Assembly (NCBI GenBank): GCA_965116875.1
Contig: OZ220733.1
Location: 320,001-384,000 of the forward strand
Length of the DNA: 64,000 bases
DNA from: Candidatus Latescibacterota bacterium
GTDB taxonomy: Bacteria; Latescibacterota; UBA2968; GCA-2709665
Reading direction: 5' to 3'
Shown here one piece after another: positions 1 to 64,000 of this stretch. The notes under the pieces were generated by a model. The model was not told the DNA's origin. It searched no databases and worked only from the letters and a program-made list of their open reading frames with translations. The position numbers and the translations under genes are program-made. Every line of letters starts with the position of its first letter. The stretch's first letter is position 1.

Positions 1-188
1 AGCAGCACAAGTGCGGAACGAAACCGTTTTCCGCCTCGAATCGGGTAATCCCGCATCGGTTCGTACAGGTATCCGAATGGCTCGGCCCGAGGCAGAAACC
101 TGAAAAGCTCCGCATCGATGAGGGGTACAAAGGACTCGAGATAAGACTTCAGGCGATCGTTCACCGTCAGGTCCCTCGCGCTCTTCAC
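1..188 (-). CDS. Polyprenyl synthetase family (GGPP/FPP synthase-like), 5' part only; runs off the window edge
   Basis: Not in the ORF track. Manual translation of the minus strand gives ...VNDRLKSYLESFVPLIDAELFRFLPRAEPFGYLYEPMRDYPIRGGKRFRSALVLL, with the GGKRxR motif of trans-isoprenyl diphosphate synthases. The start codon (GTG at 188) is uncertain. Confidence 0.75.
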   Translation of the reverse strand, partial: MKSARDLTVNDRLKSYLESFVPLIDAELFRFLPRAEPFGYLYEPMRDYPIRGGKRFRSALVL

Positions 189-380
189 CGGGATGTTGAT
201 TCCAACTTTTTTCCCGGGGTGTTATCCGTGCGGCAAGACGCCCGTTGTCTACGCAATACGCCGGAGGCAATCCTGACCGCTGCGTGGAGGAAACGGTACC
301 TCGCGGGTTCTGATTCCGGGTAGCGAGATGAGCAGGATTGCTACGCAGGAAGGAGGAGGTTGGGGAGGAAGTTGCCCGGA

Positions 381-409
381 AATATAGCGACAAGCCTGCA
401 TGCGGTCAA
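381..409 (-). promoter_or_regulatory. Putative sigma70 promoter for the polyprenyl synthase
   Basis: Minus strand reads TTGACC-N17-TATATT. Confidence 0.55.
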
Positions 410-469
410 CAGTTTTTGGAATTCATCCGGAAACGCGGCGAACCGGTCCCCGAACGGCGAGGGGACGCA

Positions 470-1420
470 TCAGAGCGCCGTGTGCAAGCAGCGATAGGCA
501 TCGAATACGATCCCCAGATCCCGTCTGGCTTTCGAATAGTTCGAATACGGCTCGAGGCTCCGGTCTTCCAGGCAGCGCAGAAAGTCCCGCGACATCTCCC
601 GATACCCCATCAGATCCGAAATCCCCGGAAAGTACATTCGGACGCCTCGAGGTCCCTTGTGGAGTACATACAGGCCATTGCTCTCAAAGACGATCTGTCC
701 GCGCGTTCCATGAATCCGGGAGTGCTGAAAGACGCCGTTCGTGCGGCTGTTCGTGTTCCACGAATACCTTAATTCAGCCGTCACGTTTCCGGGATAGGTC
801 AATTCAACAACCGACGTCCGCTCCGGGTCTCCGTCGCGACGTCCTGGAAACCGTCCAACGACGCGTTCCGGCGCACACTCGAACATCGCGGAAATCAGCG
901 CGACAAAATGGATACCCCCTTCGAGCAACGCCCCGTACTTGCGTTTCCAGCCGGCCGCCGTCTGCGTGAACATCTTCTTCACGTGGATCGACCTGATGTC
1001 TCCAATCCATTGCCGTGCGGTCAATGTCCTGATTCTCTCGAGCAATGGCTTGTAGTAGTAGTTTTCGGCCACCATCAACAGCGCTTCCGGTTGCGAAGCC
1101 ACCGCGGCGCCGACCGCTTCCACCTCCTCCGGATTTACGCACATCGGTTTTTCGACCATCACGTGCTTGCCCGCCGTGAGTGCGCGTATCACCTGGTCCT
1201 TGTGGAACTCGGGCGGGGATGCAATGACCACCGCGTCGATAACGGGAGATGCCAGCGCATCCTCCACGCGCGGGAAGCTGCCGCTGCCCCGAAACTCACT
1301 GTTGAAACGCCGGGCGCTCTGTTCGGATCGACTGCAGAAAAAGAGCTCGGCTGCGCCCGATAGATTCTTCGCGTGCAGGCGGGCGATGGTCCCGCAGCCC
1401 ACCAGACAGATTTTTTTCAT
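470..1420 (-). CDS. Gfo/Idh/MocA family NAD(P)-dependent oxidoreductase
   Basis: N-terminal GCGTIA Rossmann motif, GKHVMVEKP motif, GALLEGGIH. Confidence 0.9.
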   Translation of the reverse strand: MKKICLVGCGTIARLHAKNLSGAAELFFCSRSEQSARRFNSEFRGSGSFPRVEDALASPVIDAVVIASPPEFHKDQVIRALTAGKHVMVEKPMCVNPEEVEAVGAAVASQPEALLMVAENYYYKPLLERIRTLTARQWIGDIRSIHVKKMFTQTAAGWKRKYGALLEGGIHFVALISAMFECAPERVVGRFPGRRDGDPERTSVVELTYPGNVTAELRYSWNTNSRTNGVFQHSRIHGTRGQIVFESNGLYVLHKGPRGVRMYFPGISDLMGYREMSRDFLRCLEDRSLEPYSNYSKARRDLGIVFDAYRCLHTAL

Positions 1421-1479
1421 TTCACCGATTCCCGGGAGGCAACGTCCTGTTTTCCCGACAACGGACCGGGAGCAGGTGT

Positions 1480-2976
1480 CTATCCATGTTCCGCGTGAAT
1501 GACGTCCGCAACGCGTAACGCGTTGGCTGCGATCGTAAGGCTCGGATTGACCCCTCCCGAAGTGGGCATAAAACTGCCGTCGAGTACGAACAGATTGTCG
1601 ATGCCGCGAAACCTGCAGGACTCATCCAGAACGCTTTCCCGGGCGAGGTTTCCGAAACGCAGGGACCCCACCGCGTGAGAAAACGTCTCCAGGTTGTAAA
1701 TGCGGTGATACAGTCCGCCTGCCTGCTTCAAAACGCGCCTCGCCCTGTCTGTCAGATATTTCCTTCGGAGGCGGTCCCGTTCCGAATATCGATGAACGAC
1801 GCCGGTAACCGCGACTCCGTAGTCGTCCAGTCGAGAGGTCAGATGCACCCGGTTTTCATATTGGGGTTCGTCCTCCGCAATACAAAGCAGATTCTGAAGA
1901 TAACGCGCCATAAAGGCGGTCAGATTCCCGTATCCGAAGGGCGCGAAGTGCTTCAGCACCTCCGGCGCGGGGGTGTAGATGTCCTGAATGGTTCCCACCG
2001 ATGTCCCCAATCGGTCCCTCAGGTCTTCGTAGAAATCCGTAAAGCACAATTGCTTGTGAAAAATGCGGTCGGGATTGGTCGCAAAGGGAAAGAGTCCGGT
2101 CACCACGGCGTTGCAGTGCCGCATCAAAAAGCGACCGATCAGGCGGTGATTGTCGAGTCGATCCAGACCGGAACGCAACAGAATGGCCGGGCTCTGCAGT
2201 GCCCCGGCGCTGAGAATCACAATCTTCGCGCTGAAATCGACCGCCCGGTTTGATGCTCCGTCCAGACACCGGACCCGTACGACCCTGCCGTTACGGGTTT
2301 CCAGCTGCAGGACGATTATCCCGGGCATGACTGCCAGGTCGAATGTCTGTGCCTTTGCCAGAAGTGTCTTGGCCACGTCGTTCTTGGCTTCGATGCGGCA
2401 TGGAAATCCGTCGCAGGTGGAACACCGGATGCAGACCGGCCGGTCTTTGTTCGTGAAATTCAGCGCCAGCGGAATCTTGAAGGGCCGGTGCCCGAGCGTC
2501 TTCGCGGCCTCGTAGATCCGCTTCGCCGGGGGCGTGAGTTCAATCCCTCCGAAACGATATTTCCCGGATCTCGGCGGCTCGTGCATATCCGCCCCCGCCT
2601 GACCATGCACCTCCAGGAGATGCTCCGCCTTCGTATAATATGGCTCCATTGCCGCGTAATCGACCGGCCAGTTGGAGAAATCCTTCTCGCGCAATCGCAG
2701 GGACGCCCCGCCGTAAAATACCGACATGCCGCCGACCGCTTCGTTCGGAAAGACGGTCTGAAGGCCCCCCTCGCCTTCTACCTCCATCGGCGAACGGCTT
2801 CTGTACCGCTGATCGATCAGGATCCCGCGCGGGTCCCAGTCCAGCGAATCCCGCTTCACCCACCCGCCTCGTTCGAGCAGAAGCGTCCGAAAACCCGCCC
2901 GGCTGAGCGCAAACGCCGCAGCGCCGCCGCCGAGACCCGAACCAATCACGATGGCTTCATAGGGTCGTGAGCTCAT
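1480..2976 (-). CDS. GMC family FAD-dependent oxidoreductase
   Basis: IVIGSGLGGG FAD motif, VGGMSVFYGG, CxxCxxC Cys cluster, C-terminal H..GSLRFG and GVNPSLTIAANALR. Start placed at MSSRPYE (2976), overlapping the upstream gene's stop. Confidence 0.9.
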   Translation of the reverse strand: MSSRPYEAIVIGSGLGGGAAAFALSRAGFRTLLLERGGWVKRDSLDWDPRGILIDQRYRSRSPMEVEGEGGLQTVFPNEAVGGMSVFYGGASLRLREKDFSNWPVDYAAMEPYYTKAEHLLEVHGQAGADMHEPPRSGKYRFGGIELTPPAKRIYEAAKTLGHRPFKIPLALNFTNKDRPVCIRCSTCDGFPCRIEAKNDVAKTLLAKAQTFDLAVMPGIIVLQLETRNGRVVRVRCLDGASNRAVDFSAKIVILSAGALQSPAILLRSGLDRLDNHRLIGRFLMRHCNAVVTGLFPFATNPDRIFHKQLCFTDFYEDLRDRLGTSVGTIQDIYTPAPEVLKHFAPFGYGNLTAFMARYLQNLLCIAEDEPQYENRVHLTSRLDDYGVAVTGVVHRYSERDRLRRKYLTDRARRVLKQAGGLYHRIYNLETFSHAVGSLRFGNLARESVLDESCRFRGIDNLFVLDGSFMPTSGGVNPSLTIAANALRVADVIHAEHG

Positions 2977-3757
2977 AGACGTACAGAACCGCCAATCCAA
3001 CGATAATGATCCACGCCATATAGTGGTATTTCTCGCGTGTCTCAATGTATCGTGTTATACGCGGCAGGTCCGGCCTGAACTTGCCGGACATCGTGCGTTG
3101 CACGTAGGTCTTGTAGTACTCGACCAGGAATCGTTCCAGTCCGCCGTTCATGAAGATCAGGTAGCCGATTGGTACCGGCGACGTCGGATCGTTCGAGTAA
3201 AAGAAAACGGGTGAACAGATGGCGAGCACGATGGACGAACGGAAGAATTTCAGGGGCGCGAATCCCTCGAAGGGAGCGTCTTTGTATGCGCCTCCAAGAG
3301 AAACCAGCATTCCCGTGGCAAAAGCGACGGCCGCGAATACCGCGAAGTCGACGATTCGCAATGAGAGAAACAGAATGGAGAATACCGCCGAAACCAGTAC
3401 AACGCCCGAGAAGAGGCGCAACGGCTCGCAGGTCACCGGCCGGCCGAAGAAAGTGATTCTGGATGGCACCGCGTATTTCGACTGATCCTCGGATCTGAAG
3501 AATCCCTTGTACAGCTCCGCGAGGAACCGCTCCAGGCCCATGACGACGAAGAAAACCTGAAACAGGTTCAATTGGCGGAAATTCCCGGAAAAAAAGGGCA
3601 GCCAATAGAGCGCGCAGAAAATCACGGCATGAAAATAGACGCTGCGGGGAAACGTGCGGCGTTTCAGGCCCTCAAAGGGGGAGTCCTTGAATGCGCCCCA
3701 CAACGAGGTGTACAGACCTGAAACCAGACTGACGAAAAACGGGATCCAAAAACCCAT
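2957..3757 (-). CDS. Uncharacterised multi-pass membrane protein with a two-fold internal repeat
   Basis: Hydrophobic helices; repeated GAFKDSPFEG/GAYKDAPFEG and GLERFLAELYK/GLERFLVEYYK; coupled to the GMC gene. Confidence 0.8.
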   Translation of the reverse strand: MGFWIPFFVSLVSGLYTSLWGAFKDSPFEGLKRRTFPRSVYFHAVIFCALYWLPFFSGNFRQLNLFQVFFVVMGLERFLAELYKGFFRSEDQSKYAVPSRITFFGRPVTCEPLRLFSGVVLVSAVFSILFLSLRIVDFAVFAAVAFATGMLVSLGGAYKDAPFEGFAPLKFFRSSIVLAICSPVFFYSNDPTSPVPIGYLIFMNGGLERFLVEYYKTYVQRTMSGKFRPDLPRITRYIETREKYHYMAWIIIVGLAVLYVYELTTL

Positions 3758-3806
3758 AAGCTACCGCCCTGCCTGCCGGAGAGTCGGGAACAATCCACGA
3801 ACGGAT

Positions 3807-3835
3807 AAGATAAATCCTCACGTGCGACCCGTCAA
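3807..3835 (-). promoter_or_regulatory. Putative sigma70 promoter for the membrane protein-GMC-Gfo operon
   Basis: Minus strand reads TTGACG-N17-TATCTT. Confidence 0.5.
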
Positions 3836-3955
3836 GACGCAGGCAAAAAAAGGACAGAACACGTGAAGGCGCGCGTATTCTGTCTTCGAGGCAATTGCGT
3901 TCCAGTCGGGAAGATCAGGATCTTCGAGCCAGCGGGACCCCGGCCTGCCAACGGG

Positions 3956-6403
3956 TTACGGCCGCGCACTTCCTGCTTTGACCGGTCCCCCCCTCCGCTT
4001 GAATCGATCCAGAATCTCGAGGACGGCGGGCAGGACAACCACGGCCGCGACAAAACAGGTCAGAAGGCCGATTACGGCCAGCTTTCCAATGGAGTTCAAG
4101 CCGGGATGTCTGGCGGTGATCAAGCCGAAAAAGCCGATCATCGTCGTCATCATCGATACAAGCATCGCGCCGCCGGTATTCCGGAGGATCACCGGTATCG
4201 AGTCCGCGCCCTCTTCCTGAAACCTGTGGAACAGATGCACACCGTTATCGATGCCCATCCCGATGATGGTGGGCAAGGCCACCATATTGTAGAAATTCAA
4301 TTTCATCCCGGTCAGGAACATGCTTCCACACATCCAGATGGCGCCGCAAATCAGCGGCAACATGACCAGCAGCCCGTTTCGGATGCTTCTGAAATCGATG
4401 AAAACGATCAGGAAGACGACCAGAAGCGTGATGCCGATCGCCCACCTGCTGTCACGGATCATCAATTTAAGCATATCCGCGAAAATGATACTGGAACTGG
4501 ACGAATAAAACGCCCTTCCGGATTCGGTCGTGATCAGGTGCGTGTCGTTCGCGAACTCGATCGCCTGTCGTCCGTCTCGAAGTTGCACGCTGGGATAGAT
4601 GAAGGCGAAATGGGCACGGCTGCCGTCGACGGTTGCGAATTTTCGCAGGATGTTCTTCGGAAGGTCGTCCACATGCAGTTTCTTCACGTCCATCAATTCC
4701 CGCAACTCGTCCACTCGCTCCTTCTGCTCGCCTTTCAGCAATTTCGCGCCTTCGCCGTCCACCAGTTCGCGCAGTTCGGCGATCAACGCCAGTTTCTCGT
4801 CCTCCTGCCGGGGAAGGAAGGACCAGAGCGTCCTGATCTTGTCAATTGTCGGCGTCGGATCGTCGGAATCGATCTTGCCGTTTACAGTATCGACGACTTC
4901 ATCCAGCTCTTCCTTGCTGTCGGCCAGTACGACGCTTGGTGAATGCGACTCGCCCCTGAACTTCGAGAGCGAATTGATCTTGTCTTTCACCTCTTTCGAA
5001 GTGGCGAGATTGGAACGCAGGTTGGTGAAATCATACTCAAACTGGATCCGGTCGAGATTGAAGGCCAGGTAGACCGTGCCGGCGATTGCAACCACGAACA
5101 CAACCGGCGCCAGGGGAAACCGGCCCTTTCCGGAGCCCCGGTGGTGTCCAAGCACATACCGCATTCGCACCAGCTTCAGGCGTTCGTCGGCAAGAACGAG
5201 AAAGGCCGGAAGTACCACGGTCATTGACACCAGAGACATGACGATCCCCGTGCCAACGATAAAACCGAATTCCGAAAACCCCTTGAAATCCGTAATCGTA
5301 AGCGAATAGAACGCCATCGAGGTGGTCAGCGCGGCCGTCAGGATGGCCTGGCCCGTCTGGATCAGCATGGTCTCGACCGATTGCCTGACATCCATATTCG
5401 CCATTCGATCTTCCAGGTACCGGGAGAACATGTGAATGCCGAAATCGATTCCCAGACCGAACAGGATCACGAACAGGAATCCGGTCATCGTGTTCAGATT
5501 GCCGATCACCCAATAGGTGATGGCAAAAGCCCACGTCAGCCCCATGACGAGCGGAATGGCAACAAAAAAAGCAGCCAGTGGCTGCCTGAAATAGAACGTG
5601 AGAAGCAGGACGACACCGATGAATCCGAATATGACCGTCGACTTGATATCGTCCAGAATGACGTTATATTCATCGATCTTGTTCTTGTACGAACCTCCAA
5701 TGGAGACGATCATCCCCGGATGGTAGGATCCCGGATCGAGCGTCTGAACGGCGTTCCGGATGACGCCGTACATCTCTTTGGCGAATCCTATATTGCTCAC
5801 CGTTCCCGATGCCATCACCTCAACCGCAACGATCGTACTGTCCGCGTTGGTATAGTATACTTCGTGCCCGCGGTCTCCATTCTCCTTGTACTTCGACTCG
5901 ATATCCGAAAAATCCAGCGGCTCGTCGTCTTCGCCGTCGTCCAGACTGAAGAACAACGGGGATAACTTCAGCTTCTCCTGCCGGATACGATCGTCAATTC
6001 GCAGCTGGATGTCCTCGAGGTCATCGAGATCCATATACAGCAGCGCGTTTTCCTTGAAAAAATCCACTTCACGCTTGAAATCAACGTAATTTACGTATTT
6101 CCAGTACTTTTCGGCCTTCAGTTCAACAAACAGGTCTTCCACGAATCTTCTGGACGCCGAGAAATCCCCGCATTCCGCCAGAACAACCAGGCTTCCCACG
6201 CCGCCCAGCCGCGCCTTGATATCTTCGAGCGTCTTCACGCTGGGATAGTGTTCCGGGATCAGGGCCGCGATATCCGTCTCGAGGCGCTGGATCAGACGAT
6301 AGACAAAAAAACTGCAAAAAATCGAAAGAAGAGTCGAAACAATAACAATAACGGCGTGTCGTCGATAGACAAAGTCCGCCAGAAACCTCAACCTATCCTG
6401 CAT
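3956..6403 (-). CDS. MMPL/RND family transporter (HpnN/BstA-like lipid exporter)
   Basis: 815 aa; two repeats of TM + periplasmic domain + TM bundle, with GLGIDFGIH and GMGIDNGVH motifs. Confidence 0.9.
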   Translation of the reverse strand: MQDRLRFLADFVYRRHAVIVIVSTLLSIFCSFFVYRLIQRLETDIAALIPEHYPSVKTLEDIKARLGGVGSLVVLAECGDFSASRRFVEDLFVELKAEKYWKYVNYVDFKREVDFFKENALLYMDLDDLEDIQLRIDDRIRQEKLKLSPLFFSLDDGEDDEPLDFSDIESKYKENGDRGHEVYYTNADSTIVAVEVMASGTVSNIGFAKEMYGVIRNAVQTLDPGSYHPGMIVSIGGSYKNKIDEYNVILDDIKSTVIFGFIGVVLLLTFYFRQPLAAFFVAIPLVMGLTWAFAITYWVIGNLNTMTGFLFVILFGLGIDFGIHMFSRYLEDRMANMDVRQSVETMLIQTGQAILTAALTTSMAFYSLTITDFKGFSEFGFIVGTGIVMSLVSMTVVLPAFLVLADERLKLVRMRYVLGHHRGSGKGRFPLAPVVFVVAIAGTVYLAFNLDRIQFEYDFTNLRSNLATSKEVKDKINSLSKFRGESHSPSVVLADSKEELDEVVDTVNGKIDSDDPTPTIDKIRTLWSFLPRQEDEKLALIAELRELVDGEGAKLLKGEQKERVDELRELMDVKKLHVDDLPKNILRKFATVDGSRAHFAFIYPSVQLRDGRQAIEFANDTHLITTESGRAFYSSSSSIIFADMLKLMIRDSRWAIGITLLVVFLIVFIDFRSIRNGLLVMLPLICGAIWMCGSMFLTGMKLNFYNMVALPTIIGMGIDNGVHLFHRFQEEGADSIPVILRNTGGAMLVSMMTTMIGFFGLITARHPGLNSIGKLAVIGLLTCFVAAVVVLPAVLEILDRFKRRGGPVKAGSARP

Positions 6404-6406
6404 GAA

Positions 6407-7030
6407 TCATTCCTTCCCTTTCCCGTCTGCCTCGTCCTCATTCAGCTTGTCTCTGAGTTTCTTTACAAGACCCTCGTACGACGACTTGCGGATCTCCTTG
6501 TAGAACTGAGATCGATTGTTTCTGGCAACGCTCAGATCGTCAATCACCATATCGTACACCAGCCACTTTCCATTGACCGGGTGGAGCTTGTAGTCGATAT
6601 CGCTCTGCTCATCCTTATAGTGTACGATTGTCCGGACAACACCTTCCGTACTGTCGACCTCCGAGCCCACGTACTCAATTCTCTCGGATTTCGTATACAG
6701 CTTCGGATCCGCGTAATTCCTGACGATCAGACGCCGGCACAGGTCTGCAAACTCAGCCTTCTCCGCCTCATTGCGCCGCTGCCAGTGGCGGCCCAATGCG
6801 ACCTTGCCGAACCGGTGAAAATCGAACATGCCTTCCACGATCGCCTTCAGCTGTTCCCGCTCTTCCGCTGTTTCTCCCGCAGTTTCCGAATTGACGATTG
6901 CCTTTATCGAACTGTCCCGTTCCTTCATCGACCGGAGCAACTGTTCAGCCTGGTCCGCACCCTGTGCGAAGGCCCCGCCCAAAAACCCAACAAGGGCATA
7001 AAACACAATAATATACGACAATATTCTCAT
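6407..7030 (-). CDS. MlaC/Ttg2D (HpnM-like) periplasmic lipid-binding protein
   Basis: Signal peptide; FDFHRFGKVALGRHW and WLVYDMVIDDLSVARNNRSQF are typical of MlaC. Confidence 0.88.
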   Translation of the reverse strand: MRILSYIIVFYALVGFLGGAFAQGADQAEQLLRSMKERDSSIKAIVNSETAGETAEEREQLKAIVEGMFDFHRFGKVALGRHWQRRNEAEKAEFADLCRRLIVRNYADPKLYTKSERIEYVGSEVDSTEGVVRTIVHYKDEQSDIDYKLHPVNGKWLVYDMVIDDLSVARNNRSQFYKEIRKSSYEGLVKKLRDKLNEDEADGKGKE

Positions 7031-7145
7031 TTTATCCAGTTCCTTTTTCGGCCGGAAACAAAACGACCCGGCACAGGAACACCACTCCGGCCGGTTCGAT
7101 ACCCGTTCGCTGCTTCCGATAATTTCCCTGCCAGCATCTTGCTCT

Positions 7146-8585
7146 TCAATCCGCCTTTCCCGAAACCAGCTTCCCGGCTTCCGTGGCGCGGGTCCGCATG
7201 ATGTGCCCGATGAATCCGAAAACGGCGCTCACGACAAGGCCGGACCCGAGCACGAAAATCCAGAAAATCGCCTCAAGACAGTTCAAAACCGCCAGAACAC
7301 AGAACAGTGCGGCGAAAAAGTCCCGGCGACACGCGAATTTCAGTCCGCAGTAGACGCGGTGCAGATATCCGCGGCGTTCTTCCGGCACTTCGCTTGAGAA
7401 ACCCATGTTGAAGCTTACGATACTGCCCGATCCGCTCTGCTTCAGGTAGACGCAAATGAGCAGGACCGCAAGCACATTCAACGCAAGGGCGATGAAACCC
7501 AGCGCGATGACAACTGGTTCCGTTGTCAGTCTGTACATCCCGAAAATGACGCCTGAGAAGAATCCAAGATAGGATACGTTGTCCGCGACCGTATCCAACC
7601 ATTCCCCAAAGCGGGATCCCGCGAACTTCAGCGTGGCGACCTCGCCGTCGCAGCCGTCGACAACAGACGCAAACTGAAAGAGCAGCCCTCCCAGCGCGAC
7701 GTAGAAATGGCTCCCCTCCGCCATCGCCCAGCCTGCCAGAAACGTGATCATCATTGCGGCGATTGAAATCTGGTTGGGCGTCACCGGCGTTTTTACCAGG
7801 AATCCGGAAATCCAGGAGGAAATCTTCCTGTTGAAATGGCGCGACACAATCCCGTCAGTCGGCTTGCCCAACTGACCGAACAATGCCGTTTCTCCCTGGC
7901 GCAATGCTTCCGGCGTATCCACGTCCTGCCAGAACATGCCATCGATGTCAACCGCCCTCATGTTTCCTCGCGACGCGATGATCCGGACGCCGCCCGAGAG
8001 CGTTTCGTCGCCGCCGGCAGCGGCAAGCTCAAGGCCGTCGAACAGCGCCTGACTGCAGAGAAAGATACCCGTATCCACCGCGTCGTATTCTCTCAGCGCC
8101 TTGCCGATCTTCCGGATCCGGTCGCCTTCGAGGACGACTTTGGTCGCGTCATCCAGATCCTGTATCCGGTCCAGCCGCGTGTCTATGCACAACGCCGACT
8201 CGCCCGCGCCCAGCAACAGACCCCGCATGAGGGTGATTACCTTCGGCTCGAACAGATGGTCCGCCATCAACAGAAGAAACGTGCCATCCACGTAATCACG
8301 CGCTTTCAGAACGGAAAGGCCATTTCCCCGCTTCCAATCCGGGTTTTCAATCCAATCTATATTCACGTCGATCTGCGGGTCATTTGCGATGGCTTCGCGT
8401 ATTTCATCGCCCCGATAGCCAATGACGATGGCAAACTCCGAGATCCCCGCTCTTCTTGCGGTCAGAATGGCCCTCTTCAACAACCCCACGCCGGCGACTT
8501 TGACAAGCGGCTTCGGTCTGCCACATCCTTGTCCGTTCAGGCGGCTGCCCATACCGGCAGCAATAATCACCGCCTTTTTTACCAT
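7146..8585 (-). CDS. Bifunctional NTP-transferase / CDP-alcohol phosphotransferase (IPCT-DIPPS-like)
   Basis: AAGMGSRL...PKPL nucleotidyltransferase motif; KPTDGIVSRHFNRKIS linker; DGCDGEVA...GEWLDTVAD CDP-alcohol motif; GGAGGG RBS before ATG at 8585. Confidence 0.9.
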   Translation of the reverse strand: MVKKAVIIAAGMGSRLNGQGCGRPKPLVKVAGVGLLKRAILTARRAGISEFAIVIGYRGDEIREAIANDPQIDVNIDWIENPDWKRGNGLSVLKARDYVDGTFLLLMADHLFEPKVITLMRGLLLGAGESALCIDTRLDRIQDLDDATKVVLEGDRIRKIGKALREYDAVDTGIFLCSQALFDGLELAAAGGDETLSGGVRIIASRGNMRAVDIDGMFWQDVDTPEALRQGETALFGQLGKPTDGIVSRHFNRKISSWISGFLVKTPVTPNQISIAAMMITFLAGWAMAEGSHFYVALGGLLFQFASVVDGCDGEVATLKFAGSRFGEWLDTVADNVSYLGFFSGVIFGMYRLTTEPVVIALGFIALALNVLAVLLICVYLKQSGSGSIVSFNMGFSSEVPEERRGYLHRVYCGLKFACRRDFFAALFCVLAVLNCLEAIFWIFVLGSGLVVSAVFGFIGHIMRTRATEAGKLVSGKAD

Positions 8586-9943
8586 GACACCCTCCCGGTA
8601 CCCTCCAGTATCGAAGTTCCCGTCGCGCGCTGCAGTGCCATCCAGGCGAGATTGAACTCCAATACAGCCTGGTAGTACTTGGCGCGAATTATGCCGTACT
8701 CTTTCACTGCATCGACCATTTCTCCCGCCTCCTCCAGCCCCGCATTGAACCCGTCTCTCGCCGACACAAACCACCGCCGGGTTGCGCGGCGGGCCTTTCG
8801 AGCCGCCTCGATATTGGCTTTCGCTTCGATGAGCGAAAGATAGGCGCTCTCGATCTCAAGCCTGGCGCCCTGCGCCGCCAGCTGAGCCTGATAGCCGAGT
8901 TTTTCGTAGGACAGACGGGCTTCTTTCACCTTTGCTCTTGTACTTGCGAATGACAATGACTGCCGGAAGCCCAGCACGGCGCCCAACTCAGTCACGTTGA
9001 ACTCGTCTTTCAGAAACGGGTTCCGCTGGCGGTCCCTGTTCGGCGCAAAACCGTATTTGAACCGGCCGGCCAGGAAAACCTGTGGAAACAGGTCTGTTCG
9101 GACGGCGCGCACCTGCGCCGACCGCACCCGCAGAACTTCCCGAAGCTGCCCCAGATCCGGGCGCCCCTCGACGCGCGACAGATAAGTTTCCAGTGGACGG
9201 ATCTGAACGTCAACCGGCCTCAGAATTCCTTCCGCCAGAACAAGGGAATCGGACTCAGAAAGCCCAATGAGAGTCCGGAGCGCCGAACGTGCGATCCCCT
9301 GACTCTTGACAACCCTGTTTGCATTCTCCTCCACGTCGAAAACAAACCTGTCAATACGGTGCAGATCGGTATACGTAAAATCCCCCGTATCGGCATCCAG
9401 CTTTTCGACGATCGTTCGCCGCGCCCTGTCGATTTCCCCACGGGACTCGAGCGCCAGTTCCCGAAGCTGATTCGCCAAAAGCAGCAGATAGTAGGCCCTC
9501 GCGACCTCTTGCTCCAGGTCGAATCGGGATCTGGTCAGACCGGCGCGCTGCGCTTCGATACCCCCGGATGCAGCTTCCACCGCGGCATTGAGCTTTCCAA
9601 AGGTGAAGAGTGGCTGAACCAGCGACAATTCGGTCCTTGTAAACACACTCATCCGCCGCCAGTTGCTCTCCCCGGTAAGCGCGTCGCCTCGAGCCTCAGG
9701 CGATGGCCCGACCGTCCACGTGAAATCCAGCCCTGGAAGAAATCGCGCGGCATGCACCTGCCGGAGCCTGTTCTCCGCGATGTGCAGATCCGCCCTGGCG
9801 GCCTGAATGGATGGACTCGACGCAAATGCCATCCGAACGCACCCGGCGAGATCGTATTGGGGCTGTCCGGATTCGGAATCGCACGGACGGATGCCGATCA
9901 CGACAGCGAAGACCATGACAATTGAAGCAGGATACTTTGTCAT
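8579..9943 (-). CDS. TolC family outer-membrane efflux protein
   Basis: Two OEP-like repeats (QPLFTFGK, VARAYY, FPQVFL, IESAY); signal-peptide-like N-terminus from MTKYPAS (9943). Confidence 0.85.
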   Translation of the reverse strand: MTKYPASIVMVFAVVIGIRPCDSESGQPQYDLAGCVRMAFASSPSIQAARADLHIAENRLRQVHAARFLPGLDFTWTVGPSPEARGDALTGESNWRRMSVFTRTELSLVQPLFTFGKLNAAVEAASGGIEAQRAGLTRSRFDLEQEVARAYYLLLLANQLRELALESRGEIDRARRTIVEKLDADTGDFTYTDLHRIDRFVFDVEENANRVVKSQGIARSALRTLIGLSESDSLVLAEGILRPVDVQIRPLETYLSRVEGRPDLGQLREVLRVRSAQVRAVRTDLFPQVFLAGRFKYGFAPNRDRQRNPFLKDEFNVTELGAVLGFRQSLSFASTRAKVKEARLSYEKLGYQAQLAAQGARLEIESAYLSLIEAKANIEAARKARRATRRWFVSARDGFNAGLEEAGEMVDAVKEYGIIRAKYYQAVLEFNLAWMALQRATGTSILEGTGRVSW

Positions 9944-10107
9944 GTGTGAATTTTTACGACACGTGTGGGAAAATTGCAACGCCTCCCCCGTTAACCTCCC
10001 GGACAAACGGCGAATGGATTCAAGCGGAAAAAGCAGAAGGATGTTCGGATATATCAATGCAACCTTCACTCGAAACCTGATTTTCTATACGAAATCAGTA
10101 CATTAAA

Positions 10108-10123
10108 AGCGAAATTCGTGCCA
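10108..10123 (-). promoter_or_regulatory. Putative sigma54 (-24/-12) promoter upstream of the TolC operon
   Basis: Minus strand TGGCACGAATTTCGCT (GG-N10-GC), one mismatch to the TGGCACG-N4-TTGCW consensus. Confidence 0.6.
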
Positions 10124-10149
10124 CAAGACTGTGAATCTGCAACACATAC

Positions 10150-11406
10150 TCAGGCACTCAACGCTTCGACGATAATGGTCTGAACACGCCGGGCCACTTC
10201 GACAGCGTCATGCCGTTGCACGGCTGAAACCCGGGCGGCCGAACCCATTCGTCGTCGCAATTCCCTGTTCTCAATCATTTTGATGATGGTATCCGCGAGG
10301 CCGGAGACGTCGTTCGGCTTCACCAGGAATCCATTGTAACCATCCCTGATCAACTCCGGTACACCGCCTGTTGCAGATCCGACCACCGGAGTTCCAAGTG
10401 CCAGAGATTCGATAACGCTTCTGGGACAGGGGTCGGGCGCCACGGATGGTACCAGCGTGACGTCCATGTCTTTCAAATACGGTCGGACGTCCGTCCGGAA
10501 TCCCGTAAACAGAACCCGTCCGGAGTACCGTCCGTTGGCCACTTCGCGACGATAGCGATCCAAAAGGTTCGATGACCGCTGCGGGCACCCGCCTACAACC
10601 ACCAGAACCACGTCGTCACGCTTCGCCAGCACCCGCTTCATTGCCGACAACAGGGTGCCGATCCCCTTCCACTCTACAATTCGTCCGACAAAGCCCAGAA
10701 CCACCTCGTCCGGTCCGATTCGGTACATCCTGCGCACGCACCCCTGAACGGTTTCCGGATTGAAACTGACCAGGTCCGCGCCATTGTACACAACCTGAAC
10801 CTTGTCCTTTGCCGACGGAAAATTGCCTGCGCACGCCTCGGATACCGCGACAATTCTTGCCACGCTGGCAGACCGCGCGAGTTGGTCGAAGAACCAACCT
10901 CTGAAGCTCTTTCCGTAAAGGGTGCGGCAGTGCCAGATGACCGGTGTGCCGCACACCATACCCGCCACGGTGCCCATGAACTTCACCATCATCTGGTTGC
11001 AGTAAATCAGCCCGACGTTTTCCTGGGCGACCACGCGAACCAGATCGAACGTAAACCGTATGCTGTCGATCGCGTTCAGGACCACCGACGCCATTGTGCA
11101 GATGCGGTTCCGGCCCCTGAAGCGCATCTCCGCGAGACGCTCCTTCAACCGGGGTTCGATTCGGTACGGGACGCGTATCTCCTCAAGCCTGCTCTTCAAC
11201 ACCCCTTCGTTGGGCATGACGACCAGGGGCTCCAGCACACCGCGATCGAGATGTTTCAACAGGTAAAACAGACTGTTTCCTGCCCCTCCACGCCCCGTAC
11301 AACCCGTCAGAAAGAGTACCTTGATCTTTCCGGCGCCCTCTTCCGGGCACAAAACTGGCGACGATTCACCTGCCTCGTCGCCCCTTCCAACGAAACGACC
11401 GGTCAT
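10150..11406 (-). CDS. Glycosyltransferase family 4 (GT-B)
   Basis: VVYNG, FVGRIVEWKG, DPCPRSVIESLALGTPVVGSATGGVPELI. Confidence 0.9.
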   Translation of the reverse strand: MTGRFVGRGDEAGESSPVLCPEEGAGKIKVLFLTGCTGRGGAGNSLFYLLKHLDRGVLEPLVVMPNEGVLKSRLEEIRVPYRIEPRLKERLAEMRFRGRNRICTMASVVLNAIDSIRFTFDLVRVVAQENVGLIYCNQMMVKFMGTVAGMVCGTPVIWHCRTLYGKSFRGWFFDQLARSASVARIVAVSEACAGNFPSAKDKVQVVYNGADLVSFNPETVQGCVRRMYRIGPDEVVLGFVGRIVEWKGIGTLLSAMKRVLAKRDDVVLVVVGGCPQRSSNLLDRYRREVANGRYSGRVLFTGFRTDVRPYLKDMDVTLVPSVAPDPCPRSVIESLALGTPVVGSATGGVPELIRDGYNGFLVKPNDVSGLADTIIKMIENRELRRRMGSAARVSAVQRHDAVEVARRVQTIIVEALSA

Positions 11407-13037
11407 CAGTTCAGCCGCCTGATAATGTGATACCCCAGGGGTGTCTGAACGACCCCGCTGGTCTCACCCACCCGCAACTTCAGCACCGCTTCCTCGAACG
11501 CCGGATTCAGATCGCCTGGTGAAAAAAACCCCAGGTCGCCCCCGGTCTCCGCAGAGGTATCGCTGGAGTGCTGACGCGCAAGTACTCTGAAATCCTCGCC
11601 CGCCTCGAGTTTGTTCAGGATTTCCTGCGCCTCGACTTCGGTTTCCACGAGAATATGGTACACCCAGAGTTTTCCTGACTGTATCCCATCGATTTCATCT
11701 ATCTTCATCTGTGCCGCACCCGCGATTTCTTCGTTCGGGCTGTATACGATGGCTTTTTCGAAGGCACGCCTGGCTTGATCGAACGCCCGCCTCGAAGTCA
11801 GGGCGAGACCGATATTGAAGAGAACGCCAGCGTTCGTGGAATCCACCGCTAAAGCCCTGTTGTAGACCACGAGGGCCGAGTCCAGATCTTGCTGACCCGC
11901 GTAGATCAAGGCAAGATCACCGTATGGCTCGAGGACGTTCGGGTTCGAACGGATCGTTGCTTCCAGCGCCGACTTTGCCTGCGCGATGTCTCCCTTCTGC
12001 AGGTAAACCTGCGCCACACCGTTCTCGAGACGCGCGCGTTGCGATTCAGGCGCAATCTCCATAAGCAAACGATACTCGTTCAGCGCGAGGTCCCATTTCT
12101 GCTGAACCGTATACAGGCGTGCAAGCGCTGAGCGGGTATCCAGATCCCGAGGTTCCAGCCGAGACACCTTCTCCCACGCTTTCCGCGCAATCTCCAGTGA
12201 GTCCACCTCAGCCGCCATCTGACCCATGGAACGATGCACCTCGGGATCGTCCGGCGCCAGCGAAGCTGCCTGCCGGTATGCGGCGAAGGCTGCCTCGGTC
12301 CGGCGCATCGAATGATAGATGGCGCCCTTGTTCACCAGCAGGGAGACGTCGTTCGGACTCTTCTCGAGTTCCTTCTCCAGAACCGAAATTGCCCGTTCGT
12401 ACAACCGGTTCGCATCCTGAGGTTTACCCAAAGCGCCGTAGATCTGACCCTGATTAATCATCAGGACCACACTTTCAGGGTTGTTCTTCAGTCCCTCATC
12501 AAAAACCGAAAGCGCTTTGTTGGGGTCTTTCAGCGCGACGTGTACGCCAGCCAGGGACTGGTAGGCTTCTATATTTCCGGGATCCAGGGAAATCGCGGCC
12601 CTGAGGTCCTGAACCGCCAGCCCGGGATTCCCGGCCTCCTGATAGAGTATCGCCCTGTCCATCAGCAGGAGTACGGAATTCGGAATCTGCGTTATTCCGC
12701 GGTTCAATACGTCCAGCGCCTCGCGTCCCCTGTTGAGCTGTGCATGAATCCTGAATAGCGCATCGTAAGGCGCTTCAAGATCCGGCCCCAGCTCAATCGC
12801 CGTTTCAAAGGCTTCGATTGCGCCTGCCGGCTGTCCCAACTGTGCGTACACCATGCCGAGGACGCCGTGAGCGTTCGCGCTGTCAGGAAATGTCTTTGCG
12901 AACAGTTGAGCCGTTACGAGCGCGGAATCGGCTCGTCCGTGAGCGCCATGCGCGCCGATTTCCGCCAGGAAGTCCCTGGCGGTCGCGCCCTCACACCAGA
13001 GAACCAGGCAACACAAGACAACAATCGTCCGTTTCAA
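11406..13037 (-). CDS. Secreted TPR-repeat protein with a C-terminal PpiC/parvulin peptidyl-prolyl isomerase domain
   Basis: Signal peptide, many TPR repeats, then HILV...GEDFRVLARQHS.D...GGDLGFF...FEEAV...QTPLGYHII. Confidence 0.88.
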   Translation of the reverse strand: MKRTIVVLCCLVLWCEGATARDFLAEIGAHGAHGRADSALVTAQLFAKTFPDSANAHGVLGMVYAQLGQPAGAIEAFETAIELGPDLEAPYDALFRIHAQLNRGREALDVLNRGITQIPNSVLLLMDRAILYQEAGNPGLAVQDLRAAISLDPGNIEAYQSLAGVHVALKDPNKALSVFDEGLKNNPESVVLMINQGQIYGALGKPQDANRLYERAISVLEKELEKSPNDVSLLVNKGAIYHSMRRTEAAFAAYRQAASLAPDDPEVHRSMGQMAAEVDSLEIARKAWEKVSRLEPRDLDTRSALARLYTVQQKWDLALNEYRLLMEIAPESQRARLENGVAQVYLQKGDIAQAKSALEATIRSNPNVLEPYGDLALIYAGQQDLDSALVVYNRALAVDSTNAGVLFNIGLALTSRRAFDQARRAFEKAIVYSPNEEIAGAAQMKIDEIDGIQSGKLWVYHILVETEVEAQEILNKLEAGEDFRVLARQHSSDTSAETGGDLGFFSPGDLNPAFEEAVLKLRVGETSGVVQTPLGYHIIRRLN

Positions 13038-13122
13038 CCGACCGCCTCCATTTTAAAGAGTTATTTCCAGGTTTCTTCCCGATTACCACAGATCGCTCCG
13101 GTTCCGTTCGCCCTCGAAACCC

Positions 13123-13151
13123 TTGACATGCCACTGGAATCCCTTTATTAT
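13123..13151 (+). promoter_or_regulatory. Putative sigma70 promoter for the DUF1648-DMT genes
   Basis: TTGACA-N17-TATTAT, near consensus. Confidence 0.65.
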
Positions 13152-13332
13152 GCCGTGGATTTCGACTCGCCCGGCACGGCGCGACGGGTTGCGATTTCAG
13201 GGTGCGCAAGCCGCGCAGCACGTCGACCCGTCAAACTCACGGCGACGATAAAGTCCGGGCCGCCAAAGGTGACTTCCAACCGGAATCCCCGGCCCGCGAC
13301 GACCACGCCCCCCAACGCACGGTTCTCCCAGA

Positions 13333-13956
13333 ATGAGCGTCCTTCAACGGGACCCCATTGCCGCCATCCTTCTCGCGTTTCTGGCGAGCTATCTGGCCTA
13401 CGACCATCTTCCGGAACGGATACCGGTACACTGGAACGCGTTCGGACGGATCGACGCTGAGTTGAACAAACGCGTGGGCGTTTTTCTGCATCCCGGCGCA
13501 ATGACTCTCGTCTATGTGTTCTTTCGTCTGATCCCTTTTGTTGACAGGAACCGCGTGCGCCAATTGAAAGACGTCGGTCTCTACGATCCATTCCGAAACG
13601 GAGCGGTCCTCCTGTTCGGCTACAGCCATCTCCTGTTGTTGGGCATCGGCCTCGGGTGGATAGACCGCGGGGCGAACCTCTTTGCCGGCCTGCTTTCACT
13701 CGCCGCCATCCTGGCGGGAAATCACGTCAAGAGCATACGCCCCGCCCGGTTCGATCGTCTCCTTCACGGGATCGGCGTTTCCAGCGCTCCACCCGCGCCG
13801 GCTTACGTCTGCAACGTCCTGATCCTGAGCGGAGTGATCGGGCAGGCAGGCACTGCAACGGGCACGCTGCAACTGCCGTGGTTTCTTGTACCGCTGGCCG
13901 TCGGATACGTTCTCTTACGCCGCCGCTTCCCCACCGACCGGACACCGGCGCCGTGA
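13333..13956 (+). CDS. DUF1648 / SdpI-like membrane protein
   Basis: YDHLPERIPVHWNAFGRID motif followed by several TM helices. Confidence 0.75.
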   Translation: MSVLQRDPIAAILLAFLASYLAYDHLPERIPVHWNAFGRIDAELNKRVGVFLHPGAMTLVYVFFRLIPFVDRNRVRQLKDVGLYDPFRNGAVLLFGYSHLLLLGIGLGWIDRGANLFAGLLSLAAILAGNHVKSIRPARFDRLLHGIGVSSAPPAPAYVCNVLILSGVIGQAGTATGTLQLPWFLVPLAVGYVLLRRRFPTDRTPAP

Positions 13957-14840
13957 ACGTGCTTAACGAACGCCTGACCCTCCAGGCGGCCGGCCTCGCC
14001 CTGATAACCGCCATCCTGTGGGGCGGCAACTCCATCGCGATTAAAATCGCCCTGGACGGCCTGCCTCCGCTGGCCCTGGCGGCCGCCCGCTTTCTTCTGG
14101 GCGGGCTGGCTGTCGTCCCGTGGGCGCTTTTCTCCGGCGTCCCGCTCCGGCCCGAAACCGGCGAAAGGCGAGGTCTGTTCCAGCTGGTTCTGCTCTTCGT
14201 CGCGCAAATCTACCTGCTCAATGCCGGCACGAATATCACGACGGCCGGCCGGTCGACCGTCTTTATATCCACGTATCCGTTTTTTACAGCCGTCTTCGCC
14301 CACCTGTTCATGCCTGGAGACCGGCTGAGCGGCCTCAAGATTGCAGGAATGACCCTCTCTTTTGCGGGTGTCGTGCTCGTCTTTGTGGACAGCCTGACCG
14401 GTGGACGCATGGGCTATCTGCCGGGAGACGTGATGGTTCTGATGAGCGGTCTGCTGCTTGGCGCCCGGCAGGTCTACACCAAGAAGCTCACCCAGACCAT
14501 CCATCCCGCCCGTCTTCTGTTATGGCAGGCTGCGCTCAGCCTGCCGGTGTTTATTCTGCTGAGCGCCCTGCTGGAAGACCTGAATACCACCGGCATCAGG
14601 CCGGGCATCGTCGGTGCAATCTTCTACCAGGGCCTGGTGGTTGCCGGCTTCTGTTTTCTGGTATCCGTAACGCTCCTGCGACGCTTCAGAGCCAGTCGCC
14701 TCGGGGCGTTCGGTTTCGTCACGCCCGTTGTTGGCGTTGTGTTCAGCAACCTGCTGCTGGGAGAGGTGATCTCGGCGACACTTCTCATCAGCGTCCTGCT
14801 GGTCGGGATCGGCGTTGCCATTGTCAATACGGAGACCTGA
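13953..14840 (+). CDS. DMT/EamA family transporter
   Basis: LWGGNSIAIK, PLALAAARF, about 10 TM helices in two repeats; GTGA start/stop overlap at 13953. Confidence 0.88.
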   Translation: MNVLNERLTLQAAGLALITAILWGGNSIAIKIALDGLPPLALAAARFLLGGLAVVPWALFSGVPLRPETGERRGLFQLVLLFVAQIYLLNAGTNITTAGRSTVFISTYPFFTAVFAHLFMPGDRLSGLKIAGMTLSFAGVVLVFVDSLTGGRMGYLPGDVMVLMSGLLLGARQVYTKKLTQTIHPARLLLWQAALSLPVFILLSALLEDLNTTGIRPGIVGAIFYQGLVVAGFCFLVSVTLLRRFRASRLGAFGFVTPVVGVVFSNLLLGEVISATLLISVLLVGIGVAIVNTET

Positions 14841-14905
14841 AGCCGGTCATTGGCTGAGCTTCCACGATTCACGTTCCTGACCCGGCCTGATGGCGTTTCA
14901 ACCGC

Positions 14906-16249
14906 TTACGCCGCACCTACCATGACGAACGCCACGTCGGCGACGTTGGTTCCCGTGGGACCGGTCATCACCAGATCGTCCAGCGGCTGGAAGAAGTGGT
15001 ACGAGTCGTTGTTCTTCAACGATTCGATCGCGGAGAGCCCCGCTGACTCCGCGCGTGTGACCGTTCCGGCATCCGCGATCGCCCCGGCCGCGTCTGTCGG
15101 GCCGTCGGTTCCATCCGTCCCGCCGCTGAACAGCACCGTCCCCTCCCATCCGGACAGATGCATGGCGCCCGCGAGCACCAGTTCCTGGTTCCGCCCTCCC
15201 TTGCCGTTGCCCCGAACGGTAACCGTCGTCTCGCCGCCCGCAATCACGCAGGCAGGAGCCGCCACAGGCGCCCCCGACGTGAGAATCTCCTTGCCGATTG
15301 CCGAATAGACGTGCGCCACCTCGCGAGCCTCGCCCTCCAGGCGCGTTGACAGCACCAGCGTATTGTACCCCAGATCCCGGGCACGGCCGGCTGCGGCAGC
15401 CACCGCCAGGCCGTTGCTGCCGACGATGACGTTGTGACATCGCTCCAGCACGGCGTCTCCAGGTTTCGGGGTTTCCGGAATCTCACCCGCCAGGCCCGCT
15501 TCGAACCGCTTCCGCACCGCTTCCGGCAGGCGATTCGAAACTTCGTATTTGTGAATGATCTCAACGCAGTTCTTGAACGTGGACGTGTCGGGCACGGTCG
15601 GACCCGACGCGATGACGTCCATAGGATCGCCGATGACGTCCGACAACATGAGGGACACGACCGTGGCCGGGAACGCAACGCGGGCGAGACCCCCACCTTT
15701 TACGCGGGATAGATGTTTACGAACCGCGTTCAACTCCACGATATTGGCGCCGCACTCGAGAAGCAGCCGGGTTGTGTCCTGTTTCTCGTGCAGCGATATG
15801 CCCTCGGATGGCGCAGGCATCAGCGCCGACCCCCCGCCGGAAATCAGGCATATCACCAGCGTCCGGTCGTCAGCACCCTCGAGGGCGGCGAGGATTTCCC
15901 CCGTGCCCCTGACACCCGCCTCGTCGGGAACGGGATGGCCGCATTCAACGATGCGAATCCTGTCCAGGGGCTCCGCATGCCCGTACTTGGTATTGATGAC
16001 TCCGTCCGAAATCCGGTCGCCCAACTCCGCCTCGAGCGCGACACCCATCCGCGGCGATGCCTTTCCGGTGCCAACGACGAGCACGCGCTCGAAGGACTCC
16101 AGGTTGTAGGCCGCGCCCCCGATCCGAAGCATCCGCCCATCCAGTCTCACGAAACGCTTCAGGCACTCCTGCGCGTCCACGGCAGCCACCGCCGATTCAA
16201 AGATCGACGCCGCGTCGGCGCGCATACGGGCAACCGTGAACTCGCACAT
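14906..16249 (-). CDS. Glycerate 2-kinase (MOFRL/TtuD/GckA family)
   Basis: GHPVPD, LISGGGSAL, RKHLSRVKGG, IASGPT, GGETTV..GKGGRNQE, GTDGTDGPT, TGPTGTNVAD. Confidence 0.93.
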   Translation of the reverse strand: MCEFTVARMRADAASIFESAVAAVDAQECLKRFVRLDGRMLRIGGAAYNLESFERVLVVGTGKASPRMGVALEAELGDRISDGVINTKYGHAEPLDRIRIVECGHPVPDEAGVRGTGEILAALEGADDRTLVICLISGGGSALMPAPSEGISLHEKQDTTRLLLECGANIVELNAVRKHLSRVKGGGLARVAFPATVVSLMLSDVIGDPMDVIASGPTVPDTSTFKNCVEIIHKYEVSNRLPEAVRKRFEAGLAGEIPETPKPGDAVLERCHNVIVGSNGLAVAAAAGRARDLGYNTLVLSTRLEGEAREVAHVYSAIGKEILTSGAPVAAPACVIAGGETTVTVRGNGKGGRNQELVLAGAMHLSGWEGTVLFSGGTDGTDGPTDAAGAIADAGTVTRAESAGLSAIESLKNNDSYHFFQPLDDLVMTGPTGTNVADVAFVMVGAA

Positions 16250-16297
16250 ATCGAATGCTCCTCGAATCCGCAGACCAGCCTGTTCCGGGGCCGGCGG

Positions 16298-18649
16298 CTA
16301 TTGCCGTATGTCGAAAGTGATGGCCGCCCTGCCCGACTGCCCGCTGTTTTCGTCGGTTACCGTAATCCTCAGCATCTGCCTTCCCGGAACAGTCGCTCCC
16401 ATGTCCAGCTCGAGGTACGCCGGTTCATCCGTCCGGGTTCCGACATGCTCGTATTCGATGCTGATGACATTGCCGTCCTCTCGCTGCCCGATCAACCGCC
16501 CCAGCCCACTCAATATCCGTGCACCCACGTCTGTCCTGCGCAAGGACCGAATCTGGTACGAAATGCGATATCGCGTCGCCCCGAATTCGTCTCGTGCGAG
16601 GTTGTAAATTTCGTAATAGATGAACACCGGTTCGCCAGGCCGGTACGCCCGGGACGCCATAGGAATGACTTCGATATCGCCCTTTACGAAACGTCCGCGA
16701 TCGGCCACGTCGATTCGCGCGCCCATTTCCACTTCACTCAGTGAAAGCGGCCCCGCGGGGTACGCCTTCAGAATGCGATCTTCCCTGTATATCTGAGTCC
16801 TGCCCGAATTGCGGTCCATCACCTGCACGTCCACCCGGTAGGCGCCCGGCGGCAACAGCACGCGATCGATCTCCGGAATAAATACCCCGGCAGAGGTATC
16901 CACGACCCCGGAAGCCCGCAGGACCATCTCGGCGTCGGAACGATGTACGAGCCTGTTGTCGCCGTCGTAGACTGCAACGCCCCGGACGAGGTTCGCCAGC
17001 CGCCCGGCGACGCCATCGAGAAACGCAAGATCCCGGGTTGGAATCCCGTAATAGACCTCCATCGCCGACTTGTCGTCCTCACCCCGAAACGAGGCCGTAT
17101 AGAAAAAGAAATCCAGCGGTCCCGTCGCAAAGGTGGGCCGGTAGGCGGTCGGCTGCCGGGCCACCTGATTGAGCAATACGGTCTTCGGGTTCATTCTCTG
17201 CCAGATTCTTGTGATCCGACCGGTGCCCAGCGGCATTCTGGCGAACTCGTACGGTCCGGGAAAATTGGGCTGCACGAATGTCATTTCGATTCCCGATCCT
17301 ACGTTGACGTAGATCCAGTACTCCCATATTCCGCTAACAGGATACACCGGCCGACCCAGTATGGATGACTTGGCCACGTCCCCAAGGGATCGGGCTTCGT
17401 CTTTCATCAGCTTTGCCCCCGCTGCCCCTGCCGACACAGTCAGGCGATCCTTCACAACCAGCACCCGGGGGTCCGTCTCGAACCTGACGTCTCCGGACCG
17501 GCTGACGTGATCCGGTTCCCCGAAACGCACGTATACTTCCCCGCGATCGTCCCACGGGAACTTGTGCTTTCCATGGTTCTCCCGCGCCACGGCCACGCGG
17601 CGGTAGTGCTCGACCAGCCGCTCGTTTGCCGCGGATGCCGGCGCCGGGTCCTGCCAGACCCAGAATTCCTCAGCCGCAGCCTTGAGTTCGTCCAGAGATT
17701 CGGCGCCGGAATCGTCTGCGGCATTGGATACCAGGCTCAGGTCGTAATACAGCCGCTGCTCGTCAGGTTCCAGACGGTTGATATAGGCTTCGAACAACGC
17801 CTGCGACCGTTCGAAGTCCCGGCGCCTCTGGTGAATATTCGCCAGTTCCAGAACCGCCCGTCGCTCGTGGCGGTTCGGTTTCTGGACAACCGGTCTCAAT
17901 TCAACAATGGCCCGGTCGGTTCGGCCCTGCATTTTGAGGACGATCCCAAGCCGTAACCGGGCCTCGTAGTGGTGTGGATTCACCGAAATCTGACTCAGGA
18001 ATGCCTTTTCGGCCTTCCCGTACTCGCCCTTCGCTTCTTCAATCACGCCGATCCGAAACAGCGCGTCCGGGTGGCCGGAATCCATCTTGACAACCTTGCG
18101 GTAGGCGCCGAGCGTCTCACTGCTGCCGAATCGCCGATACGTCTCCGCCAGATTGTACTGCGCTTCGACATAGGCTTTATCCGCCCGCAGCGCATTACGG
18201 AACGCATCGATCGCCCGGCGAAGCGATTTTGGCCGGCGCCCCAGAACGAGGCCCAGGCCGTTGAAGGCGGGAGCAAAACGTTTCTTCTTGCGAAGCGCCT
18301 GCCGGAACATTGCTTCCGCGGCATCCAGGTCACCCCGTGCAAGATGGATGTGCCCGAGGCCCACATAGGAAGGCGCGTGTTTGTTGTATGCGTTTATGGC
18401 CGACTGGAACAGTTCGGCCGCTTGCCCGGATGCCCCTTCCGCCTCCTTTGCGACAGCCTGGCTGTAAAGCGCCTCGGCGCGGGCAAGGGCTTCGTTGTCT
18501 TTGGCTTGCATCTGCGCCGGGCCGGCAAGCGTAAAAGACACGCACAACACGAGCAGCCATCCCTGTCGTTTCACCACCCGCCCCCATGGCGCTATGACAC
18601 GTGTGAAGGGGATCTGCATGATTTCAGTGCCCGGAAGTTGCGTACTCAT
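16298..18649 (-). CDS. Secreted TPR + GWxTD-domain protein
   Basis: N-terminal TPRs; EEFW..QDP.P....NERLVEHYRRV..A...PWDDRGEVYVRFGEPD resembles the GWxTD family; beta-rich C-terminus. Exact start uncertain. Confidence 0.8.
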   Translation of the reverse strand: MSTQLPGTEIMQIPFTRVIAPWGRVVKRQGWLLVLCVSFTLAGPAQMQAKDNEALARAEALYSQAVAKEAEGASGQAAELFQSAINAYNKHAPSYVGLGHIHLARGDLDAAEAMFRQALRKKKRFAPAFNGLGLVLGRRPKSLRRAIDAFRNALRADKAYVEAQYNLAETYRRFGSSETLGAYRKVVKMDSGHPDALFRIGVIEEAKGEYGKAEKAFLSQISVNPHHYEARLRLGIVLKMQGRTDRAIVELRPVVQKPNRHERRAVLELANIHQRRRDFERSQALFEAYINRLEPDEQRLYYDLSLVSNAADDSGAESLDELKAAAEEFWVWQDPAPASAANERLVEHYRRVAVARENHGKHKFPWDDRGEVYVRFGEPDHVSRSGDVRFETDPRVLVVKDRLTVSAGAAGAKLMKDEARSLGDVAKSSILGRPVYPVSGIWEYWIYVNVGSGIEMTFVQPNFPGPYEFARMPLGTGRITRIWQRMNPKTVLLNQVARQPTAYRPTFATGPLDFFFYTASFRGEDDKSAMEVYYGIPTRDLAFLDGVAGRLANLVRGVAVYDGDNRLVHRSDAEMVLRASGVVDTSAGVFIPEIDRVLLPPGAYRVDVQVMDRNSGRTQIYREDRILKAYPAGPLSLSEVEMGARIDVADRGRFVKGDIEVIPMASRAYRPGEPVFIYYEIYNLARDEFGATRYRISYQIRSLRRTDVGARILSGLGRLIGQREDGNVISIEYEHVGTRTDEPAYLELDMGATVPGRQMLRITVTDENSGQSGRAAITFDIRQ

Positions 18650-18944
18650 ATGCAGGGAAACCGAACGCCGGGTTTAGCGGCCGGGAATGCGGTTCCTCGT
18701 ACGGATTGCTTTTCGTGCCTTGCAGCCGGCGCCGAACAATGCCGCCGCCGCGGGCTAATGATACAAAAAATCCTCGGAAAACACAAGCTCGGCCCCCCGC
18801 AATATCGTACTGCGTCTGCCTGTTCAATACGTTCGTGCAGGTTCCGAATTATTCCCGGTCCACTGCATTGCGCGGAGGTTTGACCCGTCGATGAGCGCGA
18901 CTCGCATCCATAGCGTCAGTCCCCCTGGAACCGCCAGCCGCAGG

Positions 18945-19874
18945 CTACCGCGAAACGCCACGGCCCGCTCCTTCATGTATGCGAAGTCCGATCGTTTCCA
19001 GATGTATCTCCAGGAATCTCATAAACGCCGCGGCCGCCCGTGAGAGACGCCCCCCGTCGCGGCGCACCATACCCACCCGGCGCACCGGAAGCCCCGTCAC
19101 TCGAATCGCGGTCAACCTGCCCGATCTCACCTCATCGCGAACCGATACTTCGGGTACGACTGCGACTCCAAGGCCGATTTCAACGAAGCGCTTGATCACT
19201 TCAATGCTGCCCAGTTCCATGATGACGTGCGGCTGGAGTCCCTCCGCTGCGAACATCCGGTCCATCAGACCTCTGCTGGTACTGCCTCGCTCCAGCATCA
19301 ACATCGCACAGTCGCCGAGCTCATGCAGATCGACCGTTTCCGCCGACGCCAGACGATGCGCCGCACTGGAAATGGCTACGTCTTCTCTGATGAACAGCGG
19401 CCGCGTCCGCACCCTTGGTTCCGTTACCGGAAGCGTTGCCAGTCCGAAATCCACAGCGCCCTCCAGTACCAGCCGCACCACCTCAGGGGACATACGGTCG
19501 GTGAGGCGGATTTCGACTCCCGGATGTGCCTGTCGGAAGGCTTTAACGGCGGGCGGCAGGACATAGGCGCAGTTCGTATCGCTGGTTCCAATGCTCAGTC
19601 GCCCCGTGCGAAGCTGCCCGATGTCCGCCATGTCCTGACGGATCCGATCGGCCATTTCCAGAATGGCCTCGGCACGCGCGAACAGAAGCCGACCCGCCTC
19701 GGTCAACAGAATCTGCTTGCCGCGCCGTTCGAACAGGGCTTCGCCGAGTTCGTCTTCAAGCGCCTTCACCTGAAGACTCACCGCCGGCTGCGTCAGGAAC
19801 AGCTTCTCCGCTGCTCGAGTGAAGCTCTTTTCGCGCGCGGTTTCGACAAATCCCCTAAGCCGATCCAGATCCAT
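18945..19874 (-). CDS. LysR family transcriptional regulator
   Basis: SFTRAAEKLFLTQPAVSLQVKALEDELG HTH plus substrate-binding domain. Confidence 0.95.
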   Translation of the reverse strand: MDLDRLRGFVETAREKSFTRAAEKLFLTQPAVSLQVKALEDELGEALFERRGKQILLTEAGRLLFARAEAILEMADRIRQDMADIGQLRTGRLSIGTSDTNCAYVLPPAVKAFRQAHPGVEIRLTDRMSPEVVRLVLEGAVDFGLATLPVTEPRVRTRPLFIREDVAISSAAHRLASAETVDLHELGDCAMLMLERGSTSRGLMDRMFAAEGLQPHVIMELGSIEVIKRFVEIGLGVAVVPEVSVRDEVRSGRLTAIRVTGLPVRRVGMVRRDGGRLSRAAAAFMRFLEIHLETIGLRIHEGAGRGVSR

Positions 19875-19954
19875 CTGTCAGTACCCCACAGTGCTGCGGA
19901 GACAAATCGCAAAAAGCAGGTGGCTTTGCCTTCCCGCCGTGAGACCTTGCAAGA

Positions 19955-20010
19955 TTGCATAAAAATATAATATAATAAAAATAATATTAATAAATTTTTT
20001 TTATCTTAAG
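19955..20010. promoter_or_regulatory. AT-rich divergent control region with a LysR-type box
   Basis: Almost pure A/T tract in GC-rich DNA, containing ATAA-N7-TTAT (19990-20004), a T-N11-A dyad. Confidence 0.65.
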
Positions 20011-20101
20011 AGATCTGTTATGGTTTACCCGGCCCGCCTATCCATACGGAACGGGTCAATTCAATAGATTCCAGGGACCATGCCCGATATGGAGGTGCAA
20101 T

Positions 20102-21112
20102 GTGAGCGCAACCCTCGTTGTAGACGCGTTCTGGGGAGATTCCGGCAAAGGAAAAATCGCCGCCTTTACCGCCCTCAAACAGGAAGCCGCCTTCTGTGTA
20201 CGCGCAGGAACCGGCACCAACGCCGGCCACAGCATATACTTCGAAGACGGCTCTGAAATCCGTACGCATCAACTGTGCTGCGGTTGGTTACACCCTCGCA
20301 CGCAGCTTCGGATAGGTAGTGGCGTCGCGTTAGACCCTGAAATATTCCTCCGTGAAATCCACAGATACGAACTCGCCGACCGTGCCCGCGTGGATCTGCG
20401 GTGTCCGGTGATCGCGCCCGAACATCGGGCACGCGAGGCACGGGACACGCATCTTGCCGTCAACGTGGGCAGCGTATGCAGCGGCAGCGGCGCCGCCAGA
20501 GCCGACTTTGTCAAACGCAGGGCGCGGCAGGCCAGAGACATCCCCGAACTGAAGGATTACCTCACCGACGTACCGCGAGAGATCAACACGGCATGCACGG
20601 AGGGTCGCGCTGTTGTCATCGAATCCAGCCAGGGAACCCACCTGTCCCTTTCGCTGACTGCCGACTACCCGTTCTGCACGTCCGGCAATTGCACCGCCGT
20701 CGCCGCAGCGGACGATTCAGGCCTTAACTGGCAGTACATAAAGGACGTCATCCTGGTGGTCAAGGCGGTACCCAGCCGGGTAGGGGCGGGCCCGTTGCCG
20801 TTTGAGATTTCTGAAGCTGAACAGGACCGGCTTGGTATCGTCGAATACGGCGTCACGACCGGGCGGCGCCGCAGAAAAGCCCACCGCATTTCTTGGCGGC
20901 ACCTTGAAGAGGCAGCAATGCTTAATGGTCCCACGCAGATTGCCCTCACGTTCTGCGACCACCTTGATCCTGACGTGCGGGGCGCCCGCACCAGGGACGC
21001 CCTCACGGATCCCGTGTGGAAGTTGATTCGTGATGTTGAATCGCACACCGGCGTACCGGTAACGACTGCTGAAACGGGCAAGTTTTTCGGTGATATCGTA
21101 GACCTGACCTGA
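20102..21112 (+). CDS. purA: Adenylosuccinate synthetase family protein, short archaeal type (PurA-like, divergent)
   Basis: WGDSGKGK, GTNAGHS, ESSQG, YPFCTS, SRVGAGP, EYGVTTGRRRR; 336 aa. Confidence 0.8.
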   Translation: MSATLVVDAFWGDSGKGKIAAFTALKQEAAFCVRAGTGTNAGHSIYFEDGSEIRTHQLCCGWLHPRTQLRIGSGVALDPEIFLREIHRYELADRARVDLRCPVIAPEHRAREARDTHLAVNVGSVCSGSGAARADFVKRRARQARDIPELKDYLTDVPREINTACTEGRAVVIESSQGTHLSLSLTADYPFCTSGNCTAVAAADDSGLNWQYIKDVILVVKAVPSRVGAGPLPFEISEAEQDRLGIVEYGVTTGRRRRKAHRISWRHLEEAAMLNGPTQIALTFCDHLDPDVRGARTRDALTDPVWKLIRDVESHTGVPVTTAETGKFFGDIVDLT

Positions 21113-21222
21113 TTACGCGACGATTGTACTCAAAACAGGGGGCGGGTTTCCAATGGAAGATCCGCTCCATAGCGCTCCGGACCTTGACTTCGTGCGTGAT
21201 CAACACGGGTGGCGGGCGGGAA

Positions 21223-21519
21223 TCAAACTGCACTGTCACGCGCGCTGCGGATGATTTCCAGCCAGGTCGATTCATAGTCTGCAAGCGCCCCATGCCAGGC
21301 GTCTTGATTTCCGGCGCCACGCCGGAAATCCAATGCCAGACTGTCGACAGTCCGCTCGGCCGCGTCTATGCTGGCCAGTCGCTCCGCATCCAGTGCAGGC
21401 GAGGCGAGGCCGTTGATTTCGGTCTGTATGCGTTTCACAACCCGTCGAAAGTCGTCGCTCAAGCGCGTGAACGCCGCCCCGCCGGTGAACCCTTCGTTCC
21501 TCCCAACGCGATTTGACAT
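21223..21519 (-). CDS. Small helical hypothetical protein (~98 aa)
   Basis: Strong AGGAGG RBS before ATG (MSNRVGR...); amphipathic helical sequence. Confidence 0.6.
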   Translation of the reverse strand: MSNRVGRNEGFTGGAAFTRLSDDFRRVVKRIQTEINGLASPALDAERLASIDAAERTVDSLALDFRRGAGNQDAWHGALADYESTWLEIIRSARDSAV

Positions 21520-21837
21520 TTGGGACCTCCTGGTATGGATCCTGAAATATGACCTCGTTTCCGCACTCTTGTATAATCGATGCATAATAAACAAATGTGC
21601 AGTTGTCAATGGAGGGCAAGACGCCTGTTCGCGGTTGGTAAGCGGCAGTTTTCAGTTCCCCATTGGTCGTGCGCCGGCCGGCCAACGGGAGCGATTCTGC
21701 ATACTCATGTGAATTAACTTTACAGCGGCTGATTCTCTCCCATATATTGGATGTCTGACGAGGCGCGTCTTTGGCGGGGCAGGAACTGAAATCGTATGGG
21801 CCGTACGAGAAATGCAATTCGTGAAAGGAGACGTGTG

Positions 21838-23358
21838 ATGTTCAGCCTGACTCGCAGTTGGTTCATCCTATCGATCGCGGCGGGACTGGCGTGGGGCTGC
21901 GCCGGCGAACGCCTGACCCCCTCGTCCAACCCTCCGCCAGAGCAGAATGCGGGAGAGCGTCTGGGCAAACTGGCAGTCAATGGTAACGTGGCATCGGCGA
22001 TCGCGGTCGCCCGTCTCCGGCAGGACCGGACTCCGGTAAACGGCGCCACCGTTTCGTTCTCACGGTCGGTCTCGGGAAAGAGCGCCAACTTCGAGTGGAC
22101 CGGTACGACGGATGGACGCGGGCAGGCGCGAGTGACGCTCGAAGAGACACAATCGGGCGGATACTATCGCGCGGAGGCACGGAAGGGCGGGTTCCTGATT
22201 GGATCCTGGTCGAGCATCCCGATAAACCGCGGCTTCCAGGTCACCGTTGAACTGCAGGCAGGCGAAAAAGCACGCGTCACGGGCGCAACCGTACTGACGA
22301 CAGGCGGTCTTCCGGAAGAAATCGAAATTGGCGTCGTTGCGCCCCTCACGGTCAGGCAGACACAATACGGTGTGGGCATTGAAAGCGGCCTGGCGCTCGC
22401 ACTCGGCGAAATCAACAGCACATCGATGCTCGGGGGCGCGAGAATCGTGTTCAAGACGGAGGACTCCCAAGGCATGGCGCAGGGCGCCGTCGACGCGTTC
22501 AACAAGCTCATTTTTCACGATTACGTGCCCGTCATCCTTGGCCCCGCTCTCTCCACCGAAGCCAGAGAGGCATTTCCACTCGCGCAGCAGAACCATGTCG
22601 TCGCATTCAGTACGACCTCTGCCGCTTCCGGCCTGAGCGCGATTGGCGACTTTATCTTCCGCGCCAGTCTGAGTGTCGACGTACTTATCCCCGGAGGCGT
22701 TTCGCTTACTCGCGAGAAGCTGCGATACGGGCGGGTGGCCCTGATGGTCGACTCCACGGACGTCTTTTCCAAAAGCAGCGACGATGCGCTGCAAGGCGCC
22801 CTCGCCAGGGAGGGTGTCGAAGTTTTGGCGAGAGAAACGTTCGGGACGGACGATACGTCGTTTGTCGATCAACTGGCAAGAATAAGGGCTTTGAATCCGC
22901 ATGCGGTCTTCGTTTCCGCCCTGTCCCGGCAACGCGTTCAGAGTCTGGTCCAGGGCCGTCGTGGGGGCATTCCGGGCAACATTCCCTTTATCGTTCCGGG
23001 TCTGACCCAGGACGAAGTCCGGGATGCCGGCGATGCCGCCGAGGGTGCGATCGCCATTACCGGCTGGACGGCTGCGGCAACCACATCGGGGAATCAATCC
23101 TTCGTTGACGATTATCTCACGAAATTCGGTTCGGAACCGAATCGGTGGGCCGCGCAGTCGTACGCCGCGCTATATGTACTCACCGAGGCGATTGCAAAGG
23201 CCGGGTCCACGGATCCCGGCGCCATTCGGGACGCGATGGCCGGCGTTTCGGATCTGGATACCGTTCTGGGTCGATTCTCATTCGACCGCAACGGGGACGC
23301 GGTCTACGACCCTGTCGTTCTGGTCGTGAGAAACGGTACGTTCGAGGTTTACGAGTGA
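21838..23358 (+). CDS. Lipoprotein: unrecognised N-terminal beta domain + LivJ/LivK-like (Peripla_BP_6) binding domain
   Basis: AAAGGAG RBS; lipobox-like AWGC; IGVVAPLT...G..LAL.EIN, EDS, ILGP, FRAS, DTVLGRFSFDRNGD. Confidence 0.85.
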   Translation: MFSLTRSWFILSIAAGLAWGCAGERLTPSSNPPPEQNAGERLGKLAVNGNVASAIAVARLRQDRTPVNGATVSFSRSVSGKSANFEWTGTTDGRGQARVTLEETQSGGYYRAEARKGGFLIGSWSSIPINRGFQVTVELQAGEKARVTGATVLTTGGLPEEIEIGVVAPLTVRQTQYGVGIESGLALALGEINSTSMLGGARIVFKTEDSQGMAQGAVDAFNKLIFHDYVPVILGPALSTEAREAFPLAQQNHVVAFSTTSAASGLSAIGDFIFRASLSVDVLIPGGVSLTREKLRYGRVALMVDSTDVFSKSSDDALQGALAREGVEVLARETFGTDDTSFVDQLARIRALNPHAVFVSALSRQRVQSLVQGRRGGIPGNIPFIVPGLTQDEVRDAGDAAEGAIAITGWTAAATTSGNQSFVDDYLTKFGSEPNRWAAQSYAALYVLTEAIAKAGSTDPGAIRDAMAGVSDLDTVLGRFSFDRNGDAVYDPVVLVVRNGTFEVYE

Positions 23359-23387
23359 AACGAACGATTTGCAGGAGGGGAGAGACG

Positions 23388-24212
23388 ATGAGCGAGATGC
23401 CGATCGGCGTCATGATGAGCGCAGGATGGACCCTCGACCAGCTCAGACAGGTGCGGGACCTGGGCTTCGACAACGTGCAGATTCACGCACCGCATGAGGA
23501 CGTCCTGGAAGATTCACACGGTCGTGCCGCGCTGATAAGGGACATACACTCCGTGGGCATTCAGATAACCACCGTATTCGCGGGATTTTCAGGAGAGAGT
23601 TACGCCGATATTCCCACGGTCCGGGATACGGTGGGATATCTCAATCCGTCCCTGAGAGAAGAACGCATGAAGATCACCGAGCGTATCTCCGACTTCGCGG
23701 CTGCGCTCGGCGTTGACAAGGTGGCCGCGCATATCGGCTTCGTCCCGGAAGATTCGGATCACCCGGACCACCACGCAATGGTCCAGTGTGTACAAAGGCT
23801 GGCCGACTATTGCGGACGAAACGGGCAGCACTTCTGCCTGGAAACCGGCCAGGAGACGGCCGACGCGCTGCGCCACTTTCTCGAAACGCTGAATCGCGAT
23901 AACGTAGGCGTCAACTTCGACCCCGCGAATATGATCCTCTACGGAAGCGGCGAGCCGATCGAGGCCCTGGGAATTGTGGCCGGTTACGTCGTCAGTGTTC
24001 ATGCGAAAGATGGCAAGTGGCCGCCGGGAGAAGGGCAACTGGGCACGGAATTCCCCCTGGGAAGCGGCGACGTGGGCATGGACCGCTTCATTGCCAAACT
24101 CAAACAGATCGGTTATCGAGGTCCGATCACGATGGAACGGGAAATTCCGGACTGGGACCGGAAGGTGAGGGATCTGGTTCAGGGAAGAAATCTCCTGAAG
24201 TGCCTGATTTAG
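23388..24212 (+). CDS. Sugar-phosphate isomerase/epimerase family (AP endonuclease 2 TIM barrel)
   Basis: HIGFVP, LETGQE, VNFDPANM, VHAKDG, MERE motifs; GGAGG RBS. Confidence 0.88.
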   Translation: MSEMPIGVMMSAGWTLDQLRQVRDLGFDNVQIHAPHEDVLEDSHGRAALIRDIHSVGIQITTVFAGFSGESYADIPTVRDTVGYLNPSLREERMKITERISDFAAALGVDKVAAHIGFVPEDSDHPDHHAMVQCVQRLADYCGRNGQHFCLETGQETADALRHFLETLNRDNVGVNFDPANMILYGSGEPIEALGIVAGYVVSVHAKDGKWPPGEGQLGTEFPLGSGDVGMDRFIAKLKQIGYRGPITMEREIPDWDRKVRDLVQGRNLLKCLI

Positions 24213-24461
24213 TGTTCTGTCCCCAAAAACCCTCACCAGTCGACCGCCGACGTCCTGCACGCGCGCCCGCAAAAACGCCCTCTCTCCGCGGAGTAACCTT
24301 TTGGTGGGAGGGAAGGTCCAAAAGGACAACGACGGCAGAAAGGGCGTTTCTGTGTAGGTATACGTCTGCGCGAGGCCAAAGTTTCAATATAAAGCGTCTG
24401 CCGACGGAATGACCGTCCGGGTCGTTTCCCGCCGTCGTATCGTACCTCTTGCCGAACAGGT

Positions 24462-25631
24462 CTACGGCGTGACGACAAGGATCCGATCGTCGTCCGTACG
24501 CGGCTGACCGCGCCCGTCCCGGTTGCTGGTGGCGAGGTATACTTCGCCCCGCGGTCCTACCAGCACGTCCCGCAGCCGACCGAAACGACCATTGAACAGA
24601 TTCTCGCGGCTTGTCGCACGCAGACCGTCTGATGAAAGGCCAATACGCCAGAGCGCCTGCCCCTTCAGCGTCGTGAACAGAAGGCTGCCTTTCCAGGCCG
24701 GAATCAGGTCCCTGGTGTATATATCCGCGCCCGCAGGCGCGATTGTCGGTGTCCATACCGCGAGCGGTTCCACGACATTGTTTGACGAGCAAAATGCGGT
24801 CTCCCCCGTCAATACGTCATTGTCACAGAGCCCTCGCACATTCGGCCAGCCGTAATTCCCTCCCCGCACGATCAGGTTTACTTCGTCGTTATCCAGTGGG
24901 CCGTGTTCCGTACTGTAGAGTCTCCCGCTCGACGGGTGAAACACGAGGCCCTGAGGATTCCGGTGTCCCAGGGAATAAACCTCCGTGCCGAACGGATTAT
25001 CCTCGGCTGGTTTTCCATCCAGGTCCAGTCGCAGAACTTTCCCCGCCAGAGAATGAAGATCCTGCGCGAGAACCGGCGATTGCGCGTCGCCGGTTGTGAG
25101 ATACAGCAGGTTGTCGGGACCGAACGCGAGGCGCGAGCCGTCGTGATTGGGTGCTCCCGGTATGCCATTCAACAGGACTTCAGGCTGGGCAAGCTCCGTT
25201 CCGTCATATCCCATCCGAACCAGGCGGTTTCGAATTCCGTCGCCCGTATTGTACGAATAAACCGCAAACAAGAATGGCTGACTCTCGAAATCCGGGTGGA
25301 AGGCGATCCCCATCAACCCGCTCTCGCTCAACTCGAACGCGCCGATTTGTCCTGCACGGACGATTGCGCCCGTCGTCGTATCCACCCTGGAAATCGTACC
25401 CGCGCGTTCACTCACCCAGATGTGGTCGTCCGGCCCCCAGGCCAGGTCCCAGGGCGTGTCCAGGCCGGTAGCCAGCGTCCGAACCGTGAACCCATCCACC
25501 CTGTTGTCGGGCGCCGGCCCGCCGCCGTTGTCGGTGACTGGACTCTCCGGCTGGGAATCGTTGGCGCCCCTTCCACATCCCGCAATCACAGATATCGCGA
25601 GCAATACCGCTGTGATTCGGCGACCCGCCAT
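24462..25631 (-). CDS. PQQ-dependent glucose/sorbosone dehydrogenase family lipoprotein
   Basis: Lipobox IAGC; GLDTPWDLAWGPD, HDGSRLAFGPD, GHRNPQGL, EHGP...DEVN, GGNYGWP, GRLRDV. Confidence 0.9.
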   Translation of the reverse strand: MAGRRITAVLLAISVIAGCGRGANDSQPESPVTDNGGGPAPDNRVDGFTVRTLATGLDTPWDLAWGPDDHIWVSERAGTISRVDTTTGAIVRAGQIGAFELSESGLMGIAFHPDFESQPFLFAVYSYNTGDGIRNRLVRMGYDGTELAQPEVLLNGIPGAPNHDGSRLAFGPDNLLYLTTGDAQSPVLAQDLHSLAGKVLRLDLDGKPAEDNPFGTEVYSLGHRNPQGLVFHPSSGRLYSTEHGPLDNDEVNLIVRGGNYGWPNVRGLCDNDVLTGETAFCSSNNVVEPLAVWTPTIAPAGADIYTRDLIPAWKGSLLFTTLKGQALWRIGLSSDGLRATSRENLFNGRFGRLRDVLVGPRGEVYLATSNRDGRGQPRTDDDRILVVTP

Positions 25632-25697
25632 CTTGCGTCTCTTTTCCCGTCGTGCACAACCCTTTCGACCACAAGGTGCGCGGTCTGAATGGGTACG

Positions 25698-28600
25698 TTA
25701 GAACAACCCGGTGAAGTCGATCGAGAAATATTGCTTGGGGTGGCCCGTCTCAGCAAAATCGGTGGGCCACGCCAGGTCGTAGCGAAACAGTGCCAGCCCC
25801 ATATTCACCCGAACACCCAGGCCGTAGCCCGCTTTCAGGTCCCTTAGCTCGAACCCGCCGTCCCGGGCCTCCCACGGTTCGAAACTGTCTCGATTGAACG
25901 CACTTCCAACGTCAAGGAACAATTCACCCTGTACATTCTGAAAGAACAGGGGAAGCGGCCAGCCCATCACCAACTGCCTCAGTAACGGGAAGCGAAACGC
26001 GACGTTGGCCAGCGCATACGAGTCCCCGGCCATCTCGAACACGTCGGCGCCGCGCAGGGGCCATACAAAACTGGAGAAAAAGATGCGCTGCCGGTCGACT
26101 GACGCAAACGTGGCAAAATTAGGATTGATTGAATTGTTCACCCCACCCAGGAAAAAGACCTGGCTGTTCCGGCCGAAACTGGTGCCGCCGGACATACGTA
26201 CGGCGAAAGTGTACTCGTCCAGCATTGGAATATACTTTCTGTAGTCGGCCTGCACCGTTCCGTATTGCATTCCCGCCCAACTGCCCCGCACAGACAACCT
26301 CGCCCGTCTTCCCTTCGTGGGCCCATAAAGGGAATACAGCGCGTTGTCATCGACGAGTTCCAGGCTGTTGATAATGGCTTTGTTGCTGGAAACCGGCGTA
26401 CCGCTCCCCCGGATGACCCTGCCGGTATAGCCGCCGCGGAGATACTGGCTCTGATATGAGCCGAGGTTTTCGCGCGAGATGTTTATCGCCTGCATGCTCG
26501 TTTCGAGCCGTGTAAATCGATTGAATGGCCGTTGGAAGACAGCCCCGCCACCGAAGATGCGATCGGCTACGACCTGACCGTTTGAAATGAAGAAGTTTCG
26601 TGTGTGCAGTGCGCTGAGGTAATAGTTGGTCTGGTGTTTGAGGTTCTGGTATCCGAGGAAGAGGTCGCTGTCCTTGAGGGAGAAGCTCAGGCCGGTCTGA
26701 ACAACGACGCGGTGGTCGCCCATCACGTCCGTCAGCGACAACTGCAGGAGGCTGCTCACGCCGTAGAAGGTGTCGAAGCCCGCGTTGGCCCCAAAGGACT
26801 CCGGTTTGAGTTTCACGCGGTACTTGTTCACGGTGAATTCCCTGTTCCAGTCGCGCAGCGTCAGTTCCCTGTCGCCGTTGCCGTCCAGCGTGTCGGCATC
26901 GGCCGTGGCCTCCTCGTCATCGCCCCGCGCCTCCGCGGCGGCCAGCGCCATCTGGTCCGACATCCACGTCTCCACCTTCCGGTCCGCCGCCGCCGCCACC
27001 GCCGCTGCCGTGTCCTCCTGCGCAGCCACCGCCCCGCTGTCGGCCTCCGCCGTCGCGGCAACCTTCTGCTCCTGCCGCCGGTCGCGCTGCAACTCCACGA
27101 ACGGCCGGTCCTCGATGCCCGCCAGACGCTTCGCATAGCGCGTCAGCGGCAGATCCTCCATGCTCCGCTTCCGCTTGAGCGGGTCCTTCATCACGAAGAT
27201 GTCGTATCCCCCCGGTGGAACGTCGTGAACGCCAGCTTCCTGCCGTCCGCGCTCCAGTCGATATACCGCGCCCCCGACAACAGATTGCTGATCGGATACA
27301 CCTGCGAGCCGTCCACGTGCGCGATGTAGACGTTGCCCACGCCCGTCCTGTCCGACACGAACGCCAGCGTCTGCGAGTCCGGACCCCACGTGGGATGGCT
27401 GTCGTTCACCTCGCTTTCCACCACCCGCCGGATCTCGCTCCCGTCCGCCTTCAGCACGAACACGTCATACACCCCGAACTCGAAGTCCTTCGTCCCGTCA
27501 TACGAAAGGTCCGCCGACGGACGGTCCGAACTGATCGCGATCCATTCCCCGTCCGGAGACCAGTCCAGGTGCTTCTCGTCATACGGATCACGCGTCATCC
27601 GGCGCAGCGACTCGTCCGCCACGTCCACCACGTACACGTCCGACCACCCGTCCTTCAGTCCCACGATCGCGATCTGTTTCCCGTCCGGCGACCACGTGGG
27701 CTCGAACAACCCGTCCAGATCGAACTTGAAGCGCTTCGTCACACGCTTCTTCCTCACGTCCAGCGTATACAGCGTGTTCTTGTTGCGCGACTTCGCCGCA
27801 AACGCGATCTGCTTCCCGTCCGGCGACCACGTGATGCCAGGCCGCAGCACGAACAACCCCTCGAAGTCCGACGATCGCTCCCCCTCCACCAGCCGCCCCA
27901 GATCCTGACCGTCGATCGCCGACATCAAATAGATGTCGAACGTACCCTGGCGCTCCGTCACATACGCGATCTTGTCGCCCTGAGGTGAAAACGACGGCGC
28001 AATGTTGTAAAAACCACGGCCCGCGCCCGCCTCCGTCAGCTGCTTCGCCACCTCCTCCGACGGATGGTGCAGGTTGATCTCGTTCCAATACTGCCGCTTC
28101 AACCACAACTGCCACTTCTCGTCCAGTTCCTCCACACCCTCACCGATCGACGCCTTCAGCGCCTTGTCGACAGACCGCGCGGAACGGAACGAAGAGATGA
28201 ACTCCGCCACCTTGTCCTTGCCATACTCCTCCTCGATCATCACGAAGACGGACTGACCCCCCTTATACGCGAACGCACCGCTCAACGACGTCATCCCCGG
28301 CACAAAACCCGTGATCGTCGCGTGACGCATGAAATTGTCGCCCTCGCGGTCCCATCCACCCTGCGACAGATACTCCGCCACGCCCTCCGCGATCCACAAC
28401 GGCGGCAGCGACGCCGTCTGCGTCATCATCGCGCCCAGCCATCCACCGCCCGTCCACATCTCCAGCGTCACCACGTGCACCAGCTCGTGGTGAATCACGT
28501 GACGGAAGTCGGCATACGAACCCGTATACGGAATCACCACGCGTCCCTGCGCGAACTCCGTAAACCCGCCCGTGAACTCCGACTGCTCCGTCGGCGTGAT

Positions 28601-28897
28601 GTTCGTTACCGAAAACCCGTTGTGCGAGTTGTAGATCACAATCGGATACCGGTCCTTCAGCGTATACTTCAAGTCCTTCTCCAGACGCACCAGCGCACGC
28701 TCCGCCTCCTTCGCCGCAAACTCCGCGGCAGGCTGCGACGCCTTGTCGAAGTAGATCTTGAAATGCTCCGTCTCCAGAAAATGCCAGTCGTAATCGTCAT
28801 ACGTCACCTTGTTCTTCCCGAAATACTCCTGGCCGCCCGCTATGCCGCACGTGAACAGACTGATGAGAATCGCTGACGTCAACTGGCGCCCGATCAT
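25698..28897 (-). pseudogene. Peptidase-MA-like / PD40 (TolB-like) propeller / BamA-Omp85 barrel protein, frameshifted at ~27210 (pseudogene, phase variant or sequencing error)
   Basis: ORF from ATG 28897 (AAGGAGG RBS) has FGKNKV, HELVH, WIAEGVAEY and WSPDG repeats and ends ...FHRGDTTSS. The next frame continues GYDIFVMKDP... to the barrel (FFLGG, PLRG, FLDVG, terminal F). One extra G in the G6 run at 27208-27213 would fuse them. Confidence 0.8.
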
Positions 28898-29339
28898 AAT
28901 TGACCTCCTTACCTGAGCGGGAGTTGCGGGGGCCGGCGACAACGATTGGATCACCGCCCCCCACATCTCGACCTGTCGGCGTTTTTCGCGATCGTACAAC
29001 GACGATGGGGTGGGGGTCGGCCGCCGGGATTTTACCGCCCCCACCCCGCTCCCGCAAGACATCTGCGGGAAAAACTCAATGGCCTGATGATACGCTTTCT
29101 TCCCCAGGGACATCTGCCGCCCGTCCCTCGTGCTTCACCATTTAGAACGACGGTGAGACAAAATCGTTCCCCCGATTTTTCCAATGACTTCCGCGATCTC
29201 TTCCATATATTACCGGAACGGGAAGGCCGCCGTGCGCGTGGAATCCCGCTTCCGGAACCGCAGCGTCCTCCATGCCGTTGAACCCCGTTTGTACCAGTCC
29301 TGCCGCGACCGCGCGCCATGTCACCGCGGATATTATACG

Positions 29340-30527
29340 ATGGAAAAAATCAGAGTCGGCGTACTTGGTCTGCGACGGGGCATTGCCCATCTGCGCAACT
29401 TCCTGGCACTGGATCAGGCCGAAGTCGTTGCCGCCTGCGACCGTTTTCCCTATTACCGGGATCAGGCGCGCGAGCTTGTGGGCAGACATGGTTCGTCAAC
29501 CGAACTGCTGGTCGAGTATGAGGAACTGCTGGAACGCAAGCCGGACGCCGTGGTCGTCGCCAGCAACGGCAGACACCAGGTTGAACACGCCTGCATGGCG
29601 CTGGAGGCCGGCTGTCACGTTCTCTCGGAAGTCCCGGGTGCGGACACGGAACACGAACTGATTCGCCTCCGCGACACCGTGGAACGCACCGGATTGACGT
29701 ACATGCTTGCCGAAAACGCCTGTTACGCCGGATTCGTGCCGTATTGGCGCAAGTGGGTCCTGGAAGACCGCTTCGGCCCCATCTCAATCGCAGAAGCCGA
29801 ATACCTTCACTACCTGCCTCAAACGCTTTTCACACCCGACGGGAAACGCCTGTCGCCAAACGAGGCGCAGTCCGCTGGAGCCGTGAATGCGAAACCAATA
29901 TGGCGGGCAGACCAGCCTCCAATCCAGTATCTGACCCACGACCTGGGCCCGCTTCTGGAAATCCTGGACGACCGCGCCATTTCAGTTACCTGTCTGAGCG
30001 CCCCCTGGCGCTGCAGGGAAGCGCCACTGAGATCCGACGGACAGATCGCCCTGTTTCACACACAGAAGGGCACCCTGATCAAAATCATGGTTACCCTCAA
30101 CACAATTCGTCCTTCCGAGCACCGCTACAGGCTCTTCGGAACCGCAGGGAGCGCGGAGATGTTTACGTATGAAGAATGCACCCGTTATTTCGACAGCGGT
30201 TGCAGTCACCGTGAGGGTTGGAGAGTTCTGCCGGTCAGCAGGTCCGCCGTTGACGACGCAACCGGCGGCCACGGGGGAACGGATTTGAAAATCGCCGGGA
30301 TATTCACGGACAACCTTCTGAACGATCGACCCGCTTCAATCGACGTCTACCGTGCAATCGAATATACCCTGCCGGGCATCATCGCGGCACGCTCGTCGGA
30401 TCTGGGCGGCGCCCCTATTGCAATTCCCGATCTGAGACGAGCTCCGTTTACCGGGACAGACTTCTGGGACACACTGCAGATTCCGGAATCCGAGCCCGCC
30501 TCCGTCAACTACAGGCCGCCGCTGTAG
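29340..30527 (+). CDS. Gfo/Idh/MocA family oxidoreductase
   Basis: IRVGVLGLRRG, HVLSEVP, YMLAEN, EAEYLH, YLTHDLGP, GGHGGTD. Confidence 0.88.
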   Translation: MEKIRVGVLGLRRGIAHLRNFLALDQAEVVAACDRFPYYRDQARELVGRHGSSTELLVEYEELLERKPDAVVVASNGRHQVEHACMALEAGCHVLSEVPGADTEHELIRLRDTVERTGLTYMLAENACYAGFVPYWRKWVLEDRFGPISIAEAEYLHYLPQTLFTPDGKRLSPNEAQSAGAVNAKPIWRADQPPIQYLTHDLGPLLEILDDRAISVTCLSAPWRCREAPLRSDGQIALFHTQKGTLIKIMVTLNTIRPSEHRYRLFGTAGSAEMFTYEECTRYFDSGCSHREGWRVLPVSRSAVDDATGGHGGTDLKIAGIFTDNLLNDRPASIDVYRAIEYTLPGIIAARSSDLGGAPIAIPDLRRAPFTGTDFWDTLQIPESEPASVNYRPPL

Positions 30528-30580
30528 TATATCCGCCATCGTCCAGAGCCCCGCAGGCCCGACTCGCCCTTCACCTGCCA

Positions 30581-32308
30581 ATGACAATGACACACACATC
30601 CGTCGAACTCCAGCTATTGAAGAACAGGCTGGAGTCCATCGTGGACGACATGGCGCTCACGGTCGTTCGCACGGCCTATTCGACCATTCTCAGAAACTCG
30701 ATGGATTTTTCCACCGGCTTCTGCGATCCTGACGGCCGGCTGGTCGCACAGGGCCTCTGTCTTCCCCTGCATCTGGGCAGCCTTCCGGACGGGCTTGCCG
30801 CCGTACTGAGCCGGTATGGCGACGCCATTGACGAAGGCGATGTTTTTCTACTCAACGACCCGTATGATGGCGGCACCCACCTGCCTGACATCTACGTCTA
30901 CAAACCTGTTTTCGTCGACTCCCGCCTGCTTGGATTCACGACCGCCATCGCGCATCACACCGATATCGGCGGCCGGGTCGCAGGGGGAAACGCCTGCGAC
31001 TCCACGGAGATCTTTCAGGAAGGCCTGCGGATCCCGCCGCTCAAACTCTACGCCGCCGGCCGCCCCGTGCAAGCCATCTTCGACCTGATCGAGCGGAACG
31101 TCCGCGTTCCCCGAAACACCCTTGGTGACCTTCGCGCCCAGTTGTCCGCCTGCCATATCGGCGAAAGAGCGGTCGTCGCACTCGCGGAGGAACAGGGCTA
31201 CGATCGCCTCCAAAGCGGGTTTTCCGAACTTCTGGATTATGCCGAGCGCCTCACGCGAGCAGAAATCGACGCTCTTCCTGACGGGCGCTTCACGTTTACG
31301 GACGTACTCGACGACGACGGTATCGACCCTGATGAGATCCCCATCACCGTCACGGTCGAGGTCGCCGGCAGCGCGCTTTCGGTGGACTTCAGCGGCACAG
31401 CGCCCCAGGTCAAGGGCGCCATCAACTGTGTCGCTTCATTTACCAGGTCGGCGGTCTACGCCTGTCTGCGCTGTCTCATGCGTGCGGACGTCCCCACCAA
31501 CTCCGGATTCTTCCGTGCCATTGACGTCCGCGTCCCCTCCGCGACGATTGCCAACCCGGTGCCGCCCGCTCCCGTAGCCGCCCGCGGCCTCACCGGCTTT
31601 CGATTGGCCAACGCGATTATGGGCGCGCTCGCTCCGCTGGCGCCGCATATCGTGCCGGCGTGCGAAGTCGGAGGAGATACCGGAATTTCGATTGGCGGAT
31701 ACCATTCTGACGGGACGCCTTTTGTCTTTCTCGAGTTTCTCTTCTGCGGCTGGGGAGGTCGTCCGGACCGGGACGGGATCGACGGGTGCGCCAGTATTGT
31801 GGTCAATTTTTCCAATAACCCCGCCGAAGTCGTCGAAGCCGAATATCCGCTCCAGATCCTTGAATACGGATTCCTGACCGACACCGGCGGCGCAGGAAAA
31901 TATCGCGGTTGCTGCTCCATAGTGCGCGAGTACCGCTTTGCTGAAACGCAAGCAACCCTTCAGATCCGCTCGGATCGCCATAATTCGCGGCCCTACGGCC
32001 TTTCGGGCGGCAAGCCGGGATCTCCATCCAGCAACATCCTGAACACTCACGCCGAATCCAGGAGACTGCCCTCAAAGACGCTGCTTAACCTGAAAAGAGG
32101 GGACACCCTGCGGCACGTACTCGCAGGCGCCGGTGGTTGGGGCAATCCATTGGAGCGCGACCCTCAACGCATCCTCGACGACGTCAGAAACGGAAAGGTC
32201 TCTATCCGGTCCGCAGAAATGCACTACGGCGTCGCCATAGACCCGCACACGTTGCAAATCGACGTTGCGCGCACGAGCGGGCTCCGATCCTGTTCAGCGC
32301 GCACATGA
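30581..32308 (+). CDS. Hydantoinase B / 5-oxoprolinase subunit
   Basis: RTAYS, DFSTG, NDPYDGGTHLPD, HHTDIGG, EIFQEGLRIPP, GGWGNPLERDP. Confidence 0.92.
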   Translation: MTMTHTSVELQLLKNRLESIVDDMALTVVRTAYSTILRNSMDFSTGFCDPDGRLVAQGLCLPLHLGSLPDGLAAVLSRYGDAIDEGDVFLLNDPYDGGTHLPDIYVYKPVFVDSRLLGFTTAIAHHTDIGGRVAGGNACDSTEIFQEGLRIPPLKLYAAGRPVQAIFDLIERNVRVPRNTLGDLRAQLSACHIGERAVVALAEEQGYDRLQSGFSELLDYAERLTRAEIDALPDGRFTFTDVLDDDGIDPDEIPITVTVEVAGSALSVDFSGTAPQVKGAINCVASFTRSAVYACLRCLMRADVPTNSGFFRAIDVRVPSATIANPVPPAPVAARGLTGFRLANAIMGALAPLAPHIVPACEVGGDTGISIGGYHSDGTPFVFLEFLFCGWGGRPDRDGIDGCASIVVNFSNNPAEVVEAEYPLQILEYGFLTDTGGAGKYRGCCSIVREYRFAETQATLQIRSDRHNSRPYGLSGGKPGSPSSNILNTHAESRRLPSKTLLNLKRGDTLRHVLAGAGGWGNPLERDPQRILDDVRNGKVSIRSAEMHYGVAIDPHTLQIDVARTSGLRSCSART

Positions 32309-32414
32309 CGCCCCCATGTCAGATCGGTCCCGGTTGCATCCAGGCAGGTAACGAAACGCGGACGATCCTTTGGACCGCCCGCATTTTATACTGAAACGTT
32401 CTCTAAAACCACAT

Positions 32415-34460
32415 TCATTCCAAGTCAATCACGATATTCCTCCACTCATCCAGTTGAACGCGAACATCCGGGGGAACCAGCGTGGTTGCGTCATAATCCT
32501 CTAGAATTAGCGGGCCCCATAAAGGCGATTCCTTCAGTTGGCTCCGCGTCAAAACCGGTGTCTCGATCCATCCCGTACGCTCCCCGAAATATGCCCGCCG
32601 TGTGCCGGGCATCCGGGCACCTTCATCAGGTTCGTCGATGTCGTTCCCGCTGGGCATCGGCGGCCCGGGCAGGAACGCGCGAATCCTCAATGTAACGATT
32701 TCAACCGAGTCGGTCTCGGCGCGGTGCCCGTACGTGCGCTCGTGTTCTGCTTCAAACGCGTTCCCAAGGTCCACAAGGGTATCACGGTTCCACGACCCGC
32801 CGGGTGCCCTGATCGGCAGTTCATAGGACTGCCCAGCGTACCTGAGATCCACGATATTCTCGAATGCAGAACCGGGCAACCGTTCTCCGGCTTCGTCCGC
32901 CATCCTTTCAAAGGCAGACTGAAGCTCATCCGGTTCCGCTTCCAACAGTCGACCCAGGCGGGTGCGTGCCAGATCGTACTGCAATCCTGCCGAGACCAGA
33001 CCGATGGCGCTGAAGAGCCCGGGCGCGGGCGGCACCAATACGCTCTGTATACCCAGTACACTGGCCATCGCCACGGCGTGGAGAGGGCCGCTTCCACCGA
33101 AAGCCAGCAACGTGTATTCACGGGGGTCCCGGCCGCGCTCTGACGAAACCGCACGTACTGCTCTCACCATACGTGCAACCGCGATCCGGTGCGCCCCCAG
33201 GGCGGCCTCGGCCACCCCCAGATTCATCCTGGACGCAATACATTCCCGCATCGCGCTGCGTGCCAACACGACGCCCAGAGGAAGGCAACCCCCAGCCGGT
33301 CCATCGGGATTCAGGTATCCAAGCAGCAGATTCGCATCCGTAAGCGTCGGCCGTTTTCCGCCGCGCCGGTAGCAGACCGGACCCGGGTCCGCTCCTGCGC
33401 TGGCCGGTCCGACAAGAAGCGCTCCACCGCCGTCGACCTCCAGGATACTCCCTCCGCCAGCTCCGATCTCGGCCAGATCGATACTGGGTACCCGTGTGGC
33501 GTACCCGCCACCGCTCAGTAACCTCCCAGCAACGGACAACCCGCCGCCCACCTCGTAGTCCGAAATGCGGGATATTTGTCCGTTTTCGATCAGCGCAGCC
33601 TTGGCCGTGGTCCCTCCCATATCGAATGCAATCAGATCCATGCAACCGATGCGACGCCCCAGCGACGCGGCAGCGACCACGCCCGCGGCAGGCCCGGATT
33701 CGAGAATCTGCACGGGACGCTCGACCGCTGTAGCAGCGTCGGTAACGCCTCCCCCTGACTGCATGATCCGCAGCGGAGCATCTATTTTCAGGGTTTGTAG
33801 TCGTGCGCGAAGATCACTCAAGTAGCTCCGTACCACCGGCATCACGTATGCGTTAATCACTGTGGTACTGGTCCGTTCGTATTCCTTGATTTCGGGCAGG
33901 ACTTCCGAGGACAGCGTCACAGTCCATCGCCCGGCCGCACGCAGCAACTCACCGATCCTGATTTCGTGATCCGGATTCACATAGGAGTTGAGCAGGCAAA
34001 CCGCGATCGAAACAACACGCTCCTCGTCCAGCCGTTTGATCGCAAGAAGAACACTCTCCTCATCCAGTGGTTCCATGACGTGGCCATCGGCCGCAATCCG
34101 TTCCGTCACCTCCAGACGGAGATAACGTGGCACAAGTGGCTTCGGCTTCTCCCAGGAGAGATCGTACAACCGGGGCATCCGCAGACGCCCGATCTCAAGT
34201 ACGTCTCGAAATCCCCTGGTTGTGATCAGCCCGGTCCGGGCGCCCGTACCGCCAAGGACGGCATTAGTCGCCACGGTCGTGCCATGAATGACTTCATTCA
34301 CGTGTACCCCGGATCCCTTTACAACATGACTTACGCCGTCTAATATGGCCCTGCCGTAATCTTCCGGCGTGGAAGGCAGCTTGAACAGTGCAACACGGCC
34401 GTCCTCGTCAACCGCCACAACATCCGTAAAAGTGCCGCCGATATCAATGCCAATGCGCAT
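32415..34460 (-). CDS. Hydantoinase A / 5-oxoprolinase subunit
   Basis: IDIGGTFTD, HGTTVATNA, EYERTSTT, ESGPAAG, DMGGTT, GAGGGS, SAGADPGP. Confidence 0.93.
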   Translation of the reverse strand: MRIGIDIGGTFTDVVAVDEDGRVALFKLPSTPEDYGRAILDGVSHVVKGSGVHVNEVIHGTTVATNAVLGGTGARTGLITTRGFRDVLEIGRLRMPRLYDLSWEKPKPLVPRYLRLEVTERIAADGHVMEPLDEESVLLAIKRLDEERVVSIAVCLLNSYVNPDHEIRIGELLRAAGRWTVTLSSEVLPEIKEYERTSTTVINAYVMPVVRSYLSDLRARLQTLKIDAPLRIMQSGGGVTDAATAVERPVQILESGPAAGVVAAASLGRRIGCMDLIAFDMGGTTAKAALIENGQISRISDYEVGGGLSVAGRLLSGGGYATRVPSIDLAEIGAGGGSILEVDGGGALLVGPASAGADPGPVCYRRGGKRPTLTDANLLLGYLNPDGPAGGCLPLGVVLARSAMRECIASRMNLGVAEAALGAHRIAVARMVRAVRAVSSERGRDPREYTLLAFGGSGPLHAVAMASVLGIQSVLVPPAPGLFSAIGLVSAGLQYDLARTRLGRLLEAEPDELQSAFERMADEAGERLPGSAFENIVDLRYAGQSYELPIRAPGGSWNRDTLVDLGNAFEAEHERTYGHRAETDSVEIVTLRIRAFLPGPPMPSGNDIDEPDEGARMPGTRRAYFGERTGWIETPVLTRSQLKESPLWGPLILEDYDATTLVPPDVRVQLDEWRNIVIDLE

Positions 34461-34488
34461 ATTCCTGCAATCCGGGAAGTAGATGTCT

Positions 34489-35802
34489 TCAATCCATAAA
34501 CAGATACCTGGCGATGAAAATCACCGCCAGCAGGTCCACCAGGGGGTTCACTTCGTCCCCTCGTCTCCCGAGCCGTTTTACAATGGGAAACGCGATGAAT
34601 CCCAAAGCAAGACCGTCCGAAATGCTGAACGTCAACGGCATGGCGATCATCGTCAGAAATGCAGGCAATGCATCGGTGACGTCTTGCCAGTTCACGTTAA
34701 CCACCGATGCCATCATCAACACCCCCACGACGATCAGCGCCGGCGCGGTTGCAAACGGCGGAATGGCCTCCACCAGGGGCGTCAGGAACAGGGCCAGCAA
34801 AAACATGGCGCCGGTTACAACACTCGCGAAGCCCGTACGCGCTCCGGCCGAAATACCGGATGCGCTTTCTATATACGTCGTCACAGTGGAAGTCCCAAAT
34901 AACGAGCCAAATACCGTGCCCAATGAGTCGGCAAGGAGCGCCCGGTTTGCTCGCGGCAGCCGTCCCCGTTCATCCAGAAATCCCGCTCTGCCCGATACCC
35001 CGACCAGCGTACCCATCGTGTCGAACAGATCCACGAACAGGAAGACAAGGACCACACCGATCAGACCGACGTCGAACGCTGCCGTCAGGTTTACGGCTGC
35101 GACGCCAAACAACCGCTCCGGCCAGGCCGGTAAACTGACGAGACCCTGAGGCGTGGAGGTCACACCCGTCAACATCCCCAGTACCGTCACACCCAGCATC
35201 CCCAACAATATGGCTCCTTTCACGCCTCTTGCCAACATCACGCCCGTGCCGAGTACACCCAGCAGCGTAAGCCCCACGGGGCCGCTCCTGATTTCTCCCA
35301 GAGCAATCAGCGTTGACTCATTCGCCGCCACGATTCCCGCATTCTTCAACCCGATAAAGGCAATAAACAGTCCGATTCCGCACGCCGTTGCCTGCTTGAT
35401 GGGTTCGGGCACCGCGTTGATGATGGCCTCCCTCACCCGCACCAGCGTCAACAACGTAAAGAGAATACCCGATGCAAGAATGACGCCCAATGCCAGGTCC
35501 CAACGTACGCCCATTCCCAACACCACGGTATAGGCGAAAAAGGCATTCAATCCCATCCCCGGCGCCAGGGCAAACGGATAATTCGCGACAATGCCCATGA
35601 TCAGGGTCGCCAGCGCCGCTGAGATGCAGGTCGCAAACAGCAGTTCACCAAAGAGATCCTTACCCAGCGCTTCCGTCAACATACCCGGATTCACAGCCAC
35701 TATATAGGCCATCGTAACAAATGTAGTCAGCCCCCCAATCACTTCCGCTCGGAAGGTTGCCCCTTTCTCTTCGAACCGGAAAAATCTGACAATTGCAGTC
35801 AT
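34489..35802 (-). CDS. NCS2/AzgA family nucleobase (purine) permease
   Basis: TFVTMAYIVAVNP, APGMGLNAFF, DLFDTMGT, TTYIESASG..AGARTG, PLTFSISDG. Confidence 0.92.
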   Translation of the reverse strand: MTAIVRFFRFEEKGATFRAEVIGGLTTFVTMAYIVAVNPGMLTEALGKDLFGELLFATCISAALATLIMGIVANYPFALAPGMGLNAFFAYTVVLGMGVRWDLALGVILASGILFTLLTLVRVREAIINAVPEPIKQATACGIGLFIAFIGLKNAGIVAANESTLIALGEIRSGPVGLTLLGVLGTGVMLARGVKGAILLGMLGVTVLGMLTGVTSTPQGLVSLPAWPERLFGVAAVNLTAAFDVGLIGVVLVFLFVDLFDTMGTLVGVSGRAGFLDERGRLPRANRALLADSLGTVFGSLFGTSTVTTYIESASGISAGARTGFASVVTGAMFLLALFLTPLVEAIPPFATAPALIVVGVLMMASVVNVNWQDVTDALPAFLTMIAMPLTFSISDGLALGFIAFPIVKRLGRRGDEVNPLVDLLAVIFIARYLFMD

Positions 35803-36004
35803 GGAACTCTCCAAGGGCTTGAATGAGGAATTTCAGCGATTCGCCGTCACCGCGGTGAATTCCTGCCGTTCTCCTGACCTGGCCTTGAGCCGGAAATCCG
35901 TCGGAAACGCACTCCGTTTTGCACTTGCGGAACCGCCGTACCGGCTGGTTCACGATTCAGAATCCGTAGCCCTGGCAGTCGGCTTTGGGCTTGTTTTTGT
36001 CTGA

Positions 36005-36072
36005 AAGCTGTTTTAAAATTACCGGTGAGCTACCGAGCGCGAGCGAATAAGTGGCGGTCAAGACGGAAAACC
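36005..36072 (+). repeat. Dispersed ~68-bp intergenic element, copy 1
   Basis: AAGCTGTTTTAAAATTACCGGTGAG...GGCGGTCAAGACGGAAAACC matches the reverse complement of 62130-62198 with 6 substitutions and 1 indel. Confidence 0.9.
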
Positions 36073-36181
36073 TGCCTGTGAGAGGCGAGCAAGCGCAGCC
36101 TCGATCTCGAAAGACGGGTGGATTTGACCAACGCCGACCCATCCGCGCTGGAGGATGTCGTTAAAGCCCAGGAGCCATGGC

Positions 36182-36946
36182 ATGTCAGAAGATATAGGTC
36201 CGATCCTGAAGAACTGGCCCTACGATTCCCAGAACAGCATCCGCAAGGTAATCGATCCCCGGGGCGTGGAGAAAATTCAGGTGCGTGTCGATCAGGGTGC
36301 GTTTCAGGGCGTCCTCCAAATGGAACTGGACGGGCGGCCCGACGGACAGAAACCCTATAGTCAGACCTTTGTCCTGGATTACCACAAGCAGCAGTTGCAG
36401 AAACACGTGGGCGCTTCAGGGTCGCCCGAGGGCTTCAGTCTGGATGAGCAGGCCTGTTCCGAGATCTTCGACGAAAGCCGGCGGATTTACGAAAGGTACG
36501 TATTTCTTCTGCAGATTCGGGATTACACCAGGGTTGTCCGCGATACCGAAAGAAATATGGACGTTTTTCGCTTTGTCAACAGATATGCCGAACGCGCGGA
36601 AGACAGAGAAAACCTCGAAAAGTGGTGGCCTTACATTCTCCGAATCCACGCGGTCGCGAGGGTAATGATCGCGACCCAGCAGGACGATTACGACACAGCC
36701 CTCGAGATTATCGGTGAAACGCAATCCAGGATTTCAAACCTCGAAGGTGTGGAGGCCGAAGAGTTCGAACAGGAAAAGAAGCGCTCACAGGAGTCCCTCA
36801 AAGAACTGGAAGACGAAATACTGAGCAAACGCCCACAGAGTCCGGCGGAAAAGCTCAAAGACGAACTGGCTCAGGCCGTCGAGGAAGAGGATTTTGAACG
36901 CGCCGCTGCCATCAGGGACAAGATCTGGGAATTGGAAGAAAGCTGA
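36182..36946 (+). CDS. UvrB/UvrC-motif-containing protein with an uncharacterised N-terminal region
   Basis: C-terminal LAQAVEEEDFERAAAIRDKI UVR coiled-coil; N-terminal LQMELDGRPDG. Confidence 0.8.
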   Translation: MSEDIGPILKNWPYDSQNSIRKVIDPRGVEKIQVRVDQGAFQGVLQMELDGRPDGQKPYSQTFVLDYHKQQLQKHVGASGSPEGFSLDEQACSEIFDESRRIYERYVFLLQIRDYTRVVRDTERNMDVFRFVNRYAERAEDRENLEKWWPYILRIHAVARVMIATQQDDYDTALEIIGETQSRISNLEGVEAEEFEQEKKRSQESLKELEDEILSKRPQSPAEKLKDELAQAVEEEDFERAAAIRDKIWELEES

Positions 36947-37188
36947 CGCAATACGCTGTGAATGTACGCTGTGTTCGACCGGGTGCGCATCAACGCCTCA
37001 CGATTCCGGACTCGTTCGGACCATCCCGCCAGTGAGCGCTGGCCCCACAAAATAGGCACATGCAACCGGAGGCTGCAAGACTTTTGACACATGCGCGCGG
37101 GCGCCAACTGTGAACGATTCGACTGGCCCACGTCCCCATGTATGGACGCGTCCGGCGGACCGGACGTCTGCGCGGCATCAAAAACACC

Positions 37189-37217
37189 TTGACTTTTCGG
37201 TCCGGAACGAATACTAT
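37189..37217 (+). promoter_or_regulatory. Putative sigma70 promoter for the ilv leader
   Basis: TTGACT-N17-TACTAT. Confidence 0.6.
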
Positions 37218-37328
37218 TTCTTCTGGCCAGACCGATTATCCGTTGCCGTGTCGCCTCCTCGGCTCCAGAGAATTTTTCGAAAAGACCGGTCAGTTACAGC
37301 CGGGCTGCCTTTGGAAGGGTTTCATCCC

Positions 37329-37436
37329 ATGGCTTTGAGTTTGCACGCTTTATCCGTACCAGTCCCGGTAATCAGTGGTGTTACCCTCAGCGTCGTTTCT
37401 CTGGTATCGGTACCCTCACGACGGCAGGGCCTGTAG
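37329..37436 (+). CDS. Branched-chain amino acid attenuator leader peptide (35 aa)
   Basis: MALSLHALSVPVPVISGVTLSVVSLVSVPSRRQGL is Leu/Val-rich and lies directly upstream of a terminator and ilvB. Confidence 0.75.
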   Translation: MALSLHALSVPVPVISGVTLSVVSLVSVPSRRQGL

Positions 37437-37464
37437 CCGGAATGGCGTATACCCGAATTCAGCC

Positions 37465-37499
37465 CGCCGTCGATGTCGAATCGACGGCGTTTTTGTTTT
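37465..37499 (+). terminator. Attenuator terminator hairpin
   Basis: CGCCGTCGAT-gtcga-ATCGACGGCG followed by TTTTTGTTTT; the 5' arm can alternatively pair with CGACGGC at 37419-37425 (antiterminator). Confidence 0.8.
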
Positions 37500-37595
37500 G
37501 TGTTTTGCCTTGTAAATTTGACGGATCGCCAGTGCGTGTTTATATTGCATTGAATCGTCGTAGAATACCTTCTTAAACTCGGGAGTTTATTGCAG

Positions 37596-39371
37596 ATGGC
37601 AAAGGGATCAGAGCAAATCCTCGCATCCGAAACCAACGGTCGGCCGGAACAGCAGGTTGACCCTGGAGACGCGACCCCGCCTGCCCCATCCCCGATGAAG
37701 GGCGCCGACATCCTCGTGGAAGCGCTTGTCCGGGAAGGCGTCGATGTCATCTTCGGATATCCCGGCGGCGCAAGTATGGAGATCCATCAGGCCCTCACCC
37801 GTTCCCGGATCCGAAACGTGCTGTGTCGGCACGAGCAAGGTGAAATTTTCGCTGCAGAAGGATTTGCAAAGGCATCGGGCCGGGTTGGCGTGTGTCTGGC
37901 CACATCCGGTCCCGGCGCCACCAATCTGGTCACCGGACTGGCGGATGCGAAGATGGATTCCGTTCCCCTGGTTGCGATTACGGGTCAGGTGGCGACGCAC
38001 GTGATGGGAGGCGACGCTTTTCAGGAAACTCCAATCGTCGAGGTCACAAGGCAGATTACGAAACACAACTTCCTGATAGACCGCATCGAGGATATTCCGC
38101 GTATTGTCAAGGAGTCGTTCCACATCGCGAATACCGGCCGGCCCGGACCCGTCCTGATCGATGTACCCAAAGACGTCCAGCAGGCTGTGCATGCGCCGGT
38201 CTGGCCGGACGACGTTGCCATTCGCAGCTATAATCCACATATCCGGCCGGACAGCAGTGCCATCGAAAACGTGGTCCGAGCGATACGGGAAGCCAAGCGT
38301 CCGGTCCTCTATGCGGGCGGCGGCATCGTCGCCGCCGGCGCCGCCCGGCAACTTCGGGAGCTTGTCGGAAAAACAGGTATTCCCGTGGTGCAAACGCTCA
38401 TGGGGCTTGGCGTTTTCCCGGAAACCCATCCGCTCTCGCTCAGGATGGTCGGCATGCACGGGACCGTATACGCCAACTATGCGATCAACCACGCGGACCT
38501 TCTGCTGGCTATGGGCGTTCGTTTCGACGACCGTGTTACAGGTAAGCTCGAAGCGTTCTGCAAACACGGCAAGATCGTCCATGTCGACGTCGATCCATCT
38601 GAAATCAACAAGAACAAAACCGCGCACATTCCGGTTGTCAGCGACGTCAGATACGCCCTTGAGGACCTGAATAAGCTCGTGGTACCCGGGGACTACGACG
38701 CCTGGCACGCCGAACTGGAAACGTGGAGACAGAAACACCCGCTGGCCTATCAGGAAGCAGACGATGCAATCCTTCCTCAGCATGCGATCGACCTGCTTTA
38801 CCGAATGACGGACGGGAAAGCCGTGGTCTCCACGGGCGTGGGACAGCATCAGATGTGGGCCGCCCAATATTACCTCTTCGACGAACCGCGCAACTGGCTC
38901 ACATCGGGCGGACTTGGCGCCATGGGATTCGGTCTTCCGGCAGCTCTTGGCGCACAACTGGCCAGGCCGGACGACCTCGTCGTGAACATCGACGGCGACG
39001 GAAGCTTTGTAATGAACGTGCAGGAACTCGCCACGCTCTACGTGGAAAAACTGCCGATAAAAACGCTGATCATCAACAACCAGCATCTGGGTATGGTGGT
39101 TCAGTGGGAAGACCGGTTCTATGAAAGCAACCGGGGCCACACCTTCATCGGCGATCCGGACGGCGGCATCCATCCCGATTTTGTCAAAATCGCCGAGGGT
39201 TTCGGGATTCCTTCGGCGCGCGTAGAACACAAGAAAGACCTTGAGGGCGCCCTGCAACACCTGCTCGAAACGCCCGGCCCGTACGTACTCGACGTTATCG
39301 TTCCCTATCAGGAACACGTGCTTCCCATGATCCCGGCGGGTCATACGTTTGCGGATATCATCACGGAGTAA
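37596..39371 (+). CDS. ilvB: Acetolactate synthase large (catalytic) subunit
   Basis: [55 protein letters not shown]...NN ThDP motif. Confidence 0.95.
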
Positions 39372-39391
39372 ATTCACCGGCAACCTGTCAG

Positions 39392-39425
39392 AATCCGGAT
39401 GTTGCGGCGCAACATCCGGATTTTC
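39392..39425 (+). terminator. Hairpin/intrinsic terminator after ilvB
   Basis: AATCCGGATGTTGC / GCAACATCCGGATT perfect inverted repeat followed by T residues. Confidence 0.7.
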
Positions 39426-39435
39426 GTGTCCACAG

Positions 39436-39465
39436 GGAACGTCCGGCACATCGCGCCTGTCTAAG
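39436..39465 (+). promoter_or_regulatory. Putative ECF (sigmaE-type) promoter upstream of the ECF sigma gene
   Basis: GGAACG-N17-GTCTAAG; the same motif and spacing occur at 41504-41533. Confidence 0.65.
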
Positions 39466-39602
39466 CGTTTAGGAAAGACGAACAGCGGGCTCAACGCCCA
39501 GCCGCGAATCCGTTCGGGGCCGTTCTTCCAAGCACTTGCGGTTGCTCCGCGCAGCCACGATAACTGATGGTTTGGATCCATGAGGTGTTTCGGGGAGCCC
39601 GA

Positions 39603-40193
39603 ATGGGTGAAGATCTGGATCTGGTCAGACGCTGCCAGGAGGGAAGTCATCAGGCCTATCGCGTGCTTGTGGAACGTTACGAAGGGCGCATCTACAACCT
39701 TGCCTGCTCAATTGTAGGAGACAGGGAGGCAGCCCGTGACGCCACGCAGACCGCCTTCATCAGAGCATATCAGGCGCTTCCCCGATTCCGTGGAGACGCC
39801 GGTTTCTACACCTGGCTCTACCGGATCGCCGTCAACGTCTGTCTCAACCTTGCCCAGAAAGAAAAACGACGGCGGGATACGACCTCGCTGGACGACCTGC
39901 TGGAGTCAGGGCATTTCACGCCGGAACAACTCTGGGAACGCCGCACGCCCCACAACGATTTCGAACGAGTGCGCCTCCAGGATATCATCCGGGAAGTTCT
40001 GGAGCATCTTTCGCCCGACCATCGGCTCGTTATCGTGCTGAAAGACATCGAAGGGCTGTCTCAGGAAGAGATTTCAGAAACGCTGAATTGTTCGGTCGGT
40101 ACGGTCAAATCCCGCCTCTCCCGGGCCCGGGCCCGCCTCAGGGACCTCTTGCGGCCAGTATACAACGAGTGGAAAGAGGGGACGTCGCCATGA
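39603..40193 (+). CDS. ECF RNA polymerase sigma factor (RpoE-like)
   Basis: DATQTAFIRAY..L..FRG...FYTWLYRIAVN (region 2); GLSQEEIS..L..SVGTVKSRLSRAR (region 4). Confidence 0.93.
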   Translation: MGEDLDLVRRCQEGSHQAYRVLVERYEGRIYNLACSIVGDREAARDATQTAFIRAYQALPRFRGDAGFYTWLYRIAVNVCLNLAQKEKRRRDTTSLDDLLESGHFTPEQLWERRTPHNDFERVRLQDIIREVLEHLSPDHRLVIVLKDIEGLSQEEISETLNCSVGTVKSRLSRARARLRDLLRPVYNEWKEGTSP

Positions 40194-40630
40194 CAGACTC
40201 CGAAGTGAAGACCCTTTTGCCCGATTACCTGGAATCCAACCTGCCTGACGAACAGATGCGCGCGGTGGAGTCGCACCTTGCGGTCTCGACCGATTGCCGT
40301 GAGGAGCTGGACTATCTGAAGCGGATACAACGCCTGCTTGCCGCCAGACCGGAATCCGCTCCGCCCGGACTCTGGCACGGCATTGCACCGCGGATTGGCG
40401 TCCAGGAGGCAGTTGAGCCCTGGAAACAGTTCGAGTGGGTAGGCAAGAGGTTTCTTCCCGTTCTGGCCGCCGCGGTTCTGCTTCTGGCGGTCTTCGGAAA
40501 TCTCACAACGGAAGCGCCGGCGCTTACGCTGGAAGACTACCTGAATGCCCAGTGGGTTGAACAGGAGGCCGAAATGCTTTCCGACGCCGAACTCTCCGGC
40601 GACGTCCTTCCAATTCTGCAATCGAGGTAG
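40190..40630 (+). CDS. Anti-sigma factor, zf-HC2-like with a degenerate Zn motif and one TM helix
   Basis: ATGA overlap with the sigma gene; LPDYL...L......VESHLAVSTDC; TM segment FLPVLAAAVLLLAVF. Confidence 0.8.
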   Translation: MTDSEVKTLLPDYLESNLPDEQMRAVESHLAVSTDCREELDYLKRIQRLLAARPESAPPGLWHGIAPRIGVQEAVEPWKQFEWVGKRFLPVLAAAVLLLAVFGNLTTEAPALTLEDYLNAQWVEQEAEMLSDAELSGDVLPILQSR

Positions 40631-40633
40631 CCG

Positions 40634-41494
40634 ATGTCCGTTAACGCAACCCGGCTCAATGCCGTTCTGCTGGCGGTGGGCATCTTTTTCGTGGGTATTG
40701 TACTCGGTGCGACGTACCATCTCTGGCTTCCCTTCGTTGGCGACAAGCAGACGAAGGCGCGCTGGGATCCCCGCCGTACCCCTCGCATGGGCGCAACGTC
40801 GGAACGTCTGATTAAACGATATTCCCGGCATCTTGACCTGACCGAAGCGCAGCAGGCGGAAATCGACCAGATCCTGGATCAAAGCCGGGAGCTGATGGTG
40901 GAGGTGCGGCAGAATATCGGCTCGAAGATCGAGACGGTGAGGCGGGGCGCCTGGGCCAAGATTCGCGGCGTCCTCACACCGGAGCAGCAGGAAACGTTCG
41001 ACGAGTTAACCAGCCCCGTATCCCCGGACGTTATCCTTCGGCAGTTCAGGAGACGTCTCGAACTCAATGAGGATCAACAGGCCGAAGTCTCGCGCGTTCT
41101 CAGGAAAAACTGGGGGGAAATGAGAAAGCTCCGCCGGGAAATACGGGAGGAGTTGAAGGCGATACATAAAAACACGCGCGCCAGGCAGAAGGACCTGCTC
41201 ACGCCGGATCAGAAAAAACAGTCCAATGGGGGGTGGGATATGGATCTTTCCGACGAGCAACGAGCGAAGATGCAGCATCTCAGGAAAAACAGCCGCGACG
41301 CAACGCGCCGGCTTTTTCAGGAGCGCGACGAGCAACTTGCGTCCTTAACCGCGAAGACATGGTCGGAAATCAAGCCTTTGCTTCGAAAAAATCAGGTCAG
41401 GAAATTCGATTATATCACCGAGGGTATCGAGCGACGCATGCGATGGGAACGCCAGTTCAGGCGCAGGCCCGCTGGCAGGGCGTTGGATTTCTGA
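40634..41494 (+). CDS. Membrane-anchored Spy/CpxP-like (LTxxQ repeat) protein
   Basis: N-terminal TM; LDLTEAQQ, LTPEQQ, LELNEDQQ, LTPDQK, LSDEQR motifs. Confidence 0.75.
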   Translation: MSVNATRLNAVLLAVGIFFVGIVLGATYHLWLPFVGDKQTKARWDPRRTPRMGATSERLIKRYSRHLDLTEAQQAEIDQILDQSRELMVEVRQNIGSKIETVRRGAWAKIRGVLTPEQQETFDELTSPVSPDVILRQFRRRLELNEDQQAEVSRVLRKNWGEMRKLRREIREELKAIHKNTRARQKDLLTPDQKKQSNGGWDMDLSDEQRAKMQHLRKNSRDATRRLFQERDEQLASLTAKTWSEIKPLLRKNQVRKFDYITEGIERRMRWERQFRRRPAGRALDF

Positions 41495-41503
41495 CGCCAT
41501 CCT

Positions 41504-41533
41504 GGAACGCACGGAAGCAACCATCTGTCCAAG
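41504..41533 (+). promoter_or_regulatory. Putative ECF promoter upstream of the Spy/CpxP-like genes
   Basis: GGAACG-N17-GTCCAAG, matching 39436-39465. Confidence 0.65.
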
Positions 41534-41620
41534 GTGTAAAGCTGTAGATGCACATGCATTCTCAATGCGCCGGACAACTCGTAGCGACCTCAAGCCGGGG
41601 AAACCGAAAGGAGCAGGACT

Positions 41621-42136
41621 ATGAAGCGTCTAGCCGTAATCGTTGCCGTCGTCATTCCCGTTATCGCCGTCGCGTGGGCGCTGCCGTCAGACGCGCATCG
41701 CGGAAAACGAGGCTGTGGCGCCCGGCAAGCGCCAATGGCGGCCCTTGAACTCTCAGCCGAACAACGAACGAAACTGGATGGCCTGAACCTCGAGCGGGCC
41801 AAGAAGATGGCGCAGCTGCGGGCCGACCTCAAGGTGGCCAGGCTGGATCTTCGGGCAGCCATGCGGCAGGACGACCCCGATCCTGCAGAAGTCAAAGCGC
41901 GGGTTGCCGCTGTAAACAAGGCGCGATCCCTGATTCTGGAGGGCAAGGTCAACCACAGGCTCAAGGTCAACAACGTCCTGACCCCGGAGCAGCGGAACAA
42001 GCTTCGAGAAGTGCGAAGGGATCGGTCAAAAAGAGGATGCGGCAAGACGTGGCGTAAGGGTGGCTACCGGAAGGGCTTAAAGGGGATGGGACAACCCGCT
42101 CCGGACCGGGGCGAAGGACCACCGTCTTCAATCTGA
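41621..42136 (+). CDS. Spy/CpxP/ZraP family periplasmic chaperone
   Basis: Signal peptide; LELSAEQR and VLTPEQR motifs; AAAGGAG RBS. Confidence 0.85.
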   Translation: MKRLAVIVAVVIPVIAVAWALPSDAHRGKRGCGARQAPMAALELSAEQRTKLDGLNLERAKKMAQLRADLKVARLDLRAAMRQDDPDPAEVKARVAAVNKARSLILEGKVNHRLKVNNVLTPEQRNKLREVRRDRSKRGCGKTWRKGGYRKGLKGMGQPAPDRGEGPPSSI

Positions 42137-42167
42137 GTGAACGAGCCGGGAAAGAAGGGTTTCGCAA

Positions 42168-43220
42168 ATGTCTTTTCGCAGATATGCCGTCGCGGCCGTC
42201 ATCGCTTCCGTCACACTCTTCGGGTGCGGTAACAGGATTCCCGTCGAGTCTCCAACCGGTGCCGGATCCACTGAAAGCGCATCACAGGCCTCGAAGGCAT
42301 CCACCGACGAAATCGGCTCCAAACTTGACAACGACAGTTCCAACAGGTCAGCCGACGGTCACCACAAGGGCTGGGAACGGTATCTCGCAGCGCTGACCGA
42401 CTCGCTGGGTTTAAGTGTCGATCAGGTTGAGGATCTGAATGAACTGAACGATGAATATCAGGCCGAAATCAAGGCCCTGTACGATAGCGCCAGGGCGTCG
42501 GGTAACCGGACGGGTTTAAGGGAGCGTCTTAAGGAATTGAGACGCGAGTTTGAAGACGCCTTCAACGACGTCCTCACCGAGGAGCAACAGACCAGGCTCG
42601 AGGAAATCAGGGCCAATGCCGCCGCCCGCAGGAAGGACAGAGGGTGGGAAAATTACATCGCCGCGATGACGGATTCCCTTGGCTTGAGCGATCAGCAGGT
42701 CACGGACCTAAATGAATTGTATGAAGATTACCAGGCCGACGTTAAAGCCGCCATGGACAACGCCAGGGAGTCGGGCGATCGTTCAGGACTCCGGACGGAG
42801 TTGAAGGAGTTGAGGCAGGGATTCGAAGACGGCTTCAACGACGTCCTCACGGACGAGCAACAGACCAGGCTCGAGGAGATCAAGGCCAATGCGGCCGCCC
42901 GCAGGAAGGACACGGGATGGGAAAATTACATCGCCGCACTGACAGATTCGCTGGACCTGAGCGACCAACAGGTCACCGATCTCAATGAATTACACGAAGA
43001 CTATCAGGCCGACGTGAAAGCCGCGATCGACAATGCTCGGGAATCGGACGACCGTTCGGGTCTCCGGGATAAGCTGCGAGAGCTGAAAGAGGATTTCGAC
43101 GAGGATTTCAACGCCATCCTTACGGACGAACAGAAGGAGAAGCTGGACGAAATGAAATCCGGGGGACGGAAGCGATCAGGAAAGGGCCACGGACACGGCC
43201 GTAAAGGCAGGAGCGGCTAG
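42168..43220 (+). CDS. Lipoprotein with three tandem 91-aa Spy/CpxP-like repeats
   Basis: Lipobox LFGC; repeats begin GWE at 42369, 42642 and 42915 (273-nt period), each with LSxxQ and LTxEQ motifs. Confidence 0.85.
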   Translation: MSFRRYAVAAVIASVTLFGCGNRIPVESPTGAGSTESASQASKASTDEIGSKLDNDSSNRSADGHHKGWERYLAALTDSLGLSVDQVEDLNELNDEYQAEIKALYDSARASGNRTGLRERLKELRREFEDAFNDVLTEEQQTRLEEIRANAAARRKDRGWENYIAAMTDSLGLSDQQVTDLNELYEDYQADVKAAMDNARESGDRSGLRTELKELRQGFEDGFNDVLTDEQQTRLEEIKANAAARRKDTGWENYIAALTDSLDLSDQQVTDLNELHEDYQADVKAAIDNARESDDRSGLRDKLRELKEDFDEDFNAILTDEQKEKLDEMKSGGRKRSGKGHGHGRKGRSG

Positions 43221-43262
43221 GATCCCGGAGAGCCCCCTTCAAGATCGCTCGGTCGTCTCTCA

Positions 43263-43302
43263 GAAACCCGCCGTCGATCCTCCCCGACGGCGGGTTTCAT
43301 TT
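43263..43302. terminator. Likely bidirectional intrinsic terminator between convergent genes
   Basis: GAAACCCGCCGTCG / CGACGGCGGGTTTC 14-bp stem. Confidence 0.75.
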
Positions 43303-43351
43303 GCGGAAATCGCCGCATCCGACTTCCCGATTTCCGAGACTGGTACTGCGG

Positions 43352-44326
43352 CTACCGCGCTTCGAAGAAGAATCGGATCACGTCATCCTCCCTGAGCATG
43401 GCATCGAAGAACTCCCGGTCCTCCTCGTTCAGCTCTCCAGCCGCCTGTAACACGATGCGCATATACTGCTCTCTGGTGAACGTCAGCGTCAGTCTGTCGC
43501 CGTCCACGTCAACAGAGCCTTCCAGGACCAGACCGTCTCCCTCGATGATCGTCAGCGTGTTACCCATCGCCGACCAGGAACCCGTTGCGGACCATGCGCC
43601 GGTGCTGTCCTGATCTTCAAAGGTGCCGTTGGCATGGAATCGGCGGCCCGGCGACCAGACACTGTCGCGCAAACTCGTCTCCATTTCGCCGGTGAACTCC
43701 CTGACGATGGCAGCCGCAACCGTGCTGTCAACCAGCCCCTGCTCCAGGATGGCGGCAATCAGATTCCGGCTGATCGTTTCAACCATATCCGTACCCACGT
43801 ATCCCCACGTCCCTACGATTTCCAGTGATGAGAGCGATACCGATCCTGTTACGCGCGCTTTTCCGCCTACCGGAAGTTCAACGGAAACCGCGTACCCGCC
43901 GTTGACGGGAATGCTTGACCAGGATCCAAACACGGTACCGTCCCGGACGATTCGTGCGCGGTAATAGCCGTTCACGTTGTCCGACCCGATTTCGACGCGG
44001 ACATTGCCGTTCTCGTCCGTCGAGCCCGTCCACATATAATTCGCCGGCTGCCCTGAAACGGACCTTGAAATCTCCACGGTGACACCGCTCAAAGGCGTTC
44101 CATTCCGCAGCACGGTGGCGACCACAACGGCTGGCGTCGCGTTCCCCCGAACCGCAAGTTTGCCCAACGACTGCCCTGAATTCCGTTGTCCGGAATTGAT
44201 TCGTGCTTCTTCTGCCGGCGTGTCGGCTTCGGGTACCATCGAGGTGGCAACCCGGTCGCCGCCGCAACCCGATATTGCGCATGCGACCAACGCCATCACG
44301 AACACGCTGCGAACCAGACTCAACAT
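43352..44326 (-). CDS. Lipoprotein: shared N-terminal beta domain + lipocalin-like C-terminal domain
   Basis: Lipobox ISGC; N-terminal domain homologous to those at 21838 and 52218; IVGTW and FHANGTF...TGSWS..GNTLTI resemble lipocalin-like folds. Confidence 0.7.
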   Translation of the reverse strand: MLSLVRSVFVMALVACAISGCGGDRVATSMVPEADTPAEEARINSGQRNSGQSLGKLAVRGNATPAVVVATVLRNGTPLSGVTVEISRSVSGQPANYMWTGSTDENGNVRVEIGSDNVNGYYRARIVRDGTVFGSWSSIPVNGGYAVSVELPVGGKARVTGSVSLSSLEIVGTWGYVGTDMVETISRNLIAAILEQGLVDSTVAAAIVREFTGEMETSLRDSVWSPGRRFHANGTFEDQDSTGAWSATGSWSAMGNTLTIIEGDGLVLEGSVDVDGDRLTLTFTREQYMRIVLQAAGELNEEDREFFDAMLREDDVIRFFFEAR

Positions 44327-44775
44327 CACGGACCCCCTTTTCGAGTGTTTACGGCAAGAAACGACGGGACTCGCACTTTCGAAATGGACGACTGCTGCAG
44401 TTGGCACGACGTCTGTGACCCAACGAAAAACCGGGGCAGACCCGGCAGGGCCAGCCGTATACTTTGACTCGTGAGTTGTCGATTTGTTTCCAATCCGGTC
44501 GTTCCGGCACGAGTTGGAGCGGACACCGGGTTGAACTTGCACGTTCCGCCGATTTCGGGTGCTCTAGCAAAATCACGTATGGTTCCGCATGTAACCGCAA
44601 CCCTTGCAGATGAGCGGACGACACGTATATTGCAGGATTCCACGGTCAGAGCGCAGACCGGGTTCGGACCCTCGCGGCGTCCCGGGGACAATCTTGAAGA
44701 GCGGCGTAATTGCCGAAGGCAATGCCCGGGCGTCCATACCCCGGCGCCGGTGCACGGAAATCCCGAACAAAATAC

Positions 44776-44804
44776 TTGACATATCGAAGGAATCCTGTTA
44801 TCTA
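44776..44804 (+). promoter_or_regulatory. Putative sigma70 promoter for the STAS cluster
   Basis: TTGACA-N17-TATCTA with an extended -10 TG. Confidence 0.6.
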
Positions 44805-44887
44805 AACGTTTCGGCGCACATCCGTCAATTGTATCTTATACATGAGTATCCGAGAGGTCGGGTCACAATAAAAAAGGAGATCGGTCG

Positions 44888-45232
44888 ATGGAGGTTAACA
44901 CCGAACGGGACAACGGAACCTTAATCGCGAAGGCTGAGGGTCGCGTCGACGGGTCCAATGCTCGTGAGTTCGAGGAAGCGCTCGATTCTGCGATCACCGA
45001 GCACGAAGACGGTCAAGCGGTGATTGTGGATTTCGAAGGCCTTTCCTACATAAGCAGTGCGGGCCTTCGGGTCATCCTGCTGACCGCCAGAACACTTCGA
45101 AAACAGGACAAGGAATTCGTCGTCTGCTCGCTCTCTGATCCGATCAGGGAGGTCTTCGAGATCAGCGGATTCGACAAGATCATACCGGTTTACGCCTCCA
45201 GATCAGAAGCGCTGGCAGCCGTTGGAGGATAG
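44888..45232 (+). CDS. STAS-domain anti-sigma-factor antagonist (RsbV/SpoIIAA-like)
   Basis: GRVD, LSYISSAGLRVIL phosphoacceptor motif, EVFEISGF; AAGGAG RBS. Confidence 0.92.
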   Translation: MEVNTERDNGTLIAKAEGRVDGSNAREFEEALDSAITEHEDGQAVIVDFEGLSYISSAGLRVILLTARTLRKQDKEFVVCSLSDPIREVFEISGFDKIIPVYASRSEALAAVGG

Positions 45233-45429
45233 TAGTGGGTTGGTCCGGGACTGCTTCACGGAAGACTCCTCGCCGCTGAGGCATCTCGGGTGGAAATGAC
45301 ACCGTAACCATATCGGGTTCACCGGAAGTGTCCATGTCGCCGTCGATTGAACAGGACGGCGTCGTGTCCTGTTGTGTTACGGTATCGGACGGTCCCGCCT
45401 GAATCTCCCGAGAAACTGAAAGGCCGACC

Positions 45430-47100
45430 ATGATCGAAGACCTGCTGCCGATCGGGTTGCTCATTGTCGTAGCCAAGCTGCTGGAGTGCCTCCTCGACCG
45501 GATTGGATTGAGTTCGATTGTCGCCTACACGGCGGCCGGAATTCTCCTCGGACCCGTCGCGGGAATCGTTGAGCCAACCAGCAAACTGCAGGTCTTCCTT
45601 GGCATAGGCGTCTTCATCCTGTTCTTCCTTGTCGGCCTCGACGAGATAGACATCCCCGGTTTTGTGTCAACCATCCGGGGACGTTTTTTTTGTGCCGCTA
45701 TCCTGTCGGTTGTGATCTCAATGGTTGCAGCCCTGGTGGTCACGTCCGATCTCTTCGGCGTGGGATTCGCCCTCGATCTCCATTTCAAAGACGCACTGGC
45801 GCTCGCTGGAATTCTGTCCATGTCAAGCCTTGGGCTTGTGGCGAAGGTACTCGCTGACAAAGGATACCTAAAGGAACCCCTCGGTCTGGAGATATTTACC
45901 ACGGTCATCATCGCCGAGATGATCACACTCCTGGTTGTGGGATTCAGCATCGGCGAACATACCATCGTTGTGAGCGACCATCTCTGGGGCGTCTTCAACG
46001 TGGTCATTCTGCTCGTGGAGGTCGCGTTATTCGCGGTGGTCGCGTGGGTTCTTTCCTCCAGGGTCATGCCTCCAACGATACTCTTTCTCAAGCGCATCTT
46101 CAACGTCCCCGAGCTGTCGTTCGGGCTGCTGATCGGCGGTCTTTTTCTGATGGTGGTCGTGGCCGAGGAAATCGGCCTTCACGGATCTCTGGGTGCCCTG
46201 CTTTTCGGCGCGGCGCTCTCGGGCCTGCCGCGCCAGGTGCACAACGACGTTATGCCGGGCATTCGAAGTGCGGGAGAGGGCCTGTTCGTTCCGCTTTTTT
46301 TTGCTTCGGCGGGCCTGCGCCTCGACTTTTCTTTTGTGTCGCTTCCACTCGCAACGATTATCGCGGTGTTGATCATTCCTTCGGTGGGCAAGTTCGCGGG
46401 AGCGCTCATCGGCGCCTACGTGGCACGACTCGACAAACCCTACGCGCAGGCGGCCGGATTGATGGCCAAGGGAGTTGCCGAGATCGCGCTCTTGCTGGTT
46501 CTGCTGGAAAACGGCGTGATCGGACAGGACGTGTTCTCGCTGATCGTACTCGCCATGTTCGGCTATATCGTGCTGATGCCGCAAGCCATTTCCACCGCGG
46601 TCAACAGAGCGCGCATGACCCACCGCCCGACGATGCCAAGCGTTGTGCCTGTGTCCTTCGCCCGTCGCGCCCTCGACGACATTACGGCCGGTCACGTGCT
46701 CGATCCCTCACGAACCTATCCGGATTCATCGCTCTCGATCAGGAGTTTTGCCGACGACTGGATTGTGCCGGACCAGCAGGATTACGTCGTGGTAGACGAG
46801 GGTGCGGTCGCGGGAGTCGTTTCGCCGGCGCGGCTGACGTCCGTCCCAATGGGATCCTGGGGGGATACACCGCTCAGCGAAGTGTTGCGCCCTGAATTGC
46901 CGCATGCAAAACCCGACGAGCCCATCGAAGACGTTCTTCAGCAGATGTCGCGGCATTCACTGTCCGTCATACCGGTACTGGACAGCGACTCCGAACGATT
47001 CCTTGGTACGATTACCAGCCACGACGTCGTCGACCTCGTCCTTCTGATGGATGAGATCGCCGACGAGCTGAAGGTGATGGAAAAGGAAAAGGCGAATTGA
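45430..47100 (+). CDS. Cation:proton antiporter (CPA2/Kef-like) with a C-terminal CBS pair
   Basis: About 12 TM helices, FVPLFFASAG, GKFAG, KGVAEI; CBS-like YVVVDEGAVAGVVS and IPVLD...FLGTITSHDV. Confidence 0.85.
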   Translation: MIEDLLPIGLLIVVAKLLECLLDRIGLSSIVAYTAAGILLGPVAGIVEPTSKLQVFLGIGVFILFFLVGLDEIDIPGFVSTIRGRFFCAAILSVVISMVAALVVTSDLFGVGFALDLHFKDALALAGILSMSSLGLVAKVLADKGYLKEPLGLEIFTTVIIAEMITLLVVGFSIGEHTIVVSDHLWGVFNVVILLVEVALFAVVAWVLSSRVMPPTILFLKRIFNVPELSFGLLIGGLFLMVVVAEEIGLHGSLGALLFGAALSGLPRQVHNDVMPGIRSAGEGLFVPLFFASAGLRLDFSFVSLPLATIIAVLIIPSVGKFAGALIGAYVARLDKPYAQAAGLMAKGVAEIALLLVLLENGVIGQDVFSLIVLAMFGYIVLMPQAISTAVNRARMTHRPTMPSVVPVSFARRALDDITAGHVLDPSRTYPDSSLSIRSFADDWIVPDQQDYVVVDEGAVAGVVSPARLTSVPMGSWGDTPLSEVLRPELPHAKPDEPIEDVLQQMSRHSLSVIPVLDSDSERFLGTITSHDVVDLVLLMDEIADELKVMEKEKAN

Positions 47101-47185
47101 CACTGTCGATTGTTCCGTCAACCAACGCCGGAGTGAGTCATGCTTCAATAAATGATCGAACCATCCTATCCCGGGGTATTACGAA

Positions 47186-48355
47186 ATGTCTGCGCTCCCG
47201 TACAAAATCCTTGTAGTGGACGACGAGCCCGACCTGGAACCGCTCATGCTGCAGCGTATGCGGCGTCCGATCCGGAGAGGCCGGTACACCTTCGTGTTTG
47301 CACGCAACGGTCTGGAGGCTCTCGATCGGTTGAACCAGGATGACACCATCGATATGGTACTTTCCGACATCAATATGCCCCAGATGGACGGTCTTACCCT
47401 CCTGGAGCAGATACCCAAGGTGGACCCGAATATCCGGTCCGTGATCATATCGGCGTATGGAGACATGAAAAACATCCGTATTGCCATGAATCGCGGTGCA
47501 TTCGACTTCGTCACCAAGCCCATTGATTTCTCCGACCTTCAGGTGACCATCGATCGGACCATGCGCCATCTGATCGAATGGCGCGAAGCGCTGGAATCGC
47601 GCGACAAGCTGATCGCCCTGCAAAACGAACTGGACGTGGCCAGCAAGATGCAGCAGTCGATTCTGCCCACGAGGTTCCCCGAGAATCCGGCGTATCAGGC
47701 ATTCGGAAGTATGGAACCTGCCCGCAACGTCGGCGGCGACTTCTTCGACATCATCCGGCTCGACGGCGGACGGATAGGCATCGCTATCGCCGACGTTTCC
47801 GACAAGGGCGTACCCGCGGCCCTGTTCATGATGTCCAGCAGGACCGTGCTGCGGGGTGCGGCAATCGGTACGACGAGTCCCGGCGAAGTGTTGTACGAAA
47901 TGAACAATGCGCTTTACGAAAACAACGAAGCCGCGATGTTCGTTACGGTCTTCTACGCGGTATTCGATCCCGCCAATCGTCAGTTCGTTTACGCCAATGG
48001 CGGACACAATACACCGCTCATCGTGAACAAGGACGGACAGGCCAATACGCTTCCGCTGACCGGCGGCGTCGCGCTTGCGATGTTGCCGGACATCGAATAC
48101 GGATACAACTCGGTCACGCTCGCACCCGGTGATACGGTCGTTCTATATACGGACGGCGTCACCGAAGCCATAGACGACGTCGAGGAAGAATTCGGAATGG
48201 ATCGCCTTCACAATGTCTTCAAGGACAGACCCCCGCAAGACGCCCGAGACGCCAACGACGCGGTATTCGAGGCAGTGAGGGGGTTTGTCGGCGACACGCC
48301 CCAATTCGACGACATTACATGCGTTACGTTTCGATACAGGGGGTCGGAAGCGTGA
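47186..48355 (+). CDS. Response regulator receiver + PP2C/SpoIIE phosphatase (RsbU/RsbY-like)
   Basis: VVDDE, SDINMP, KP receiver motifs; VGGDFFD, IADVSDKG, YTDGVTEA, DDIT phosphatase motifs. Confidence 0.93.
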   Translation: MSALPYKILVVDDEPDLEPLMLQRMRRPIRRGRYTFVFARNGLEALDRLNQDDTIDMVLSDINMPQMDGLTLLEQIPKVDPNIRSVIISAYGDMKNIRIAMNRGAFDFVTKPIDFSDLQVTIDRTMRHLIEWREALESRDKLIALQNELDVASKMQQSILPTRFPENPAYQAFGSMEPARNVGGDFFDIIRLDGGRIGIAIADVSDKGVPAALFMMSSRTVLRGAAIGTTSPGEVLYEMNNALYENNEAAMFVTVFYAVFDPANRQFVYANGGHNTPLIVNKDGQANTLPLTGGVALAMLPDIEYGYNSVTLAPGDTVVLYTDGVTEAIDDVEEEFGMDRLHNVFKDRPPQDARDANDAVFEAVRGFVGDTPQFDDITCVTFRYRGSEA

Positions 48356-48768
48356 GCGTCAGACAGTCCTTTCGCATAAACGCCGATCTCGATGAACTGC
48401 GACGGGTCGCCGCGGCAGCCGAAGAACTGGGGCTGCAGGAAAACTGGTCGCCCGCGCTGGTTCATCAGATCGACCTTGCTATAGAAGAACTCGGCAATAA
48501 CGTCGTCCGGCACGGATTCGAAGGTGGTCCTGGTGAACTCGAGATCACATTGAACTCGGACGACGAATGGATCTCACTCGAGATCGTGGACGACGGCCGT
48601 CCGTTCAACCCCCTGGAAGACGCGCCGATACCCGACGTTGAAGCTGCGCTGGAGGACCGGCCCATCGGGGGGCTCGGAATTCACCTCGTTCTTACAATGA
48701 TGGACGAAATGCACTACAAGCGGGAAAACAAGCGAAACCACCTCACGCTGGTGAAGCGGAGGACGTAA
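48352..48768 (+). CDS. Anti-sigma factor / Ser kinase (RsbW-like, HATPase_c_2)
   Basis: LAIEELGNNVVRHG, DDGRPFNP, GGLGIHLV; GTGA overlap with the upstream gene. Confidence 0.9.
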   Translation: MSVRQSFRINADLDELRRVAAAAEELGLQENWSPALVHQIDLAIEELGNNVVRHGFEGGPGELEITLNSDDEWISLEIVDDGRPFNPLEDAPIPDVEAALEDRPIGGLGIHLVLTMMDEMHYKRENKRNHLTLVKRRT

Positions 48769-49949
48769 TGAGATCGACCGTTCGGCACGGGGTGTCGCTG
48801 CTCGCCTTCTGGGCGGCGCTGTTGTGCAGCCTGGAAAGCAGCGAGGCCGAAAACGGTGTTTCCGGTGAGCGCATCCTCTTCGGCCAGTCCGCCGCCTTCA
48901 GTGGCCCCGCCGCGCAACTCGGAACCGACATGAAACGAGGTATAGAAGCCGCGTTTCATGAGATCAACCGTCGCGGGGGCGTCCACGGACGCCGGTTGGA
49001 GCTCATTTCCCGCGATGACGCGTACGAACCGGAGGCCGCCATATCGAACACCCTCTACCTCATCAATGAGGCCCGGGTTTTTGCGCTCATCGGCGCCGTG
49101 GGCACACCCACGTCTCGCTCAGCCACCCCGGTCGCCGCGGAAGCCGATATTCCGTACATCGCCCCGTTCACGGGCGCGGAGTTTCTTCGGGACCCGGATT
49201 GGAACATTGTGATCAACATGAGGGCGTCGTACAACCAGGAAACGGAGGAAATGGTTGCGCGCCTGACCGCGGATCTCGGCATCAAGCGAATCGCCGTCAT
49301 GTACCAGGACGACTCCTTCGGCAGGGCCGGGTACCGCGGCGCGCGGCGCGCGCTCGAACGGCGCGGAATGGAGGCCGTGGCCGTAGGGTTGTATCCGCGC
49401 AATACCACGGCAGTGAAAACGGCGCTGCTTGACCTGCGCATGGCCAACCCCGAAGCGGTGATCCTGGTCGGTGCGTACGAACCGGTCGCGACCTTTATCG
49501 CATGGGCGCGGCACATCGGCATGGACCCCGTTTTTATCACGATCTCTTTCGTGGGCAGTAACGCTCTGGCAACACAGCTCGGTCCGGCAGGAGCAGGCGT
49601 CTACGTCACACAGGTTGTACCCTTTCCAACCGAAGACTACTTCCCCGTTGCGTCAGCCTACCGCCGGGCTCTGTCTGCCTTCGATCCCGATGCTGTACCC
49701 GGTTTCGTTTCCTTCGAAGGGTATCTGGCCGGCCGCCTCGCCATAGCTGCCCTTCAGCGCTCCGGTACGGAAGTCACACGGGCGTCGTTTCTGAACAGCC
49801 TCCGCAGCAAGAAAATTGTCGATATCGACGGATTTGAACTGCGATACGGCAGCAAGGACAATCAGGGGTCGGATGCCGTGTTCCTGACGATGATCGGTCG
49901 CGACGGCAGGTACTATCCCATTGACACGCTCGAGAAAGCGGAGCCGTGA
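48768..49949 (+). CDS. Periplasmic ligand-binding protein (LivJ-like, Peripla_BP_6)
   Basis: Signal peptide; GQSAAFSGP, GGVHGR, DDAYEP, GAVGTPT, NMRASY, YQDDSFG. Confidence 0.9.
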   Translation: MRSTVRHGVSLLAFWAALLCSLESSEAENGVSGERILFGQSAAFSGPAAQLGTDMKRGIEAAFHEINRRGGVHGRRLELISRDDAYEPEAAISNTLYLINEARVFALIGAVGTPTSRSATPVAAEADIPYIAPFTGAEFLRDPDWNIVINMRASYNQETEEMVARLTADLGIKRIAVMYQDDSFGRAGYRGARRALERRGMEAVAVGLYPRNTTAVKTALLDLRMANPEAVILVGAYEPVATFIAWARHIGMDPVFITISFVGSNALATQLGPAGAGVYVTQVVPFPTEDYFPVASAYRRALSAFDPDAVPGFVSFEGYLAGRLAIAALQRSGTEVTRASFLNSLRSKKIVDIDGFELRYGSKDNQGSDAVFLTMIGRDGRYYPIDTLEKAEP

Positions 49950-52144
49950 AAGGCGCACTGACACAGTTGCTCAAAGGCCGCTTCCGCATCGCCACCCAGC
50001 TCTATCTGGGAATCGGAGGCGCCGTTGCCATCACCATGGTCGCCAGCCTGGTCGGGTGGCTCTCGTTCGACCTTGTAGGCGATATCCAGAACCGTGTGAA
50101 CGAGGGTAGCGTCCCGGAAATGGCGGCTGCCTTTGGAGTTGCTCAGCAAAGCGGCACCCTGGTGGCCGCGGCGCCCCGTCTGACCTCGGCGGCAACGGTC
50201 GTTGACTTCGACCGCGTCAAGGCGGATATCGCTGAAGAGCGCAAGGCCTTCGAATCACAGTTGGCGGCCCTTATGCAAAGGGACACCAGGAAGGAAGATG
50301 AGGAGCGTTTCAGCAGAATACACGAATTTGCCGCGGCGCTCACGTCAAACATCGAAGCCATCGAGCGTGAGGTCGCCGAGTTGTTCGAGGTCAACGCGCG
50401 CAGCGAAGCGCTTCGCGTGGAACTGTCCGAATTGCGCGCCGAATTGTCCGGCATGCTGATTCCGGCCATCGACGATCAACTTTTCTACGCGATGACCGGC
50501 TACCGAACCATAGGCCAGCCGCCCGCGCCCCGCGAGCGGCATTTTTCGGACGAAGAGTTCGATCGATACCGCCACCTGGCCGACTTGAAAGCCGATGCCA
50601 CCATTGCAACGCAACTCCTGTCGAGTTCATTCAACCTTTCCGATGCACTCCTGCTGGAGCCGCTGCGAGAGCGCTTTGAAGCCGCTGCCGGACGCATCGA
50701 GCGGAGCCTGTCGGCGCTCGGGACGTCGCCCTGGCGGGATCAGATCGCCCCGCACCTGAAACGGCTTTTCGAGCTGGGCCTGGGAAAACAGGGCGGATTC
50801 GATCTGATCGTTCGCGAGTTCGAACTCACTGACCGGCAGCGAAACCTTCTCCAGGACAACCTGAGACTCGAAATCAACCTCGGTGCGGAAGTCGAGCGTC
50901 TCGTCGGCGCCGCACGTGAGCGTACGCGAGAGGCCACTCTGGCCTCCACTCAGGCGATCGGTACAGGTCGCAGCGTTCTGCTGGGATTGAACGTGGTCAG
51001 CATCAGCGGAGCCGTACTCATCGCGTGGCTGTTTGTGGGCCGGGTGTTGCTGCGCCGGCTCGAACGCCTGTCGGACCGGATGCGCGCCATGGCTGATGGC
51101 GACCTGGAAGCGAAGGTGGATATCAGCGGGCACGATGAAGTCGCCGATATGGCTGCGGCCCTGGAAGTATTCCGAAGGCATGCCCTCGAGGTTCAGCGCC
51201 TTAACCTCGTCGAAAAGCTTGCCGAGGAGTTGCGGGAGAAAAACGAACAGCTGGAAGCCGTGCTGGAGGACCTGCGACGGGCGCAGGACCAGATCGTGAT
51301 GCGCGAAAAGCTGGCGGCGCTCGGCGAACTCACGGCCGGGGTCGCCCACGAGATCAAGAATCCGCTGAATTTTGTCAAGAATTTTTCCGAGGTCTCCCAG
51401 GAGCTTCTCGAGGAACTCGGTGAAGAACTCGAGGATCCGCTCAGCGAAGAAGGCGGGGAACTTGACGAAGAAGGGCGCGAGCTTGTCCAGGAAATCTGCC
51501 AGGACCTCAACGACAACCTCGCACGCATCCGGGAACATGGCGAGCGCGCCAACCGGATTGTCCAGGATATGCTCTCGATGGGCCGGGGTTCCGCCGATCG
51601 ACAGGCCACCAACATCAACAATCTGCTCGACGAGCATGCCCGGCTCGCGTACCACAGCGCACGGGCGAGCGACACCGAGTTCCAACTCGACATCCAACAG
51701 GACCTGGATCCGTCTGCCGGCGAAGTCGAGGTGGTACCTCAAGACCTGGGCCGGGTATTTCTGAACATGGTCAGCAATGCCTGCCACGCGACCGACGAAA
51801 AACGACGCGAGCTTGTAGAATCGGGCGGCGACGAGCCGTATATGCCCACACTCTGGCTGAAGACCCGCCGCGGCCCGGAACAGCTCGAAGTGCGTATCAG
51901 GGACAACGGCAAGGGAATCCCGTCCAACGTCGTGGACAAGATTTTCAATCCGTTTTTTACGACCAAGCCGACGGACCAGGGCACAGGGCTGGGGCTTGCC
52001 CTTTCGAACGATATCGTGCGCGAACACGGAGGGAGCATTCGGGTCGAGACCGAACCCGGAGAATTTACCGAAATGGTTGTTGCAATTCCCCTTGAAGTTC
52101 CCGCACTGTTGGCGCAGCCGACGGCCGATGAGGAAGCGACCTGA
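49946..52144 (+). CDS. Membrane sensor histidine kinase (helical TorS-like periplasmic domain, HAMP, HisKA, HATPase)
   Basis: Two TM helices; HAMP DEVADMAAALEVFR; H-box AHEIKNPLNF; N-box NMVSNA; DNGKG, FFTTKP, GTGLGL. The TorS-like call for the sensor domain is tentative. Confidence 0.9.
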   Translation: MKGALTQLLKGRFRIATQLYLGIGGAVAITMVASLVGWLSFDLVGDIQNRVNEGSVPEMAAAFGVAQQSGTLVAAAPRLTSAATVVDFDRVKADIAEERKAFESQLAALMQRDTRKEDEERFSRIHEFAAALTSNIEAIEREVAELFEVNARSEALRVELSELRAELSGMLIPAIDDQLFYAMTGYRTIGQPPAPRERHFSDEEFDRYRHLADLKADATIATQLLSSSFNLSDALLLEPLRERFEAAAGRIERSLSALGTSPWRDQIAPHLKRLFELGLGKQGGFDLIVREFELTDRQRNLLQDNLRLEINLGAEVERLVGAARERTREATLASTQAIGTGRSVLLGLNVVSISGAVLIAWLFVGRVLLRRLERLSDRMRAMADGDLEAKVDISGHDEVADMAAALEVFRRHALEVQRLNLVEKLAEELREKNEQLEAVLEDLRRAQDQIVMREKLAALGELTAGVAHEIKNPLNFVKNFSEVSQELLEELGEELEDPLSEEGGELDEEGRELVQEICQDLNDNLARIREHGERANRIVQDMLSMGRGSADRQATNINNLLDEHARLAYHSARASDTEFQLDIQQDLDPSAGEVEVVPQDLGRVFLNMVSNACHATDEKRRELVESGGDEPYMPTLWLKTRRGPEQLEVRIRDNGKGIPSNVVDKIFNPFFTTKPTDQGTGLGLALSNDIVREHGGSIRVETEPGEFTEMVVAIPLEVPALLAQPTADEEAT

Positions 52145-52217
52145 ATTCACCTGGGGGGATTTACGCTTGCTTTCGATTTTGAACGCTGTTTCAAGGTGGA
52201 GACGAGGCCCGGCGGAA

Positions 52218-53729
52218 ATGACGATCAGCTTTCAGAGTACGGTCCTGCTGGTGTGTGCGGCATGTGTGATCTGTAGCTGCGGAGAGGAGCGCACGGTTGC
52301 TCCCCGGATGCCCCATAAGGCGGAAACGTCTGAACAGCCGCTGGGCAAACTCGCGGTCGACGACAACGCGGCGACGGCTGTTGTGGTGGCAACCCTGCTT
52401 GAAGACGACGCGCCGCTGGGAAGCGTCGCCGTCGCATTCGCTCGTTCCATTTCCGGACGGGCTCCGGTTTTCTCGTGGGCCGACACGACGGATGCGGATG
52501 GTCGAGCGCGCGTGGATATCCACGATGCAGGAGGCTACTATCAAGTCCGCGCGACCCAGGGCGGCACTCACCTTGGTTCGTGGTCGAGCATTCCCGTCAA
52601 CCGGGGGCAACGAGTAACGGTCGACCTGCCGTTAGGAGGAACGGCAAGGGTGACCGACGTGTCTTTTCTCGCGCCGGGGCGCCTTCCGGCGGTGTTTCGG
52701 GTTGGTGTCGTTCTGCCACTTACCGGCGATGGCGGGCCCCTCGGCCAAATTGTAAGAAACGGGATGGAACTCGCGCGAGACGAGGTCAACCGTTATGAAC
52801 TGGGTTCGTCGACGCTTGAATTCATCGTTGAAGACAGTGAGAGCACTCCGGACGAAGCTGCAACATCCTTCGAAAAGCTGATTTCCGAGGACAACGTCAC
52901 GGTTATTCTGGGTCCCGGTTTCTCTTCCTCGGCTGCCGTGGCATTTCCGATTGCCCAGGAAAACCGTGTGGTGGCCTTCAGCCCGACCGCTGCAGCCGCC
53001 GGATTGGGCGCGATCGGCGACTTCGTGTTCAGAGTCCCGGCGCCTGTCAGCCGGATCGCGCAAAGCACGCTTGAAGTTGCAGCAGCGAAACTGGAGTTGA
53101 ACCGGTTTGCCGTCATATACGACAGCACGGACGTTTTTTCACAAAGTGGCTACGAAGAAACCGAAAAAGTGCTTGATGAATTGGGCGTCGAGACGGTAAC
53201 AGTCGAGGCGTTCGCAACCGGACAGACCGATTTTTCCGCCGAGTTGACCCGAATAAAGAGCTTGCAACCCGATGTCATCCTCGTCTGGACCCGACCGTTG
53301 GAGAGGGTCGCGATTCCCGTGCAGGGCCGCCAGCTGGGAATCCCTTACGAGATCCCTTTTCTTGTTTTCGGCTTTGCATCAAGCCAGATCGGACAGGCAG
53401 GCCCTGCTGCGGAAGGCTTGATTACGGGGACGTTCTGGTCCCATACTATCGACACGCCAGAAAACCGGGCGTTTATCGAGAAATACCGCGTCAAATTCGG
53501 TGACGAACCCGATCTGTTTGCCGCGGAAGGATATGTATGCGTGCAGGTCCTCGCGGCCGCGCTTGTACGGGCCGGCTCGATACGGTCGGAGCTGGTCAGG
53601 GATGCGCTGGCGACCATCGAATTGCCCACCGTTATCGGGGAATTCGCCTTCGATGAGAATGGCGACCCGACGTATCCGGCCGTCCTGCAGGTGGTCAGGA
53701 ACGGCAGATTCGAAATGCTGGGGAATTGA
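52218..53729 (+). CDS. Lipoprotein: shared N-terminal beta domain + LivJ-like binding domain (paralog of 21838)
   Basis: Lipobox-like CSC; LGKLAV...GSWSSIPVN domain; VGVVLPLTG, EDSES, ILGP, TVIGEFAFDENGD. Confidence 0.85.
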   Translation: MTISFQSTVLLVCAACVICSCGEERTVAPRMPHKAETSEQPLGKLAVDDNAATAVVVATLLEDDAPLGSVAVAFARSISGRAPVFSWADTTDADGRARVDIHDAGGYYQVRATQGGTHLGSWSSIPVNRGQRVTVDLPLGGTARVTDVSFLAPGRLPAVFRVGVVLPLTGDGGPLGQIVRNGMELARDEVNRYELGSSTLEFIVEDSESTPDEAATSFEKLISEDNVTVILGPGFSSSAAVAFPIAQENRVVAFSPTAAAAGLGAIGDFVFRVPAPVSRIAQSTLEVAAAKLELNRFAVIYDSTDVFSQSGYEETEKVLDELGVETVTVEAFATGQTDFSAELTRIKSLQPDVILVWTRPLERVAIPVQGRQLGIPYEIPFLVFGFASSQIGQAGPAAEGLITGTFWSHTIDTPENRAFIEKYRVKFGDEPDLFAAEGYVCVQVLAAALVRAGSIRSELVRDALATIELPTVIGEFAFDENGDPTYPAVLQVVRNGRFEMLGN

Positions 53730-53819
53730 TCGCCCGCCCAGGCATCGCCGAGACGGACTGAATTTCCCGTCGGTACCGGCATCTTAACCTCAACACGCCC
53801 ATACATTAAGACTCTCGAC

Positions 53820-55253
53820 ATGGAATTTGAAACCTACCCCCTCGATTCGACTTACTACGACGAGATGTTTCTTCCCGACGGGACACCCAGGGAGCATCTC
53901 CGACCGCTATTCGAAGCGCTGGGCGAACTTTCAAGCGACGAGCTTTCAAGCATCCAGGATCGCGTGACACGTTCGTTTTCGAATGAGGGCATCACCTTTA
54001 CCGTTTACGGCGATGAGGAGGCCACGGAACGCATTATACCCGTCGACTGCCTGCCGAGAGTCTTGTCCGGCGCCGAGTGGAATCAGCTCGTCAGTGGCCT
54101 TACCCAACGGCTGAGCGCCCTCAACCGGTTTCTCCAGGATATCTACAACGAGGAACGCATTATTGCGGACGGCGTGATCCCGGCGGACATGGTGAAGACC
54201 TGCCCGCAGTACCGGGTGGAAATGCGCGGCGTCTCCCCGCCGCATGGCGCCTGGGTGTCCATCTGCGGGACGGATCTCGTCCGAACCAACGACGGTTTTC
54301 TGGTACTGGAAGACAACCTGCGCGTACCCTCGGGTGTATCGTATATGGTGGCGAACCGAAAGGCGGTGAAGGCAGGTCTGCGGCGCCTGTACAGGCACTC
54401 GCGGGTACAGGAAGTGGAACACTACGGAAGGATGTTGCGCCAAACCCTGGTCGAACTTGCCCCTGGCGGCCGGTCCGATCCGTGCATCGTGCTCCTGACG
54501 CCCGGCGTGTACAATTCGGCTTTTTACGAGCACATGTTTCTGGCTCGTGAGATTGGCGCCGCGCTTGTGGAGGGTCGGGACCTCCTCGTAAATGAGGGGA
54601 TCGTCTATATGCGCACCACCACCGGCCTCCGGCGGGTCGACATCATTTACAGGCGCGTCGACGACGACTTTATCGACCCCCTCGTCTTTCGCGCGGATTC
54701 ACTACTCGGGGTACCGGGTCTGATGCACGCCTACAAACTTGGCAACGTGACCCTCGTGAACGCGCCCGGTACGGGCGTGGCTGACGACAAGAGCGTCTAT
54801 GCCTACGTTCCCGATATCATCCGCTACTACCTTGGCGAGGAGCCCGTACTGGCCAGTGTCAAGACATACCTCTGCCGCAGACCGGAACACCTCGAGTACA
54901 CACTCGACAATCTCGAGAACCTGATTGTAAAACGTGTCGGAGAATCCGGCGGCTACGGCATGCTGGTCGGCCCTCACGCCACGCCGGACGAACGGGAGGA
55001 GTACGCCAGGGAGTTGCGGGCCAACCCGGCTGACTACATTTCGCAACCGGTCCTGCCGCTGTCCCGCGCGCCGTGTCTGATCGACGACCGGTTCGAACCG
55101 CGGCACGTCGACCTGCGCCCGTTTGTGCTGCACGGACAGAAGACCCGGATGGTGCCGGGGGCATTCTGTCGCGTTGCATTGCGCCGAGGCAGCATCGTCG
55201 TCAATTCGAGTCAGGGCGGCGGCGGCAAAGACCTCTGGGTCCTGGAAAACTGA
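53820..55253 (+). CDS. Circularly permuted ATP-grasp type 2 protein
   Basis: YDEM, GITFTVY, VLEDNLRVPSGVSY, TPGVYNSAFYEH, IYRRVDDDFIDP, GTGVADDK, SGGYGM, VDLRPF, VNSSQGGGGKD. Confidence 0.95.
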   Translation: MEFETYPLDSTYYDEMFLPDGTPREHLRPLFEALGELSSDELSSIQDRVTRSFSNEGITFTVYGDEEATERIIPVDCLPRVLSGAEWNQLVSGLTQRLSALNRFLQDIYNEERIIADGVIPADMVKTCPQYRVEMRGVSPPHGAWVSICGTDLVRTNDGFLVLEDNLRVPSGVSYMVANRKAVKAGLRRLYRHSRVQEVEHYGRMLRQTLVELAPGGRSDPCIVLLTPGVYNSAFYEHMFLAREIGAALVEGRDLLVNEGIVYMRTTTGLRRVDIIYRRVDDDFIDPLVFRADSLLGVPGLMHAYKLGNVTLVNAPGTGVADDKSVYAYVPDIIRYYLGEEPVLASVKTYLCRRPEHLEYTLDNLENLIVKRVGESGGYGMLVGPHATPDEREEYARELRANPADYISQPVLPLSRAPCLIDDRFEPRHVDLRPFVLHGQKTRMVPGAFCRVALRRGSIVVNSSQGGGGKDLWVLEN

Positions 55254-55327
55254 GTATTCGCATTCACTGCACCCGTCATGCAATTGACGCATCTCACCGT
55301 TGAAGAACTACCACGAAAGGAGAGGGT

Positions 55328-56713
55328 ATGAAGGGTTCCACGAAATTGCCGTTTCTCAAGCGCGCATGCGGTTCTCGCTTACGGATCGCTCTGCTCTTGC
55401 TTGGATGCCTGCTTTGCGGGACCACGGCCGCGTACGCGGCGGTTGACCAGGAGACGATGTTCGTCTTTAACACCTTCGCGTTTCTGATCTGGGGGGCGCT
55501 GATCATGTGGATGTGCGCCGGATTCACGATGCTCGAGTCCGGTTCGGTGCGCACCAAGAACGCGTCGATGATCTGCATGAAAAACATCGGCCTTTATTCG
55601 ATAGCCGGCCTCGCCTACTACTTCATCGGCTACAATCTGATGTACACGGAAGTCGGGAAGTTCATCGGCTCGTTTACACTTCTCTACGGGCCGTCTGCAG
55701 CGGACATCGCCCTGGTTGGCGGGCAGGAGTCGGCAAAGGCCAAAGTCATCGCGAACAAATATTCCACCATGTCCGACTGGTTCTTCCAGATGGTCTTCGT
55801 GGCGACGGCCGCGTCGATCGTGTCCGGCGCTCTGGCGGAGCGAGTCAGATTGCTGTCCTTCTTTCTGTTCACGTTGCTCCTGACGGCTGTCATCTACCCG
55901 GTAGTTGGCGCATGGACCTGGGGCGGCGGATGGTTGAGCGCAATGGGATTCAAGGACTTCGCAGGTTCGACCATTGTCCACAGCACCGGCGGCTGGGCCG
56001 CGCTTGCCGGGGTCCTGGTCGTCGGCCCGCGATTGGGCAAGTATCGCAGAGACGGCAGCGTGAAGAATACGCCGCCCTCCAATATCGTGGCGGTGACGCT
56101 GGGCGTGTTCATCCTATGGTTTGGCTGGCTCGGCTTCAACGGCGGGTCGCAGCTTGCGCTGGGCAGCGCCGCGGACGCGGTGGCCATGAGCCATGTGCTG
56201 GTCAACACCAATCTTGCGGCGGCAGCCGGAGTGGTGATGGCTCTCATCGTCTCCAGGCCGATCCTGGGAAGAATGGACCTGTTCGCCAGCCTTAACGGAG
56301 CCATTGCCGGGCTGGTGTCGATCACGGCCGGACCCGACATCGTCCAGCACTACTGGGCAGTCGTTATCGGCGCCGTGGGCGCTTTGCTCTGCACCGTCGG
56401 AATCCGGCTGCTGGAGAAGTTGAAAATCGACGACGTCGTCGGCGCGGTGCCCGCGCACCTCTTCGCCGGCGTCTGGGGAACGCTGGCGGTCTGCATCGCC
56501 GCCGGCGGCAATTTCGGCGTTCAGCTGCTGGGCTGCGTCGCGGTTGGCGTCTTTGTATTCTCGATTTCGTGGGTCGTCTGGCGTGTTTTGGCCGCGACCA
56601 TCCAGGTCCGCGTATCCGAAAAAGTCGAGCGGTTGGGTCAGGACGTCGGCGAGCTCGGAATTGAGGCCTATCCCGAGTTTGTGCTGAACCCGGAAGAAGC
56701 AGATGAGGATTGA
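55328..56713 (+). CDS. amtB: Ammonium transporter (Amt family)
   Basis: GFTMLESG, FFQMVF, SGALAER, DFAGSTIVH, WLGFNGGS, DDVVGAVPAH (both conserved His present). Confidence 0.93.
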   Translation: MKGSTKLPFLKRACGSRLRIALLLLGCLLCGTTAAYAAVDQETMFVFNTFAFLIWGALIMWMCAGFTMLESGSVRTKNASMICMKNIGLYSIAGLAYYFIGYNLMYTEVGKFIGSFTLLYGPSAADIALVGGQESAKAKVIANKYSTMSDWFFQMVFVATAASIVSGALAERVRLLSFFLFTLLLTAVIYPVVGAWTWGGGWLSAMGFKDFAGSTIVHSTGGWAALAGVLVVGPRLGKYRRDGSVKNTPPSNIVAVTLGVFILWFGWLGFNGGSQLALGSAADAVAMSHVLVNTNLAAAAGVVMALIVSRPILGRMDLFASLNGAIAGLVSITAGPDIVQHYWAVVIGAVGALLCTVGIRLLEKLKIDDVVGAVPAHLFAGVWGTLAVCIAAGGNFGVQLLGCVAVGVFVFSISWVVWRVLAATIQVRVSEKVERLGQDVGELGIEAYPEFVLNPEEADED

Positions 56714-57696
56714 TGACGACGATCCCCGGTAATCCCAGATTGCTTGCGCGTAGTGCGCAGGGCCTGTATTGGATGGGCCGCTACCTGGAGCGTGCGGAGC
56801 ATCTTTGTCGACTGCTGCGATTCCAGGTGGAAGCGCTGGTGGACCGGCCGATCCGGGAGATTTATTTCGGATGGAGTCGAATCTACATGAGCCTGAATCG
56901 TCGTCCTCCCGGCGGCAGCATCACGATGGTCGGGAACGACGACTTCACGCTGGCCGATTCCTACACGCTGGCCGACGATCTCACGTTCGAGCGCTCGAAT
57001 CCCGATTCCGTCTGGAATTGTTTCTCCTTCGGCCGCGAGAATGCCCGGCAGATGCGCCACTGCATCAGCGGGGAGATGTGGATCTGTATTAACCTTTCGT
57101 ACCTGCGGCTCAGGAACCTGAGCATTCGGGACATCTGGAAGCCGTCACCGGAGAGCTTCTATGCTGAAACGGCAGGCGATATCAACACGTTTGCCGGTGT
57201 GGCGGAAGCGACAATGTACCGCGACGAAGGGTGGCATTTTCTGCGACTCGGAAGGCATATCGAACGCGCCCAATGTTCGGCTTCGTTGTTTTTTTCGCAA
57301 CTTTCCATGGACGAACTTATGGACGAGTCCTCCGACGCGGACTGGACGAACCTCTTGCACGTCTGCCAGGCCTATGACGCTTACGGCCGCAATTACAGCG
57401 TGGACGTCCAGCCGCGTCGAGTTCTCGACCTTCTCGTTACCGACCCTCTGCTTCATGGCTCTTTATGCTACTCGCTCGACGCGGTGGCCTCGGAACTCGA
57501 TGCCATCGGTTCCGGGTCCGATGAGCAATCCAGTGCAGTCGCCTTGCGCATGGCCAGACGCATGTGCGCGTTGATCCATTACGATTGGCCCGATCGTGAA
57601 GACCGCGATGCCCTTCTTGGAGACCTCCTGGAGTACTGCCGGAAACTCCACGATCTTGTCACCGCCTCATATATCGACTACCCCGCCGTTTACTGA
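56710..57696 (+). CDS. Alpha-E domain protein
   Basis: LYWMGRYLERAE, RENAR..R..IS.EMW..IN, LGRHIERA duplicated ER motifs. Confidence 0.92.
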   Translation: MMTTIPGNPRLLARSAQGLYWMGRYLERAEHLCRLLRFQVEALVDRPIREIYFGWSRIYMSLNRRPPGGSITMVGNDDFTLADSYTLADDLTFERSNPDSVWNCFSFGRENARQMRHCISGEMWICINLSYLRLRNLSIRDIWKPSPESFYAETAGDINTFAGVAEATMYRDEGWHFLRLGRHIERAQCSASLFFSQLSMDELMDESSDADWTNLLHVCQAYDAYGRNYSVDVQPRRVLDLLVTDPLLHGSLCYSLDAVASELDAIGSGSDEQSSAVALRMARRMCALIHYDWPDREDRDALLGDLLEYCRKLHDLVTASYIDYPAVY

Positions 57697-57716
57697 CTCC
57701 CGGGTGTGCAGATACC

Positions 57717-58589
57717 TTGGCCGGAGCGATTCATTACGAAATCAGGCACGTCTCGCGTTATGTGTACGCGTTCCCCGCGCGTGAGTGCGTCATGCTGCTT
57801 TGCCTGAAGCCACTCGACAACGCGGGTCAGCAGCTCGTTCGTTTCGAAATCGAAACCCAACCTCCGGGCTCCCTGAGCGCTGAAACAGATCCCTTCGGCA
57901 ACACGCGGCACGTCCTCTGCGTGCACCCGGAACACGAGTCGCTGGAGATTGCGGCTCGTTCCACCGTGAGCCCGGCTTCCTTCACGGCGCTTCCACCCGG
58001 TCTCGGAGCCGATGCCTGGAAGGAGATCGACGCCTGGCGGGACGCTCATCTGCATTGGGACTATTCGCATCCCAGCGCGATGGCGTTTCCGTCATCTGCG
58101 CTCACCGATTTCACCCGAAGAAACGACATTGCGCGCGGGAACGACCCGCTCAGGGATCTGATCCGGCTTGCAGATACGCTGCACAGCGTGTTTCAATATA
58201 CGCCGGGAAGTACATCGGCCGCGTCTCCGATTGAGGAAATTCTGAGATCGGGCCAGGGCGTCTGCCAGGACTACGCCCATGTCATGATCGCGGTCGCCCG
58301 TACCTGGGGGGTTCCGGCACGCTATGTCTCGGGCTATCTCTACGTCTCCGGTGCTCCCGACGGCCGGGCCTGGAGCAATGCCACCCACGCCTGGGTGGAA
58401 TGCCTGCTGCCGGAACTCGGCTGGGTGGGCTTTGATCCAACCAACCGGAGCCCTGCCGACGAACGACACGTCCGGATCGCAACCGGACGCGACTACCTTG
58501 ACGTCTCGCCCACCCGCGGCGTCCGACAGGGCGGCGGCGAGACGCGGCTTGAAGTCGACGTCCATATGCGTCCTCTGGCGGATCCGTGA
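57717..58589 (+). CDS. Transglutaminase-like protein with a bacterial N-terminal domain
   Basis: IRHVSRYVY, DPFGN, GVCQDYAH, ARYVSGYL, THAWVE, GFDPTN, GRDY.DV.P.RG. Confidence 0.93.
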   Translation: MAGAIHYEIRHVSRYVYAFPARECVMLLCLKPLDNAGQQLVRFEIETQPPGSLSAETDPFGNTRHVLCVHPEHESLEIAARSTVSPASFTALPPGLGADAWKEIDAWRDAHLHWDYSHPSAMAFPSSALTDFTRRNDIARGNDPLRDLIRLADTLHSVFQYTPGSTSAASPIEEILRSGQGVCQDYAHVMIAVARTWGVPARYVSGYLYVSGAPDGRAWSNATHAWVECLLPELGWVGFDPTNRSPADERHVRIATGRDYLDVSPTRGVRQGGGETRLEVDVHMRPLADP

Positions 58590-58597
58590 TTCTGCCC

Positions 58598-58626
58598 TTG
58601 ACAGATCCTTTTCTCGCCTTTATCTT
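58598..58626 (+). promoter_or_regulatory. Putative sigma70 promoter for thiC
   Basis: TTGACA-N17-TATCTT directly upstream of the riboswitch. Confidence 0.7.
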
Positions 58627-58638
58627 GTAAGACGAGAT

Positions 58639-58711
58639 CCGCGTGGGGTGCCGTACGGCTGAGATCATACCCTTGGAACCTGATCTGGATTATGCCAGCG
58701 TAGGGAAGCGG
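58639..58711 (+). ncRNA. TPP (THI-box) riboswitch
   Basis: GGGGTGCC...GGCTGAGA...ACCCTT.GAACCTGATCTGGATTATGCCAGCGTAGGGAAG consensus upstream of thiC; a GC-rich hairpin follows at ~58737-58764. Confidence 0.95.
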
Positions 58712-58838
58712 AACAAGAGCCTTGCAAGCTATCAATGGGCCGTTCCCTCCAGGGGGACGGCCCTATGTGTTTGATGTACGACGACTCGCGGTTCCCGCGG
58801 CATTCTCAAGCTGCGGGTAATCCAGAAAAGGAGACTGA

Positions 58839-60539
<1,701 letters not shown>

Positions 60540-60690
60540 CTTCGCCGGCGATTAACCACAATTCGCAAAAGACAAATTGGCCACAAAAAGCCTGAATGTG
60601 GGTAGAGGGTAGACGGTAGAAGAAACCCTTGCCCGATACTTTATTCCTCCTTGCCTCCGGCGGGAGAAGAGACTCCAGAAGGCAGGCAGG

Positions 60691-62055
60691 TCAACTGCGT
60701 GCTTCAATCGGCGACACCCTTCGCTGTCTGACTTCCCTGGTTTCCGCGGGCCGGATTTCCGGCGCATCTTCGCCGGCCTCGAGCATCCGCCGGACCAGAC
60801 GCTGTCTCATGATCCGCGCCACTTCCTGGTGGGAAGTCATCCCGATCAGATTGCATAACTCGTACGGATCGGCATCCAGGTCGTACAGATATTGTTCGAC
60901 GTAGCGGTCCGATCCTGCCTGCTGTGCGCCCCGTCCTTCAGGCGCATCCACGCCGTACTTCCACCGCCGGGTGCGCACGGCCCTCCCCACCTGGGCCTCA
61001 CTGATCTGCACGAAAACCTCCTCCGGCCATCCCTCGCCGTTCCCGGCCGTCAGTGGCAGGATGGACCGGCCCTGCATCTCGGGCGGTATCGAAATCCCAA
61101 CCGCATCCAGAAGCGTGGGCGTCAGGTCCACCGTGCTTACCAGTTTCTGAATGCGGCCCCCGCCGTCGAATCCCGGTCCCTGAAGCGCCGTTGGCACACG
61201 AATCGAACTCTCGTGGCAGGACCGCTTGTACTCGGCATTACGGGTCTTGAAGTGGCAGCCATGGTCCGACGTAAACAACACGACGGTCCGTTCCAGGAGG
61301 CCCGTACTCTTCAGCGCGTCCAGCATCCTTCCCAATGCCTCGTCCAGGCGCTTCACCATTCCGTAGTAACCGCCGAGATGACGATGGGCAGACCCCCCCA
61401 GGGCAGCCAGATCGGGCGGTATCCACCGGCCGTTATATCGCTCGCGGTACCCGTCCGGGGCCGGATAGTCGTCAATATGGTTCTGGTGGTGGGGCTCAAT
61501 ATAGGAGACAAACAGAAAGAACGGACCCTCCCGGTTCGCGTGAATATACCTGATCGCGGCGTCCGAGACGGCGTCGACCCGATATCCCGGCAGATCCACC
61601 GGATCTCCCTGGTTGTCGTACATTACCGTTCGATAGGCCTCCGACGTGAATTCGAGCGCATTCGAGGCGAGCCAGTATTCATAACCTCCGCGCCCTTCCG
61701 GTGGCACGGGACCCTTCGTCCCCCTTCCGTACAGATGCCACTTGCCGATATACGCCGTCCGCCAGCCCGCGTCATTGAAATGGTGGGCGAGGGTCCGACT
61801 GTCCGGAGGAAGAGGGATTCCATTGCGAAAGCAACCCGTCGTCGTCGCGTACAACCCTGTCTGCAAACAGGAACGCGCGGGTCCGCAAACGGGCTGGCAG
61901 GTGAATGAATTGTAAACATGGGTGCCCCGCTGCGCCATCCGATCGAAATTGGGCGTCAGGCTCAGAGGATTCCCGTGAACGCCGGTTGTATCCCACCGTT
62001 GCTGATCGGTATAGAACACCACGACATTCGGCTTCTCAGACAGATTATCGACCAT
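60691..62055 (-). CDS. Sulfatase family hydrolase (Cys-type)
   Basis: PNVVVFYTDQQR, CGPARSCLQTG (CxPxR), GKWHL, TSDHG. Confidence 0.92.
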   Translation of the reverse strand: MVDNLSEKPNVVVFYTDQQRWDTTGVHGNPLSLTPNFDRMAQRGTHVYNSFTCQPVCGPARSCLQTGLYATTTGCFRNGIPLPPDSRTLAHHFNDAGWRTAYIGKWHLYGRGTKGPVPPEGRGGYEYWLASNALEFTSEAYRTVMYDNQGDPVDLPGYRVDAVSDAAIRYIHANREGPFFLFVSYIEPHHQNHIDDYPAPDGYRERYNGRWIPPDLAALGGSAHRHLGGYYGMVKRLDEALGRMLDALKSTGLLERTVVLFTSDHGCHFKTRNAEYKRSCHESSIRVPTALQGPGFDGGGRIQKLVSTVDLTPTLLDAVGISIPPEMQGRSILPLTAGNGEGWPEEVFVQISEAQVGRAVRTRRWKYGVDAPEGRGAQQAGSDRYVEQYLYDLDADPYELCNLIGMTSHQEVARIMRQRLVRRMLEAGEDAPEIRPAETREVRQRRVSPIEARS

Positions 62056-62129
62056 TGCAACCTCCGGCTGTATTGTCTACCGTCACAGAATCGGCGATAC
62101 GCCGCCGCCCGTATAGACAAATATGGGTG

Positions 62130-62198
62130 GGTTTTCCCGCCTTGACCGCCGCTTTTTCGCTCGCGCTCGGGAACTCACCGGTAATTTTAAAACGGCTT
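62130..62198 (-). repeat. Dispersed ~68-bp intergenic element, copy 2
   Basis: Reverse-complement match to 36005-36072. Confidence 0.9.
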
Positions 62199-62307
62199 CT
62201 TGCGATCGCGCTGCAAAAGGGCGTGACAGAATGGGTCCGCGGGGATATCTTATGTCTTCGCCAGACGTACAACCGACCCTGATCCCCGATTGCCCGCGGA
62301 ACCTCCA

Positions 62308-63603
62308 ATGAAACTTCAGTCGATGCGCGATCTGCTCGAAAAGGCCGACCGGTACCTAGCAGGCGGTTGTCTGGGCAGCTTTCGGATGCCGGACGAAGTC
62401 GCAACCGTGATCCGGCGCGGGACCGGCTGCCGGATCTACGACACCGACGGCAGGGAATATATAGACTACATCCTCGGCTCCGGGCCGCTCATTCTGGGCC
62501 ATGCCCATCCCGCTGTGGTCGAGGCTGTCCAGCGCCAGGTTGCGCTGGGTTCGACTTTCTATGCCCTCAATGTACCCGCCATCCATCTGGCCGAGCGTAT
62601 CGTCGAAGCCTCGCCCTGCGGGGAGTCCATCCGTTTCACGTCATCGGGTACCGAAGGCACTTTTTCGGCACTGCGAATGGCACGGGCATTCACCGGCCGG
62701 GAAAAGATCCTCAAATTCGAAGGCGGCTGGCACGGCGCGCACGACTACGCCCAGCAAAGCACGACGCCGCCGAGTCCCACGGATGGGCCCGTGGCCGTAC
62801 CGGACTCCCAGGGGATACCCAAAGCGGTCGGACGGTCGGTTCTGGTCGCCCCGTTCAACGATGCCGAAGCCGCCGAAGAACTGATCGAGTCCTATGCCGA
62901 CGACCTTGCGGCCGTAATCGTCGAACCCTTTCAGCGCGCCCTTCGGCCCGAGCCAGGCTTTCTTGAAGCCATCCGCCGGGCATCAATCGATCACGGCGTC
63001 ATCCTCGTTTTCGACGAAGTCGTTACCGGCTTCCGCATTGCCTGGGGCGGCGCACAGGAGCGCTACGGGGTTGTACCCGACGTCGCCGTCTACGGAAAGA
63101 CGATCAGCGGCGGTTACCCCATGGCCGCCGTCTGCGGCCGCGCGGACGTTCTTGCGTGCGCCGATCCCCGCCGCAAGGGAAGAGCGCCGTATACCTTTGT
63201 GAGCGGCACCACCAATGGCAATCCCGTCAGCGCCGCCGCCGGACTGGCAACGTTGGACGTACTTGAAACCGAGGGCGTCTACAAGAGGCTTTACGACGTC
63301 CCCGCCCGGCTGGGTCGCGGCCTGGAAGCGCTTGGCGCAAAGACGGGACTGCCGCTTCAGGTCCTGGGTGAAGGACCCGTGTTGCAGCCCTACTTCGCGG
63401 ACGTCGAAATTCGAAACTACGCCGATACGCTTAAGGCCGACGCCCGCGCCGCGAGACAACTCGGCATTGAAATGATGAAGCGCGGCATCTTCTTCAACCC
63501 GGGCGGCAAACTCTATTTCTCGCTGGCCCACACGGAACCCGACGTCGACCGGACGCTGGAGGTCGCTGAAGCAGCACTCAAGCGGGTTCGGGTCGACCTA
63601 TAG
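62308..63603 (+). CDS. Class III PLP aminotransferase (glutamate-1-semialdehyde aminomutase-like)
   Basis: DGREYIDY, GPLILGHAHP, SGTEG, KFEGGWHG, FDEVVTGFR, GKTISGGYP, GTTNGNP. Confidence 0.88.
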   Translation: MKLQSMRDLLEKADRYLAGGCLGSFRMPDEVATVIRRGTGCRIYDTDGREYIDYILGSGPLILGHAHPAVVEAVQRQVALGSTFYALNVPAIHLAERIVEASPCGESIRFTSSGTEGTFSALRMARAFTGREKILKFEGGWHGAHDYAQQSTTPPSPTDGPVAVPDSQGIPKAVGRSVLVAPFNDAEAAEELIESYADDLAAVIVEPFQRALRPEPGFLEAIRRASIDHGVILVFDEVVTGFRIAWGGAQERYGVVPDVAVYGKTISGGYPMAAVCGRADVLACADPRRKGRAPYTFVSGTTNGNPVSAAAGLATLDVLETEGVYKRLYDVPARLGRGLEALGAKTGLPLQVLGEGPVLQPYFADVEIRNYADTLKADARAARQLGIEMMKRGIFFNPGGKLYFSLAHTEPDVDRTLEVAEAALKRVRVDL

Positions 63604-63697
63604 CTGCGGCGGGAGTTGCGGAACGATGCGTCTGCCGGCGAATCACTGAAGGATTCTCCTTGCAGATCCCGCCCACCTTCAATCACGACTCCAATAT

Positions 63698-64000
63698 ATG
63701 GACCTTTTCCTGAGCAAGTCCACCGTTGTCGGGGCCGGTCTGATGGGCGGTCAGATCGCCCTGGTTCTGGCACTCGGAAGCAGAGAAACCTGGCTGATCA
63801 GCCGGCGGCCGGAAAGCCTGGACAACGCACGAAGGAATCTTGAGCGGTACGCGGAGGATCTCGGACGACACGACCGGCTTCGAGGTGAATCTCCGGACGC
63901 CGTACTCAACCGCGTCCGGACCACCACGGACCTCAAGGCGGCGGTTGACGAATCTGTCTTTGTCGTGGAGTCCATCACGGAAGACCTGGAATCCAAACAG
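63698..64000 (+). CDS. 3-hydroxyacyl-CoA dehydrogenase family, N-terminal NAD-binding part; runs off the window edge
   Basis: Not in the ORF track. Manual translation gives MDLFLSKSTVVGAGLMGGQIA...TTTDLKAAV...VVESITEDLESKQ (GAGxMG and ExxxEDLxxK motifs). Confidence 0.85.
   Translation, partial: MDLFLSKSTVVGAGLMGGQIALVLALGSRETWLISRRPESLDNARRNLERYAEDLGRHDRLRGESPDAVLNRVRTTTDLKAAVDESVFVVESITEDLESKQ

Follow-up and report, generated by a model that had tools for sequence, protein, structure and literature searches.

Does a gene cluster that sets a cytidylyltransferase-CDP-alcohol phosphotransferase fusion among outer-membrane, periplasmic and inner-membrane transport genes both make an inositol lipid and export it? 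The cluster lies in a 64,000-nucleotide stretch of DNA from a Candidatus Latescibacterota bacterium (the window), where a first-pass annotation had seen four co-oriented genes as a candidate operon for polar-lipid synthesis and export. ORF calls and domain searches confirm the four genes and their families, all on the minus strand in the order TolC-like protein, fusion enzyme, MlaC and HpnN-like MMPL transporter (Table 1). Their tight packing is likewise as described: the TolC stop codon (TAA, 8581-8579) overlaps the fusion start by 7 nt (ATGGTAA, with ATG 8585 as the homology-supported start), and only TTC, a 3-nt spacer, separates the MlaC TGA from the MMPL ATG. The absence of an AcrA-type adaptor was also borne out for the nine ORFs scanned, none of which matched a membrane-fusion (AcrA/HlyD) domain. 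Near-identical metatranscriptome contigs from one run (X1) lie on the TolC, fusion and MMPL genes and span the MlaC/MMPL junction (6262-6877); being assembled contigs of a single run that may include DNA, they cannot show a single transcript.

Table 1. Features of the locus, in window positions.
Feature	Position	Strand	Basis
GFO/IDH/MocA NAD(P) oxidoreductase	470..1420	-	Pfam; after GMC in 9/16 loci, 6/6 f3 loci
GMC-family FAD oxidoreductase	1480..2976	-	Pfam GMC_oxred_N, GMC_oxred_C; start overlaps TM266 end
TM266, orphan two-repeat integral membrane protein	2957..3757	-	no Pfam/NCBIfam family; usually adjoins operon
HAE3/MMPL-type RND inner-membrane transporter, HpnN/BstA-like, 815 aa	3956..6403	-	MMPL 139.7 bits
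Periplasmic MlaC-family lipid-binding protein	6407..7030	-	Pfam MlaC 115.4 bits; alignment A4
IPCT-like cytidylyltransferase + CDP-alcohol phosphotransferase, 479 aa, clade A (non-DIPPS type)	7146..8585	-	domains, tree, residues
TolC-like outer-membrane protein, OEP family, 454 aa from ATG 9943	8579..9943	-	Pfam OEP 136.1 bits, two stretches
Second conserved block GTTGY...ACAnGTGT...TTCACA	9945..9980	-	alignment of eight diverged upstream regions
Sigma-54-type -24/-12 motif TGGCACGAATTTCGC (GG-N10-GC)	10109..10123	-	exact match, conserved across orthologous loci
GT4 glycosyltransferase, 5' of promoter	10150..11406	-	Pfam Glycos_transf_1 125.5 bits; context, membership uncertain

A survey of gene order, as proposed in the first-pass annotation, covered 80 loci and found the arrangement TolC-fusion-MlaC-MMPL in all 16 of the Latescibacterota-type loci (enzyme identity 57-95%), with the TolC-like orthologue directly 5' of the fusion gene in each. 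A full-length fusion orthologue (at least 57% identity) is present in 41/41 sampled genomes (12/12 in family f1 and 29/29 in f2). These observations support a conserved unit. The original picture of a four-gene unit thus holds for the set itself, but the unit is modular and larger than four genes: in genome G062 the cluster is split, with MlaC and MMPL accompanied by TM266 and the TolC-like gene still together with the fusion gene (L103), and TM266, GMC and GFO genes usually follow. In 37 of 42 f1 and f2 genomes, no more than 10 kb separates TM266 from the fusion gene, and GMC comes after TM266 in 15/16 loci (the contig of L008 ends first) and in 6/6 f3 loci, all six of which carry TM266, GMC and GFO alone. 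This trio is a separable module, often linked to the operon, and may take part in modifying or handling the operon's presumed lipid product. The best model for the GFO protein is inositol 2-dehydrogenase (TIGR04380), at 79.4 bits far below its cut-off of 355; the AF2 model of TM266 (pLDDT 82.8, pTM 0.84) gave no convincing fold match in the PDB.

The predicted GG-N10-GC promoter element, TGGCACGAATTTCGC, lies 27 nt past the stop codon of its upstream neighbour, the GT4 gene, and precedes the TolC ATG by about 166 nt. Matches to the loose consensus (up to 2 mismatches) do not exceed the chance level in the window (47 versus 56 expected), and TGGCAY-N4-TTCGC, the exact form, has one match in the 64 kb versus 0.15 expected. 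That exact form is found once, on the correct strand, 5' of TolC in 17/17 group-1-type loci (L008-L023, L103) and in 0/86 other loci, and it stands out as an island of identity amid diverged intergenic DNA in the alignment of eight upstream regions. The genome encodes rpoN and 15 strong enhancer-binding proteins. The motif pattern therefore bears out the earlier proposal and supports a conserved, putative sigma-54-type promoter. The second conserved block, immediately 5' of the TolC ATG, is a possible sigma-70-like promoter (TTGCAA-N17-TAAAAA) or operator.

The fusion protein matches NTP_transf_3 (49.2 bits) and CDP-OH_P_transf (32.3 bits), and in the PDB it aligns over residues 3-416 with the Archaeoglobus fulgidus IPCT/DIPPS structure 4mnd (E 9.2e-53, 182.6 bits) and with the IPCT domain 2xme (E 2.7e-30). 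All four signature aspartates and both glycines are kept. We placed it in a quick IQ-TREE phylogeny of 81 fusion enzymes, a biased sample drawn from the 80 loci with the greatest similarity to a clade-A alignment, and obtained two clades separated with an SH-aLRT of 99. Clade A, which includes the window enzyme, comprises 36 rows, of which 25 are linked to TolC or MlaC and 11 have neither within reach; the links span at least four lineages (Latescibacterota, a 'Gemmatimonadota'-labelled group, KSB1 and Methylomirabilota). None of the 45 clade-B rows has such a link, and MIPS lies directly upstream in 22 of them. The phylogeny against DIPPS envisaged at first pass thus sets the window enzyme apart from the MIPS-linked DIP-synthase type.

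The two clades differ at residues that bear on the acceptor. The arginine that follows the fourth motif aspartate is invariant in clade B (45/45), whereas clade A has N (25/36), G (4) or D (4), with N336 in the window; the arginine of the 'AR' motif is also invariant in clade B, whereas clade A has K (15), R (8) or V (6), with T318 in the window. The signature is not uniform, the motif arginine being kept in those 8 of 36 clade-A rows. Position 339 is D in 45/45 clade-B rows and Y in 28/36 of clade A. In phmmer alignments, window residues D335-N336 fall on the D-R pair of Mycobacterium tuberculosis PgsA1 (6h53), AF2299 (4o6m) and A. fulgidus DIPPS (4mnd). According to the available part of PMC6506517, binding of inositol phosphate depends critically on R94, the neighbour of catalytic D93, and this arginine is conserved among inositol-phosphate-using enzymes; both A-R and D-R are retained in the PIPS-like gene of the window genome. 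The loss of arginines that bind the acceptor phosphate, together with the gene context, argues against a second inositol phosphate as acceptor and suggests a non-phosphorylated, probably lipid, alcohol. Taken alone, the residue argument excludes a phosphorylated alcohol and does not name the acceptor. With its separate clade, its lost inositol-phosphate-binding arginine and no adjacent MIPS, the enzyme is not a classical synthase of soluble DIP, in agreement with the first-pass annotation.

On the donor side, the two clades share 49 positions of the cytidylyltransferase domain at a conservation of at least 85% in each, and clade B has only 2 of its own. Of 11 clade-A genomes tested for MIPS, 10 have it; in L035 and L075 it lies directly 5' of the clade-A gene, and in the window genome it is about 305 kb from the fusion gene. 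A PIPS-like gene in the genome (L006; NF052561, 175.4 bits, below the cut-off of 350) would alone explain MIPS, which is thus not evidence specific to the fusion enzyme.

The transport proteins are recognizable at family level and score below the cut-offs of the subfamily models. The TolC-like protein has an N-terminal hydrophobic, signal-like segment and scores 86.8 bits with TIGR01844 (cut-off 225). The MlaC protein has a signal peptide ending ...AFA/QG. HpnM (TIGR03481, 67.3 bits, cut-off 160.1) and HpnN (TIGR03480, 321.5 bits, cut-off 751.85) are the best-scoring models for the MlaC and MMPL proteins, the latter also matching BstA (217.3 bits, cut-off 1400) and HAE3 (202.3 bits, cut-off 351.9) and having a mean column identity of 77% in alignment A3. 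A complex prediction for MMPL and MlaC, suggested at first pass, scored 0.36 against 0.01 for the best of 3 controls, with at least 94% of contacts agreeing between runs and a partner pLDDT of at least 76. The mark for such predictions was reached by 58/80 solved complexes and 2/110 mismatched pairs, and at scores up to 0.60 by only 7 of the 80 solved complexes plus both mismatched pairs; the prediction thus exceeds its controls but only weakly suggests contact.

We favor, with a probability of about one half, a sigma-54-controlled operon of this Latescibacterota order that places phosphoinositol on a lipid and exports the product to the outer membrane. By homology, the N-terminal domain of the fusion would convert CTP and inositol-1-phosphate, supplied by the distant MIPS, to CDP-inositol, and the membrane-bound CDP-alcohol phosphotransferase domain would pass phosphoinositol to the lipid alcohol, for which diacyl- or dialkyl-glycerol, ceramide and a glycolipid are candidates. 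Judging from family functions and conserved linkage, the HpnN-like transporter would extract the product from the inner membrane and hand it to the MlaC-like carrier, which, with no AcrA-type adaptor involved, would deliver it at the TolC-like protein or through it. Clade-A neighbourhoods in several phyla are of an envelope-lipid character (TolC-like, MlaC, MMPL, DUF3047, MOP flippase, LPG_synthase_TM and GT4 genes); the lipid context at other loci extends to a second CDP-OH paralogue, MlaC-DUF3047 fusions and, in L017 and L075, LPG_synthase_TM.

An unlikely but credible alternative is that phosphoinositol decorates a lipid-linked glycan, an LPS-like glycolipid or a teichoic-acid-like polymer, the transport genes exporting this larger product or the lipid donor. 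The lost arginines fit any non-phosphorylated acceptor, and GT4 genes adjoin the operon (upstream in L008-L014) or sit within it (in L018, a different GT4 separates the fusion gene from MlaC). Group-2 loci (L025-L028, L032) carry two paralogous fusion enzymes, DUF3047, TolC-like and MlaC genes without MMPL, along with a Wzx-like MOP flippase, methyltransferases, radical-SAM enzymes and an alkaline-phosphatase-superfamily phosphodiesterase of a type that carries out periplasmic phospho-head-group transfer. The window type differs from these loci in having MMPL, a single fusion enzyme, the sigma-54 motif and the TM266 module, and its operon includes neither a MOP-type flippase nor a polymerase. 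Moreover, MlaC-family proteins and HAE3/MMPL transporters are known as carriers of small lipids and are not known to carry polymers (for HpnN/HpnM, see PMC12324291).

Somewhat less probable is that MlaC, MMPL and TolC serve general outer-membrane phospholipid transport or homeostasis, with the fusion merely co-located or co-regulated and its product no specific cargo. The MlaC gene is the sole match to its family in a whole-genome search and a single MlaD/MCE gene lies elsewhere, so the three proteins could form a general lipid-homeostasis route; the two gene pairs are separable, as in G062, and in L035 the TolC-MlaC-MMPL triad adjoins a squalene-hopene cyclase gene and may there serve hopanoids rather than the fusion enzyme. 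Against this, the TolC-like gene stays translationally coupled or adjacent to the fusion when MlaC-MMPL relocates, TolC and MlaC follow clade-A enzymes in other phyla in a different gene order, and clade B has no such links. Hopanoid cargo is itself unlikely in the window genome, where the search for squalene-hopene cyclase yielded only a 25.3-bit partial match.

It is very unlikely that the fusion makes a soluble solute (DIP or a related phosphodiester osmolyte) beside functionally unrelated neighbours. The two-domain homology to A. fulgidus IPCT/DIPPS would fit such a role, as would the best NCBIfam model, NF041135 (IPCT/DIPPS), and the label DIPP synthase given to relatives in several databases; the NF041135 score, however, is less than half the cut-off (254.8 versus 580 bits), both arginines retained throughout clade B are lost, the clade is distinct from the MIPS-linked enzymes, and envelope-lipid neighbours are kept across phyla. 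Least probable is a different head group (another cyclitol, glycerol or glycerate), which would suit the plasticity of a family whose related cytidylyltransferases, in the available text of bioRxiv 10.1101/2025.01.09.632243, take phosphoglycerate (CpgD) or phosphocholine, and the nearby GFO and GMC oxidoreductases that could yield a modified cyclitol, but which the donor-domain positions common to both clades and the MIPS occurrences described above disfavor.

Phosphoinositol transfer to a lipid would have precedents in its chemistry. The window enzyme shares with A. fulgidus IPCT/DIPPS the two-domain architecture, signature Asp and Gly residues and conserved cytidylyltransferase domain; it differs from this and the MIPS-linked type in its clade, in both arginines and D339 (now Y), in a longer TM4-TM5 loop that conserves SGSGS and RRDFF motifs of its own, and in its outer-membrane and lipid-carrier neighbours. 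In Rhodothermus marinus, a CDP-inositol pathway comprises MIPS, IPCT and BEPIS, a dialkylether glycerophosphoinositol synthase (Jorge et al., 2015, as related in PMC4587543 and PMC9246714). There, as proposed for the window, the head group rather than the lipid is activated, for transfer to a lipid alcohol; in these secondary accounts, from which BEPIS is compared by description only, the genes are separate and form an operon-like unit with MIPS, whereas the window has a fusion, a distant MIPS, transport-gene linkage and a sigma-54-type promoter. CDP-inositol-dependent lipid synthesis is also proposed for Bacteroidetes (Heaver 2022; PMC9246714). The putative alternative cluster of Bacteroides vulgatus and Prevotella resembles ours in its NTP-transferase and CDP-alcohol phosphotransferase; a lysyl-PG-synthase-like gene lies beside both Bacteroidetes clusters, as in L017 and L075. 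The enzymes of the alternative cluster are encoded by separate genes adjoining MIPS and a HAD hydrolase, with no transport genes described in the available text.

Hopanoid trafficking by HpnN/HpnM(/HpnS) likewise pairs an HAE3/MMPL RND transporter with a periplasmic MlaC-like protein; its proposed outer-membrane partner is the MlaA-like HpnS, the accessible portion of PMC12324291 making no mention of TolC, whereas the window has an OEP/TolC-like gene, scores far under the HpnN and HpnM cut-offs and a genome in which no squalene-hopene cyclase was found. The Mla system (MlaFEDB-MlaC-MlaA) also uses an MlaC-family carrier between two membranes, but the window's partner genes are RND/MMPL rather than the MlaFEDB ABC transporter and TolC-like rather than MlaA, with the single MlaD-family gene elsewhere.

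The first-pass view of an undescribed system stands for the conserved, putative synthesis and transport cluster and not for its chemistry, which is not of a new kind, given the synthesis described in R. marinus and proposed for Bacteroidetes. If our reading is correct, these bacteria would possess a combined route of inositol-lipid synthesis and export without prior experimental description.

The source genome is a single contig (C1) of 5.45 Mb, 97.7% complete, whose closest public relatives are labelled Candidatus Latescibacterota; the window corresponds to C1:320001-384000. Between positions 470 and 13037 of the window, every long ORF with a family match lies on the minus strand, and the four co-oriented genes that the first-pass annotation had grouped into one operon were recovered, with their reported spacing, by an ORF and domain scan and by direct reading of the junctions. 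The ATG of the gene for the fusion enzyme (P0001, 479 aa), which joins an IPCT-like cytidylyltransferase to a CDP-alcohol phosphotransferase, lies at 8585 in a 7-nt overlap with the TolC stop codon, with a GGGAGG Shine-Dalgarno sequence contained within the 3′ end of the TolC-like gene, and a spacer of 3 nt separates MlaC from MMPL. The reported absence of an adaptor was likewise confirmed, as none of the nine window proteins scanned contains an AcrA/HlyD-type MFP domain. Between MMPL and the gene for TM266, an orphan membrane protein, lie a hairpin resembling a terminator and a sigma-70-like site. A search of positions 1-13500 against Rfam returned RyhB as its sole match, which at 25.6 bits against a threshold of 55 was taken as noise.

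Genes of the operon region and their window coordinates
Feature	Position	Strand	Basis
TPR-PPIase	11406-13037	-	ORF + family match
GT4 glycosyltransferase	10150-11406	-	ORF + family match
TolC-like OEP protein	8579-9943	-	ORF + family match
NTP-transferase/CDP-alcohol-phosphotransferase fusion (P0001)	7146-8585	-	ORF + family match
MlaC	6407-7030	-	ORF + family match
MMPL/HAE3 RND protein	3956-6403	-	ORF + family match
TM266, 266-aa membrane protein without any family	2957-3757	-	
GMC flavoprotein	1480-2976	-	ORF + family match
GFO/IDH/MocA oxidoreductase	470-1420	-	ORF + family match

Conservation of gene order had been named beforehand as one of the refuting checks. A neighbourhood survey using one genome per species yielded 80 loci with relatives of the enzyme, in which counterparts of the nine window proteins were sought by tblastn, and the order TolC-fusion-MlaC-MMPL was found in all 16 loci of the window type (L008-L023), whose enzymes are 57-95% identical to P0001 and whose genomes are Latescibacterota or mislabelled. 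TM266 and GMC continue the operon in 15 of these 16 loci (the contig of L008 ends first), and GFO does so in nine. Seven loci with enzyme identities of 41-45% and the labels Gemmatimonadota, KSB1 or 'bacterium' (L025-L028, L030, L032 and L074) have TolC-like and MlaC genes 2-5 kb downstream of the enzyme and no MMPL. The intervening genes in L025 code for a methyltransferase, a flippase of the MOP (Wzx-like) type, a second CDP-OH paralogue and DUF3047; beyond them come genes for a phosphodiesterase of the alkaline-phosphatase type and for a radical-SAM enzyme. Both L030 and L074 encode MlaC-DUF3047 fusion proteins. Across a sample of 121 genomes from the phylum, a full-length orthologue with at least 57% identity is present in all 12 members of one family (f1) and all 29 of another (f2); in more distant families the homologues are weaker, split or absent (f10, for instance, has 0 of 13). 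One genome (G062) carries a split cluster, with TolC-fusion and the sigma-54 motif at 3.25 Mb and MlaC-MMPL-TM266 at 4.31 Mb.

Several variants of these neighbourhoods were also observed. One Latescibacterota genome encodes a 934-aa protein (L029, 10001-12805) comprising a clade-A fusion enzyme, the window's enzyme type, and a second NTP-transferase-like/CDP-OH unit, with methyltransferases, a radical-SAM/SPASM enzyme and a MOP flippase as neighbours. A Methylomirabilales locus (L075, 5489-15074) contains GFO/IDH/MocA, a second CDP-OH paralogue that likewise has D-N at its fourth Asp, a long MIPS (myo-inositol-1-phosphate synthase), a clade-A enzyme, LPG_synthase_TM and a purple acid phosphatase, an arrangement that resembles Bacteroidetes inositol-lipid neighbourhoods. 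The source genome itself has two DUF3047 genes elsewhere (C1:2648496-2649017, 148.5 bits; C1:4930387-4930827, 90.1 bits); other organisms have this domain in fusions with MlaC or with TM266 relatives, and it gave matches in none of 14 control genomes.

The sequence TGGCACGAATTTCGC, at 10123-10109 on the minus strand, places GG and GC ten bases apart, as expected for the sigma-54 promoter that had been proposed for the operon. A loose sigma-54 consensus allowing two mismatches occurs 47 times in the window against 56 expected, which is no enrichment; the weight falls solely on the exact conserved form. This form, TGGCAY-N4-TTCGC, has one match in the window against 0.15 expected, and is found as a single copy on the coding strand upstream of TolC in 17 of 17 loci (the 16 orthologous loci and L103, the split locus of G062) and in none of 86 other loci. 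In eight diverged, aligned upstream regions, TGGCA and TTCGC stand out as islands of identity, which persist despite a different upstream gene, namely GT4 in the window lineage and an LPG_synthase_TM gene in L017. The -12 element reads TTCGC, compared with TTGC in the consensus. The genome contains one rpoN gene and 15 matches to enhancer-binding proteins (EBPs) above 199 bits, and none of the 15 strong EBP genes lies in the window. Given the correct spacing, the conservation of the motif in orthologous loci and the presence of rpoN and EBPs, a sigma-54-type promoter preceding TolC is well supported by sequence comparison.

In eight diverged loci, a second conserved block (GTTGY..ACAnGTGT..TTCACA; 9945-9980, minus strand) directly precedes the TolC ATG. 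This block could act as a sigma-70-like promoter (TTGCAA-N17-TAAAAA), in which case the mRNA would be almost leaderless, or as an operator containing the palindrome ACACGTGT. Elsewhere in the genome, an EBP gene (530-aa frame; C1:2303183-2304827) is located directly upstream of a PgsA-like CDP-alcohol transferase gene (L005, 58 bits), and another lies approximately 6 kb from MIPS (639050 versus 632556).

Near-identical contigs assembled from one metatranscriptome run (X1) cover parts of TolC (8774-9035 and 9296-9583), the fusion gene (7955-8193) and MMPL (5866-6106), and one spans the MlaC/MMPL junction (6262-6877). TM266, GMC and GFO have no near-identical contig in this run, just pieces of 34-37 nt, from which non-expression cannot be proved. 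Such contigs do not resolve a single transcript or its start and may reflect DNA carry-over, but they are compatible with expression of the operon.

P0001 is homologous across both of its domains to the IPCT/DIPPS of A. fulgidus (PDB 4mnd, 182.6 bits), an enzyme of the solute-producing type. Its N-terminal domain matches NTP_transf_3 (49.2 bits) and the cytidylyltransferase structures 2xme (E 2.7e-30) and 4jd0 (E 3e-17), and R15, K25 and D109 are invariant in the enzyme alignment (A1). A quick IQ-TREE analysis of 81 fusion proteins, a sample biased towards relatives of the query, separates clade A (36 rows, about 480 aa, including the window enzyme) from clade B (45 rows, about 440 aa), the MIPS-linked DIP-synthase type, at an SH-aLRT of 99. 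TolC/MlaC neighbours accompany 25 of the 36 clade-A rows and none of the 45 in clade B. A MIPS gene of the short type immediately precedes the enzyme gene in 22 of 45 clade-B rows and in no clade-A row, and a long-type MIPS gene is upstream of the enzyme in two clade-A rows (L035 and L075). The cytidylyltransferase domains have 49 positions that are at least 85% conserved and common to both clades, with two specific to clade B, and the differences between the clades cluster on the acceptor side of the transferase. The CDP-alcohol signature D-x2-D-G-x2-A-R-x8-G-x3-D-x3-D is incomplete in the window enzyme, which retains the four Asp and both Gly residues and has lost the Arg.

Acceptor-side residues that distinguish the two enzyme clades
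Position	Clade B	Clade A (36 rows)	Window enzyme
Signature Arg	R 45/45	K 15, R 8, V 6	T318
Residue after fourth Asp	R 45/45	N 25, G 4, D 4	N336
Three residues beyond that	D 45/45	Y 28/36	Y339

In phmmer alignments, the counterparts of D335-N336 of the window enzyme are D93-R94 in M. tuberculosis PgsA1 and the D-R pairs in AF2299 (4o6m) and DIPPS (4mnd). As described in the available text on PgsA1, R94 contacts the phosphate of inositol phosphate and is conserved among enzymes that use this substrate, and the substitutions R94K and R94Q nearly abolish activity (PMC6506517). Both arginines are kept in a PIPS-like gene of the source genome, which serves as an internal control. From these residues we infer that clade A probably no longer accepts phosphorylated inositol, and would therefore make no DIPP. 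The Thermococcales-specific model NF041135 scores the window enzyme at 254.8 bits against a cut-off of 580 but does not separate the clades, since clade-B fragments likewise reach just 249-261 bits. Despite the homology to DIPPS, a solute-type function for P0001 is disfavored by its placement in a separate clade, by T318 and N336, and by the distance of MIPS from the operon, in agreement with the original proposal that the enzyme is not of the soluble-DIP type.

Roughly 305 kb separate the operon from the MIPS gene (C1:632556-632882). The suggested co-occurrence with MIPS was borne out in 10 of 11 clade-A genomes tested, the exception being a 3.6-Mb MAG. Because the cytidylyltransferase domain is conserved, because MIPS lies upstream of the enzyme in L035 and L075 and because it is present in these ten genomes, inositol is the likely head group. 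Two caveats apply: the PIPS-like gene would also use the product of MIPS, and related cytidylyltransferases, according to the available part of one preprint, can use other substrates (bioRxiv 10.1101/2025.01.09.632243). The PIPS-like CDP-alcohol transferase (C1:1848771-1849172; L006, 1339-2004, plus strand) scores 175.4 bits with NF052561, 151.2 with archaetidylinositol-phosphate synthase and 124.9 with PIPSynth, all below the cut-offs; its A-R and D-R motifs are intact, and so ordinary PI may also be made via the PIP route. A second suggested association, with GGGP synthase, was not found at the operon: a PcrB/GGGPS-family prenylglyceryl-phosphate synthase gene (131.9 bits) is present at C1:5064334-5064990 (L094; L095, 8296-9042, minus strand), but amid housekeeping genes for AlaRS, a PEP-utilising enzyme and SAM synthetase. 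This gene hints at isoprenoid ether lipids as a conceivable class of acceptor.

Among the transport genes, MlaC has a signal peptide and is the sole member of its family in the genome, and the MMPL protein scores best with the HpnN, BstA and HAE3 models, falling well short of the cut-off in each case. Identity with the HpnN/HpnM hopanoid pair is improbable, as the scores stay below the curated cut-offs (TIGR03480, 321.5 versus 751.85; NF052374, 207.9 versus 1100; TIGR03481, 67.3 versus 160.1). The sole trace of squalene-hopene cyclase in this 97.7% complete genome is a partial PF13243 match of 25.3 bits in a 289-aa frame; without a convincing cyclase, hopanoids are an unlikely cargo here. For the pairing of an RND protein with an MlaC-like carrier, a precedent has been proposed in hopanoid traffic, where the available text describes an HpnN-HpnM-HpnS relay with an MlaA-like outer-membrane partner and does not mention TolC (PMC12324291). 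Assignment to the Mla pathway fits poorly, since that system encodes MlaC with MlaFEDB and has MlaA as its outer-membrane partner, whereas the window MlaC adjoins MMPL and the single MlaD match in the genome is far off, at C1:4778771. A TolC-dependent tripartite RND pump is unlikely, given the lack of an MFP in the nine ORFs and an ACR_tran (HAE1-type) score of 18 bits against a cut-off of 28.

The proposed passage of cargo from MMPL to MlaC received weak backing from structure prediction. A modelled complex of MMPL with mature MlaC scored 0.36, compared with 0.01 for the best control. Among reference cases, 58 of 80 solved complexes and 2 of 110 mismatched pairs attain the mark for a complex; at scores of 0.60 or less, however, just 7 of those 80 do so, along with both mismatches. 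The predicted contacts agree between runs in at least 94% of cases, with a partner pLDDT of at least 76. On a Methylomirabilota contig (L035, 1-11401), TolC-MlaC-MMPL is followed by squalene-hopene cyclase (499.8 bits), a long-type MIPS and a clade-A fusion, which brings hopanoid genes and inositol-head-group genes together in a single neighbourhood. As this triad stands beside the cyclase gene and 5 kb from the MIPS-fusion pair, it looks like a reusable lipid-export module.

TM266 is a two-repeat membrane protein with 67% mean column identity and a confident model, and its repeats carry the motifs GAFKDSPYEG/GAYKDAPFEG and LERF..E.YK. In 37 of 42 f1 and f2 genomes, counting the source genome, no more than 10 kb separates its gene from the fusion gene; of the remaining five, two have it on a different contig, one has it far away, and in two it was not found. 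By family, it is present in 10 of 12 (f1), 29 of 29 (f2) and 40 of 41 (f3) genomes and in 0 of 38 from other families, and is thus confined to one class in this sample. All six f3 loci examined (L096-L101) have the TM266-GMC-GFO trio without the other operon genes, which marks the trio as a separable module. The protein has no Pfam family; its fold found no better match than E 0.34 with Foldseek against the PDB and Z 6.7 with VIA-align wide, the latter within helical-bundle noise, and only hypothetical clusters in the ESM Atlas. A profile search recovered 315 representative proteins. Ten long matches were scanned for further domains: one contains DUF3047 (69.6 bits), two have VTT/DedA below the cut-off (31.2 and 26.3 versus 33.9 bits), one has RecX, probably through a gene-call fusion, and six have nothing. 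The rare DUF3047 and sub-threshold VTT/DedA fusions loosely tie TM266 to the same lipid-traffic network, and serve as leads only.

Taken together, these observations suggest that the operon directs the synthesis and export of a phosphoinositol lipid, a reading to which we assign a probability of about one half. In this model, the clade-A lineage of IPCT/CDP-alcohol transferases would have exchanged inositol phosphate for a lipid alcohol as its acceptor, and the head group would be activated as CDP-inositol to make an outer-membrane phosphoinositol lipid. Export might then proceed by a hitherto unrecognised, adaptor-less relay from the HAE3 RND transporter through the MlaC-like carrier to the TolC-like outer-membrane protein, with the TolC-like gene translationally coupled to the synthase and the entire unit under putative sigma-54 control. 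TM266, with its relatives fused to DUF3047 or DedA-like VTT domains, may be a further new component of the lipid traffic. That a whole Latescibacterota order builds part of its outer membrane in this way, from a lipid made with CDP-inositol, exported by the relay under sigma-54 control and involving TM266, is a tentative extension that we regard as rather unlikely.

The first-pass annotation considered this a candidate for an undescribed system. For the chemistry that view does not hold: R. marinus IPCT/BEPIS (BEPIS being its dialkylether glycerophosphoinositol synthase, compared here by description only) is reported, in the available text, to activate inositol as CDP-inositol and transfer it to lipid (PMC4587543), much as proposed here, and a CDP-inositol-dependent lipid route has been put forward for Bacteroidetes, unconfirmed in the text available (PMC9246714). 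For the gene combination it stands, as no description of the operon was found in literature on Latescibacteria inositol, CDP-inositol (from 2015), Rhodothermus CDP-inositol or HpnN/HpnM. Four features are new here: the clade-A fusion enzyme, marked by its acceptor-site signature; the tight, conserved coupling between this enzyme and a TolC-like gene; their association with MlaC and MMPL behind a conserved sigma-54 motif; and the occurrence of the operon enzyme in all genomes sampled from two Latescibacterota families.

Bacterial inositol lipids are described as rare in the literature available to us, which credits activation of the head group, rather than of the lipid, to one bacterium only. 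If our reading is correct, this chemistry would extend to a large phylum of uncultured bacteria, some of them associated with sponges, and the missing Arg next to the fourth catalytic Asp would provide a signature for sorting lipid-type from solute-type enzymes, all of which are now annotated as DIPP synthase. The system offers testable pieces: an enzyme suited to expression in E. coli, a periplasmic lipid carrier that is small and has an identifiable ligand, and a defined promoter. It would also suggest a path for non-standard lipids to the outer membrane, by way of an adaptor-less RND/MlaC/TolC-like route.
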